Part shown: one piece after another, positions 1-18,731 of the stretch | Layout of the letters: each line of letters begins with the position of its first letter | Numbering within the stretch: position 1 is the first letter of the stretch | Made by a program: the position numbers and the translations under genes | UHGV virus genome: UHGV-0371767 | DNA length: 18,731 bases | Strand: one strand, 5' to 3' | Source of the DNA: a virus | The notes under the pieces: model-generated | Told to the model about the DNA's origin: nothing | The model's database searches: none | Seen by the model: only the letters and a program-made list of their open reading frames with translations

Positions 1-59
1 TTACGTTGCAAATCGGTGTTCTGGTCATTTGTTGACACGCGTACATAGCCAATAAGCAT
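1..59 (-). CDS. Gin/Pin/Cin-family serine DNA invertase, first 19 codons only (gene continues beyond left edge of window)
   Basis: Reverse complement of 1..59 reads ATG CTT ATT GGC TAT GTA CGC GTG TCA ACA AAT GAC CAG AAC ACC GAT TTG CAA CGT = MLIGYVRVSTNDQNTDLQR, matching the N-terminus of Gin as I recall it (catalytic Ser in the VSTNDQ motif). Lies directly beside an invertible tail-fibre segment. Confidence 0.85.
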   Translation of the reverse strand, partial: MLIGYVRVSTNDQNTDLQR

Positions 60-86
60 GATCAATCCCCTGAATAAAAACCGTGG

Positions 87-638
87 ATGATGCCAGTTAG
101 CCATTATCTCTGCATTTTCATAAACGTTGGTTTGGGAGAAGGCTCTGCATTACCTGTTGGGGTGCCTGTTCCGTGGCCCTCAGCCACTCCGCCAACAGGC
201 TGGCTGAAATGCAACGGAGCAGCTTTTTCTGCTGAAAAATACCCGGAACTGGCAAAGGCTTACCCGACAAATAAATTGCCTGATTTACGCGGTGAATTTA
301 TTCGTGGCTGGGATGACGGACGTGGTATGGATACGGGGAGGGCAATATTATCCGCTCAGGGCGATGCCATACGTAATATCTATGGTGAGTTCAAGACTGT
401 AAACACCGAAAATTATTCAATATGGGAATCAGTAGGCTCGTTTAAGGGGGCAGTAGTGCCTTTGAACCCCTCAACGAACAATAGTTATTTCTCCTTAATC
501 AGAAGTATGGTGACCGAAAGAACAGATGGCGCTGTTTACCCAAAAGTGATTGGCCTTGATGCTTCAAGAATTGTTCCAACTGCAAACGAAAACCGTCCTC
601 GTAACATTGCCTTTAATTATATCGTGAGGGCTGCCTGA
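87..638 (+). CDS. Alternative tail-fibre C-terminal variable domain, silent in this orientation (real coding part starts near 129, inside the invertible segment)
   Basis: ORF shares the GLGE junction peptide with the expressed fibre; it lacks a credible independent start because the first 14 codons lie outside the segment; stop codon overlaps the start of the downstream assembly gene (CTGATG at 633..640). Confidence 0.7.
   Translation: MMPVSHYLCIFINVGLGEGSALPVGVPVPWPSATPPTGWLKCNGAAFSAEKYPELAKAYPTNKLPDLRGEFIRGWDDGRGMDTGRAILSAQGDAIRNIYGEFKTVNTENYSIWESVGSFKGAVVPLNPSTNNSYFSLIRSMVTERTDGAVYPKVIGLDASRIVPTANENRPRNIAFNYIVRAA
115..140. repeat. Invertase crossover site, left (26 bp: two 12-bp half-sites around a 2-bp core), gix/cix/pix-like
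   Basis: Plus strand TTTTCATAAACGTTGGTTTGGGAGAA; its reverse complement TTCTCCCAAACCAACGTTTATGAAAA shares the first 14 nt and 20 of 26 positions with the site at 2099..2124, in inverted orientation. Architecture fits the Hin/Gin site family. Confidence 0.8.
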
Positions 639-1240
639 TGAATAAAGCCGTATTAAATAACGAACTCATTGCCATAAAAGCGGGAGTCATTACCATTTAT
701 AATTATGATGGTGAAACGCGGGAATATATTTCCACATCAACTGAATATCTTGCGGTTGGCGTCGGTATCCCGGCATGTTCTTGTTTAGATGCACCAGTTA
801 CACATAAAGCTGGTTATGCAATCTGCCGTTCTGCAGATTTTAACTCATGGGAATATGTGCCAGACCATCGCGGTGAAATCATCTATAGCACCGAAACAGG
901 AGAATCGAAAGAAATCACAGCTCCGGGTGATTATCCTGAAAATACAACCACTATCGCCCCGTTAACGCCATACGATGAATGGGATGGTGAGAAATGGGTG
1001 ACAGATACTGAGGCACAGCATAGCGCCGCAGTAGGCGCGGCAGAAGCACAGCGTCAGTCACTGATTGATACTGCAATGGCTTCCATTAGTCTGATTCAAC
1101 TGAAATTGCAGGCCGGGCGGAAGCTGATGCAGACAGAAAACACCCGACTTAACGCTGTGCTGGATTACATTGACGCGGTGACGGCAACAGATACCAGCAC
1201 CGCGCCGGACGTCATCTGGCCTGAACTGCCGGAGGCGTAG
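638..1240 (+). CDS. Tail-fibre assembly protein (alternative copy, paired with the silent fibre tail)
   Basis: 200-aa ORF directly following the alternative fibre tail with ATG/TGA overlap; its 3' end converges on and overlaps the other assembly gene (1212..1240). Position and arrangement match Mu U/U' and P2 G-type assembly genes. Confidence 0.7.
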   Translation: MNKAVLNNELIAIKAGVITIYNYDGETREYISTSTEYLAVGVGIPACSCLDAPVTHKAGYAICRSADFNSWEYVPDHRGEIIYSTETGESKEITAPGDYPENTTTIAPLTPYDEWDGEKWVTDTEAQHSAAVGAAEAQRQSLIDTAMASISLIQLKLQAGRKLMQTENTRLNAVLDYIDAVTATDTSTAPDVIWPELPEA

Positions 1241-1655
1241 GCCATTCAATATCTGGCGCACCGGAAGTATCAACCAGTTCCAGTGCGTCCAGATAATCCA
1301 GCCATAAATTATATTGTTCCAGCTCGTCACCTTTCAGACGACCAATAGCAGCTTTGCCAGGCCACTGATGGGTATTGATGTAGGTATTGACTTCTGAAAC
1401 CAAAGATATTTTTTTCATTTCAGCCGTCAACACCTCATCCTCTTTTGAAGGCGGTGGGGAATTAATCCATATTGGTCGTCCTGAACTGTCAGCGCCAATT
1501 TCTTTCCCTTCTGGATGCAGCCCAAGAAATTTCTCATATGTTTCTCGGGTAATTTCAATAACATCATCTGGAAGCGTTCCCGCATCCTCATATTCTGGAA
1601 ACAATTCTTGCAGATAAAAACTTTTACTCCCGGGTGAAAAGAATACTGAGTTCAT
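1212..1655 (-). CDS. G: Tail-fibre assembly protein (expressed copy)
   Basis: 147-aa ORF immediately downstream of the tail-fibre gene (ATG at 1655, fibre stop at 1658..1660), inside the invertible segment; typical fibre/assembly-protein pairing. Confidence 0.75.
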   Translation of the reverse strand: MNSVFFSPGSKSFYLQELFPEYEDAGTLPDDVIEITRETYEKFLGLHPEGKEIGADSSGRPIWINSPPPSKEDEVLTAEMKKISLVSEVNTYINTHQWPGKAAIGRLKGDELEQYNLWLDYLDALELVDTSGAPDIEWPTPPAVQAR

Positions 1656-1657
1656 TC

Positions 1658-3160
1658 TTACCGTCCAATGATTAACGCTGAGACGCTGGTATCTGAAGGA
1701 AAGGCTGCATTCAGTGGTTTGTCGACTTTGAATACAATCGTATTATTCCCCCTGACAGCGGCAAAAGAACAAACCGCCGTCGCGTATGAACCTGTAATAT
1801 TACTGGATACACCACCATAAGCTGTTGTTGAGACCAGAGGGATAACGCCCAGTACCTTATTAGGAAATACAAAGGGCAATGTGGCTGTGGCAATATAAGA
1901 CTTATTAGAACCTGTGATGGCATAAGCATTATCAGTCATTCCATTCATCGCCACTGGGCCGCTTATACTTACAGTAACCATCTGAGTGATTAGCCCGTCA
2001 GGTTGACGAATCACAAAATTTCCATTGCCACCAGTAACCGTCCAGAAAGACATATCAGGGATTTGGTTTTCCCCGTTGCCCACATTCCGTTTTGCTGCTT
2101 CTCCCAAACCAAGGTATGCGAGAAGACCAGTTACATCCTTTCCACTCAAATTAGTCAACGTATTGTCCAGCGGTTGTTTACCTGCCAGCGCATTAAGCAT
2201 TGTCGTGGCAAAGTTCGGATCATTCCCCAGTGCCGCCGCCAGTTCGTTCAGTGTATCCAGTGCCGCAGGTGCAGAACCCACCATTGCTGCAATCGCTGAT
2301 TTCACAAAAGCCGTAGTGGCAATCTGTGTATTGTTGACCGACTGCGCCGCCGTGGGGGCTGTTGGCGTTCCGGTGAGTGCCGGACTCGACAGCGGCGCTT
2401 TCAGTGCCAGCGCATTGTTAATGGTGGTACTGAATTTCGGATCATTGTTAATGGCTACAGCTATTTCTTTCAGCGTGTCCAGCGTGGCTGGCGCACCATT
2501 AATAAGAGCCGTCAGTGCCGCCTGAACAAATGCGGTGGTCGCAAGCTGCGTGGTATTATTCCCCGCCGCTGGCGTTGGCGCTTTGGGGGTTCCGGTAAAC
2601 GTCGGACTTTCTTTGGGTGCATACTGTGAATGCGGGTCCGGTGCGGCAAGATGTTTTGCCATCAGGTCATCCACGTACACCTTCAACTCCAGTGCTTTGT
2701 CATCCACATACTTGCGGGTTGCCAGCACTACAGCAGGGTCTATTTTCAGGGTGATATTGTCCGTGCTGCTGGTTATCAGTACCATGCGCACGGTCTGGGT
2801 GCGCCCGCTGCCTTCAGCCAGTTGCGGCTTATAGCTTTCCGGGCAGTTGCCCACGGCAATCAATGCCCCGGACTCATCAAACAGGCCCACTTCACGGATC
2901 CACCAACCGCCCTCGTTTTCAGGGATCACCTGTTCGGCAATAATCTGGCTGCTGTTCTGCGGGTCGATATAGAGCATATTCAGCGCAGCCCGGCGTTTCT
3001 CATTTACCAGTGCAGTCTGCTTTGCGTCCGGCGTTGGCAATGTTCCGCCGCCATCGCCGACCGCCATATGGGTAATTTTTAACGGCACACCGAGCGCGGC
3101 GGCGCTGGCAAGTTTCGCCGCGCCAATATCCGTCAGCAGGGTATAAAATTTTGTGCTCAT
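1658..3160 (-). CDS. H: Tail-fibre protein (constant N-terminal part 2125..3160 fused to variable C-terminal part inside the invertible segment)
   Basis: 500-aa ORF whose N-terminus (MSTKFYTLLTDIGAAKLA) resembles P2 gpH as recalled; contains two Ala/Thr-rich internal repeats; ATGA overlap with the upstream baseplate gene at 3157..3160. Confidence 0.85.
   Translation of the reverse strand: MSTKFYTLLTDIGAAKLASAAALGVPLKITHMAVGDGGGTLPTPDAKQTALVNEKRRAALNMLYIDPQNSSQIIAEQVIPENEGGWWIREVGLFDESGALIAVGNCPESYKPQLAEGSGRTQTVRMVLITSSTDNITLKIDPAVVLATRKYVDDKALELKVYVDDLMAKHLAAPDPHSQYAPKESPTFTGTPKAPTPAAGNNTTQLATTAFVQAALTALINGAPATLDTLKEIAVAINNDPKFSTTINNALALKAPLSSPALTGTPTAPTAAQSVNNTQIATTAFVKSAIAAMVGSAPAALDTLNELAAALGNDPNFATTMLNALAGKQPLDNTLTNLSGKDVTGLLAYLGLGEAAKRNVGNGENQIPDMSFWTVTGGNGNFVIRQPDGLITQMVTVSISGPVAMNGMTDNAYAITGSNKSYIATATLPFVFPNKVLGVIPLVSTTAYGGVSSNITGSYATAVCSFAAVRGNNTIVFKVDKPLNAAFPSDTSVSALIIGR
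2099..2124. repeat. Invertase crossover site, right (26 bp), inside the tail-fibre gene at the constant/variable junction
   Basis: Plus strand TTCTCCCAAACCAAGGTATGCGAGAA, inverted repeat partner of 115..140. On the minus strand it encodes the GLGE peptide (aa 351-354 of the 500-aa fibre), which is also encoded at 129..140 in the alternative plus-strand fibre ORF. Confidence 0.8.
2171..2593. repeat. Internal tandem duplication (two units of about 70 codons) within the tail-fibre shaft
   Basis: Protein segments around aa 191-259 and 263-330 are clearly similar (…NNTTQLATTAFVQAALTALINGAPATLDTLKEIAVAINNDPKFSTTINNALA… versus …NNTQIATTAFVKSAIAAMVGSAPAALDTLNELAAALGNDPNFATTMLNALA…), with matching DNA repeats. 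Coordinates approximate. Confidence 0.6.
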
Positions 3161-3762
3161 GGATTCACTCTCATTGTGTCAATAACATGGACCGCCCCGC
3201 CTTCATGCACGGTGCCGCCGGAAATAATTGTTTCGTTGATATACGGATAGATCGTGATTTCTTCGCCAAGATAGCTTGCAGCCCCCACCCAATATGGACC
3301 GCTGGTCTGCAGATTGATGGACATGCCGATCATGTGGCGGCTACATGGTTTGGCATCGCTTATCAGTCGCTCAAGTTCCAGATAGGTATCTTCAGTGATG
3401 CCCTGGTCCTGCACGCCGATATCCAGGCGAAACGTGCCCGGTGCCTCTCCGGTCTGCCACCACTCAATAATGCGGATCAGAAAGCCGAACGGCTCCACCA
3501 CCCGCCGCACGGCACTGGTGGTCCCTTTATGCTGATGAATATAAAAAGCATCCTTCACCACCTGGCGCTTGACGCTTTCTGTCCAGCCCTCGTCCCAGCG
3601 ATCCACAGAGAACGCCCAGGCGAGATAAGGCAGGAAACTGACCGGACAGGTTGCCGGATTCCACAAGTCACGAAGCGGCACCTGCAGATCAGAAATCCCG
3701 CTGCAGGTTTGCGCCAGTCGGCGCTCCAGTGGTGTTGAACCCGGTGGCAGTAGACTATTCAT
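3157..3762 (-). CDS. I: Baseplate assembly protein I
   Basis: 201-aa ORF between the J-like and H-like genes with overlapping junctions on both sides; position conserved with P2 gene I. Exact start uncertain. Confidence 0.7.
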   Translation of the reverse strand: MNSLLPPGSTPLERRLAQTCSGISDLQVPLRDLWNPATCPVSFLPYLAWAFSVDRWDEGWTESVKRQVVKDAFYIHQHKGTTSAVRRVVEPFGFLIRIIEWWQTGEAPGTFRLDIGVQDQGITEDTYLELERLISDAKPCSRHMIGMSINLQTSGPYWVGAASYLGEEITIYPYINETIISGGTVHEGGAVHVIDTMRVNP

Positions 3763-4663
3763 CCGTTCCTCCGTTGGTTACGCTCCACTGCGTACATGAT
3801 GCCGCCTGTGTTTTGTTCAGGACCACATCCGCCAGAGGAGAAGCCAGCTCCACACGCTGCACACCCTCAACATGCAGGGCGGCAAAGATGGCGCTACGGC
3901 GAATATCCCGACCAAGACGCGTCTGACTGGCGATGTACTTCTGCAGGCTGACTTTTGCCGCTGCCATTACCGGCTCTGCTTCCGGTCCCGGATAAAGAAA
4001 AATGGTGGCTTCCACGCGATACGGGATGATTTCTGCGCTGCGAACCGTAAGACGGTCAGCCACCGGGCGGACGTTCTCACTGTTCAGAGCTTTTTCCACC
4101 ACGTCCAGCAGGTCTTTTTCTGCAGTTCCATCGCCTTCGCGGCTAAGGACAGTCAGCACCACCTCTGCAGGTGCCGGGCTGGTTGCACTGGCATCCGCCA
4201 CCCGACCGTCGGCGCTTCGGGCATGAAATTCATAAGCTGCAGTTGGCCCCGCAACTGAAAGCCCTTCAAAGGCTGCAGGCACACGCAGGCGTAACGCTTC
4301 ATCGCTTTCCATCACAGCTGCAACGGGCGGCACAGCGTCATTATCAGCAGGCGTCACCGTCAGGCGTTTCACGTTGTAGTTGGCAGCGAGCTGGTCAAGA
4401 TCGCTGCCCATCGCGTAAGCCACCATCACAGCCTGCGCGGCTTCGTTAATGCGCTGGCGCAGAAGCAACTCACGGTAAGCGTTCTCCTGCAGCAATTTGG
4501 TGACGGGTTCAGATTCCAGTTCCAGCGTGCGGATCACTGCTTCCTGCTCATCTTTCGGATGAAGCGCAACAAATTCGGCCTTGCGTTCGGCAAACAGCGT
4601 CTCAAAGTCCGGCACATCCACAATCTGCGGCGCAGGCAACTGCGAAAGGTCAATCACTGCCAT
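3755..4663 (-). CDS. J: Baseplate protein J (baseplate wedge)
   Basis: ORF track gives 3755..4702, but the ATG at 4663 is preceded by AGGAG at 7-nt spacing and gives 302 aa, the length I recall for P2 gpJ. Confidence 0.75.
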   Translation of the reverse strand: MAVIDLSQLPAPQIVDVPDFETLFAERKAEFVALHPKDEQEAVIRTLELESEPVTKLLQENAYRELLLRQRINEAAQAVMVAYAMGSDLDQLAANYNVKRLTVTPADNDAVPPVAAVMESDEALRLRVPAAFEGLSVAGPTAAYEFHARSADGRVADASATSPAPAEVVLTVLSREGDGTAEKDLLDVVEKALNSENVRPVADRLTVRSAEIIPYRVEATIFLYPGPEAEPVMAAAKVSLQKYIASQTRLGRDIRRSAIFAALHVEGVQRVELASPLADVVLNKTQAASCTQWSVTNGGTDE

Positions 4664-5009
4664 TCTCTGCTCCTGTTGATACGGAAAGGGAAACAGGCAC
4701 ACCGTTATTACGCCGCCCGCTCAGCGCCACCACCATTGAACCGTCAAAATTGCTGTTGATGGTGATGGAATCCAGCGTCATCCGTGGCTCCCAGCGACTC
4801 AGCGCCACATACACTGCCGACATGACCTGCAGGCGTAATGCCGGATTTTGTGGCTGGTCTATTAAAACCGACAGGAGGGAACCATATTCCCGGCGGGCAA
4901 TGCGGCTACCCTGCGGTGTCAGCAGAATGTCCCGCACCGACTGGCGCAGATGATCAATATCAGTAATGACTTTGCCGCTGGTATTGTTCATCCCGCTATA
5001 AAGCGTCAT
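4650..5009 (-). CDS. W: Baseplate protein W (gp25-like)
   Basis: 119-aa ORF between V and J in the conserved P2 baseplate order; ATG at 5009 overlaps the V stop. Confidence 0.7.
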   Translation of the reverse strand: MTLYSGMNNTSGKVITDIDHLRQSVRDILLTPQGSRIARREYGSLLSVLIDQPQNPALRLQVMSAVYVALSRWEPRMTLDSITINSNFDGSMVVALSGRRNNGVPVSLSVSTGAENGSD

Positions 5010-5584
5010 ACCGGGCCTCCGGTTGTGTCACCGCCTTTCAGGACGCCAGTATGCTGATGTGCATCAACCACAATTCCGTTAGAACTCATTGCACCGCCGC
5101 CCTGGGTAACACCACCATTGATCACTACTTCGCTGTTAATGCGTGTGCGGTCAGCCTCCAGTACAAACTCACTGGTTTTCAGGGTGATATTGTCGGCAGC
5201 CTCAATGACCATAGATTTGATGCCCCTGACATACCAGCGCCCGGTGGCGGGTTCGTATTCAAACCTGCCACCGTCCGGGTACTCAACCACGTTGCCGTCC
5301 TCAGAGTCAGAAGGTGGTGGAAACTGATTTGAGTAGACAGCAGGTAGGGCAAACGCGGTTTCCAGATTGCCACCCAGGCTGAATAGCACAACCTGCTCGC
5401 CCACAGACGGTTTCCACCAGGTGCGCGATTTGCCCGCGCGCAGTGTCAGCCAGTTAATCCAGTTGGTTTCGAGGTCGCCAGTTTTCACCCGGCAAAGCCA
5501 GTTATCCCGGTCCACTTCGGTGACTACCCCAGTACGGATCAGGTTGGTGATAAGGCGCATGATTTCTGCAAGTTGTGCGTTCAT
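5006..5584 (-). CDS. V: Baseplate central spike protein V
   Basis: 192-aa ORF first in the V-W-J-I-H-G block; ATG at 5582..5584; size close to P2 gpV. Confidence 0.7.
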   Translation of the reverse strand: MNAQLAEIMRLITNLIRTGVVTEVDRDNWLCRVKTGDLETNWINWLTLRAGKSRTWWKPSVGEQVVLFSLGGNLETAFALPAVYSNQFPPPSDSEDGNVVEYPDGGRFEYEPATGRWYVRGIKSMVIEAADNITLKTSEFVLEADRTRINSEVVINGGVTQGGGAMSSNGIVVDAHQHTGVLKGGDTTGGPV

Positions 5585-5624
5585 TCGCTTAGGATGTCGA
5601 TTAGTCGACTTCTTTGGTAGATCA

Positions 5625-5650
5625 TGTAAATTGTGTCATACATGACACAA
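5625..5650. promoter_or_regulatory. Palindromic element with two overlapping TGT-N12-ACA motifs in the V / inserted-gene intergenic region
   Basis: TGT(5625-5627)-N12-ACA(5640-5642) and TGT(5633-5635)-N12-ACA(5648-5650); core inverted repeat TTGTGTCAT-AC-ATGACACAA at 5631..5650. TGT-N12-ACA is the motif I recall for Ogr/Delta activator sites at P2 late promoters, but the spacing to either flanking start codon does not fit the usual -55 position. Confidence 0.35.
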
Positions 5651-5675
5651 TGCTAATTCACGAAAGAGAGTAATA

Positions 5676-6332
5676 ATGATGGTTTTGGATAAAGAGCAAT
5701 ATCAAGAAGTTCTAAACGAACTAGAGAAAAGAAGATATAACTCCAGAAGATCAACCACAATATTCATGACAGCCATGATCGTCATACTTGCTTATATTGC
5801 CACTGCAGTCATTTACGTAGAATTACAGAAAACACATGAAAAGGATAGAATTTCATCGCTGCTAACCGCTGACGGAATTAAATCCGTAGAATCAACAATT
5901 GACAGCTTAAATCGTGCCAGTATTGAGCTTTCTAGAAAACAAACCCAGATAAAAAACACACCTAACTCAACCCCTCAAATTCAAATAAGCGGAATAGCCC
6001 CTTTACCTTCAACACTAAACCAAAAGTCTTCTATAGATAAAATTCTAGAAACAGTAGGACCTATACTAATAGTGTTTTCCGCTATTCTATTTGTTGTGTA
6101 TATACTTCGTCTTTTTATTATATTCTTAAAATACAATATGCAAATGAATAATGATTACGACAATCAAAAAATCTCTTTTCTGCTTTCAGGTGGAGACACG
6201 AAAGAGTTTGGAGAGATACTTCAAAAAGTAAGAGGTCACAATATAAGTTTTGAAAAGACCCCTACTCTTCCGCAAGAAAAAATAATAACTGAACTGGTTG
6301 ATTTAGTTAAATCAATTAAGGGAAAGAATTAA
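5676..6332 (+). CDS. AT-rich inserted gene: predicted inner-membrane protein with two transmembrane helices, unknown function
   Basis: 218-aa ORF with AAGAGAG ribosome-binding site before ATG 5676; hydrophobic stretches around aa 28-50 and 118-148; codon usage and base composition visibly AT-rich compared with flanking phage genes; opposite strand to the late operons; lies where I recall P2 orf30. Confidence 0.7.
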   Translation: MMVLDKEQYQEVLNELEKRRYNSRRSTTIFMTAMIVILAYIATAVIYVELQKTHEKDRISSLLTADGIKSVESTIDSLNRASIELSRKQTQIKNTPNSTPQIQISGIAPLPSTLNQKSSIDKILETVGPILIVFSAILFVVYILRLFIIFLKYNMQMNNDYDNQKISFLLSGGDTKEFGEILQKVRGHNISFEKTPTLPQEKIITELVDLVKSIKGKN

Positions 6333-6775
6333 CTCCTCAACCAGCAAAGTAAAATACTTCGGGTCAAAGACTCTACATCTTGACTAACCCCTAGCAGTTG
6401 TCTTTGAGCGTATAACACCTCCGGCCCCCGACGGCTTACACGATCACGTAAGCCGTAATGATGTACCCGGACAATCCGCTGCACCTGCCCGGTAAACTCG
6501 ACGCTGGCAGAATCAGGATTGGCGGCAGTTTTCAGGTATTTTGTGGTGCGCAGCTTTGCAAACATCTGACGTTTGATGCGCCCCTTTTTACTGCGTGCTG
6601 TTACCCGTCGAGGTTCATAACTGCTGCCATCTGGATTGCGCTGCATCCTGATGTTCTGCTGCTGTGTCCGGCGCAGTTCCTGCGCCAGCTGGCGCATCAT
6701 GCGGCTTCTGGCGGCTGGCTCCAGATTCGCCAGCAAGGCACTCAGCCAGTCGTCCACTTTCTGCAGTTCAGCCAC
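6329..6775 (-). CDS. S: Tail completion protein S
   Basis: 148-aa ORF, position and size match P2 gpS; overlaps R by 8 nt; start appears to be GTG at 6775. Confidence 0.65.
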   Translation of the reverse strand: MAELQKVDDWLSALLANLEPAARSRMMRQLAQELRRTQQQNIRMQRNPDGSSYEPRRVTARSKKGRIKRQMFAKLRTTKYLKTAANPDSASVEFTGQVQRIVRVHHYGLRDRVSRRGPEVLYAQRQLLGVSQDVESLTRSILLCWLRS

Positions 6776-7199
6776 GTTTTACCGTCCACATTTCTTCAGG
6801 TTCATCGGGTTCCGTTACCGCTTCAACACTCGACACACTGCCGTCAGTGCTGACAAGCACACGCTCCGTCAGTTGCAGGTTCAGGCTGATATCACAGACA
6901 TCGTTGCGCAGAATATCCACCTCAAAGGTGAATAGTTTTTCCCGTAACGTCGGGTTATTGATGGCATCAGGCTGGTTATCCCGCAGCCACAGCAAAACCG
7001 GGGCCATCAGCAGATTCTGGTCGCCGCTGAAATCCTCAATCACCACGTTCAGGGTGTAGCGGTACTCCCATGACATGGAGCTGGTCCCCGTGGCAACCAG
7101 CGAACCGTTATCCACAAACAGATGCAGTTTGTCCGGGTTATTGCGGACATAAGGCACCGCTTTATTGAGGGCACGGCGCAGGGATTGTGGTTTGTTCAC
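6768..7199 (-). CDS. R: Tail completion protein R
   Basis: ORF track extends to a TTG at 7220, but the GTG at 7199 is preceded by AGGAG and gives an N-terminus (NKPQSLRRAL) resembling P2 gpR as recalled. Confidence 0.65.
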   Translation of the reverse strand: MNKPQSLRRALNKAVPYVRNNPDKLHLFVDNGSLVATGTSSMSWEYRYTLNVVIEDFSGDQNLLMAPVLLWLRDNQPDAINNPTLREKLFTFEVDILRNDVCDISLNLQLTERVLVSTDGSVSSVEAVTEPDEPEEMWTVKRG

Positions 7200-7452
7200 T
7201 GTTTCGCTCCTGACACGCAATAATCATGTCCACTTTGTCTGCACAGGCCGCCCAGGCGGCCTCCGTTTCGTCCAGCAACGCGTTCAGATCACCGTTAGTG
7301 TGCGGCGCCGCCTGATCCAACCGACACGGCGTCACTCGCGGACAACCACTGACGGTAAGCTGCACCTCCGGTGAGTACCGGACGTTCCCGCAGCCGGATA
7401 ATGTCAGCAGGCAAAGGAGTATCAGCCCAGCGGCGTAAATCCTCGTTCTCAC
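7162..7452 (-). CDS. lysC: Outer-membrane spanin lipoprotein (Rz1-like, LysC)
   Basis: 96-aa ORF in the +1 frame relative to lysB, starting inside lysB and extending past it; lipobox LLTLSGC; apparent GTG start. Confidence 0.6.
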   Translation of the reverse strand: MRTRIYAAGLILLCLLTLSGCGNVRYSPEVQLTVSGCPRVTPCRLDQAAPHTNGDLNALLDETEAAWAACADKVDMIIACQERNSEQTTIPAPCPQ

Positions 7453-7723
7453 GTTTCAGTTCCTCGATCCGGTGTTGTCGTTGTCTCAGCAGCGCGCTGG
7501 TCTGTTCTGCTTCGGCATAGAGCCGCGCCTGCTCCCGGTTATTGGTTTCAGTCAGAATGGACAGGCTGATAAGCTGGCTGTTGCTCTTTGCCAGTGCCTG
7601 GCTTTTGCTCTGCAGCTCGTCTGCCTGCGAGCTGATGGTCTGGCTGGCATCAGCCAGCCGCCACGTCTGCCAGCCCAGCGCCGCCAGTAATAACGCCAGC
7701 ATAACCAGCAGCAACCGGTTCAT
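7295..7723 (-). CDS. lysB: Inner-membrane spanin (Rz-like, LysB)
   Basis: 142-aa ORF with N-terminal transmembrane helix followed by a charged, coiled-coil-like region; ATG at 7723 overlaps the lysA stop. Confidence 0.7.
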   Translation of the reverse strand: MNRLLLVMLALLLAALGWQTWRLADASQTISSQADELQSKSQALAKSNSQLISLSILTETNNREQARLYAEAEQTSALLRQRQHRIEELKRENEDLRRWADTPLPADIIRLRERPVLTGGAAYRQWLSASDAVSVGSGGAAH

Positions 7724-8097
7724 GCTGCTACCTGTTGCGCCATCTGATTACGGGTGATCCAGAAGGCAATAACGGTCAGCAGATAAAAGACCAGGGTAAT
7801 AGCCCACCCCGTCCAGGCGAGACTGACGACAATCAGCAATCGCATCACCCAGCTGATAAATACGTTTTCTTTTCGGGTAATGGTCTTCAGCAAAGATGCC
7901 CTCAACTCCTGCCAGAGCGAGCCATTCTTAATTAACGCAGCCAGTGCTACCGGAATTACCGCCCATGTCAGTAAACAGGCTACCCAAACGCCGGACGCTG
8001 CCAGTACCGGAAAAATCCCCTGCGGATACACCATTGCTGCAATTAACAGCGCCATCCATAACATCAGAAACAGCCCGCTGATTAATTTCTTTTTCAT
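7720..8097 (-). CDS. lysA: Lysis timing membrane protein LysA
   Basis: Highly hydrophobic protein with about four helices; ATG at 8097 lies 1 nt after the endolysin stop (TGAAATG); ORF track start at 8169 would overlap the endolysin gene. Confidence 0.65.
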   Translation of the reverse strand: MKKKLISGLFLMLWMALLIAAMVYPQGIFPVLAASGVWVACLLTWAVIPVALAALIKNGSLWQELRASLLKTITRKENVFISWVMRLLIVVSLAWTGWAITLVFYLLTVIAFWITRNQMAQQVAA

Positions 8098-8098
8098 T

Positions 8099-8611
8099 TC
8101 AGTTTGCTCCCTGTAAACACCAGGCCATCTCCCGCGCACGGCGGTTATCCAGCCCCTGATTAAACACACCTTTCACATAAACCCAGCGCGGCAACTGTCG
8201 GCACGCATCCGCCCAGCGCCGCTGGTTGAGCAATTTCACCAGCGTGGAACTGCAGGCATTGCCCGTTCCCACGTTGAAGGCAAACGACACCACCGCGTCA
8301 TACACCTTTTGCGGCGGCTGTTGTTTCACACACCTTTCCAGTGCCCGCTCCACACGCAGCACATTGGAGATCAGCCCTTCCGCTGCCTGTCGTTCCGTAA
8401 TGGTTTTGCCTGGAATGACGCCCGATGTATTACCAATGCCGTCGGTCCAGACACCCGCGCTGCACTGATACGGCTGCAGACGACAGCCCTCGTAATCGGC
8501 AATCAGTTTCAGCCCCTCCACGGAGGTGTGAAGCTGCTGAAAACCCGGCAGCGTGGCAGCAATAGCCAGCACGGCCCCGACAAGGCAGCGTTTAACGATT
8601 GATGGATTCAT
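8099..8611 (-). CDS. K: Endolysin, T4-lysozyme-like muramidase with N-terminal hydrophobic segment (probable SAR endolysin)
   Basis: 170-aa ORF with strong GGGAGG ribosome-binding site; N-terminal hydrophobic stretch (CLVGAVLAIAATLPG) followed by a lysozyme-like E...C/D...T region (EGLKLIADYEGCRLQPYQCSAGVWTDGIGNT). Confidence 0.75.
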   Translation of the reverse strand: MNPSIVKRCLVGAVLAIAATLPGFQQLHTSVEGLKLIADYEGCRLQPYQCSAGVWTDGIGNTSGVIPGKTITERQAAEGLISNVLRVERALERCVKQQPPQKVYDAVVSFAFNVGTGNACSSTLVKLLNQRRWADACRQLPRWVYVKGVFNQGLDNRRAREMAWCLQGAN

Positions 8612-8807
8612 AGTCCTCCCGCGAGATCTGCCCGTCGCGCAGAAGCTGGTAGGCTTTGTGTTTGTAGTACCAGTTGATAGCCAGCATCAGCACACCGATC
8701 ATCAGGCCGCCCAGCGTTGAGGCATCCTTGATGGACAAATCGCCCAGCCAGGCCAGCACGACGGCGATGCAATACGTGATAAAGGCGCTGATTCGCTCAA
8801 GCGTCAT
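8592..8807 (-). CDS. Y: Holin (small, two transmembrane helices; pinholin-like)
   Basis: 71-aa ORF immediately upstream of the endolysin with two hydrophobic helices and a charged C-terminus; holin position in the lysis cassette. Confidence 0.65.
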   Translation of the reverse strand: MTLERISAFITYCIAVVLAWLGDLSIKDASTLGGLMIGVLMLAINWYYKHKAYQLLRDGQISREDYESINR

Positions 8808-8810
8808 AAT

Positions 8811-9014
8811 TCAGTCCCATAGCTGGACGGTCTGCACGGTGGTGGTGGTCGGAATGTCCGGCAGCTCCACCTGCAGCCCGTGAGGTAAAAAGGGGCCGTA
8901 TTCGGCAAGCCCCGGATTTGCCTTCAGTACCTGCTCCGTGACACCCTGCGTGCGCCCGTAATGACGCCAGCAAAGCGCGTCCACCGTGTCATACTGATGC
9001 GCACGCACTTTCAT
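8811..9014 (-). CDS. X: Tail protein X
   Basis: 67-aa ORF between head completion gene and holin; size and position as for P2 gpX. Confidence 0.7.
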   Translation of the reverse strand: MKVRAHQYDTVDALCWRHYGRTQGVTEQVLKANPGLAEYGPFLPHGLQVELPDIPTTTTVQTVQLWD

Positions 9015-9478
9015 CAGATAAGCTCCACTGTGCAGTGCGGCGCATCCTGCACCCGGCTGATGGCCCAGCGGGCGTCACGCCACAAATCACCGCTGGATTC
9101 CGCCAGTTCCTCGCCTCGCTTCACACCGGATGCCGTGGCGTCATAGTCCTGGTATCGTTCGTTGAGCATGGCGCGTGCCCAGCAGTAAACCGCGTTGAAA
9201 TAGTGCTGAATGCGCTCACTTTTGCCGTCCAGCTGTTCCGCCGGAACCTCAGCCAGCGACACATACCCCAGCATCTGCTGACGTCTGCGAAACTCATACA
9301 GCTCTGCGTTGACCTCCGAAATTGCCGACAGCGCAACCTGCTTTAAACGCGGCTGCGTCACCGTGCCGTCAGTGCGCATGACACTGCGAAATTCCGACAG
9401 GTCCACATCAGGCCAGAACGGCGTGTTTCTGATGATTTCCGCCTGTTCCGGTGCCTGTTCTGGCGCAACAAACTTCAT
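9014..9478 (-). CDS. L: Head completion/stabilisation protein L
   Basis: Resembles P2 gpL as recalled; the ATG at 9478 has an AGGAGA ribosome-binding site, whereas the ORF-track start at 9541 is GTG with none. Confidence 0.7.
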   Translation of the reverse strand: MKFVAPEQAPEQAEIIRNTPFWPDVDLSEFRSVMRTDGTVTQPRLKQVALSAISEVNAELYEFRRRQQMLGYVSLAEVPAEQLDGKSERIQHYFNAVYCWARAMLNERYQDYDATASGVKRGEELAESSGDLWRDARWAISRVQDAPHCTVELI

Positions 9479-9573
9479 GCTGCTTTCTCCTGAAATAGAG
9501 GGCGGTGGACGGGGTTTTGATATGGCAGTGCCTTTCGCCACCCCGTGCCGCCCGTGCGCGGGGGCACGTTCTG

Positions 9574-10224
9574 TCAGCGGCTGTCATTGCGCAGTCTGCG
9601 CTCCAGCTGCTGTTTGTCTTTTTTCACGCCACAGCGGGGATCGAGCTGTAACGCATGGTTGAGATGATTAAGGGCGGACGCCGGATTGTTTTCACTCAGG
9701 ACAGCGCCAATCGCTTTATGCAGACGCGCCCGTGACTGGTCCGGCATATCCATACCGTCTGTCAGCTCCAGCGTCTGCAGCAACAGATCGGCATCAAAGC
9801 CGGTGGCGGCAAGCATTGCGCTCTGGGCTGCATCTGCCATTTCCTCTGCCAGCACGGTCTGCACGTTGCGGTTACCTAACGGCATCACCCAGCCATGACG
9901 CAGGGCGTGACGCCCGATCTCCAGCCCCCCGGCATAATCTCCGGCATCAATGCGCCACAGCATCACGTACATCAGCACGTCATCCTGCTGTGCGCCTCCG
10001 GCAGCCAGGACACCCTCCGCCCAGGCGGCGTACTTCGGCAGCAGCTCCACTTTGATTTCCGCTTTTTTGACCGTGGACTGAACCCCCTTGAGACGGCGGC
10101 GGTCTTCCGCCAGTTGCAGCAGCATCAGGTCATAGCCCGACGCGTGGCGAACACTGCCGCCCTCGCGGGCGGCCTGTTCAGCCTGAACGCGCAGGCGATG
10201 CTGCCGTGCGGGACTCAGGCTCAT
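9574..10224 (-). CDS. M: Terminase endonuclease (small) subunit M
   Basis: 216-aa ORF following the capsid gene in the O-N-M-L order; ATG at 10224. Confidence 0.7.
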   Translation of the reverse strand: MSLSPARQHRLRVQAEQAAREGGSVRHASGYDLMLLQLAEDRRRLKGVQSTVKKAEIKVELLPKYAAWAEGVLAAGGAQQDDVLMYVMLWRIDAGDYAGGLEIGRHALRHGWVMPLGNRNVQTVLAEEMADAAQSAMLAATGFDADLLLQTLELTDGMDMPDQSRARLHKAIGAVLSENNPASALNHLNHALQLDPRCGVKKDKQQLERRLRNDSR

Positions 10225-10227
10225 GGA

Positions 10228-11286
10228 TTACGCTCCGGTTTCTGCTGCGGCGGCGCTGAAGTCGCCAATCTGGATGTTTTCCACCAGTGCGGCGCAGCGG
10301 TAGTCCTCAACCACATAGGCTTCGTTAACGGATTCAAAGTTTTCAATCCGGTCACGTTTCGGGTTGTCGATAACTGAACGGCGGCGGGTGTCTTCCTGCC
10401 AGTAGATGGACAGGTTATCCAGACGGGTGATCAGCAGCGCATTCGGCGGGAAGAACGGCGCACGCACGGCCTGCAGGCCACCCATGCGTTTCTGACTGAT
10501 GATCATATCGGCAGCCAGTTTTTCACTGTTTTCCTGCTCTTTGTTGACCAGTGGGAAATACTTGTCAGACAGCAGTTCACGACCGCAAATCACCACCAGA
10601 TCGTCATCGTCCTGGTAGACCACGTCGATAAGCTCATTAACGGCATCCATCACCACGGCGTCCAAGTTGGCATATTCGCCACCTTTACCAACTTTCACCG
10701 CACCCGGTGTGGTTTCACCGCCCGTGGTGGTGCTGCCCATGACGTGATCCGGTGCATCCTCACGGATTTTCTGCAGCCAGCCTTTGTTTACATCCTGCAG
10801 CAGCGGGTTTTCACTACGGTTGGAGGTTTTCGCACGCTTCACGCCGTTAAAGCCGATCATGATGCGGTCCAGAGCCTGACGTTTCACGATGGCGTCACGG
10901 ATACGCACCTGAAAATCCTGAAACTTCGCCCACAGGTCCAGCTTCGCGTAGGTCAGTACCGTGTCAAAGTTGGTCTGCTCGCATTTATATTCCACATCGA
11001 CCATCAGCGTCGGATCGACAGGTTCACGCTCTTTCGCGGTGGTGTCAGTGGTTCCGGCAATGGTGCTGCCAACTCCCAACCCCAGCAGCTGACCGGACTG
11101 CTCAGTCACTGGCGTGACGTTAATCAGCGTCAGGAAAGCGGCGGACTGCTGGATCTGGTCTTCCAATGTCTGCTGCACGGACGGCTCTACGGTGAACTTG
11201 CTGGACAGTTCTTCAACTGCCACACCGTTCAGACGCGCCAGCTGCTTCAGGTAAGCGTTAAAAGCAAAGCGGGTATTCTTCTTCAT
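10228..11286 (-). CDS. N: Major capsid protein N
   Basis: 352-aa ORF with GGAG ribosome-binding site; size and position match P2 gpN (recalled as about 357 aa). Confidence 0.8.
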   Translation of the reverse strand: MKKNTRFAFNAYLKQLARLNGVAVEELSSKFTVEPSVQQTLEDQIQQSAAFLTLINVTPVTEQSGQLLGLGVGSTIAGTTDTTAKEREPVDPTLMVDVEYKCEQTNFDTVLTYAKLDLWAKFQDFQVRIRDAIVKRQALDRIMIGFNGVKRAKTSNRSENPLLQDVNKGWLQKIREDAPDHVMGSTTTGGETTPGAVKVGKGGEYANLDAVVMDAVNELIDVVYQDDDDLVVICGRELLSDKYFPLVNKEQENSEKLAADMIISQKRMGGLQAVRAPFFPPNALLITRLDNLSIYWQEDTRRRSVIDNPKRDRIENFESVNEAYVVEDYRCAALVENIQIGDFSAAAAETGA

Positions 11287-11302
11287 CAGGTTTTGTGCTC
11301 CA

Positions 11303-12136
11303 TCAGCAATTGGTCAGAGTGTCAGCGGGGGCGTTACCGCCTGTTGCACGCTGGCGGTAGTCCTGGCGGCTGTCTTCTTGGCTCAACTTGTCCACCAGTT
11401 CGTTAAAGGCGGTCTGCTGTGCCTGCAGGGCAGTCTCCAGCTCAGACAGGCGTTCTTCCTGCTCAGACAGGGATTTTTCGGTGCGCGCACTCAGGTTCTG
11501 CTGCTCAGTGGCGACCAGTTCCACGGCCTTATGCACATCAGAGAACCGGGCATCATCGGACTGCTCTTTTTTGGTGAACAGCGCTGTGACACGGGCAAAC
11601 AGGGACGGTTTGTCATCCTGGATTTCTTCCAGTTCGATCACCGTTTCCTCTGCAGCGGTAAAAAGATTGGCGGGATTCTGCTTGCGGTTTGCCAGCGGGT
11701 TATGAGCTGCACTGGCGCTGAATGTCAGCATTTCAGTGCCCAGACTGGCAGGGTCATCAGTGGCAGCCAGGCCGACCAGGTAGGCTTTGCCCGTATCAGC
11801 GAACTTCGGGCTGACTTCCATAGAGGTGAATAATTTCTGGCCTTTTTTCACCAGTTCCACCAGGGACTCCGTTGGCTCAACGTCGGCATACAGCGCCATC
11901 TTGCCTGCCAGCGGACCTTCCGTGATTTCTTCAGCAAACAGCGCCGTCACCTTGCCGTAGCGGTTAAAGGTGCTGTCCGGCAGATAAGACTTGATGTGCT
12001 CAAGGTTAATCAGCGCGGTATACACCGCCGGGTTGTAGCTGGCTGCCATCTGTTCCAGCCATTCACGCTGGATTTCGCGTCCGTCGGTGGTGGCACCTTC
12101 CACCCCGATGCGAAAACGCTTTGCTTTCACTGTCAT
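11303..12136 (-). CDS. O: Capsid scaffolding protein O
   Basis: 277-aa ORF, acidic, coiled-coil-rich C-terminal half; first gene of the leftward late operon, divergent from P. Confidence 0.75.
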   Translation of the reverse strand: MTVKAKRFRIGVEGATTDGREIQREWLEQMAASYNPAVYTALINLEHIKSYLPDSTFNRYGKVTALFAEEITEGPLAGKMALYADVEPTESLVELVKKGQKLFTSMEVSPKFADTGKAYLVGLAATDDPASLGTEMLTFSASAAHNPLANRKQNPANLFTAAEETVIELEEIQDDKPSLFARVTALFTKKEQSDDARFSDVHKAVELVATEQQNLSARTEKSLSEQEERLSELETALQAQQTAFNELVDKLSQEDSRQDYRQRATGGNAPADTLTNC

Positions 12137-12214
12137 GAGCCGTGCTCCGTTAGAAAAAACTTACTGGAGCCTTATGGTTGCGGTGATGGGGGCAGTGAAA
12201 CAATGCGCGGTATT

Positions 12215-12232
12215 TGTACCGACAACCACACA
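12215..12232. promoter_or_regulatory. TGT-N12-ACA box in the divergent O/P intergenic region (candidate Ogr/Delta activator site for the O-operon late promoter)
   Basis: TGT at 12215-12217, 12-nt spacer, ACA at 12230-12232. The centre is about 87 nt upstream of the O start codon, compatible with a -55 site and a roughly 30-nt leader; too close to the P start to serve P. Confidence 0.4.
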
Positions 12233-12278
12233 AACCGCAGGCGGGGAAAGCCTTCATTCAAGGCTGTAGGTTTGTGCC

Positions 12279-14045
12279 ATGAACACCACACTGACACCCG
12301 CAGATCTCGATCCCCGTCGGCAGGCCATGCTGCTGTACTTTCAGGGATACCGCGTAGCCCGCATTGCTGAAATGCTGGGCGAGAAAGTTGCAACCGTTCA
12401 CAGCTGGAAAAAACGCGACAAGTGGGGTGACTATGGGCCGCTGGATCAGATGCAGCTCACCACCGCCGCCCGCTACTGCCAGCTCATTATGAAGGAGCAC
12501 AAAGAAGGGAAAGATTTCAAAGAGATTGACCTGCTGGCGCGCCAGTCGGAGCGCCACGCGCGGATCGGCAAGTTTAACAATGGCGGCAACGAAGCCGACT
12601 TAAACCCAAACGTCGCCAACCGCAACAAAGGCCCGCGCCGTCAGCCGGAAAAGAATGTTTTCACCGATGAACAGATTGAGAAGCTGGAAGAAATCTTCCA
12701 TTCCTCCATGTTCAACTACCAGCGCCACTGGTGGGAAGCCGGAAAAACCAACCGCATCCGCAACCTGCTGAAGTCACGCCAGATCGGCGCGACCTTTTAC
12801 TTTGCCCGTGAAGCCCTGATTGACGCCCTGCTGACCGGGCGTAACCAGATTTTCCTTTCCGCCAGTAAGGCACAGGCGCACGTCTTTAAGCAGTACATCA
12901 TCGACTTCGCCAAAGAAGTGGAAGTGGAGCTGAAAGGCGATCCGATGGTGCTTCCTAACGGTGCCACGCTTTACTTCCTCGGCACCAATGCCCGCACGGC
13001 CCAGAGTTATCACGGCAACCTGTATCTGGATGAATATTTCTGGATACCGAAATTTCAGGAGCTGCGCAAAGTGGCTTCCGGTATGGCTATTCACAAGAAA
13101 TGGCGGCAGACCTATTTTTCCACGCCATCCAGCCTGACACACAGTGCTTATCCGTTCTGGTCCGGTGCGCTGTTCAACCGTGGGCGCAACAAAGCTGACA
13201 AGGTGGACATCGACCTGTCCCACAGCAATCTGGCCCCCGGCCTGCTGTGCGCAGACGGGCAATACCGCCAGATAGTCACCGTGGAAGATGCGGTGCGCGG
13301 CGGCTGTAACCTGTTCGACCTCGACCAGCTACGCATGGAGTACAGCCCGGACGAATACCAGAACCTGCTGATGTGCGAGTTCGTGGACGATCTCGCGTCC
13401 GTGTTCCCGCTCAGCGAACTGCAGGCGTGCATGGTGGACAGCTGGGAAGTCTGGACCGACTTTCATGCACTGGCCCTGCGCCCGTTTGGCTGGCGCGAAG
13501 TGTGGATCGGTTATGACCCGGCGAAAGGTACGCAGAACGGCGACAGTGCCGGATGCGTGGTGGTGGCTCCGCCAGCCGTGCCAGGCGGCAAGTTCCGCAT
13601 TCTTGAGCGTCACCAGTGGCGCGGGATGGACTTTCGCGCCCAGGCTGACGCCATCAAAAAACTGACCGAACAGTACAATGTGACCTATATCGGTATCGAC
13701 TCAACCGGCGTTGGTCACGGGGTTTACGAGAACGTGAAAGCGTTTTTTCCTGCCGTCCGGGAGTTTGTCTACAACCCCAACGTTAAAAACGCCCTGGTAC
13801 TCAAGGCCTACGACATTATCAGCCACCGCCGTCTGGAGTTTGACGCCGGACACACCGACATAGCACAGTCCTTTATGGCAATCCGTCGTGCCACCACCGC
13901 CAGCGGCAACCGCCCGACCTATGAAGCCAGCCGCAGCGAAGAAGCCAGCCACGCCGATCTGGCTTGGGCAACAATGCACGCACTGTTTAACGAACCACTG
14001 CAAGGCGAGTCCGCCAATACCAGTAATATTGTGGAGATTTTTTGA
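12279..14045 (+). CDS. P: Terminase ATPase (large) subunit P
   Basis: 588-aa ORF, size matching P2 gpP (recalled as about 590 aa); stop overlaps the portal start (TGATG). Confidence 0.85.
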   Translation: MNTTLTPADLDPRRQAMLLYFQGYRVARIAEMLGEKVATVHSWKKRDKWGDYGPLDQMQLTTAARYCQLIMKEHKEGKDFKEIDLLARQSERHARIGKFNNGGNEADLNPNVANRNKGPRRQPEKNVFTDEQIEKLEEIFHSSMFNYQRHWWEAGKTNRIRNLLKSRQIGATFYFAREALIDALLTGRNQIFLSASKAQAHVFKQYIIDFAKEVEVELKGDPMVLPNGATLYFLGTNARTAQSYHGNLYLDEYFWIPKFQELRKVASGMAIHKKWRQTYFSTPSSLTHSAYPFWSGALFNRGRNKADKVDIDLSHSNLAPGLLCADGQYRQIVTVEDAVRGGCNLFDLDQLRMEYSPDEYQNLLMCEFVDDLASVFPLSELQACMVDSWEVWTDFHALALRPFGWREVWIGYDPAKGTQNGDSAGCVVVAPPAVPGGKFRILERHQWRGMDFRAQADAIKKLTEQYNVTYIGIDSTGVGHGVYENVKAFFPAVREFVYNPNVKNALVLKAYDIISHRRLEFDAGHTDIAQSFMAIRRATTASGNRPTYEASRSEEASHADLAWATMHALFNEPLQGESANTSNIVEIF

Positions 14046-15076
14046 TGGGAAAGAGTAAGAAGAACCGCGCTGCGTCGACGAACCAGATCCAGCATAAAAG
14101 CCAGACTTCAGCCGAAGCATTCAGCTTCGGTGATCCCGTTCCTGTTCTGGACCGCCGCGAACTACTGGACTATGTGGAATGCGTACAGACAGATCGCTGG
14201 TATGAGCCGCCAGTAAGCTTTGACGGACTGGCGCGCACCTTCCGCGCCGCCGTGCATCACAGTTCACCAATTGCGGTGAAATGCAACATTCTGACCAGTA
14301 CCTACATCCCTCACCCGCTGCTCAGCCAGCAGGCTTTTTCACGTTTTGTGCAGGACTATCTGGTATTTGGTAACGCCTACCTGGAGAAACGCACGAACCG
14401 CTTCGGTGAAGTTATCGCCCTTGAGCCAGCTTTGGCAAAATACACCCGACGCGGATTAGACCTGGATACCTACTGGTTTGTGCAATACGGTATGACAGCC
14501 CAGCCGTATCAGTTCACGAAAGGCAGCATTTTTCATCTGATGGAACCGGACATCAACCAGGAGATCTACGGCCTGCCCGGTTATCTTTCTGCCATTCCAT
14601 CCGCCCTGCTCAACGAATCCGCCACGCTGTTCCGCCGCAAGTATTACATTAACGGCAGTCATGCTGGCTTCATCATGTACATGACCGACGCCGCGCAGAA
14701 CCAGGAAGATGTGAACAACCTCCGTAATGCGATGAAAAGCGCCAAAGGCCCAGGCAATTTCCGCAACCTGTTTATGTACTCGCCTAACGGCAAAAAGGAT
14801 GGTCTTCAGATTATCCCGTTATCAGAAGTCGCGGCAAAGGATGAATTTCTTAACATCAAGAACGTCAGCCGTGATGATATGATGGCGGCGCATCGTGTAC
14901 CGCCACAGATGATGGGGATTATGCCGAATAATGTTGGGGGGTTTGGGGATGTGGAGAAGGCGGCAAATGTATTTGTGCGTAATGAGCTTATTCCATTACA
15001 AAAAATACTCGAAGAAATAAATAATTGGTTAGACAATACAATAATACAATTCAAAAATTACTCATTGACGATGTAA
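14045..15076 (+). CDS. Q: Portal (capsid vertex) protein Q
   Basis: 343 aa from the ATG at 14045 (the ORF track starts 3 nt earlier at a TTG); size and position match P2 gpQ. Confidence 0.85.
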   Translation: MGKSKKNRAASTNQIQHKSQTSAEAFSFGDPVPVLDRRELLDYVECVQTDRWYEPPVSFDGLARTFRAAVHHSSPIAVKCNILTSTYIPHPLLSQQAFSRFVQDYLVFGNAYLEKRTNRFGEVIALEPALAKYTRRGLDLDTYWFVQYGMTAQPYQFTKGSIFHLMEPDINQEIYGLPGYLSAIPSALLNESATLFRRKYYINGSHAGFIMYMTDAAQNQEDVNNLRNAMKSAKGPGNFRNLFMYSPNGKKDGLQIIPLSEVAAKDEFLNIKNVSRDDMMAAHRVPPQMMGIMPNNVGGFGDVEKAANVFVRNELIPLQKILEEINNWLDNTIIQFKNYSLTM

Positions 15077-15080
15077 ATTA

Positions 15081-15110
15081 AAATTTAGCTGGCTAATGCC
15101 AGCTAAATTT
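15081..15110. terminator. Bidirectional intrinsic terminator between convergent genes Q and the cargo operon
   Basis: Perfect 13-bp stem AAATTTAGCTGGC / GCCAGCTAAATTT with 4-nt loop TAAT, flanked by A/T runs on both sides; sits between the Q stop (15074..15076) and the cargo gene stop (15113..15115). Confidence 0.7.
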
Positions 15111-15112
15111 TA

Positions 15113-15742
15113 TCATTTCAAATAACGACAATCAGTTTCCCTATCAAGAAAATCAATCATTTCATCATTTGTATAATGTGCATTCAAACCAATTTTAAAC
15201 GTTGGCGGATTAGAATAAAAGACGTCGAAATGATATAATGGATGACGATTTCCATTAGCCCTTTCTTCATCGACATCATATCTAATATAACCATCCTCAT
15301 AAGTTAACAACATTCTAAGAAAAGGCCAAAACCCGGGAATACCTTGATGTTCTTCAATATTTAACAATGGTTCAAAAAAGGCCCAAGAAGAACTATTCAA
15401 ATAAGAGGAGTCATTAATAAAAGAAATGACTTTTGATGTTACAAAACTATCTATACACTCCATTTCTGGACTACTAAATAAAATCTGACCATTAATTTCA
15501 TCAAGAAAAAAAGGAAATGCAAGAGAATAATATTTATTTTCACTAAAGAAGAAAACTCGACTCATCTTTGATATATGAAGTTTCACTCTCCCAACCACAT
15601 TCTGTTCGCATGGTTCTGTATAAACAGAAATTAGTTTGATTAATCTCATCAATATTTCAATAACATCTTTCTTTGTTCGTATTGGCTTAAAGGCCCAGTC
15701 ACACTGAGCCTGCTCCAGACTAAAATAATACTCTTTATTCAC
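15113..15742 (-). CDS. Cargo gene B: 209-aa soluble protein of unknown function, translationally coupled to the upstream helicase-like gene
   Basis: GTG start at 15742..15740 preceded by AGGAG 5 nt upstream and overlapping the upstream stop (GTGA); AT-rich composition; no recognisable catalytic motif. Confidence 0.65.
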   Translation of the reverse strand: MNKEYYFSLEQAQCDWAFKPIRTKKDVIEILMRLIKLISVYTEPCEQNVVGRVKLHISKMSRVFFFSENKYYSLAFPFFLDEINGQILFSSPEMECIDSFVTSKVISFINDSSYLNSSSWAFFEPLLNIEEHQGIPGFWPFLRMLLTYEDGYIRYDVDEERANGNRHPLYHFDVFYSNPPTFKIGLNAHYTNDEMIDFLDRETDCRYLK

Positions 15743-17817
15743 TTCGACTCCTGAAGCATTATTTCATAGTTGAACCGAACAAGAGTAGTAATTTTATCGA
15801 CATCAAAAGAATCAGGCATGATTGTTTTTACTGTATTATACAGGGATGTACGAAATATCGGCTCAATCTGTAAGTCATCGAAGACCTTTGTAACCAAATC
15901 ATAATGAGATATATTTTTCTCATCATATTTGATTGTTGTTCTTATTTTTGAAATAACTTCTCTCGGTGGAACGTTAATATCCATATAACCATGCTCATTA
16001 ATAGCATCTAACCCCTTTTCTATCTCATTCTGTAAGTCTTTATTCCCATCCCCCAGAAGCAAATATGATTTAATAAAGGAACGAGTTAACATCATATATA
16101 GTGAATTTCGATAAGAATGGCTCTTGATAATATCACGAGTAACACAGATAACAAAAGGAAACTCCAACCCTTTTACATGGTTTTTATTACTTATGAATAA
16201 CGTATCTTTAATTTTTTCTTTTGTTTCATATGCCTTATTAACCTTCCACCCTAATAATCTAGGCACGCTCAATTCAAGTCTGTCTGCGATTTTAAATATA
16301 GTCTTAGCCTGATCAATAAAGATGATACCAATATCATCAGCCAAAACAGTAGGATTCTCCTCCTTAATTTTACGGAGTATACCCAAAATATTCTCTTCTT
16401 CAGTTTCATATGTGGAATTAATTAATTCCACACTATGTATTTTTGCATCCGTTACATCTTCAAATCTTCTTAGTGGCTCTCTCTTTAATCTTAATTTACC
16501 TTTTACCGATTCATCAACTATATAACCGCAGGCTTCCCATTCATTATTCATTAACCAAGTTAATGGTTCTTCTTCAAATAGCCCCATACCTAAACCATGA
16601 GCAAACATCAATGTCCTTGGATCTGTTCGGTAGCATTTACTTAGAAGAAAGTCTGGCTGTATCTCATTAGAGATATTAGTATCAAATATACTTTGAAATA
16701 TATCACCAGCAACATAAATAGTATCACGAGTTACCAGCTCGCAAAGCTCAATGAAGCTTGATGGGAAATCCTGACTTTCATCTATTAACATAAAGTCAAA
16801 GCAATGCTTAAATTCATTGCTTGGCAACTTTTTTAGTTCATCCAACGCAATTCTACATACTTTATCGAAAGTCATCACATAGCTAAAGCGATAGAAACTT
16901 AATCCATAATATTCACATATATATCTATATGCGCCAGAGTTACCGTCATATTGAGAACCCCATGCATTAACACACCAAAGTCTTTCATTCCAGCTAATCT
17001 GCTGCTCGACCTTCATAAAGTTGAAAAACTCTGGAATTCTCTTTCTCATATTGTCTGCCAATATTTTATTATGGCACGTAAACATTATTTTACTATTTAA
17101 ATTCTCCTTATCCAAATATATTTCCTTTAACTTATGAAGCAATAGTTCAGTCTTACCAGTACCTGATAATCCTTGAATAACAACTTTTTTCTTATCAAAT
17201 TTTTGGTATACAAACCTTGTCTGATCTCCATCAAACAAAATTATCTTTTGCTTAACCTTGTCAAGTATATTATCTGGCACATTGCCTTTAACTTTATCAA
17301 TATTATTGATACTTCCTGTTAAGAGAGAGATAATTAACTCACTCTTTTTAGCCAGAACACCATCAATAATTTTAATTTCATCAAAAAACTTATCAAGATT
17401 ACCGAAACTAAAATCAGCGTATGAGCACTCAGTAACAAGTTTATCTTTCCACGCTCGAGGCCTACCAATTGTATCTTTATAATTGTATTTATCTGATAAG
17501 GAACCTAAATCCTCTATAAAATCCTCTATAAAATTTTGTATACCATCAACATCATCACTAAAAGCAACGAACGCTAATTGGTATCCTGGGCTTAATATAA
17601 TAAGAACATCGTCTCTATTATATTTATATTTATTTTCCCCTAAGGGATTCATTATTGCATAAATCTGCATTTGATGAGTATTTGCATACTCTTCAACAGA
17701 GTTCAAAAAATCAGCATTTGTATCATTTTTTAAATCAGGCTGGATATAAAAGAAACTGCTCATAGAAAGCCTTAACGAGGTGGATAAAAACTTATATGTT
17801 GTTTCTAAAATTAGCAT
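15739..17817 (-). CDS. Cargo gene A: SF1 helicase-like P-loop ATPase (UvrD/RecD/DUF2075-like motifs) with an unassigned N-terminal domain of about 200 aa
   Basis: 692-aa ORF. Walker A GLSGTGKT (aa 216-223), motif II LIDESQD (aa 344-350), motif III VAGDIFQS (aa 369-376), motif IV CYRT (aa 395-398), motif VI-like YMMLTRS near the C-terminus. Strongly AT-rich. The true start may be the internal ATG at 17763 (AAGG ribosome-binding site), giving 674 aa. Confidence 0.75.
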   Translation of the reverse strand: MLILETTYKFLSTSLRLSMSSFFYIQPDLKNDTNADFLNSVEEYANTHQMQIYAIMNPLGENKYKYNRDDVLIILSPGYQLAFVAFSDDVDGIQNFIEDFIEDLGSLSDKYNYKDTIGRPRAWKDKLVTECSYADFSFGNLDKFFDEIKIIDGVLAKKSELIISLLTGSINNIDKVKGNVPDNILDKVKQKIILFDGDQTRFVYQKFDKKKVVIQGLSGTGKTELLLHKLKEIYLDKENLNSKIMFTCHNKILADNMRKRIPEFFNFMKVEQQISWNERLWCVNAWGSQYDGNSGAYRYICEYYGLSFYRFSYVMTFDKVCRIALDELKKLPSNEFKHCFDFMLIDESQDFPSSFIELCELVTRDTIYVAGDIFQSIFDTNISNEIQPDFLLSKCYRTDPRTLMFAHGLGMGLFEEEPLTWLMNNEWEACGYIVDESVKGKLRLKREPLRRFEDVTDAKIHSVELINSTYETEEENILGILRKIKEENPTVLADDIGIIFIDQAKTIFKIADRLELSVPRLLGWKVNKAYETKEKIKDTLFISNKNHVKGLEFPFVICVTRDIIKSHSYRNSLYMMLTRSFIKSYLLLGDGNKDLQNEIEKGLDAINEHGYMDINVPPREVISKIRTTIKYDEKNISHYDLVTKVFDDLQIEPIFRTSLYNTVKTIMPDSFDVDKITTLVRFNYEIMLQESK

Positions 17818-17897
17818 TTTTCAACAAACTTTTCCATTCAGCCATCATCTTGCAGGTGCTTGTTTTGCCTTCCCCCCCACTCAGCCACTTGCGCGCG

Positions 17898-17916
17898 CTC
17901 GTATCCCCGCCACGCC
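17898..17916. other. Candidate cos site (cohesive-end sequence of a P2-like phage)
   Basis: Reverse complement of 17891..17925 reads GGCGTGGCGGGGATACGAGCGCGCGC, close to the P2 left cohesive end as I recall it (GGCGAGGCGGGGAAAGCAC followed by TGCGCGC); embedded in a short GC-rich block (about 17850..18060) between two AT-rich cargo regions. Confidence 0.55.
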
Positions 17917-18236
17917 TGCCCGCTTTGTATAGCGGTTTTCATGCACTCGCATGGCATAAGGGAAACCTTGCCAGAACTGGCGACCCTCAGCGAAAACGAT
18001 CTTCAAACGATCATGCGGATTCATGCAGCATAGACAGGCACTACTGAGCAATAGCGCTTGAGTTCAGTCAGATATGAGTCCTCAATGTAATACTAATACA
18101 TCTTAACCGTTCATCATTATTCACATCGGGCTATGTAATTACAGAAAAACTTTTCACAATCAATTTTATACTGGATTATTTCAGTTTATTGTATAATTCA
18201 TGACGCATGCAAATTGACATTAATTCAGGAGACAAA

Positions 18237-18731
18237 ATGACATTAATTGTAGCTGGTTTCGAAAAAGATGGAACAATTGTTTTTTGCGGGGACTCACTAA
18301 TAACAACAAAAGCAAATGGAAGCACTGTAAAATTGACATCGTCCTTCAGAAAAATAATACCACTAGAAATTATTGTGCGAGTACCGGAAATCGATCCAAG
18401 TGGAAAAATCATAAATTACATTGAAAGCCTTTGCCAACATCGCTGCATGATTGCATTTGCAGGAAGCACGCTAGTTTCTCAACATATTATAAATTCTATA
18501 CAAGGTCATCTGAAACAAATAAAATACACGTATGATTCTGGCACATATGACTATTCAGAAGGATGCATAAAGGGTGCTGGCTATAAGTTAATAATGGGTT
18601 GTGAAGATAACAAAAGCGTTGAGGAAACCTATTGGAACGAAGATATGTTTGTTGAGCCAGTAAAGAATGCGAACGAACTTATTAATAAAAATTTTCTACG
18701 CAACGTCTTTAGCCACTGCATACAGAAAACC
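18237..18731 (+). CDS. AT-rich cargo gene beyond cos, 3'-truncated by window end (165 codons visible); weak proteasome/HslV-like Ntn-hydrolase N-terminal signature
   Basis: ATG at 18237 preceded by AGGAG (18227..18231) and a TATAAT box at 18192..18197; open reading frame runs without stop to the window end (absent from the ORF track for that reason). N-terminus MTLIVAGFEKDGTIVFCGDS and later IAFAGS loosely resemble HslV (TTIVSVRRNGHVVIAGDGQ… VIAGFAGG). Confidence 0.55.
   Translation, partial: MTLIVAGFEKDGTIVFCGDSLITTKANGSTVKLTSSFRKIIPLEIIVRVPEIDPSGKIINYIESLCQHRCMIAFAGSTLVSQHIINSIQGHLKQIKYTYDSGTYDYSEGCIKGAGYKLIMGCEDNKSVEETYWNEDMFVEPVKNANELINKNFLRNVFSHCIQKT

Follow-up and report, generated by a model that had tools for sequence, protein, structure and literature searches.

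Tail-fibre operons that switch by inversion have long been known, and the serine-invertase kind is textbook material. In the C segment of phage P1 (invertase Cin) and the G segment of phage Mu (invertase Gin), a constant fibre part, Sc, is combined with the invertible cassettes Sv/U and Sv'/U'. Both systems have 26-bp crossover sites whose 2-bp core falls within the fibre gene; the invertase gene lies alongside and carries an enhancer in its 5' end. A third system is the P segment of e14, a cryptic prophage of E. coli K-12; e14 is the defective remnant of a lambdoid phage, and its stfE is a pseudogene. Experiments have established that PinE, PinQ and PinR invert the e14 P segment at its inverted repeat, and the StfE2 chimera that arises after PinQ-mediated inversion was reported to have an effect on superinfecting phage or the cell surface (PMC12529663). 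Inversions in P2-like E. coli prophages are also already published. Goldberg et al. (2014) demonstrated by deep sequencing and PCR that these inversions are phase-variable and that the orientations coexist (PMC4272514). Additionally, the Z/fun hotspot of P2-like phages often carries an invertase (bioRxiv 10.1101/2024.10.15.618418).

Here we analysed an 18,731-nucleotide stretch of viral DNA (UHGV virus genome UHGV-0371767), referred to as the window. We conclude that it very probably contains a two-state inversion switch of the Pin/Cin/Gin/Hin serine-invertase type in the tail-fibre operon of a P2-like prophage, a finding whose significance reaches little beyond annotation. The window encodes an apparently complete P2-type structural module, in which Tail_P2_I, Baseplate_J, a gpP-type terminase and a portal protein follow the P2 order, and its nearest phage records are Peduoviridae (e.g., Escherichia phage Cartapus). 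Judged by these genes and records, the host element of the switch is a P2-like (Peduoviridae) prophage. The fibre gene lies within an intact P2-type late operon, with I, J, W and V upstream.

Like P1 and Mu, the window combines a constant fibre part with two invertible cassettes, 26-bp sites whose 2-bp core falls in the fibre gene, and an invertase gene next to the segment, the enhancer in its 5' end being presumed. The AA core of the window sites is also that of P1 cixR, whereas Mu gix has a GA/TC core instead of AA/TT. The segment spans 2.0 kb, compared with 4.3 kb in P1 and, counted from one annotated G-segment boundary to the other, ∼3.1 kb in Mu, and its variable parts (∼150–170 aa) are much shorter than those of either phage. 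The backbone differs as well, as the window phage is P2-like and neither Mu nor P1. With the e14 P segment the window shares the inner repeat TTGGTTTGGGAGAAGG, related cassettes, and a 29-bp tail-to-tail overlap of the two assembly genes (tfaP and tfaE in e14). However, the window segment is longer (1,986 bp versus 1,797 bp in e14) and occupies an apparently intact P2-type structural module rather than a defective lambdoid remnant. The P2-like prophage loci of EPEC E2348/69 are likened to the window by their backbone and by their position between fibre gene H and the sheath gene. One of these EPEC loci has three inverted repeats and four states (PMC4272514), whereas the window has two sites.

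Anatomy of the invertible segment

The earlier note on this DNA had described two inverted 26-bp sites bracketing two convergent fibre C-termini, each with its own assembly gene. We recovered both the sites and the cassettes, and the features of the locus are as follows.

1–59, minus strand: 5' end of the serine DNA invertase gene, codons 1–19; the gene continues past the left window edge
1–41: in-window part of the presumed recombinational enhancer (invertase gene positions 19–59), placed by position homology; the remainder lies off the window
115–140: left crossover site, invertase-proximal, 26 bp, core TT at 127–128
127–2112: invertible segment, 1,986 bp core to core; breakpoints in sister isolates fall within the common 15-bp repeat
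129–638, plus strand: silent alternative fibre C-terminus B, 169 aa, starting GLGEGSA (Pfam Collar PF07484, 7.8e-16)
638–1240, plus strand: assembly gene of cassette B, 200 aa, silent in the window orientation (Pfam Caudo_TAP, 2.5e-30)
1212–1655, minus strand: assembly gene of cassette A, 147 aa, expressed orientation (Pfam Caudo_TAP, 2.5e-27)
1658–2110, minus strand: fibre C-terminus A, expressed orientation, aa 351–500, starting GLGEAAK (PHROG 12714, function unknown)
2099–2124: right crossover site, 26 bp, within the fibre gene, core AA at 2111–2112
2111–3160, minus strand: fibre constant part, aa 1–350 (Pfam Phage_tail_fib over aa 1–150, 2.5e-65)
3160–1658, minus strand: fibre gene, 500 aa (Pfam Phage_tail_fib at the N-terminus)

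Each cassette thus consists of a fibre C-terminus and a tail-fibre assembly gene, and all four cassette ORFs are intact in the window. When the segment was flipped in silico, an in-frame gene of 1,560 nt resulted, which encodes a fibre of 519 aa where the unflipped gene encodes one of 500 aa. The flip exchanges the 150-aa tip for a 169-aa tip and the 147-aa assembly protein for one of 200 aa, which makes more exact the swap of about 150 C-terminal residues and the assembly protein that had been proposed. The silent half of this switchable gene corresponds to the ORF at 87–638, which genome annotations list on its own under the name 'tail fiber protein' or 'hypothetical protein'.

Crossover sites

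With 27-nt arms (115–141 and 2098–2124) that are 81% complementary, the inverted repeat ranked first among those in 1–4500. The inner 15 bp are perfect (127–141 versus 2098–2112). Read as 26-mers, the left site on the minus strand is TTCTCCCAAACC AA CGTTTATGAAAA and the right site on the plus strand is TTCTCCCAAACC AA GGTATGCGAGAA. Both have a 12-2-12 layout and lie in inverted orientation, with identical AA/TT cores in inverted register; half-site self-symmetry is 8/12 at 115–140 and 10/12 at 2099–2124.

We compared the right site with known sites and found 23/26 positions identical to e14 pix, 21/26 to P1 cixR (as annotated in the P1 record NC_005856) and 17/26 to Mu gix, which agrees with the likeness to gix and cix sites that had been suggested. 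The inner 16 bp at 127–142, TTGGTTTGGGAGAAGG, are identical to the e14 P-segment inverted repeat (PMC12529663).

Scanning the 18.7-kb window with a 14-mer (≤2 mismatches) yielded two matches against 0.14 expected. A degenerate 26-mer scan of the window returned these two sites alone (0.01 expected), and none of 200 shuffles reached two. A third crossover site, the hallmark of a shufflon, was absent from the 18.7-kb window even when three mismatches to the degenerate consensus were allowed. We rejected a multi-site shufflon or Min-type multiple inversion, which needs at least three crossover sites, as the window has two.

The earlier note had also placed the switch point in a block of GLGE codons common to the peptides AYLGLGEAAK and INVGLGEGSA. 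Both peptides are present, and the crossover site does cover the GLGE codons, which form its inner half-site. The strand-exchange core itself (127–128; 2111–2112), however, is in the Leu codon just 5' of them.

Invertase gene and proposed mechanism

The switch had been called complete, which does not hold for the window itself, because only the first 19 invertase codons lie within it and the rest of the gene and part of the presumed enhancer are outside. The fragment (59 to 1, minus strand) translates to MLIGYVRVSTNDQNTDLQR and includes the Ser9 position of the YVRVST motif. Window positions 1–141 are 100% identical to E. coli 1504D004 and 1604D011. In the relative identical over this stretch, the gene encodes a full 188-aa invertase with Resolvase and HTH_7 domains; this protein shares 83% identity with PinE, compared with 77% for Cin and 72% for Gin.

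The P1 record places the Cin enhancer at cin gene positions 19–90. The homologous stretch in the relative is identical to cin at 56/72 positions and to pinE at 63/72, values not clearly above those of neighbouring coding blocks, so that the enhancer is assigned by positional homology only. With 72–83% conservation along the entire gene, and with the region itself coding, conservation of an enhancer here is not separable from coding conservation. An enhancer at this place is a presumed one.

We infer the catalytic details and the Fis dependence of the switch from the Hin/Gin/Cin family. The adjacent invertase would bind each site as a dimer, probably with the aid of an enhancer, occupied by Fis, at the 5' end of the invertase gene itself. 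Both sites would then be cut at the identical AA/TT core, and the halves would be rotated by 180 degrees and religated. The constant 5' part of the fibre gene (aa 1–350) would be transcribed from the late operon. In the window state, the 150-aa tip and the 147-aa chaperone would be made, the tip in frame with the constant part; in the other state, a 169-aa collar-type tip in the same frame and a 200-aa TfaE-like chaperone would take their place. As either cassette can be joined to the constant part, progeny phage would bear one of two receptor-binding tips.

A working switch is not the only reading of this anatomy, since the sites and cassettes could be relics and the segment frozen here, for instance if the invertase is disrupted beyond the window edge or the prophage is defective. 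This would fit the 19 invertase codons, which are all that the window holds, and the degraded condition of many E. coli prophages of this type, such as that of E. coli CFSAN051542 with an IS1 insertion within this locus. We consider it unlikely, given the intact 188-aa invertase of the relative that is identical over 1–141, the identical cores and perfect inner half-sites retained at both sites, the four intact cassette ORFs, and the apparently complete structural module with terminase and portal. Additionally, Pin-family invertases work in trans on the identical e14 repeat (PMC12529663), so that the segment could stay invertible even if its cognate enzyme were lost.

Relatives of the fibre tips and assembly proteins

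Tips A and B are unrelated to each other in sequence. Tip B is of the widespread collar type; it is 57% identical to e14 StfE and 66.7% identical to HK97 Stf, and its matches in the PDB are the T4 gp37 tip and a short tail fibre. Assembly protein B is 89.5% identical to e14 TfaE, and assembly protein A is 56% identical to e14 TfaP. Within the constant part, fibre residues 181–340 share 80% identity with the constant part of P1 S.

For tip A, a sequence search of the PDB gave no match, and tblastn against 50,697 phage records gave just seven weak partial matches. Similarity between tip A and e14 StfP was not detectable. Single-sequence AlphaFold2 prediction of aa 351–500 produced an unusable model (mean pLDDT 31.8, pTM 0.24). 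At the level of sequence, tip A is an orphan without a characterised homologue. It might represent an uncharacterised receptor-binding module to which isolated phages offer no close counterpart.

We infer from the precedent of Mu and P1 that the two states differ in host range. Virions produced by the prophage probably come with either of two receptor-binding tips, and hence probably with one of two host ranges, and both cassettes should be considered when host range is predicted for P2-like prophages.

The kinship of tip B to StfE bears on two further possibilities, both of which concern the lysogen. As the repeat is identical to that of e14, which PinE, PinQ and PinR invert, resident Pin-family invertases could flip the segment in trans, and the chimera carrying the StfE-like tip B might then affect adsorption of other phages; such an additional activity of the switch in the lysogen is very unlikely, in our estimate. 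Still less probable is a switch that serves chiefly the lysogen and not the virion, through a chimeric fibre by which the cell surface is altered or superinfection by other phages is blocked. The crossover repeat shared with e14 and the relationship of cassette B to StfE and TfaE would suit it, but the fibre gene belongs to an intact P2-type late operon, and such an operon is, as in P2, silent in the lysogen. Furthermore, we found no promoter-like site serving the cassettes. Scanning positions 1–3300 for sigma-70 promoters gave seven candidates compared with 4.6 ± 2.1 in shuffles, with none seen between the invertase gene and the left site and no usable invertase promoter. The same region contained six terminator candidates compared with 3.0 ± 1.5 in shuffles, none of them usable between the cassettes; neither count departs from its shuffle mean by more than about two standard deviations.

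Both orientations occur in related genomes

Among 5,426 complete E. coli genomes, the cassette pair occurs 22 times in the window orientation and 32 times flipped. The alternative state that the earlier note predicted is found in nature: the construct that we flipped in silico aligns with E. coli 22AR0118 over its whole length as a single uninterrupted match (100% coverage, 95.7% identity), and the flipped fibre is annotated there as a 1,560-nt CDS, the predicted length.

The polymorphism of orientation was observed in relatives 94–99% identical to the window, and two pairs of sister isolates allow the inversion to be seen directly. In 1604D011 and 1504D004, 5.9 kb of flanking sequence is 100% identical while the segment is inverted. 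The same is true of DG342-2 and DG341-1, whose segments are also 100% identical between the cores. These sister isolates have identical chromosome lengths, and their sole difference is the precise inversion between the two sites. Assemblies of strains like these may differ, or be mis-polished, at this locus purely through the switch.

That the two arrangements were produced by mosaic exchange through horizontal transfer, or by homologous recombination where a short motif is conserved, and not by programmed inversion, is scarcely credible: phage matches do end exactly at 127 or 2099 and cassette partners do vary by genome, but the sister isolates with 100% identical flanks and the same chromosome length differ by a precise inversion alone, the 15-bp perfect repeat is very short as a substrate of RecA-dependent recombination, its 12-2-12 architecture and its core are those found in verified invertase sites, and a Pin-family invertase gene adjoins the segment. 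Many phage matches to the window stop at the two positions above and the cassettes pair with differing partners across genomes, so the crossover sites are joints of mosaicism as well.

Crossover sites

As an earlier note on this DNA had claimed, two inverted 26-bp sites with a 12-2-12 layout are present at 115-140 and 2099-2124. The inverted repeat formed by 115-141 and 2098-2124 ranked first within positions 1-4500 of the window, with arms of 27 nt and 81% complementarity.

Left 26-bp site (invertase-proximal), 115-140, - strand reading: TTCTCCCAAACC AA CGTTTATGAAAA
Right 26-bp site (inside the fibre gene), 2099-2124, + strand reading: TTCTCCCAAACC AA GGTATGCGAGAA

Each 26-mer is an imperfect palindrome in which two 12-bp half-sites flank a 2-bp core. 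Both sites have the same core (AA/TT), which together with the half-site facing the segment forms a 15-bp repeat with no mismatch between left and right. Allowing up to 2 mismatches, the 14-mer TTCTCCCAAACCAA was found at two places in 18.7 kb, both of them crossover sites, against 0.14 expected. A degenerate 26-mer consensus (up to 3 mismatches) also recovered both sites, with 0.01 expected and an equal count in 0 of 200 shuffles, and neither search detected a third crossover site in the 18.7-kb window. Based on these low expected counts and the shuffles, the repeat is therefore real, beyond chance and without a third copy. Many matches to phage records begin or end precisely at 127 or 2099, so the crossover sites double as mosaic joints.

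In-frame exchange of the fibre C-terminus

The sites bracket two cassettes, A (expressed) and B (silent).

Fibre gene, 3160..1658, - strand: 500 aa, P2-type N-terminal fibre domain (PF12571, 2.5e-65)
Assembly gene of cassette A (tfaA), 1655..1212, - strand: 147 aa, Caudo_TAP, 3' of the fibre gene
Silent fibre C-terminus B (tip B), from 129, + strand: 169 aa, Phage Tail Collar domain (PF07484)
Assembly gene of cassette B (tfaB), 638..1240, + strand: 200 aa, Caudo_TAP, 3' of C-terminus B

The assembly genes (1655..1212, -, and 638..1240, +) are convergent and overlap by 29 bp. In silico inversion of 127-2112 yielded an unbroken 1,560-nt gene of 519 aa, whose joint reads ...LAYLGLGEGSALPVG... The proposed in-frame swap of fibre C-terminus and cognate assembly gene thus holds, as the flipped gene is open and each cassette has its own Caudo_TAP gene. 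The earlier note also mapped the switch point to a GLGE block. The shared GLGE (fibre residues 351-354) does lie at the site, its codons forming the inner half-site, but exchange occurs a codon further 5': the 2-bp core falls in the preceding Leu codon (cTT), which in the silent copy is gTT (Val). Similarly, about 150 C-terminal residues were said to be swapped; 150 aa do leave, but the replacement is 169 aa.

The silent cassette can also be read as a separate 183-aa ORF (87-638, +), whose start codon, the ATG at 87, precedes the crossover site. In RefSeq genomes, equivalent ORFs are labelled 'tail fiber protein' or 'hypothetical protein'. Such free-standing ORFs are most likely an annotation artefact, produced when a switchable gene is annotated in one of its states.

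Both orientations in E. coli genomes

A set of 5,426 complete E. coli genomes was screened with probes for the junctions and with the whole 3.2-kb construct in its flipped form, and matches of at least 80% coverage were counted.

Genomes carrying each arrangement or junction
Native 3.2-kb arrangement: 22
Flipped 3.2-kb arrangement: 32
Native right junction: 24
Flipped right junction: 66
Flipped left junction: 161

The flipped construct matched strain 22AR0118 over 100% of its length in a single piece (95.7% identity), and the fibre CDS of that strain is 1,560 nt, equal to the prediction. The most telling evidence for inversion is two pairs of sister isolates. Isolates 1604D011 and 1504D004 come from the same source and have chromosomes of 5,198,112 bp each; they share flanks of 1,980 and 3,915 bp at 100% identity, while the segment between these flanks is inverted. 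Both carry the two cassettes of the window, with the same sites. Likewise, DG342-2 and DG341-1 (5,067,659 bp each) have 100% identical flanks of 2,296 and 3,603 bp, and their inverted segment is the same except for a single outer-half-site base beside each core. The comparison of sister pairs therefore places the inversion breakpoints inside the 15-bp repeat of core and inner half-site that the two sites have in common. Relatives, rather than the source strain, provide direct evidence that such elements undergo inversion at these sites over the time in which strains diverge.

Within the inverted segment, 1604D011 and 1504D004 differ by 16 mismatches, all on the cassette-A side (L002 2929-3814 compared with L005; equivalent to window 1141-2026). 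These may reflect gene conversion by a second prophage, or else a polishing artefact caused by mixed orientations or by paralogous copies of the prophage. One E. coli chromosome, NZ_OU342919.1, has the locus twice, once native and once flipped.

Invertase and relation to known systems

Invertase N-terminus, 59..1, - strand: encodes MLIGYVRVSTNDQNTDLQR, Pin/Gin/Cin-type; gene runs past the window edge

The earlier note called the switch complete. Within the window it is incomplete, since the left edge cuts the invertase gene and leaves most of it outside. A relative identical over window 1-141 has a 188-aa invertase with Resolvase and HTH_7 domains (83% identity to PinE, 77% to Cin and 72% to Gin). 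The annotated P1 enhancer occupies positions 19-90 of the invertase gene, of which the window covers 19-59 only, and conservation of the putative enhancer stretch is not above that of neighbouring coding blocks.

Reference sites were taken from annotated records: Mu (NC_000929), P1 (NC_005856, with cixL, cixR, crossover points and enhancer annotated) and e14 in MG1655. The right site shares 23/26 positions with e14 pix, 21/26 with cixR and 17/26 with gix. The window sites, cix and pix all have AA as their core, whereas that of gix is GA. The experimentally defined inversion repeats of the e14 P-segment are 5'-TTGGTTTGGGAGAAGG-3' and its complement (PMC12529663), and TTGGTTTGGGAGAAGG is matched at 16/16 positions by window 127-142 and at 15/16 by the right site. 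tfaB is 89.5% identical to e14 TfaE, tip B 57% to StfE and tfaA 56% to TfaP, while the constant part of P1 S is 80% identical to fibre residues 181-340. Given the site, invertase, cassette and fibre similarities together, the element is a switch of the P-segment kind (pix/Pin) joined to a P2-type fibre.

PinE, PinQ and PinR all invert the e14 segment (PMC12529663) via an identical repeat, so resident Pin enzymes could flip the segment here in trans. This possibility weakens the earlier note's view that a truncated cognate invertase would count against the switch. The note's observation is confirmed and its interpretation supported, with three corrections (the cut-off invertase, the exchange point and the 150-for-169-aa swap). 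The same kind of phase-variable inversion was found by deep sequencing and PCR in P2-like E. coli prophages of EPEC E2348/69 (PMC4272514), and an invertase with inverted neighbour genes is frequent at the Z/fun hotspot of P2-like phages (bioRxiv 10.1101/2024.10.15.618418). The switch is an ordinary example of a well-known kind and would not surprise a specialist.

Directly established are the inverted sites with identical cores, the in-frame C-terminus exchange, a chaperone per cassette, the adjacent Pin-family gene start and both states in nature. By analogy with Hin, Gin and Cin, invertase dimers would occupy each site, the synapse would be assembled by a Fis-bound enhancer at the 5' end of the invertase gene, and, after cleavage at the 2-bp core, the subunits would rotate by 180 degrees before religation.

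The two tips

Tip B is a module of the collar type that occurs widely, with matches in 798 phage records. It shares 99.4% identity with a Salmonella phage sequence and 66.7% with HK97 Stf, and its PDB matches include the T4 gp37 tip and short tail fibres. The expressed tip A (1658-2110, -) has no PDB sequence match and only weak partial matches, none close, among 50,697 phage records, and falls in a PHROG of unknown function. Judged by these three sources, tip A is an orphan. Many E. coli prophages nevertheless carry it; it occupies the silent position in 161 genomes and, less often, the expressed position in 24. A single-sequence AlphaFold model of tip A was unusable (pLDDT 31.8). After Mu and P1, it is reasonable to infer that tips A and B would have different host ranges.

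Phage backbone and candidate cargo

Homologues of P2 I (Tail_P2_I) and J (Baseplate_J) lie upstream of the fibre gene (-), and a gpP-type large terminase and portal protein farther along. Among phage records, the nearest belong to the Peduoviridae. One example, Escherichia phage Cartapus, is annotated with the layout of the window: sheath, DNA invertase, fibre fragment, two assembly genes, fibre, I and J.

Directly past the portal gene, a gene pair (15113-17817, -) encodes products of 692 and 209 aa. The former resembles a UvrD/SF1 helicase (Pfam UvrD_C_2, UvrD-helicase and AAA_19; PADLOC 'Helicase' PDLC03002, 2.9e-28, with weak GajB matches); the latter has no family match. The pair sits at a known P2-like cargo/defence hotspot, making it a candidate anti-phage system. 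A 218-aa ORF (5676-6332, +) with no match in Pfam or PADLOC separates baseplate gene V from the tail-completion genes and runs on the strand opposite to theirs. This is probably a further variable cargo slot; the close relative E. coli 1604D011 has a TIR-domain protein in its place.

Follow-up and report, generated by a model that had tools for sequence, protein, structure and literature searches.

A phrog_2611 membrane protein gene in the orf30 slot of a P2-like prophage: a horizontally exchanged gene with a possible role in superinfection exclusion

The window, meaning the whole stretch of 18,731 nucleotides that was analysed (UHGV virus genome UHGV-0371767), contains a short AT-rich gene, here called the cargo gene, which is placed between two late operons of a P2-like prophage of E. 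coli and is read against both of them. The slot that it fills separates gpS, where the O late operon ends, from PV, the promoter of the V operon. The elements of the locus are as follows.

5006 to 5584, minus strand: baseplate spike gene gpV, which opens the V-W-J-I-H-G late operon and forms the left border of the slot (ORF list, RefSeq, Pfam)
5585 to 5675, no strand: intergenic region between V and the cargo gene, 36% GC, with PV directed leftward and a putative promoter of the cargo gene's own directed rightward
5676 to 6332, plus strand: cargo gene, encoding a 218-aa two-pass membrane protein, member of phrog_2611 (ORF list, profile match, dN/dS)
6329 to 6775, minus strand: tail-completion gene gpS, which closes the O late operon and forms the right border of the slot (ORF list, RefSeq)

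The ORF has an ATG start and a TAA stop and encodes 218 aa. On a 99.9% identical locus of E. coli, RefSeq lists its product as the hypothetical protein WP_085453643.1 and names the flanking genes gpV and gpS likewise; Pfam Phage_base_V also matches the gpV orthologue. The GC content of the ORF is 33.3% (27% at third codon positions), and in sliding windows it stays at 31-37% within the gene, compared with 54-60% in V and S. A sequence-only reading of this DNA had described a plus-strand gene of 218 aa between V and S, AT-rich against a GC-richer backbone, and both statements are borne out. The span that it assigned, 5585 to 6332, is correct at its right end; its left end, however, is the base after the gpV start codon, and the ORF begins at 5676. 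The stop codons of gpS (6329-6331) and of the cargo gene (6330-6332) overlap, which leaves no space for a terminator between them. A site scan found no terminator downstream of the cargo gene, folding of its 3' region was no better than that of shuffled sequence (z = -1.4), and an Rfam scan of the whole window gave no RNA family.

The same reading had equated this position with the orf30 locus of P2 and had the insert running antisense to the late operons. The P2 record agrees on both points: orf30 is situated between S and V, and it is opposite in direction to the late operons, as the cargo gene is here. P2 Orf30 (NP_046770, 261 aa, "nonessential") fills the slot from S to the PV activator site and V, its gene is likewise AT-rich (34% GC), and the protein has several hydrophobic helices. 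On the other hand, Orf30 has three hydrophobic segments where the cargo protein has two, it lacks the conserved C-terminal tail, and P2 has a predicted terminator between S and orf30 where the present locus has overlapping stop codons. Homology of the two proteins was rejected (best BLASTP E = 0.52 over 30 residues of a transmembrane helix; hhalign probability 0.5%). The orf30 locus is one of three regions in which P2-like phages carry horizontally acquired genes (PMC3091744; PMC6823313).

Comparison of slot occupants among relatives supports the view of a variable slot, which is mostly empty and otherwise holds at least five unrelated AT-rich single genes. A V/S probe matched about one fifth of complete E. 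coli genomes. In 33 of 42 sampled E. coli P2-like prophages the slot is empty, and the others hold unrelated cargos of 30-36% GC. An empty slot of 68 nt was seen at 82 of the 118 loci collected, a set that is not random because 80 S-matched loci are near-identical relatives; occupied slots measure 700-2080 nt in otherwise collinear genomes. This presence or absence and the deviant base composition (33% against 54-60% GC) are the marks of a moron. The cargo gene itself is found in 3-4 of 5426 complete E. coli genomes, and is therefore not a conserved core gene of P2-like phages. These genomes came from hospital, human, wolf and chicken-meat sources, and an identical protein is encoded on 87 contigs, whose records bear the names E. 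coli and Salmonella Livingstone. At loci where J is 98-99% and V and S are 86-91% identical to those of the window, the phrog_2611 alleles are just 42% identical to the cargo protein, which indicates cassette exchange. Mobility is also supported by three loci (L012, L013 and L015) in which the cargo gene is accompanied by its own copy of the dyad described below, beside a duplicated S-R-lysC' segment or part of one. The cargo gene is thus very probably a horizontally exchanged accessory gene, or moron, of the orf30 variable slot of a P2-like prophage.

Other occupants of the slot (the DUF6216 type, that of loci L128 and L129, and that of locus L130) share with the cargo gene the position, the strand, the single-gene layout and a GC content of 30-36%, and, with the exception of the L130 type, they too are predicted membrane proteins. 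Their sequences are unrelated, however, and they differ from the cargo protein in the number or arrangement of transmembrane helices. Assignment of the cargo protein to DUF6216 (PF19723) was rejected, as the family is absent from the Pfam scan at E up to 10 and gives an hhalign probability of 0.1%. The other cargos of the slot have no match to known defence families, and guilt by association is accordingly weak.

The cargo protein matches the family phrog_2611 over nearly its full length (E = 4.2e-32, 113 bits; residues 6-211 against positions 5-218 of a 230-position profile). The family comprises about 49 clusters among 1.8 billion representative proteins, and the V-S slot is the location of most of its members. 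Elsewhere, one member is situated at a prophage end beside tail-fibre genes and smpB (locus L007), and another adjoins CI/CII-like genes (L040). The family member of L039, like that of L040, is overlapped by a DUF4365/REase-like gene that PADLOC matches, and a further context is an island of the order integrase-AlpA-Bro-N-X-HicB-D5 primase. These contexts are also accessory positions of mobile elements. Because phrog_2611 has no assigned function, membership is silent on mechanism; a literature text search found no mention of the family in any paper, and literature searches returned no functional study of it or of orf30-slot genes.

Against the closest relative with DNA at hand, which is 77% identical, the dN/dS of the gene is 0.11 (0.22 in the loop described below), and dS is saturated at 1.47, so that purifying selection is the only statement that can be made and a claim of positive selection is not supportable. 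Together with the full-length family match, this value marks the ORF, as judged from its conservation, as a real and constrained gene and not a chance ORF in AT-rich DNA.

The encoded protein can be divided into five parts.

5676 to 5756, plus strand: residues 1-27, N-terminal helix with KRRYNSRR at its end and the moderately conserved motif ILxxLxxRAxxxR, predicted cytoplasmic
5757 to 5819, plus strand: residues 28-48, first transmembrane helix, little conserved (mean pairwise identity 0.20)
5820 to 6056, plus strand: residues 49-127, variable loop, predicted periplasmic (mean pairwise identity 0.16)
6057 to 6128, plus strand: residues 128-151, transmembrane helix 2, conserved (mean pairwise identity 0.40)
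6129 to 6329, plus strand: residues 152-218, conserved helical C-terminal tail, predicted cytoplasmic

The two hydrophobic helices, at about 28-48 and 128-151, reach Kyte-Doolittle 19-mer maxima of 2.4 and 2.8. The architecture proposed from the sequence, namely two transmembrane helices, a Ser/Thr/Gln-rich loop and a C-terminal domain, holds, with a loop of 79 aa, about one third of it Ser, Thr or Gln, and a tail of 67 aa. The claim of a basic N-terminus holds in part: the membrane-proximal KRRYNSRR is strongly basic, but residues 1-27 as a whole carry 6 K/R against 5 D/E. AF2 with a 38-sequence alignment gave a mean pLDDT of 73.6 and high-confidence helices at 1-50 and 120-190, and on four sequences it performed poorly (pLDDT 54). 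The loop contains a helix at 65-93 followed by a low-confidence linker rich in Ser, Thr, Pro and Gln. Counts of K/R in the helix flanks favour an N-in, C-in orientation in most full-length family members, and truncated NlpC/P60 segments, of the peptidoglycan hydrolase type, that occur in the loop of some homologues are consistent with a periplasmic loop. The protein is probably an inner-membrane protein with two passes, both termini in the cytoplasm and the loop in the periplasm.

Conservation is unevenly distributed across the homologues. Mean pairwise identity is 0.43 in the C-terminal tail, close to the value of transmembrane helix 2 and far from that of the loop. Helix 2 contains an Arg and the invariant residues F139 and F150, and the tail carries the motif KY(N/Y)MQ..DY(D/E)NQK...LS.G...F...L..LR..NI.FEKTP.LPQEKII. 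The N-terminal helix, helix 2 and the 67-aa tail are the conserved parts, and we infer that they form one cytoplasmic/membrane module. The loop, by contrast, differs among members in sequence, in length and even in the domains inserted into it. The contrast between the loop and the tail with helix 2 resembles what an arms race might leave in the sequences; the variation of the loop could also reflect relaxed constraint instead of diversifying selection.

The intergenic region on the V side of the gene contains several short elements.

5596 to 5609, no strand: small palindrome GTCGATTAGTCGAC in the PV core region, which recurs in several loci with a phrog_2611 gene
5605 to 5632, plus strand: alternative candidate sigma-70 promoter for the cargo gene, TCGACT-16 nt-TAAATT, with 8/12 matches
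5630 to 5651, no strand: perfect dyad ATTGTGTCAT-AC-ATGACACAAT containing TGT-N12-ACA, putative PV activator site of the Ogr/B/Delta type
5643 to 5651, plus strand: candidate extended -10 element TGACACAAT for the cargo gene, formed from the right arm of the dyad
5664 to 5670, plus strand: Shine-Dalgarno-like AAGAGAG, 5 nt 5' of the ATG

The sequence-only reading had credited the gene with its own ribosome-binding site and with a palindromic element upstream. The former is present at 5664-5670. The latter is real and perfect, but it is not the gene's own, because the dyad is also found in empty slots: it has the same distance from V in the 68-nt empty slots and in every occupied slot compared. 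Within the palindrome the activator consensus TGT-N12-ACA (PMC3931495) falls at 5632-5649, and 56 nt separate its centre from the V start codon; for the pV activator binding site annotated in P2, the corresponding distance to the V start and transcription start is 55.5 nt. A second TGT-N12-ACA site of the window is located in the O/P intergenic region (12215-12232). The palindrome at 5630-5651 is, on these sequence features, the putative activator site for PV, the late promoter from which V is transcribed on the opposite strand. A CRP-like site or an operator of the cargo gene was rejected on the fit to TGT-N12-ACA, the P2 PV distance and the occurrence in empty slots, and a mis-annotation is thereby avoided.

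The promoter of the cargo gene probably overlaps this dyad. The promoter scan gave no cargo promoter above threshold. At the offset of the candidate -10 element, [C/T/A]ACAAT is found in 19 of 27 distinct upstream regions of occupied slots, compared with ACAAA in eight and ACAAC in one of nine empty-slot variants. The alternative pair TCGACT/TAAATT, which is under the scan threshold, is kept in about 10 of the 27. Between the V start codon and the dyad, phages with an empty slot are GC-rich and those with an occupied slot AT-rich. A Salmonella prophage transcriptome study (PMC7067206) offers no usable data on the V-S slot.

Pfam and NCBIfam scans of the cargo protein gave nothing above threshold, and weak matches to DUF2721, PspC and an anti-sigma factor were set aside as transmembrane-helix noise. 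No PADLOC family (PADLOC-DB v2) and no Pfam exclusion family matched at E up to 10, a profile built from the 38-sequence alignment had no match among PDB sequences at E up to 1, and fold searches with the cargo model returned nothing informative. The remote homology search that the sequence-only reading had called for thus yielded no informative match in any of these resources, and the argument for an exclusion or abortive-infection role is one from context. Homology to P22 SieA was rejected (hhalign probability 2%). So was a holin or antiholin, which would be a lysis-cassette gene for about 70-150 aa with closely spaced transmembrane helices and a holin-family match; the cargo protein has 218 aa, with 79 aa between its helices, and no holin family appeared in the Pfam and NCBIfam scans. 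The lysis cassette of the prophage already carries a holin of the HP1 family (RefSeq).

P22 SieA and HK97 gp15 are inner-membrane proteins that block DNA entry, and T4 Imm is an inner-membrane superinfection-exclusion protein. All three are small proteins encoded by phages or prophages, and SieA and gp15 are morons adjoining virion genes, as the cargo gene is. The cargo protein differs from them in its larger size (218 aa), its long variable loop between the helices and its conserved tail, predicted to be cytoplasmic. Both gp15 (PMC3430355) and SieA (PMC10883804) are reported to be expressed from the prophage and to exclude superinfecting phages, and under the model preferred below the cargo protein would work like them.

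With this context, an anti-phage role of some kind has nearly an even chance. The explanation that we prefer overall, tentatively and at somewhat short of even confidence, is that the cargo gene is a superinfection-exclusion moron of the orf30 slot expressed in the lysogen; a block of phage entry in particular is a narrower claim and, taken singly, rather unlikely. The protein would be made in the lysogen and act at the cytoplasmic membrane as a superinfection-exclusion factor. Its variable periplasmic loop might recognise or obstruct an infecting phage's tail-tip, tape-measure or ejection proteins, and the conserved module might serve as an anchor, mediate oligomerisation or bind to a conserved inner-membrane partner of the host, with the result that genome entry is blocked. 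Because the promoter of the gene probably overlaps the PV activator dyad, the gene would be shut off in the lytic cycle by the late activator bound to the dyad and by antisense transcripts reading through from the O operon. Counting against this explanation are the negative homology searches against defence and exclusion proteins, the uninformative PDB and fold searches, the lack of a defence match among the other cargos, the lack of a promoter above the scan threshold and of a terminator, and the possible relaxed constraint on the loop.

A bolder extension, which we consider improbable as a whole, is that the V-S slot is an overlooked fourth P2-like hotspot for single-gene, mostly membrane-bound exclusion factors, that phrog_2611 is a new class of exclusion protein and that its promoter is a one-site toggle. 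If so, the hypervariable periplasmic loop would set target specificity, and helix 2 with the cytoplasmic tail would provide the blocking function. The promoter would lie in the right arm of the dyad (TGnCACAAT), where binding of Ogr would turn PV on and the exclusion gene off, and this dyad would act as a single-site switch between lysogeny and lysis.

The alternative that survives best, still an unlikely one, is lysogenic conversion apart from defence, in which the protein alters the envelope to the benefit of the lysogen (stress, immunity to bacteriocins or contact-dependent toxins, colonisation). It accounts for the same moron signature of AT-rich composition, patchy distribution and opposite strand; the loops of some members contain truncated NlpC/P60 inserts, a hint that the protein may touch the cell wall, and the occurrence on contigs of both E. 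coli and Salmonella Livingstone, from sources as varied as those above, agrees with it. However, nothing in the Pfam and NCBIfam scans linked it to known proteins of immunity, virulence or stress, the family is nearly limited to accessory slots of phages, prophages and satellites, and IS3 disrupts one copy, showing that the cargo gene is dispensable for the host.

Less probable again is an abortive-infection effector, that is, a latent membrane-disrupting or pore-forming protein whose tail senses a phage product and triggers depolarisation, so that the lysogen dies before progeny are released. Membrane proteins of known defence systems are commonly seen as suicide effectors (Rousset 2022, PMC9122126), the highest conservation resides in the Arg-containing helix 2 and the adjoining cytoplasmic tail, as in an effector core, and the overlap with the PADLOC-matching DUF4365/REase-like gene in L039 and L040 resembles a two-gene defence operon. 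Single-gene systems, however, usually vary the sensor and keep the effector, whereas in this family it is the predicted periplasmic loop that varies, an unlikely site for sensing phage products inside the cell; moreover, no PADLOC model matches and there are just two transmembrane helices.

A lytic-cycle accessory, activated late through the dyad and tuning lysis timing, the release of tails or baseplates, or the exclusion of sister virions, is quite improbable. The dyad ends 24 nt before the ATG, the gene sits amid lysis and tail genes, and in L012, L013 and L015 the dyad accompanies the cargo gene. But just 35 nt separate the dyad centre from the ATG, and with the -55 geometry used at P2 late promoters a rightward start would fall inside the ORF, so that late activation of the cargo gene through the dyad was rejected; the same dyad also stands in empty slots and serves V. 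Since most relatives have no gene in the slot, the gene is not required for lysis or assembly, and the phage already has a holin, an endolysin, LysB and LysC. Antisense read-through from the O operon, for which no terminator was found, would also counter late expression.

The weakest alternative, a spurious or decaying ORF without function in AT-rich junk, can point to the annotation as a mere hypothetical protein and to the IS3-interrupted copy but is effectively refuted by the conservation pattern, with the low dN/dS at saturated dS and the phrog_2611 match joined by a retained C-terminal motif, full-length homologues of 28-77% identity in the same slot of Escherichia, Klebsiella, Enterobacter and Dryocola, and further relatives in Citrobacter, Providencia and Edwardsiella.

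Among the prophages of Enterobacterales, those of the P2-like type are some of the commonest. Many validated defence systems have come from two of their cargo slots, and orf30 is the third classical slot; no occupant found here has an assigned function, and none of its at least five unrelated AT-rich single genes, mostly for membrane proteins, is in current defence catalogues. That phrog_2611 recurs in the V-S slot in several genera, its core conserved and its loop varying freely, makes this slot a cheap and well-defined target for plasmid-based phage-challenge screens, and identification of the PV site raises the testable idea that cargo expression is coupled to the lytic switch. Against the preferred explanation, the V-S slot is not among the P2 hotspots listed in the accessible part of the iLund4u preprint, and orf30 is not mentioned by Rousset et al. 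2022 (PMC9122126). The old/tin and Z/fun slots of P2 are also described as operon-boundary positions with AT-rich acquired genes (PMC3091744; iLund4u preprint); they differ from the V-S slot in holding experimentally validated and often multi-gene defence systems, where the latter has single genes with no PADLOC match. In the present window, the old/tin slot is filled by an AT-rich cassette with a UvrD-like helicase.

The sequence-only reading had placed an AT-rich, plus-strand gene of 218 aa for a membrane protein between V and S, and the ORF list and base composition agree. The features at this boundary are as follows:

5006-5584, minus strand: neighboring ORF, gene V
5630-5651: perfect inverted repeat (dyad), 10 + 10 nt with a 2-nt spacer
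5 nt upstream of the cargo ATG, plus strand: purine-rich AAGAGAG
5676-6332, plus strand: cargo ORF, ATG start, 218 aa
6329-6775, minus strand: neighboring ORF, gene S

The GC content of the cargo ORF is 33.3% (GC3, 27%), and sliding windows give 31-37% within it and 54-60% again in V and S. Two strong hydrophobic stretches (Kyte-Doolittle; residues ~28-48 and ~128-151) are separated by a 79-aa segment, about one third of which is Ser, Thr, or Gln, and followed by a 67-aa tail; the two helices, Ser/Thr/Gln-rich loop and C-terminal domain of the earlier description are thus all present, and AAGAGAG corresponds to the ribosome-binding site it had proposed. Its "basic N-terminus" holds only in part: the membrane-proximal KRRYNSRR is clearly basic, but it is the only such stretch in residues 1-27, which overall contain six K/R versus five D/E. 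The cargo stop codon overlaps that of S (TTAA, 6329-6332).

The cargo is a real gene and its family is real yet small. The protein matches phrog_2611 over its full length (E = 4e-32), and among 1.84 billion representative proteins, searched exhaustively with HMMER, only 49 clusters match at E ≤1e-3 and 26 at E ≤1e-10. Named members come from Escherichia, Salmonella, Klebsiella, Enterobacter, Citrobacter, Providencia, Edwardsiella, and Dryocola, and nearly all are labeled "hypothetical protein"; a Citrobacter member bears the name "C40 family peptidase." Comparison with a 77%-identical relative from a Logan assembly gave dN 0.16, dS 1.47 (saturated), and dN/dS 0.11; by region, dN/dS is 0.22 for the loop and 0.06 for the second transmembrane helix (TM2).

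In the annotated P2 record, S and V are separated by orf30 (261 aa, "nonessential"), which is encoded on the opposite strand, and the cargo gene is arranged likewise, as the sequence-only reading had proposed. The cargo protein and P2 Orf30 are unrelated in sequence by BLASTP (E = 0.5) and hhalign (probability 0.5%). The orf30 region is one of three foreign-gene regions in P2-like phages, and its function is given as unknown (PMC3091744); a different ORF occupies this position in R18C (PMC6823313). Orf30 is not mentioned in Rousset et al. (2022), and the slot is absent from the P2 hotspots named in the consulted passages of the iLund4u preprint.

The span between the start codon of V and the stop codon of S was measured in 80 loci collected via gpS and 41 collected via the cargo family, a set that is not random because the gpS-matched loci are near-identical relatives. 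It is 68 nt, an empty slot, in 82 loci and 700-2080 nt in the remainder. In a second, evenly spaced sample of complete E. coli genomes, a joined V-S probe gave 42 rows matching both genes; 33 of these were empty and nine were occupied. The occupants are the cargo gene itself, a family member 42% identical to it, two members of a second family, in which two helices at the N-terminus precede a soluble C-terminal part, a soluble protein of 176 aa, and, in four rows, DUF6216 proteins. All are on the plus strand with 30-36% GC. The cargo gene is intact in 3 of 5426 complete E. coli genomes, with one further copy disrupted by IS3. This rarity and the mostly empty slots show that it is clearly not a core gene of P2-like phages; the suggested variable slot, the antisense orientation to the late operons, and the moron character of the insert were all judged correctly. 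The gene is catalogued as phrog_2611 and is an uncharacterized prophage accessory membrane protein in a known variable slot.

In the disrupted copy (E. coli GF66.2, NZ_CP172145.1; locus positions 2770-4636), an IS3-family element lies between the region of PV, the late promoter of the V operon, and the cargo gene, whose annotated remnant is 185 aa; the gene is therefore dispensable there to host and phage. The E. coli B derivatives NEBExpress (NZ_CP053599.1) and B-ZidR (NZ_CP117469.1) carry a P2-like prophage with a DUF6216 protein in the slot, so that one occupant is already within a standard laboratory host.

The cargo family prefers the V-S slot. Every locus collected, including the 41 from the family search, was searched with tblastn for the genes J, W, V, S, and R; at least 34 have a family member between V and S, oriented as in the window. 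The flanks are often far more alike than the cargo: in L008-L011, four such loci, identity is 98-99% for J and 86-91% for V and S versus 42% for the cargo, which indicates that family alleles are exchanged as cassettes. Three viral contigs carry additional S-derived DNA between V and the cargo. L012 has a short, partial S-derived segment before a second dyad and the cargo (5540-6020), and L013 and L015 (4700-7100) have a duplicated S-R-lysC' segment, in the order V, PV dyad, S, R, lysC fragment, second dyad and cargo, S, R. In all three the cargo is accompanied by its own dyad copy, an arrangement readable as the footprint of recombination between P2-like genomes. Because the junction coincides with the left boundary of the second dyad, the shared palindrome may be a recombination point for cassette exchange. 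The region from the V start codon to the dyad (5585-5629) is not conserved between empty-slot phages, where it is GC-rich (AGGGAAAGGTTGCC...), and cargo-family phages, where it is AT-rich with GTCGA-N4-TCGAC. Thus, the exchanged cassette seems to include the PV core promoter and not the cargo alone.

The palindrome had been noticed correctly but assigned to the wrong gene. It includes TGT-N12-ACA (5632-5649), given in PMC3931495 (citing Christie and Calendar, 1985; Julien and Calendar, 1995) as the consensus of the four Ogr-dependent P2 late promoters. The dyad center lies at a distance of 56 nt from the start codon of V; in the P2 record, an "activator binding site; activation of pV promoter" is centered 55.5 nt from the V start, which is also marked as the transcription start. 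A second match is in the O/P intergenic region (12215-12232), the expected place of PO and PP. Since the motif is no rarer than chance in the window (5 observed versus 4.8 expected), it is the site's position and conservation that carry the argument. At equal distance from V, the dyad recurs in every empty and every occupied slot compared, whatever the cargo; it therefore belongs to the oppositely oriented V operon, as a predicted activator site of PV, and is not an element of the cargo.

Only 24 nt separate the dyad edge from the cargo ATG, which forces the cargo promoter to overlap with the control region of PV. Two candidates, both sub-threshold and both conserved, are as follows:

5605-5632: TCGACT, 16 nt, TAAATT
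5643-5651: extended -10 element TGACACAAT, supplied by the dyad's right arm

At the extended -10 position, 19 of the 27 distinct upstream regions from occupied slots have [C/T/A]ACAAT, and empty slots have ACAAA or, once, ACAAC, which lack the critical final T. With few independent lineages, this is only suggestive of a cargo promoter. If it is one, activator binding at a single site would both turn on PV and occlude the cargo promoter. A terminator scan and 3' folding detected no terminator at the cargo/S junction; given the overlapping stop codons, late O-operon transcripts should run antisense through the cargo.

Mean pairwise identity across 38 family members differs by region:

N-terminal helix: 0.27
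TM1: 0.20
loop: 0.16
TM2: 0.40
C-terminal tail: 0.43

F139, F150, Y153, and P196 are invariant, and the family motif is KY(N/Y)MQ..DY(D/E)NQK...LS.G...F...L..LR..NI.FEKTP.LPQEKII. The loop is 66-137 aa long in full-length members. In several family members (P0020, P0023, P0024, P0025, P0028, and P0054) it contains, between the two helices, a truncated NlpC/P60 segment (PGDLVFF...HVGVYLGN; positions ~26-100 of 105 of PF00877) without the N-terminal part of the model, where the catalytic Cys is located. The NCBI name "C40 family peptidase" on one such member is probably a functional mis-annotation. K/R counts beside the helices favor a cytoplasmic N- and C-terminus in most full-length members, pointing to an N-in, C-in topology, and a peptidoglycan hydrolase-type remnant fits a periplasmic loop. 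AF2 with the 38-sequence alignment gave an all-helical model (mean pLDDT 73.6); confidence is ~90 in residues 1-50 and 120-190 but drops below 50 across the Ser/Thr/Pro-rich linker (94-116). Fold searches returned generic helical hairpins only, and a sequence-profile search of the PDB gave no matches. Distant relatives (E 1e-7 to 1e-4) share the plan: an N-terminal helix with L..R.RA, TM1, a long coiled-coil loop, TM2, and a tail with RY....Y..Q.DAL....FGK.P.

Family members outside the slot are likewise in accessory positions of mobile elements. One is at a Providencia prophage end, between a tail-fiber gene and smpB. In L039 and L040 (5962-7498 in the latter), outside P2-like phages, a member adjoins CI-like (S24 peptidase/HTH) and CII-like genes, and its 3' end is overlapped by a DUF4365/REase-like gene matching the PADLOC Argonaute-associated REase domain (E = 1.6e-8); the two may form a two-gene unit. 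A distant member, P0032, is in an integrase-AlpA-Bro-N-X-HicB-D5 primase island of Edwardsiella piscicida (CP084429.1; L132, 5761-12603). This small island interrupts another prophage between its portal gene and its protease/capsid genes and resembles a phage satellite.

The cargo is thus a single AT-rich gene that is exchanged horizontally and evolves under purifying selection. It occupies the boundary between two operons of a temperate phage, is missing from most relatives, and encodes a predicted membrane protein of two passes whose core is conserved and whose loop varies freely. The gene would be expressed in the lysogen and could act against incoming phages. An anti-phage role of some kind is a tentative assignment, nearly as probable as its absence; a block of entry specifically is less probable still. 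The main weakness is that PADLOC and domain searches linked neither the family nor any other slot occupant to a known defense family, so that the anti-phage argument is contextual. Alternatively, the protein may act by abortive infection, have a conversion function unrelated to phage, or play an accessory role in the lytic cycle. Superinfection exclusion at the inner membrane is preferred because the variable loop would be the part that meets the tail tip or the ejection proteins of an incoming phage. Functionally, the nearest precedents are the prophage-encoded exclusion proteins HK97 gp15 and P22 SieA, which are inner-membrane proteins whose genes adjoin virion genes. The V-S slot is unexplored and would be easy to screen.

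Elsewhere in the window, the classical old/tin hotspot of P2-like phages, next to the portal gene Q, contains a block of 30-39% GC (15113-17817, minus strand; the DNA stays AT-rich up to 18731). Its first gene encodes a 692-aa UvrD-like SF1 helicase (Pfam UvrD_C_2, UvrD-helicase, AAA_19; PADLOC "Helicase" PDLC03002, E = 3e-28); the 209-aa protein that follows had no matches. The block is probably a defense cassette. At the other end, the tail-fiber region (87-1655) is laid out like an invertible segment:

87-638, plus strand: Collar-domain fiber fragment
638-1240, plus strand: tail-fiber assembly gene
1212-1655, minus strand: assembly gene, facing the two plus-strand genes
1658-3160, minus strand: gpH, likewise facing them

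Near this end, a recombinase family gene lies directly beyond the window edge in the RefSeq locus.

Follow-up and report, generated by a model that had tools for sequence, protein, structure and literature searches.

The window analysed here, an 18,731-nucleotide stretch of UHGV virus genome UHGV-0371767, carries a gene pair that most likely forms a two-gene anti-phage or anti-mobile-element system of the Helicase+DUF2290 type, carried by a P2-like prophage as accessory cargo (probability roughly 0.75). It is in all likelihood a divergent representative of that published anti-phage system, within the STM2767/STM2766 subfamily. The pair is real and already known: since it is catalogued in the literature and in the NCBI protein families, it is not new.

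The cargo DNA comprises about 2.8 kb with both genes on the minus strand and sits between portal gene Q and cos (Table 1). The distance from cosL to the Q stop is 2,821 bp here compared with 167 bp in P2, in agreement with the preliminary description, which had placed Q close to cos in the P2 backbone and reported a strongly AT-rich insert between them. GC content is 0.30–0.35 over positions 15001–17500 and 0.53–0.61 in the backbone, placing the cargo about 25 points lower. We located cos by eye from the window and P2 cos regions, and the conserved cos segment at approximately 17889–18057 was the sole segment matching P2-like phages in a megablast search of the cargo against phages. The two genes are translationally coupled, and their GTGA stop/start overlap (15739–15742), preceded by AGGAG, is verified. 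A predicted hairpin (−20.8 kcal/mol, z = −6.0), whose perfect 15-bp stem closes a loop of 4 nt, directly abuts the stop codons of both Q (15076) and gene B (15113); none of 200 shuffled sequences folds equally well. It takes the place of the P2 tQ terminator and agrees with the bidirectional terminator proposed earlier. No sigma-70-like site turned up between cos and gene A in a promoter scan, in which total counts fell below the shuffle expectation.

Table 1. Features of the cargo slot and its gene pair, in window coordinates.
Feature	Coordinates	Strand	Basis or remark
Portal gene Q	14042..15076	+	Left boundary of the cargo slot
Bidirectional terminator-like hairpin	15079..15112		Between Q stop and gene B stop
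Gene B, STM2766-family helicase-associated protein, 209 aa, GTG start	15113..15742	-	NCBIfam NF053714; profile match to DUF2290
Gene B conserved core EDGYIRYDVD...HPLYHFD...TFKIG	15188..15298	-	Aligns to RIDFD...HPxxHxH...TR of canonical DUF2290
Translational coupling signal	15739..15752	-	AGGAG 15748-15752, then gene B GTG overlapping gene A TGA
Gene A, STM2767-family SF1 (UvrD-like) helicase, 674 aa	15739..17763	-	NCBIfam NF053713, Pfam, PADLOC PDLC03002, homologue starts
Gene A SF1 helicase core, aa about 190-570	16054..17196	-	Walker A GLSGTGKT 17149-17172; motif II DESQD 16768-16782
Gene A N-terminal domain, aa 1-150 (674 numbering)	17314..17763	-	Restriction-endonuclease-like alpha/beta fold
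cos cohesive-end 19-mer GGCGTGGCGGGGATACGAG	17898..17916	-	Inside conserved cos segment ~17889-18057

Gene A is the better recognised member of the pair. Its longest open reading frame (15739..17817, minus strand) encodes the 692 amino acids reported previously; sequence comparison indicates that translation almost certainly begins at the second ATG, at 17763, because homologues all start MSSFF or MSSSFF, most database entries and the PGAP call give 674 amino acids, and the match to NCBIfam NF053713 begins at residue 20. The lysine formerly numbered K222 therefore becomes K204. Gene A scores 990.8 bits against NF053713, the STM2767-family helicase model (equivalog cutoff 550), and matches Pfam UvrD_C_2, UvrD-helicase and AAA_19. 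The motifs GLSGTGKT, DESQD, GDIFQS, YR, KGLEFPF and TRS are each at least 90% conserved among 29 family members, substantiating the full SF1 motif set noted at the outset. The top defence-model match of gene A is the helicase model of Helicase+DUF2290, PADLOC PDLC03002 'Helicase' (2.9e-28, 96.5 bits), whose identity we checked on a canonical DUF2290-partner helicase (3.7e-168); other helicase models, for example RTasHel and GajB, reach at most 28 bits. PDLC03002 spans only part of gene A, with its best stretch at aa 182–364, and identity to the canonical DUF2290-partner helicase is only 26% over aa 184–625 by BLASTP. Gabija (GajA and GajB) offers a further resemblance, in that GajB likewise belongs to the UvrD-like SF1 helicases and its models match gene A weakly (26 bits); we rejected this assignment since these matches, at 26 bits or less, are far weaker than that to the DUF2290-partner helicase, and no GajA-like OLD-family ATPase/TOPRIM partner is present.

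The link between gene B and DUF2290 shows in comparisons between profiles. The protein scores 212 bits against NCBIfam NF053714 (equivalog cutoff 70), while for the copy in the window neither Pfam nor PADLOC, PF10053 and PDLC02998/02999 included, gives a match even with E allowed up to 1, and pairwise BLASTP with E. coli P4-type DUF2290 gives E = 1.0. Pfam and PADLOC profiles, to which the preliminary description had looked for classification, thus recognise gene A and miss the gene B of the window. Within the 142-member gene B family, 13 proteins match PF10053 (best 27.7 bits, cutoff 25, with one above the gathering cutoff) and 15 match PDLC02998. When the family was aligned by hhalign to 13 canonical DUF2290 proteins, drawn from a homologue search with canonical DUF2290 that returned 7 proteins and from annotated plasmid loci, the profiles matched at 93.4% (E 2.4e-7) over 45 core columns, with reversed controls at E 0.43–0.47. 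The same family profile against a single DUF2290 sequence matches weakly (15%), so that significance is reached only between profiles. Both families have in common the core R-x-D-x-D...H-P-x-x-H, in which gene B residues R154, D158, H167, P168, D173 and K183 are invariant and D156 and H171 are at least 90% conserved, and we propose that this core is a metal-binding or catalytic site. Unlike canonical DUF2290, gene B has an aspartate rather than a histidine as the third metal-type ligand, and its N-terminal two-thirds cannot be aligned. A fold search with the confident predicted model of gene B found no solved (PDB) or viral structural relative. A new effector fold may exist here, because gene B keeps only the small R-D-D/H-H-D/K core, the remaining 140 or so residues are unrelated, and its model has no solved or viral structural relative; still, it is unlikely that the STM2766/STM2767 branch is functionally distinct from canonical Helicase+DUF2290, with a new metal-dependent effector fold and a trigger or target spectrum unlike that of the T7-specific canonical system.

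The genomic setting supports an accessory role. The interval from A to Q of P2 is a published defence hotspot (Rousset 2022), as the preliminary description had stated, and the slot between cos and Q proves variable and cargo-bearing: only 5 of 5,426 complete E. coli genomes carry the gene pair and 1,252 carry the flanking P2-type sequences, with TIR, AIPR, DUF262, P-loop NTPase and other cargo in the same slot of other E. coli P2-like prophages. Slot survey and literature alike agree with the initial view that a helicase and small partner travel as cargo of a P2-like prophage, in a slot that is variable and enriched in defence genes. A tblastn search with gene A against 50,697 phage records returned no match. 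Homologues of the pair occur on plasmids, satellites and chromosomal islands, and are carried both by P2-like phages and by their P4-like parasites. The co-oriented order of helicase then partner recurs in loci L001–L008, L011 and L013–L015, and the pairing, with the genes overlapping or abutting, is kept in Lactococcus, Emticicia (Bacteroidota) and Klebsiella P4-like satellites. The P2 genes old and tin are comparable as accessory exclusion genes in the same cos-proximal hotspot between gpA and gpQ; their products are unrelated to the pair, and their place in P2 is the gpA side of cos, as against the Q side for the window operon. A single prophage can thus take up cargo at both flanks of cos: here the operon occupies the Q side and other cargo the gpA side.

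The pair had been catalogued before. Entry 119 of Table S5B in Rousset et al. 2022 lists the same two proteins from the P2 hotspot under the joint label "DUF2290" and "NERD/AAA_19/UvrD_C", with a single residue distinguishing gene B from the listed protein, and a copy in E. coli N9 is 99% identical in DNA, where PGAP applies the STM2767/STM2766 names. The earlier designation as unclassified is accordingly withdrawn, given this entry and the NCBIfam equivalogs for both proteins; the fallback offered alongside it, a helicase-DUF2290 pair, is upheld by the published label, PDLC03002 and the profile match between gene B and DUF2290. Of the more distant plasmid helicase matches we inspected seven, and in every case an annotated DUF2290 gene comes next. 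Helicase+DUF2290, or Rst_HelicaseDUF2290, was validated as construct pFR91, from a P4-like satellite of Klebsiella pneumoniae SB5961, which is active against T7 (Rousset et al. 2022). The window pair shares with this system a two-gene layout with helicase first and small partner second, usually overlapping; an SF1 UvrD-like helicase of about 670–720 aa with an N-terminal domain that looks nuclease-like; a partner of about 210–260 aa with the common core extended to a terminal K/R; and carriage on plasmids as well as in the cos-proximal hotspots of P2/P4-type elements. It differs in having been given a family of its own by NCBI, STM2766/STM2767. This subfamily is absent from the Rousset cloned-construct table, our literature search found no experiment on it, and STM2766/STM2767 appear there solely as locus markers for Salmonella typing; it has apparently been catalogued and never cloned or tested.

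Under the favoured reading, translational coupling would supply gene A and gene B in a fixed ratio and the two proteins would act as a complex. Gene A, an SF1 UvrD-like motor, would scan DNA or move along it and detect some hallmark of foreign DNA that is invading or replicating, for instance ends or replication intermediates. The effector would be gene B: its conserved R-D-D...H-P-x-x-H-x-D...K cluster is placed on a three-stranded sheet of the predicted model, and the aspartate that replaces a histidine of canonical DUF2290 is a change typical of divalent-metal sites. As a metal-dependent phosphodiesterase or nuclease, gene B may then halt phage replication or cause cell death. We advance this specific division of labour, with gene A as motor and sensor and gene B as effector, only tentatively. 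Hachiman (HamA nuclease and HamB helicase) is a likely functional analogy, in which a helicase sensor would hold a small effector in a heterodimer and respond to the state of DNA. The protein families are different, HamB being an SF2 helicase and HamA a DUF1837 PD-(D/E)xK nuclease, and no Hachiman model was among the PADLOC matches of either protein.

Somewhat less likely is the same system with its roles exchanged, in which the N-terminal domain of gene A would be the nuclease effector and gene B a sensor, regulator or specificity subunit. This domain, first described as some 200 residues that could not be assigned, is now assigned a restriction-endonuclease-like fold; it apparently lacks the classical D...(D/E)xK motif and looks catalytically degenerate. 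Residues D81, E84, D85, S90 and D91 are invariant and K92 is at least 90% conserved, all in the following helix. HMMER found no NERD match in the domain, and hhalign found no significant match to canonical helicase N-termini.

It is improbable that the pair serves mainly in competition between elements or in the biology of the prophage itself, by excluding P4-like satellites, rival P2-like phages or plasmids. A parallel is PA1372/PA1371 of Pseudomonas aeruginosa PAO1, likened here by description, a low-GC, horizontally acquired helicase-partner pair with conserved synteny, where PA1372, a reported Helicase+DUF2290 member, affects plasmid rather than phage: its loss abolishes plasmid fitness cost and SOS induction (PMC4410645, PMC11637435). 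Carriage of homologues by P2-like phages and their P4-like parasites points the same way, as does the demonstration that one of the hotspot systems can be active against relatives of P2 (Rousset 2022). Canonical Helicase+DUF2290, however, protects against T7 (PMC9122126), and competition and phage defence are in any case compatible. An addiction module that stabilises the prophage as a toxin-antitoxin pair, independently of infection sensing, is very improbable: a small overlapping two-gene operon on mobile elements would suit it, and toxin-antitoxin systems occur at neighbouring plasmid loci, but no toxin-antitoxin family of Pfam, NCBIfam or PADLOC matches either protein, a helicase of 674 aa with its full set of conserved motifs is an atypical component, and the nearest relatives form a validated defence system. 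SF1 helicases do occur in phage replication modules and gene A adjoins cos, but a housekeeping helicase for replication, recombination or packaging in the phage lineage is effectively refuted by the absence of the pair from P2, its rarity among genomes with P2-type flanks, the unrelated cargo found elsewhere in the slot, the lack of phage-record matches, the low GC, and the homologues on plasmids, satellites and chromosomal islands.

Together, these data place the window pair in a branch of Helicase+DUF2290 whose partner protein is missed by standard defence-finder HMMs (PADLOC v2, Pfam DUF2290). This is a large branch (793 representatives at 50% identity), and Helicase+DUF2290 is therefore probably under-counted in surveys. 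The residues that both branches keep invariant (R, D, D, H, H, H/D and K/R) are a small set of candidates to test as a catalytic or metal site. Should the STM2766/STM2767 branch prove functionally distinct, its comparison with the canonical branch could reveal the mechanism of the whole family.

The window contains a P2-family morphogenetic block in which positions 9000–15076 are 96% identical to E. coli and Klebsiella P2-like prophages; the annotation of the matching prophage segments shows capsid and portal genes of the P2 family, and the ORF sizes of the block agree with those annotated in E. coli N9. Past the portal gene Q, GC content falls from 0.53–0.61 to 0.30–0.35, and this low-GC interval is occupied by two minus-strand ORFs, the helicase gene A and its partner gene B. 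Beyond Q, similarity to P2-like phages is limited to ~160 bp (17889–18057) that include cos. The cosL-to-Q-stop distance is 167 bp in P2, with the tQ terminator as sole content, and 2,821 bp here, which places the operon between Q and cos as the preliminary description had proposed. The terminator-like hairpin that it described as closing the operon is likewise present (-20.8 kcal/mol, z = -6, no shuffle folding equally well), as is the translational coupling, with the two genes overlapping in GTGA and AGGAG 5 nt upstream of the gene B GTG. The start of gene A is only ~134 bp (17764–17897) away from the cos cohesive end, a stretch in which the promoter scan found no sigma-70-like site. In the packaged linear genome, the operon would be at the extreme left end.

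Features of the window discussed in the text
Feature	Position	Strand	Remarks
Tail-collar-domain ORF	87..638	+	
Caudo_TAP tail-fibre-assembly ORF	638..1240	+	
Caudo_TAP tail-fibre-assembly ORF	1212..1655	-	
218-aa ORF in AT-rich island	5676..6332	+	NCBIfam match sub-threshold only
Terminase gene P	12279..14045	+	
Portal gene Q	14042..15076	+	
Perfect 15-bp hairpin	15079-15112		between Q stop and gene B stop
Gene B	15113..15742	-	209 aa
Gene A, longest ORF	15739..17817	-	692 aa
cos sequence GGCGTGGCGGGGATACGAG	17898-17916	-	inside 17889-18057 segment; counterpart of P2 cosL GGCGAGGCGGGGAAAGCAC
Second cargo ORF	ATG 18237 to past window end	+	AGGAG 18227-18231; 165 aa visible, MTLIVAGFEKDGTIVFCGDSLITTK...

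The suggestion that the cos-to-Q interval is a variable cargo slot is borne out by unrelated cargo in other P2-like prophages, including TIR with a hypothetical, AIPR, DUF262, ImmA/IrrE with a hypothetical, P-loop NTPase, DUF6953 and other hypothetical proteins. Flanking P2-type sequences occur in 1,252 of 5,426 complete E. coli genomes and the operon in five, at ~99% identity and the same position. Two records with 96%-identical P2-like backbones, Klebsiella phage Kp4849-2 (OK490403.1) and E. coli CP019275.1, likewise hold unrelated cargo in the slot, the cos match being ~2.9 kb and ~1.8 kb, respectively, from where the portal match ends. The gpA side of cos in the window has a second AT-rich cargo region (18060–18731), and thus both cos flanks are filled in the same prophage. 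Its ORF from 18237 has no Pfam, PADLOC or NCBIfam match, its DNA has no match among the 5,426 genomes, and it is less common and less well characterised than the operon. Within the tail-gene region, an AT-rich island at 5501–6500 (GC 0.37–0.39) carries a 218-aa ORF lacking Pfam and PADLOC matches; P2-like phages may have a second variable cargo slot here, at the Z/fun position. Lower-GC DNA at 87–1655, where two Caudo_TAP ORFs of opposed orientation follow a collar ORF, looks like an alternative or invertible tail-fibre cassette.

Gene A most likely starts at 17763: its homologues all have MSSFF or MSSSFF as their first residues, a length of 674 aa is given by PGAP and by most database entries, and residue 20 is where the NCBIfam match begins. 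The proposed SF1 motifs are all present, with at least 90% conservation in the family, in a protein of most likely 674 rather than 692 aa. Pfam matches are weak and generic (UvrD_C_2, UvrD-helicase, AAA_19), but the NCBIfam equivalog 'STM2767 family DEAD/DEAH box helicase' scores 991 bits (cutoff 550), and the newest PGAP annotation of the E. coli N9 copy (DNA 99% identical) bears exactly the STM2767 and STM2766 family names. The top PADLOC match is PDLC03002 'Helicase' (2.9e-28, partial coverage), with other helicase models such as RTasHel and GajB at no more than 28 bits. We checked the meaning of PDLC03002 on the helicase of Lactococcus plasmid pLLD17C, which matches it at 3.7e-168, shares 26% identity with gene A across aa 184–625, and is followed by an overlapping gene annotated DUF2290 that matches both PADLOC DUF2290 models. 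Outside its own family, tblastn of gene A against plasmids found helicases in Bacillus, Exiguobacterium, Corynebacterium, Acinetobacter, E. coli and Thioflavicoccus, and each one inspected is immediately followed by an annotated DUF2290 gene.

Gene B has no match in Pfam or PADLOC and scores 212 bits against NCBIfam 'STM2766 family helicase-associated protein' (cutoff 70). It belongs to a large and uniform family with 81 clusters at 90% identity and 793 representatives at 50% identity (E ≤ 1e-3), nearly all of them stand-alone proteins of ~210 aa. Across 142 members R62, R154, D158, H167, P168, D173 and K183 are invariant and D156 and H171 at least 90% conserved; 13 of these members reach Pfam DUF2290 (E ≤ 0.01; one above the gathering cutoff) and 15 the PADLOC DUF2290 model. 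We aligned 13 canonical DUF2290 sequences, whose core reads RTPIRIDFD...HPxxHxH...TR. Profile comparison with hhalign paired IRYDxD...HPLxHxD...TFK of the gene B family with IRIDFD...HPxxHxH...TR over 45 columns (probability 93.4%, E 2.4e-7), and reversing either profile reduced the score from 53 to ~12 (E ~0.45). No confident alignment was obtained outside the core, and pairwise BLASTP of gene B against an E. coli P4-type DUF2290 protein found nothing. The significant profile match, its loss in the reversed controls and the member matches to DUF2290 models together identify gene B, at profile level, as a genuine remote DUF2290 homologue that shares the core and has diverged elsewhere.

Outside the P2-like slot, the helicase-then-partner order is kept, with the genes overlapping or abutting. 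Klebsiella-group satellites carry the pair immediately behind a P4-type primase (D5_N/Pox_D5), at three distinct chromosomal sites and with gene B homologues at ~40% identity, which puts this divergent branch in the P4-satellite hotspot as well. The pair also occurs in Emticicia (Bacteroidota) and on a Lactococcus plasmid (34% and 36% identity), and plasmids of Clostridium, Acinetobacter, Pantoea, Salmonella and Lacticaseibacillus carry full-length gene A homologues.

P2-like phages have a published defence hotspot close to cos, between gpA and gpQ, for which Rousset et al. (2022, PMC9122126) report 1,650 gene arrangements and curate 169 systems in Table S5B. There, entry 119, 'DUF2290' with 'NERD /AAA_19/Uvr_D_C', counts 26 occurrences (PMC9122126). 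The first of its two sequences differs from gene B by one substitution; the other, which is stored in part, agrees with gene A as far as it goes, from MSSFFYIQPD. The E. coli match NZ_CP029057 appears in the same supplement alongside the gene B accession. The gene A and B sequences are absent from its cloned-construct table, and the validated anti-T7 Helicase+DUF2290 construct, pFR91, originates from a Klebsiella P4-like satellite (PMC9122126); as far as we found, the branch is thus catalogued and annotated, with no phenotype tests in the literature. The pair is a divergent branch of the known Helicase+DUF2290 system. Family, variable slot and hotspot uphold its description as a defence candidate; entry 119 and the NCBIfam models remove the label 'unclassified'.

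We found no published mechanism for any DUF2290 system. Canonical Helicase+DUF2290 is active against T7 (PMC9122126). A lactococcal homologue gave no protection from the phages with which it was challenged. In P. aeruginosa, PA1372, the helicase of a pair since assigned to Helicase+DUF2290 (PMC11637435), is needed for the fitness cost of a small plasmid and the accompanying SOS induction (PMC4410645, PMC11637435). The anatomy of the operon suggests that its products could form a coupled sensor-effector complex, in which the SF1 motor of gene A, with a nuclease-fold N-terminal domain, would engage foreign or replicating DNA. This domain is best described as having a restriction-endonuclease-like fold that is possibly catalytically degenerate: no classical D...(D/E)xK motif is seen in its core strands, and the invariant acidic residues D81, E84 and D85 lie in the helix that follows. 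HMMER found no NERD domain in gene A, and hhalign no significant match to canonical helicase N-termini. The DUF2290-type partner contains a D/D/H/H/(H or D)/(K or R) cluster resembling a divalent-metal site, through which gene B may act as the hydrolytic effector. The main rival explanation retains the same system with the roles of helicase and partner reversed. Readings outside defence, namely a housekeeping helicase or a TA module, fit poorly with the rarity, variable slot, foreign base composition and family relationships of the pair. As a divergent Helicase+DUF2290 branch, the operon exposes a gap in present defence-finder HMMs and yields a small set of conserved residues from which the function of DUF2290 could be explored.

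Follow-up and report, generated by a model that had tools for sequence, protein, structure and literature searches.

The question raised by this locus is whether a short GC-rich block near one end of a P2-like prophage is the packaging site of the phage, and whether the AT-rich cargo genes on its two flanks arrived there together or as separate acquisitions. The window, by which we mean the whole 18,731-nucleotide stretch analyzed here (UHGV virus genome UHGV-0371767), is the late-gene half of the prophage, in an orientation reversed with respect to the P2 map. It includes the terminase genes M (9574-10224) and P (12279-14045, plus strand), both assigned by identity to the annotation of Escherichia coli N9, and the portal gene Q (14042..15076, plus strand; TIGR01540 portal, E 1.6e-109). 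Past Q come AT-rich DNA with two minus-strand genes, the GC-richer block, and again AT-rich DNA, this time with a plus-strand open reading frame (ORF). As the initial annotation had described, the cargo on both flanks is AT-rich, with 32-36% GC against 53.5% in the backbone. By segment, GC content is 32.4% in the Q-side cargo (15077-17890), 55.5% in the block (17891-18045), 31.9% in the leader on the other side (18046-18236), and 35.8% in the plus-strand, HslV-like ORF.

The block lies between portal gene Q, on the side of terminase genes P and M, and the replication (A) end of the genome, which follows in all relatives and here falls outside the window; the window stops 815 nt past the cos sequence described below. 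In close relatives, the genes beyond this point are CI/CII/Fil, DinI (tum-like), Dam, and A, which identifies the element in the window as one of the 186/Fels-2 type. We refer to the two flanks as the Q side and the A side.

Our results make it very probable that a P2-like prophage of the Fels-2/186 type has its cos site at positions 17891 to about 18041, with a separate cargo slot on each side. To compare the block with known packaging sites, the circular junctions of P2, P4, 186, and PSP3 were rebuilt from linear records with annotated cohesive ends and aligned to the reverse complement of the window. The 55-mer with the highest score, at 17891..17945 on the minus strand, matches these junctions at 41, 44, 43, and 44 of 55 positions, respectively, while the runner-up site scores 27-31, as do 20 shuffles of the window. 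A core of about 55 bp is a recognized signature of P2-family cos sites (Ziermann and Calendar 1990, as cited in PMC5694545), although the limits used here were set by our alignment and the original delimitation may differ. The window and all four phages have in common TGCATnAAAACC-8 nt-AAGnGGGCn, the 19-mer, and nGCGCGC. By sequence, then, the similarity is to cos, and the reverse-strand P2-like match in the initial annotation holds up in alignment.

Within this core, the predicted 19-nt cohesive end lies at 17898..17916 on the minus strand (5'-GGCGTGGCGGGGATACGAG), with predicted nicks at both of its ends and in register with the annotated ends of P2, 186, and PSP3. It has the 19-nt GC-rich form GGCG(A/T)GGCGGGGA... 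and, in direct comparison, agrees with the 186 19-mer (GGCGTGGCGGGGAAAGCAT) at 15 of 19 positions and with that of P2 (GGCGAGGCGGGGAAAGCAC) at 14 of 19. Fels-2, ten E. coli prophages, and SEN8, an isolated Salmonella phage, all have the identical 19-mer. In the SEN8 record, it occupies bases 1-19 and is annotated as a 'putative cos site', the last base of the record corresponds to window position 17917, and the record termini fall at the same predicted nick positions. Around the 19-mer extends an invariant core of 36 bp (17891..17926), composed of GCGCGCG, the 19-mer, and TGCCCGCTTT; it is 100% identical in 11 of 11 reference loci and has more than 120 exact copies in IMG/VR. We infer the cleavage positions from this register, and cos is predicted to fix the ends of the linear genome, in agreement with the earlier proposal. 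Our literature search found nothing usable on an experimentally mapped cos of the Fels-2 type, and a 2026 survey of P2-like viruses in Commun Biol makes no mention of cos.

The interval originally drawn as the cos block (17818-18236) proved to be a composite. Its central part, from 17891 to about 18041, is cos proper; the part to the left of it (17818-17890) belongs to the leader of the helicase operon (17764-17890), and the part to the right (18042-18236) is the leader of the A-side gene. These limits follow from a conservation profile of 112 distinct IMG/VR neighborhoods among the matches listed, in which the conserved block runs from 17891 to about 18041. The two sides of the block end differently. 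When prophages with different cargo are compared, Q-side homology ends 7 nt from the 19-mer, with only GCGCGCG in common, whereas A-side homology runs from cos to about +125 nt and then ends in all of them.

The conserved stretch on the A side, which we call the cos right arm (17927..18041), is a candidate region for recognition by terminase, and we infer that it binds this enzyme. CATGC/TGCATG motifs recur in it, a hairpin spans 17968-17983, and two copies of the AAACGATC repeat lie at 17994-18012. The right arm of the window is atypical: it deviates at 9 of 70 positions whose conservation among arms with the same core reaches 90% or more (86 distinct arms; median 1, 90th percentile 4), and among 1,264 E. 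coli copies, none exceeds 83.5% identity to it. By the same 70-position score, Fels-2 deviates at 0 positions, SEN8 at 2, and 186 at 21. Since the arm departs this far from its relatives, packaging efficiency could be reduced; alternatively, the arm may have its origin in a distant lineage.

Separately, each of the two AAACGATC direct repeats contains a GATC site. In Fels-2-type arms, the conservation of these sites is at least 90%, and the final 220 nt of the 186 right arm have none. A Dam methylase gene adjoins A in both relatives checked, N9 and Fels-2. The cleavage of pac in phage P1 is Dam regulated, and the combination of GATC repeats with Dam is reminiscent of that case, which we mention as a lead only.

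The deviant arm also allows a different interpretation, namely, that the site is a relic in a defective prophage or one with a decayed right arm, that packaging has been lost, and that the cargo marks an eroding element. The arm does score above the 90th percentile of the distinct arms, the visible prophage ends at 18731, and some relatives, such as the copy in E. coli BL21, are clearly degraded. However, the whole 36-bp core, including the 19-mer, is intact and the same as in Fels-2 and SEN8, and the arms of 186 and PSP3, which are functional, depart even further from the consensus, at 21-22 positions. The late-gene ORFs as annotated in N9, P and Q included, are open, and the sequence from 7388 to 17926 matches N9 without a single mismatch. 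Cargo on both sides is found in the viable phage SEN8 as well. We therefore regard a relic as unlikely and continue to read the block as a cos site with a conserved core and an unusual arm.

On the Q side, the interval between cos and Q is filled by a pair of helicase genes, as the helicase operon of the initial annotation implied. The gene nearer to cos (15739..17763, minus strand) encodes a 674-aa SF1/UvrD-like helicase of the STM2767 family (NF053713 equivalog, E 2.8e-298) with the Pfam domains UvrD-helicase, UvrD_C_2, and AAA_19; in PADLOC, it has a partial 'Helicase' match only (2.7e-28). Its start was placed at 17763, and not at 17817, according to the RefSeq annotation of the identical N9 gene. 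Upstream of it, the 5' leader and promoter region of the operon (17764..17890, minus strand) is specific to this cassette and abuts the cos core. The second gene (15113..15742, minus strand) encodes a 209-aa helicase-associated protein of the STM2766 family (NCBIfam NF053714 equivalog, E 7.5e-63) that has no Pfam or PADLOC match even at E<=10; the idea that it is the analogue of DUF2290 in the validated Helicase+DUF2290 system was dropped on this account. Between the convergent Q and STM2766-family genes lies a hairpin with a perfect 14-bp stem (15080..15111; AAAATTTAGCTGGC-TAAT-GCCAGCTAAATTTT, with A4 and T4 runs at its flanks), which from its sequence is likely a bidirectional terminator. 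Our consensus promoter and terminator scan performed no better than on shuffles and missed this hairpin, so its output serves for description only. The exact helicase cassette is present in 5 of the 5,426 E. coli genomes searched.

The cassette appears to extend into the portal gene itself. The last ~100 nt of Q (14970-15076, plus strand; ~35 codons) have a GC content of only 25%, and among prophages the nucleotides of this portal tail vary with the cargo while the motif FVRNELxPLQ..N.W is kept. Across 77 loci, the adjusted mutual information (AMI) between portal tail and cargo is 0.94, compared to 0.15 between the body of Q and cargo, and the mean GC content is 34% in the tail versus 52% in mid-gene. 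Every Q-side cargo cassette thus seems to bring its own re-coded portal C terminus, and the limits of the Q-side slot are about codon 310 of Q and a point 7 nt short of the nick.

On the A side, the slot begins some 125 nt away from the second nick and, to judge from the relatives compared, extends toward DinI (tum-like) and A; its far boundary falls outside the window. It opens with an AT-rich, cargo-specific leader (18042..18236, plus strand) in which a candidate extended -10 element, TGTATAAT, can be read by eye at 18190-18197, although it is absent from the calls of the promoter scan. The cargo gene starts with an ATG at 18237 and runs off the window after 165 codons (18237..18731, plus strand); the full protein would have about 285 aa. 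Beyond about 18045, no homology to any relative was found, and a sensitive blastn search of 18050-18731 against 5,426 E. coli genomes gave no match.

The initial annotation had called this gene HslV-like, which is correct for the fold and not for the family. The protein has a proteasome-beta/HslV-like Ntn-hydrolase fold with the N-terminal Thr nucleophile of family T1, but it is not a member of the HslV sequence family: the ORF has no Pfam, NCBIfam, or PADLOC match, identity to its structural matches is 9-18%, and it has an extra C-terminal domain of ~100 aa. The family is rare, with 7 distant homologues among 5.8 billion proteins, none of them identical, in which the Met-Thr start is invariant. 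A Yersinia homologue (8001-8861 of its locus sequence) lies 30 nt downstream of a gene for an Mrr_cat nuclease, in a neighborhood that is plasmid- or ICE-like and not that of a P2 phage, and in which no ATPase, such as an HslU-type partner, was seen next to it. We consider this family a candidate for a new defense or addiction effector.

Whether the two flanks are independent can be judged from the occupancy of the same places in other genomes. The cos-Q interval of P2, 186, and PSP3 measures 167-178 bp and holds the terminator only; on the A side, P2 has old and tin, and 186 has orf97. Among complete E. coli genomes, 1,272 records match the Q-cos region, and in an evenly spaced sample of 60, both Q and cos are present in 50, with 0.5-2.8 kb between them in 47 of these 50. 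The cargo found there includes P-loop NTPases, OLD-like nucleases, TIR, PIN, DUF262/HEPN, SieB, and DprA+PRTase proteins, as well as retron Ec67 and an St85-family retron, the latter in BL21. About two thirds also have extra genes between cos and DinI. At a fixed place between conserved phage genes, gene content is therefore highly variable, as is typical of a hotspot, and the cos-to-Q interval is indeed a second variable slot, as the earlier reading had suggested, though one already in the literature.

In BL21, we observed that the St85-family retron reverse transcriptase and its effector occupy the same Q-cos slot (4089-6137 of the BL21 locus sequence), in a P2-like prophage that is degraded and in which the A and CII genes are truncated. 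By position and strain, this is presumably the Ec86 of Dodd and Egan.

An IMG/VR scan with the exact 36-bp core returned at least 120 loci, and 115 of the matches listed were analyzed, dereplicated only by sequence cluster. These 115 loci fall into 82 Q-side, 49 right-arm, and 51 A-side clusters. Among them, the AMI of the Q side is -0.004 with the right arm and -0.004 with the A-side cargo, whereas right arm and A-side cargo are linked, with an AMI of 0.73. The Q-side slot is occupied in 77 of 87 and the A-side slot in 55 of 84 of the listed matches that could be scored for each; the distance from the Q stop to cos has a median of 1,541 bp, with 11% empty, and that from cos to DinI a median of 472 bp, with 35% empty. 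Both slots are filled in 38 of 61 listed loci, which makes the layout of the window the commonest one, and the two occupancies are independent of each other (Fisher p=1).

Individual cassettes tell the same story. The helicase cassette of the window is known with three A-side states, being combined with an empty A side in four E. coli strains, with a 336-nt gene in strain FORC_081, and with the HslV-like gene in the window. Conversely, the 336-nt gene stands opposite the helicase in FORC_081, a retron in BL21, and DprA in AMSHJX01. The two slots, between which only the 36-bp core is invariant, thus assort independently, and the view that cargo was acquired separately on each flank of the packaging site is borne out, both by these combinations and by an AMI near zero.

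Published work has treated the region differently. [quoted passage not shown] Rousset et al. (2022) described the cos-proximal gpA-gpQ region as a defense hotspot with 18,150 loci and 1,650 arrangements (PMC9122126); the helicase arrangement of FORC_081 appears in their Table S5A with the genes from both sides of cos pooled. The same definition of the gpA-gpQ hotspot was used in a 2026 study in NAR (PMC13586616).

Such pooling would fit a single foreign island that carried its own cos and was acquired in one event, so that there would be one variable region and not two slots. The published analyses do count gpA-gpQ as a single hotspot and list the genes of both sides in a single arrangement, and the two flanks are similarly AT-rich. 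A single island is nevertheless very improbable, as it is contradicted by the lack of linkage between Q side and A side in the 115 listed loci, by the exchange of partners seen for both the helicase cassette and the 336-nt gene, and by the distribution of the two sides in E. coli, where the HslV-like side occurs in none of 5,426 genomes and the helicase side in 5. Least credible of all is that the block is coding, as the N terminus of a 692-aa helicase reading or as small ORFs at 17796-18047 (plus strand) and 17881-18051 (minus strand): mechanical ORFs do span it and some phage records annotate a 'hypothetical protein' there, but the 27 differences between the arms of the window and N9 are distributed 7, 10, and 10 by codon phase with no third-position bias, the left parts of the ORFs lie in cargo-specific DNA without counterpart in relatives, the RefSeq helicase start is downstream of the block, and annotated cohesive ends align with the block in register. 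We accordingly rejected the small ORFs as genes, as they lack codon periodicity and start in cargo-specific DNA. Two independently assorting slots around a cos site therefore remain our reading of the locus.

How such slots may exchange their contents is suggested by the comparison with N9. The stretch from 7388 to 17926 (10,539 bp) has zero mismatches to the N9 prophage and ends 10 nt past the predicted nick. The first mismatch, at 17927, is 11 nt beyond that nick; from there on, 26 mismatches occur in 119 nt (77% identity), after which homology is absent. This joint, situated in the invariant cos core, looks like a recombination joint. A leftward search for a second crossover with N9 found sparse SNPs and a tail-fiber swap at 1272-2096 only.

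In that tail-fiber and assembly region, the window is diverged from N9 between 1272 and 2096, and the part from 1365 to 2050 is replaced (686 versus 587 bp). In N9, an invertase-like gene of the recombinase family lies immediately upstream of the position where the window starts. The region may be an invertible or swapped host-range segment.

In the loci inspected, no transposase gene and no direct repeats were seen at the flanks of either cassette. Together with the cassette-borne portal tail and cos arm, this points to exchange between related phages and not to de novo insertion. We propose that cassettes would be swapped among related phages via flanking homologies, with the A-side cassette carrying its own cos right arm and the Q-side cassette its own portal 3' end. 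Terminase (P, M) would recognize the conserved arm on the A side and place staggered nicks at both ends of 17898-17916, yielding virion DNA with 19-nt 5' overhangs. In the packaged genome, the left (Q) end would then carry the helicase cassette, and the right (A) end the HslV-like gene. As cos opens the circular or integrated genome, slots that are adjacent in the prophage would lie at opposite ends of the packaged DNA and could reassort freely. By the general rules of phage genetics, backbone crossovers anywhere, combined with cos cutting, would unlink the two slots.

A more specific idea, which we hold to be possible and rather less probable than its opposite, is that the invariant 36-bp core is the actual exchange point at which left- and right-end cassettes are shuffled. 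In this case, the terminase-cut ends of co-resident P2-like phages with the same 19-mer might anneal and be ligated, or a cut end might seed recombination. The direct joining of cohesive ends from different phages was put forward as a speculation in the preprint of Rousset et al. Joining at cos ends and ordinary or double crossover predict the same pattern in these data. If the core were the exchange point, the location of the hotspot on cos would be explained, and the window would represent an example caught in the act.

The function of the cargo is probably anti-phage defense, judging from its position in the hotspot; neither the Q-side nor the A-side unit matches a validated defense system in PADLOC. 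The helicase pair and the proteasome-fold gene are reasonable candidates for anti-phage testing.

Our findings carry little weight as a discovery, as P2-family cos sites and their cargo hotspot belong to textbooks and the recent literature, and cargo on both flanks of cos is already known as the usual state of these phages. In the hotspot papers cited here, we did not find a statement of two unlinked slots, of a portal tail borne by the cassette, or of linkage between the cos arm and the A-side cargo, and we regard these three points as modest refinements and not as a new phenomenon. For annotation, our results set the predicted virion ends and assign the helicase pair and the proteasome-fold gene to separate halves of the hotspot. 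Two unlinked slots around a 36-bp pivot could also help hotspot mining, where the pooling of both sides as one 'arrangement' inflates the apparent diversity and can combine genes that do not function as a unit.

Among known systems, the closest are Fels-2 and SEN8 (Felsduovirus), which share the 19-mer and the 36-bp core with the window, have cos at the same place between Q and the DinI/A end, and also carry genes both between cos and Q and between cos and DinI. Their cargo on both sides differs from that of the window, however, and the right arm of Fels-2 is only ~77% identical. The Eganviruses 186 and PSP3, together with P2, have the same gene neighborhood and the common flanks TGCAT..AAAACC..AAGnGGGC and GCGCGC, but their cohesive end differs in its last six bases (ATACGAG in the window; AAAGCAT or AAAGCAC in theirs). 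All three phages lack cargo between cos and Q, and P2 and 186 have theirs on the A side only. P4 shares the 55-bp core (44/55), and its variable DNA starts right after GCGCGC, on the side of cos that corresponds to the Q-side slot; it differs from the window in its P2-type 19-mer, its single hotspot (psu-int), and its lack of a portal gene. The cos site of phage lambda (cosN, cosB, and cosQ) is likewise a short site cut by staggered nicks, and its recognition arm is asymmetric, lying to one side of it; there too cos sets the ends of the linear map and the markers flanking it are unlinked. Lambda cos has no sequence similarity to the site described here, and its overhang has 12 nt compared to 19 nt. 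The terminase of P2, for its part, is reported to act on circular monomers. The gpA-gpQ hotspot and the slot of Dodd and Egan are the same locus and show the same behavior, that is, foreign cassettes beside cos. The published gpA-gpQ region is one hotspot, whereas here it is divided into two slots by a cos block of ~150 bp, and the slot of Dodd and Egan is bounded at the terminator, whereas the left boundary of the cassette in the window lies inside Q.

Follow-up and report, generated by a model that had tools for sequence, protein, structure and literature searches.

The gene that starts at position 18237 of the window (the whole stretch of DNA analysed here, 18,731 nucleotides) encodes a member of a mobile protein family with a proteasome-like predicted fold, and I read it, at a probability of roughly 0.45, as a propeptide-less threonine N-terminal nucleophile (Ntn) hydrolase that would serve as a stand-alone defence or exclusion gene. 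The enzymatic part of this reading, a predicted active Ntn hydrolase of the proteasome type, is very probable; the role in defence against phages or other mobile genetic elements (MGEs), drawn solely from genomic context, stands at about even odds. The enzyme superfamily itself is already familiar, and what is new is the family-specific architecture, the cassette behaviour and the niche in defence hotspots.

A single-gene cassette between cos and gpA

The right end of the window comprises the following features:

17850..18049, no strand: GC-richer cos-region block of the P2/186-like backbone, forming the left flank outside the cassette; 1,246 E. coli records contain a matching intergenic block
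18050..18236, plus strand: AT-rich leader of the cassette, with TATAAT at 18192-18197 and the Shine-Dalgarno sequence AGGAG at 18227-18231; missing from the near-isogenic prophage of E. coli GF66.2
18237..18731, plus strand: the gene stretch within the window, covering codons 1-165 of 303; the reading frame would close with a stop codon ending at window-equivalent position 19148

The sequence CCCCGCCACGCC at 17905-17916 is presumably the reverse complement of the 186/P2 cohesive-end core. From 11800 to 18049 the window shares 99.55% identity with the annotated 186/P2-like prophage in E. coli GF66.2. The shared stretch takes in the scaffold, terminase and portal genes, a gene for 209 aa, one for a DEAD/DEAH helicase and the intergenic block, and the identity ends exactly at 18049. 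On the other side, the IMG/VR contig L011, 99.9% identical to window 17891-18731, extends beyond the window end and provides the full protein of 303 aa, which is identical to P0136, a "hypothetical protein [Escherichia coli]", and occurs in 283 index blocks of the assembly collection. The gene is followed in L011 by a hairpin (L011:5245-5279, -23 kcal/mol), a 62-aa backbone gene on the minus strand, and then gpA (Phage_GPA 2e-127); these two also come next in the contigs that carry the identical gene. In GF66.2 the cos block joins the hairpin region directly, with a DinI-like gene next, and the missing segment is exactly L011:4119-5216, that is, the ~1.1 kb that L011 carries inserted between cos block and hairpin. 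The gene is a discrete single-gene cassette of ~1.1 kb, starting at window position 18050 and lying between cos and the gpA backbone.

The gpA-cos-gpQ interval is a validated defence hotspot of P2-family prophages and, in P2, the site of old and tin (Rousset et al. 2022, PMC9122126), so that these two genes share their niche with the gene described here. The original prediction had placed the gene on the far side of cos, at the old/tin end of P2, and the 62-aa backbone gene and gpA next to it confirm that placement; extension past 18731, which it had advised, yielded the full gene with these neighbours, and the reading frame, rather than being disrupted soon after the window end, continues to 303 aa. 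A megablast search of 5,426 complete RefSeq E. coli genomes returned no match to the gene, the cos block alone being matched, so that the gene must be called rare in this species; a tblastn search of the protein against 50,697 annotated phage records likewise gave no match.

Reading frame and upstream signals

The ORF starts on the plus strand at ATG 18237 and, as had been predicted, runs off the window, since no stop codon interrupts the 165 codons up to 18731; at 35% GC the chance of such a stop-free run is ~5e-6, and ~2e-10 for the full 303 codons. The visible 165 aa had also been described as AT-rich, which agrees with a GC fraction of 0.34 for the gene vs 0.53 for window 1-15076 (phage structural region and backbone), and the motifs quoted from them, MTLIVAGF, GDS and IAFAGS, are all present.

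A strong ribosome-binding site (RBS) and a TATAAT box had been proposed together. The former stands, with AGGAG at 18227-18231 lying 5 nt before the ATG. The latter falls short of a full promoter: TATAAT at 18192-18197 is a lone -10 box with a poor -35, a two-hexamer scan called no sigma70 promoter at that site, and promoter-like sites in 17800-18731 number 3 vs 2.9 +/- 1.4 in shuffles, hence are not commoner there. The RBS of the 18237 ORF is solid and the promoter only plausible. An upstream in-frame ATG at 18207 was rejected as start; it has no Shine-Dalgarno sequence, and the family alignment puts the conserved start (Met-Thr-Leu...) at 18237. Family conservation gives no support to an antisense 78-aa ORF at 18176-18412 either, and no Rfam RNA element was found around the cassette. 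Between family lineages the upstream regions are unconserved, except for GGAG and the ATG-ACN start, and the mobile unit is therefore essentially the ORF.

Independence from the helicase operon and from PDC-S45

Two neighbours might suggest that the gene is one component of a multi-gene system. A helicase operon lies 420 bp away in the window, across cos, and a 363-aa trypsin-like protein, in itself the single-gene candidate PDC-S45 (2.5e-17), is encoded beside homologues in two lineages, in two different orientations and at 63% identity; one of these homologues also adjoins a CTD10/MC6 system. Such a partnership, with either neighbour, is nonetheless very unlikely. GF66.2 has the helicase operon, 99.55% identical, without the Ntn gene, and the identical Ntn protein, in the same slot, pairs across cos with at least six different cargos, the helicase operon included. 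At least five of these Q-side cargos come without the helicase:

Vpar_1526 with an 81-aa gene
a PDDEXK trio of the GAPS4 type
a type II-A retron (RT_II-A 7e-128, NDT_II-A 5e-94)
a 585-aa reverse transcriptase
a RES-domain protein

Because helicase operon and Ntn gene are each found without the other, the link between them, whose co-occurrence the original prediction had wished to see checked, is rejected, and the GF66.2 arrangement together with the varied cargos indicates that both sides of cos are shuffled independently. PDC-S45 was discarded as an obligate partner along the same line, for tblastn finds its gene in 2 of ~10 lineages and it is missing from the window, from L011 and from L012. 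Moreover, the P2 slot is bounded by cos and by backbone genes, which leaves a partner no room. The initial alternative was between an independent cargo gene and a part of a larger system continuing beyond the window; the former is favoured by a cassette so bounded and by the varying cargo across cos, the latter largely refuted by the backbone genes that come next.

Predicted fold and active site

Sequence methods do not connect the family to proteasomes, and its members are annotated only as "hypothetical". None of 8 members matches the Proteasome subunit model PF00227 even at E<=10; searches of the family against Pfam, NCBIfam and PADLOC gave no real match, and PDB profile searches started from 8 and from 101 sequences found no proteasome chain. 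Weak matches to TcdB_toxin_midN, Phage_Gp15, uL23, HscB and Integrator 3 were scattered and inconsistent, and were taken as noise. In PHROGs the protein is phrog_25719, "unknown function" (7.5e-130), and a single family member reaches phrog_1040, 'peptidase HslV family', at E=0.05.

An AlphaFold2 model of P0127, a protein 96% identical to that of the window, built with an alignment of 101 sequences, has a pLDDT of 94.3 and a pTM of 0.91, and it presents the alpha-beta-beta-alpha fold of proteasome beta subunits, with core strands S1-S11 and helices H1-H4. A Foldseek search of this model against the PDB returned as top matches only proteasome subunits, Anbu and HslV, with probability 1.0, and a fold search of BFVD returned remote proteasome-like viral proteins only. 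The predicted catalytic positions, and an insertion peculiar to the lineage of the window, are as follows:

18240..18242, plus strand: Thr2, the predicted N-terminal nucleophile after removal of Met1; Thr in 88/92 and Ser in 3/92 proteins; it opens strand S1 (S1 from residue 3)
18291..18293, plus strand: Asp19, the putative counterpart of proteasome Asp17; Asp in 91/92; it ends strand S2 and is paired by hhalign with HslV Asp17
18351..18353, plus strand: Lys39, the putative counterpart of proteasome Lys33; 94/94; directly before strand S4 and paired by hhalign with HslV Lys33
18462..18464, plus strand: Gly76 in AFAGST, the putative counterpart of oxyanion-hole Gly47 and of the HslV GFAGG motif; Gly in 95/96; it ends S5 just before helix H1
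18546..18581, plus strand: lineage-specific 12-residue insertion YDYSEGCIKGAG, residues 104-115, in the S6/S7 hairpin; present only in the 90% cluster of the window, and modelled as an extra small hairpin with slightly lower confidence

When the family was compared with E. coli HslV by hhalign, AFAGST was aligned with GFAGGT, D19 with D17 and K39 with K33, at a probability of only 8.6%, so that these equivalences rest on the predicted structure; the HslV sequence was checked against PDB chains, which begin at Thr2 of an MTTIV... precursor. The original prediction had pointed to a weak HslV/proteasome-like resemblance of the N-terminus, with Thr2 as a possible nucleophile to be checked, and the model speaks for both, given the proteasome-beta fold, the conserved Thr2, Asp19, Lys39 and Gly76, and the position of Thr2 at the start of strand S1. 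As modelled, the family is proteasome-like by the criteria of PMC8665760, that is, the fold together with Thr1/Ser1, Asp17, Lys33 and Gly47.

Other proteasome features are absent or altered. Residue 229, which follows the invariant G228 (at the Gly128 position), is hydrophobic (Met/Ile/Leu), hence there is no equivalent of Ser129, and no clear Asp166/Ser169 pair is seen, no conserved Asp-x-x-Ser occurring in 256-270; both mappings are by secondary-structure register only. The S1-pocket positions 20/31/35/45/49/53, mapped by register from G76 and K39, would be I22/F37/I41/F74/T78/Q82 and thus hydrophobic. Compared with canonical subunits the protein has ~100 extra residues, located in a variable S1-S2 loop, in a beta-hairpin (46-67), which is conserved and carries P50/F52/F58/Y61, and in helices 126-147.

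The proteasome fold and its catalytic residues might also belong to an enzyme other than a protease, either a transpeptidase or ligase like connectase, or an amidohydrolase that acts on a non-protein substrate; cell-wall, lipid and nucleotide-derived amides were considered, as with other Ntn hydrolases. I regard this as improbable, and retain the threonine peptidase as the preferred reading of the fold.

Family size, conservation and selection

An exhaustive profile search of 1.84 billion proteins identified 113 family representatives at the 50% level, mostly about 280-330 aa long. The family is gammaproteobacterial, with members in Escherichia, Enterobacter, Klebsiella, Salmonella, Citrobacter, Pantoea and Serratia, and further in Yersinia, Dickeya, Vibrio, Rheinheimera, Cobetia, Pseudoalteromonas and marine metagenomes. 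Conservation was assessed in alignments of 96-101 members; their identity to the reference spans 16-95% and is 20-30% for the majority. In the 101-sequence alignment Met1 and Lys39 are invariant, and T2, D19, S20, G76, G228 and P275 are conserved at >=90%, Gly228 being found in 100/100 in the larger alignment. The MT start occurs in 87/96 proteins, and the MT[LI][IV][IV]AG start is retained even in distant members; apparent N-terminal extensions in the latter proved, in the alignment, to be a variable insertion in the first hairpin. The family also has a conserved polar set of its own, formed by C70, Q82, H83, N86, H91, C122, N125, H160 and C192.

The gene is real and under purifying selection, with a dN/dS of 0.16 between the two closest P2-borne copies and of 0.1-0.2 across family lineages. 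It is also occasionally lost, for split copies (81 + 184 aa), apparently pseudogenised, lie on about 25 E. coli contigs. These split copies, the missing Ser129-type residues and the rarity of the gene in E. coli could point to a decaying gene or to a catalytically dead relic, comparable to proteasome alpha subunits. That is exceedingly unlikely: unlike in the inactive alpha subunits, Thr2, Asp19, Lys39 and Gly76 are kept at >=90% while overall identity is 20-30%, the low dN/dS is that of a maintained gene, and the 303-aa protein recurs unchanged in the 283 index blocks mentioned above.

Relation to known proteasome homologues and to exclusion genes

HslV (ClpQ) is a protein of about 175 aa encoded with its AAA+ partner HslU; the family protein, in contrast, has 303 aa and no adjacent ATPase gene, and the HslV 'GSGG' Ser motif is missing. 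The 20S proteasome beta subunit (MEROPS T1, PF00227) is ~10-15% identical to the present family, which differs from it by the Met-Thr start without propeptide, by the lack of an alpha-subunit gene and of a Ser129 equivalent, by the ~100 extra residues, and by being a mobile single gene in gammaproteobacterial MGEs. With no HslU linkage, alpha partner, propeptide, Ser129-type residues or PF00227 match, the protein is therefore neither HslV nor a 20S beta subunit. The models indicate a distinct proteasome-like family; 20S beta subunits are closest to it in structure, and HslV is its nearest analogue among bacterial proteins. Proteasome beta subunits show no activity on their own, before assembly into the ring (PMC8665760).

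Among the stand-alone bacterial homologues, Anbu is characterised by a conserved operon, a C-terminal helix H5 and split rings, and BPH by heptameric double rings (PMC8665760); neither shows detectable sequence similarity to the family, and neither has been reported in prophage hotspots. Fuchs, Alva & Lupas (2021) described 22 new proteasome homologs, including the Gammaproteobacterial Proteasome Homolog GPH, DPH and PMI-5, and proposed no function and no link to defence islands; phage-mediated spread was noted for PPH and AAH (PMC8665760). The family meets the definition used for these clusters, and its gammaproteobacterial spread is like that of GPH, so that it may coincide with one of them, GPH being the one that fits taxonomically; the comparison is by description and accession only. 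PPH has only about 140 aa, against 303 aa for the protein described here, and an additional C-terminal domain is reported for 'DGH' (probably GPH), of which the present family is devoid. Among roughly 20 WP accessions of the family, none matches a representative given in PMC8665760, GPH WP_152342571.1 included.

With respect to exclusion genes, the family would share with old, tin and the e14 gene Lit the logic of a constitutively carried single-gene exclusion factor; they are functional analogues, not homologues. The e14 Lit product is a prophage protease that blocks superinfecting phage, and a zinc metalloprotease, while old encodes an ATPase-TOPRIM nuclease. A full-length protein lacking an Ntn fold and matching an old/tin-region gene had been envisaged at the outset as the contrary outcome; the predicted fold is instead proteasome-like, neither Pfam nor PADLOC gives the protein a match that would support old/tin homology, and no PADLOC model of a known defence system matches it.

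Genomic neighbourhoods across the family

The neighbourhoods of the gene were surveyed, in a purely qualitative way, in about 13 independent contexts; known or candidate defence genes adjoin it in most of them. The contexts include:

P2-like hotspots in E. coli and Serratia
an AlpA/TrbL integrative island that also carries CTD10/MC6/DUF2326, a DEAD helicase and DUF4917
an integrase/AlpA island, one variant of which has NACHT
a plasmid-like element, where the gene adjoins Mrr and is near AbiEii
the end of an integrase-bounded island, directly after a MADS-type kinase/HerA locus (mad6 1e-45, mad8 3e-24)
a Type I R-M operon with Mrr, the gene lying 5 bp after hsdR and apparently operonic
a position flanked by a CHAT protease on one side and a NACHT ATPase on the other, HEPN being close by
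a position among IS21/Tn7-like genes
in phages that carry MvaT, a variable slot following terminase and portal, with an AbiJ-like gene adjoining in one
Dickeya, where the gene is inserted by itself among housekeeping genes and no defence gene adjoins it

In none of the about 13 contexts is there a conserved partner gene, an adjacent gene for an AAA+ unfoldase, or a second proteasome-like gene. The position after terminase and portal in distant phage relatives (L013-L017) might have suggested a prohead protease; this role was rejected, as the content of the slot differs from one related phage to another and includes accessory genes of the AbiJ-like, FRG and MvaT-like kinds.

An active proteasome-like hydrolase could also be a 'moron' that serves the physiology of the host or prophage, be it in stress proteolysis (possibly docking on HslU), in the control of lysogeny, or in counter-defence against an immune protein of the host or of a rival. 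This reading, which draws on the same fold and catalytic evidence as defence, is possible but unlikely. The Dickeya homologue among housekeeping genes agrees with it, and P2-family hotspots hold non-defence cargo too, a case in point being the DinI-like gene that fills the same slot in GF66.2; along the same line, most newly cloned P2-hotspot genes had no defence phenotype (PMC9122126). Against it, the neighbours in the ~13 contexts are overwhelmingly defence or conflict genes or MGE cargo, the site 5 bp after hsdR being an example, an AAA+ unfoldase gene is never adjacent, and the distribution is patchy, horizontally mobile and low in GC, as is usual for conflict genes.

By itself, a place in a hotspot goes with defence in only part of the cases. 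Protection was conferred by 3/8 newly cloned systems of the P2 hotspot (PMC9122126) and by 6/8 unknown loci of the P4 hotspot (PMC13586616), rates that amount to a substantial prior for a defence role. A literature search returned no paper linking any proteasome homologue to phage defence.

A possible mode of action

If the gene is a stand-alone exclusion factor, the cassette would be expressed alone in the lysogen from its AT-rich leader, as old and tin are in P2. Methionine aminopeptidase, which prefers small second residues, would strip Met1, so that Thr becomes residue 1, as in E. coli HslV; this removal is suggested by the near-universal Met-Thr start together with the preference of the enzyme. 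The freed Thr1 could then attack a peptide or amide bond; Lys39 and Asp19 would form the proton relay and the Gly76 backbone the oxyanion hole. The insertions and the polar residues Q82, H83, N86, H91, C122, N125, H160 and C192 may confer specificity or gating, and in so doing stand in for an alpha ring or for a neighbouring AAA+ partner. Finally, as genomic context suggests, the protein would act alone in phage exclusion, defence or inter-MGE conflict, its target being perhaps a phage protein, or else a host protein after a trigger.

Significance

HslV apart, the bacterial homologues of the proteasome are not known to have a function. I tentatively propose, at somewhat less than even odds, that stand-alone proteasome-like threonine peptidases form a class of single-gene effectors against phages or MGEs that has so far gone unrecognised and that spreads in the form of a minimal cassette, and, with the same reserve, that this spread has taken it through prophage hotspots, integrative islands, plasmids and R-M/NACHT/MADS islands of Gammaproteobacteria. 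The effector might be a gated, self-compartmentalised chamber, or might borrow a host unfoldase, and would either destroy phage proteins or kill the infected cell.

The predicted fold, the intact catalytic set, the single-gene mobility and the defence niche lead from an orphan fold to a hypothesis that can be tested directly. Should the defence hypothesis fail, the gene would still illustrate clearly how cargo is swapped in modules at the P2 cos hotspot. If it is true, Anbu, BPH, GPH and the other orphan proteasome homologues of bacteria would gain a first biological role, and proteasome-type proteolysis by an Ntn threonine would enter prokaryotic immunity as a new enzymatic principle.

Cassette boundaries

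The Ntn cassette has exact boundaries, which fall at 18049/18050 in the window, at 4118-5217 in L011 (the IMG/VR contig that is almost identical here) and at 6250-6252 in the comparison locus L027 (NZ_CP172145.1). Two near-isogenic prophages differ by an insertion of about 1.1 kb in which there is nothing besides the leader and the Ntn ORF. On the right, the junction coincides with the stop codon of that ORF; 3' of it lies a conserved hairpin belonging to the backbone (L011:5245-5279, -23 kcal/mol), and on the hairpin side the prophage of E. coli GF66.2 has a DinI-like gene instead. A small ORF overlaps the start of the Ntn gene:

18176-18412, minus strand: antisense ORF of 78 aa

No conservation supports this ORF, which is probably spurious.

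Cargo across cos and other accessory slots

The hotspot on the opposite (Q) side of cos carries different cargo in different prophages, and a further gene lies next to gpA:

window 15113-17817, minus strand: two-gene cargo, a 209-aa protein and a 692-aa UvrD-like helicase
L011:1846-4026, minus strand, and also L036-L038: type II-A retron (RT_II-A, 7e-128; NDT_II-A / STM3845-type effector, 5e-94)
L011:8070-9080 and L038:9765-10775, both minus strand: 336-aa PAPS-reductase-like gene (PF01507, 9e-34)

The helicase matches Pfam UvrD_C_2/UvrD-helicase/AAA_19 and the PADLOC model 'Helicase' (PDLC03002, 3e-28), and the 209-aa protein has no family match; E. coli GF66.2 carries the same operon at 99.55% identity, annotated as a hypothetical protein and a DEAD/DEAH box helicase. 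The pair resembles a helicase-based defence system of two genes, with an uncharacterised 209-aa partner. The prophages with the retron, which was called from protein matches, carry the Ntn gene in identical form. The PAPS-reductase-like gene sits between gpA and a Dam-type methylase and is present in some Ntn-bearing prophages and missing from others, this interval being a further variable accessory slot.

Neighbours and relatives of the Ntn gene

Homologues of the Ntn gene are adjoined in two lineages by a trypsin-like gene, and more distant relatives occur in other settings:

L018-L023:6774-7865, L010:8774-9865, L025:9020-10111 and L026:1601-2692, all minus strand: 363-aa trypsin-like protein
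L031:7001-7912: Ntn family member, 25% identity, starting 5 bp past the stop of hsdR (3655-6996)
L013-L017 (IMG/VR contigs), around 10001-10900: distant Ntn relatives, 28-30% identity, in a variable slot after terminase and portal

The 363-aa protein has a TAWHNV motif, a faint Trypsin_2 match and a PADLOC PDC-S45 hit (2.5e-17). Between the two lineages it is 63% identical and the orientations differ; the flanking Ntn proteins share 67% and 40% identity, respectively, with the window protein. The trypsin-like protein may partner the Ntn protein now and then, or may simply be another gene of the same islands. The L031 relative, within an array of Mrr and hsdM-hsdS-hsdR, appears to be co-transcribed with the Type I R-M system. 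The L013-L017 contigs, with Terminase_6N and a DUF4055 portal upstream of the slot, additionally carry genes for an MvaT-like silencer and an FRG-domain protein, and in L016 an AbiJ_NTD4/DUF7014 gene adjoins the Ntn relative; they look like another, second lineage of phages whose accessory hotspot lies close to the portal gene.

Split copies and family-specific residues

In about 25 E. coli contigs the gene is split into P0137 (81 aa, the N-terminal piece, ending ...GSTLVS) and P0138 (184 aa, the C-terminal piece, beginning MGCENN), which indicates pseudogenisation in one E. coli lineage. Across the family, C70, Q82, H83, N86, H91, C122, N125, H160 and C192 are each conserved at about 67-88%, a polar set that is the family's own, whereas proteasomes lack it:

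within window 18444-18716: codons of residues 70, 82, 83, 86, 91, 122, 125 and 160
past the window end: codon of residue 192

These residues may bind a metal, or they may lie along the wall of the substrate cleft.
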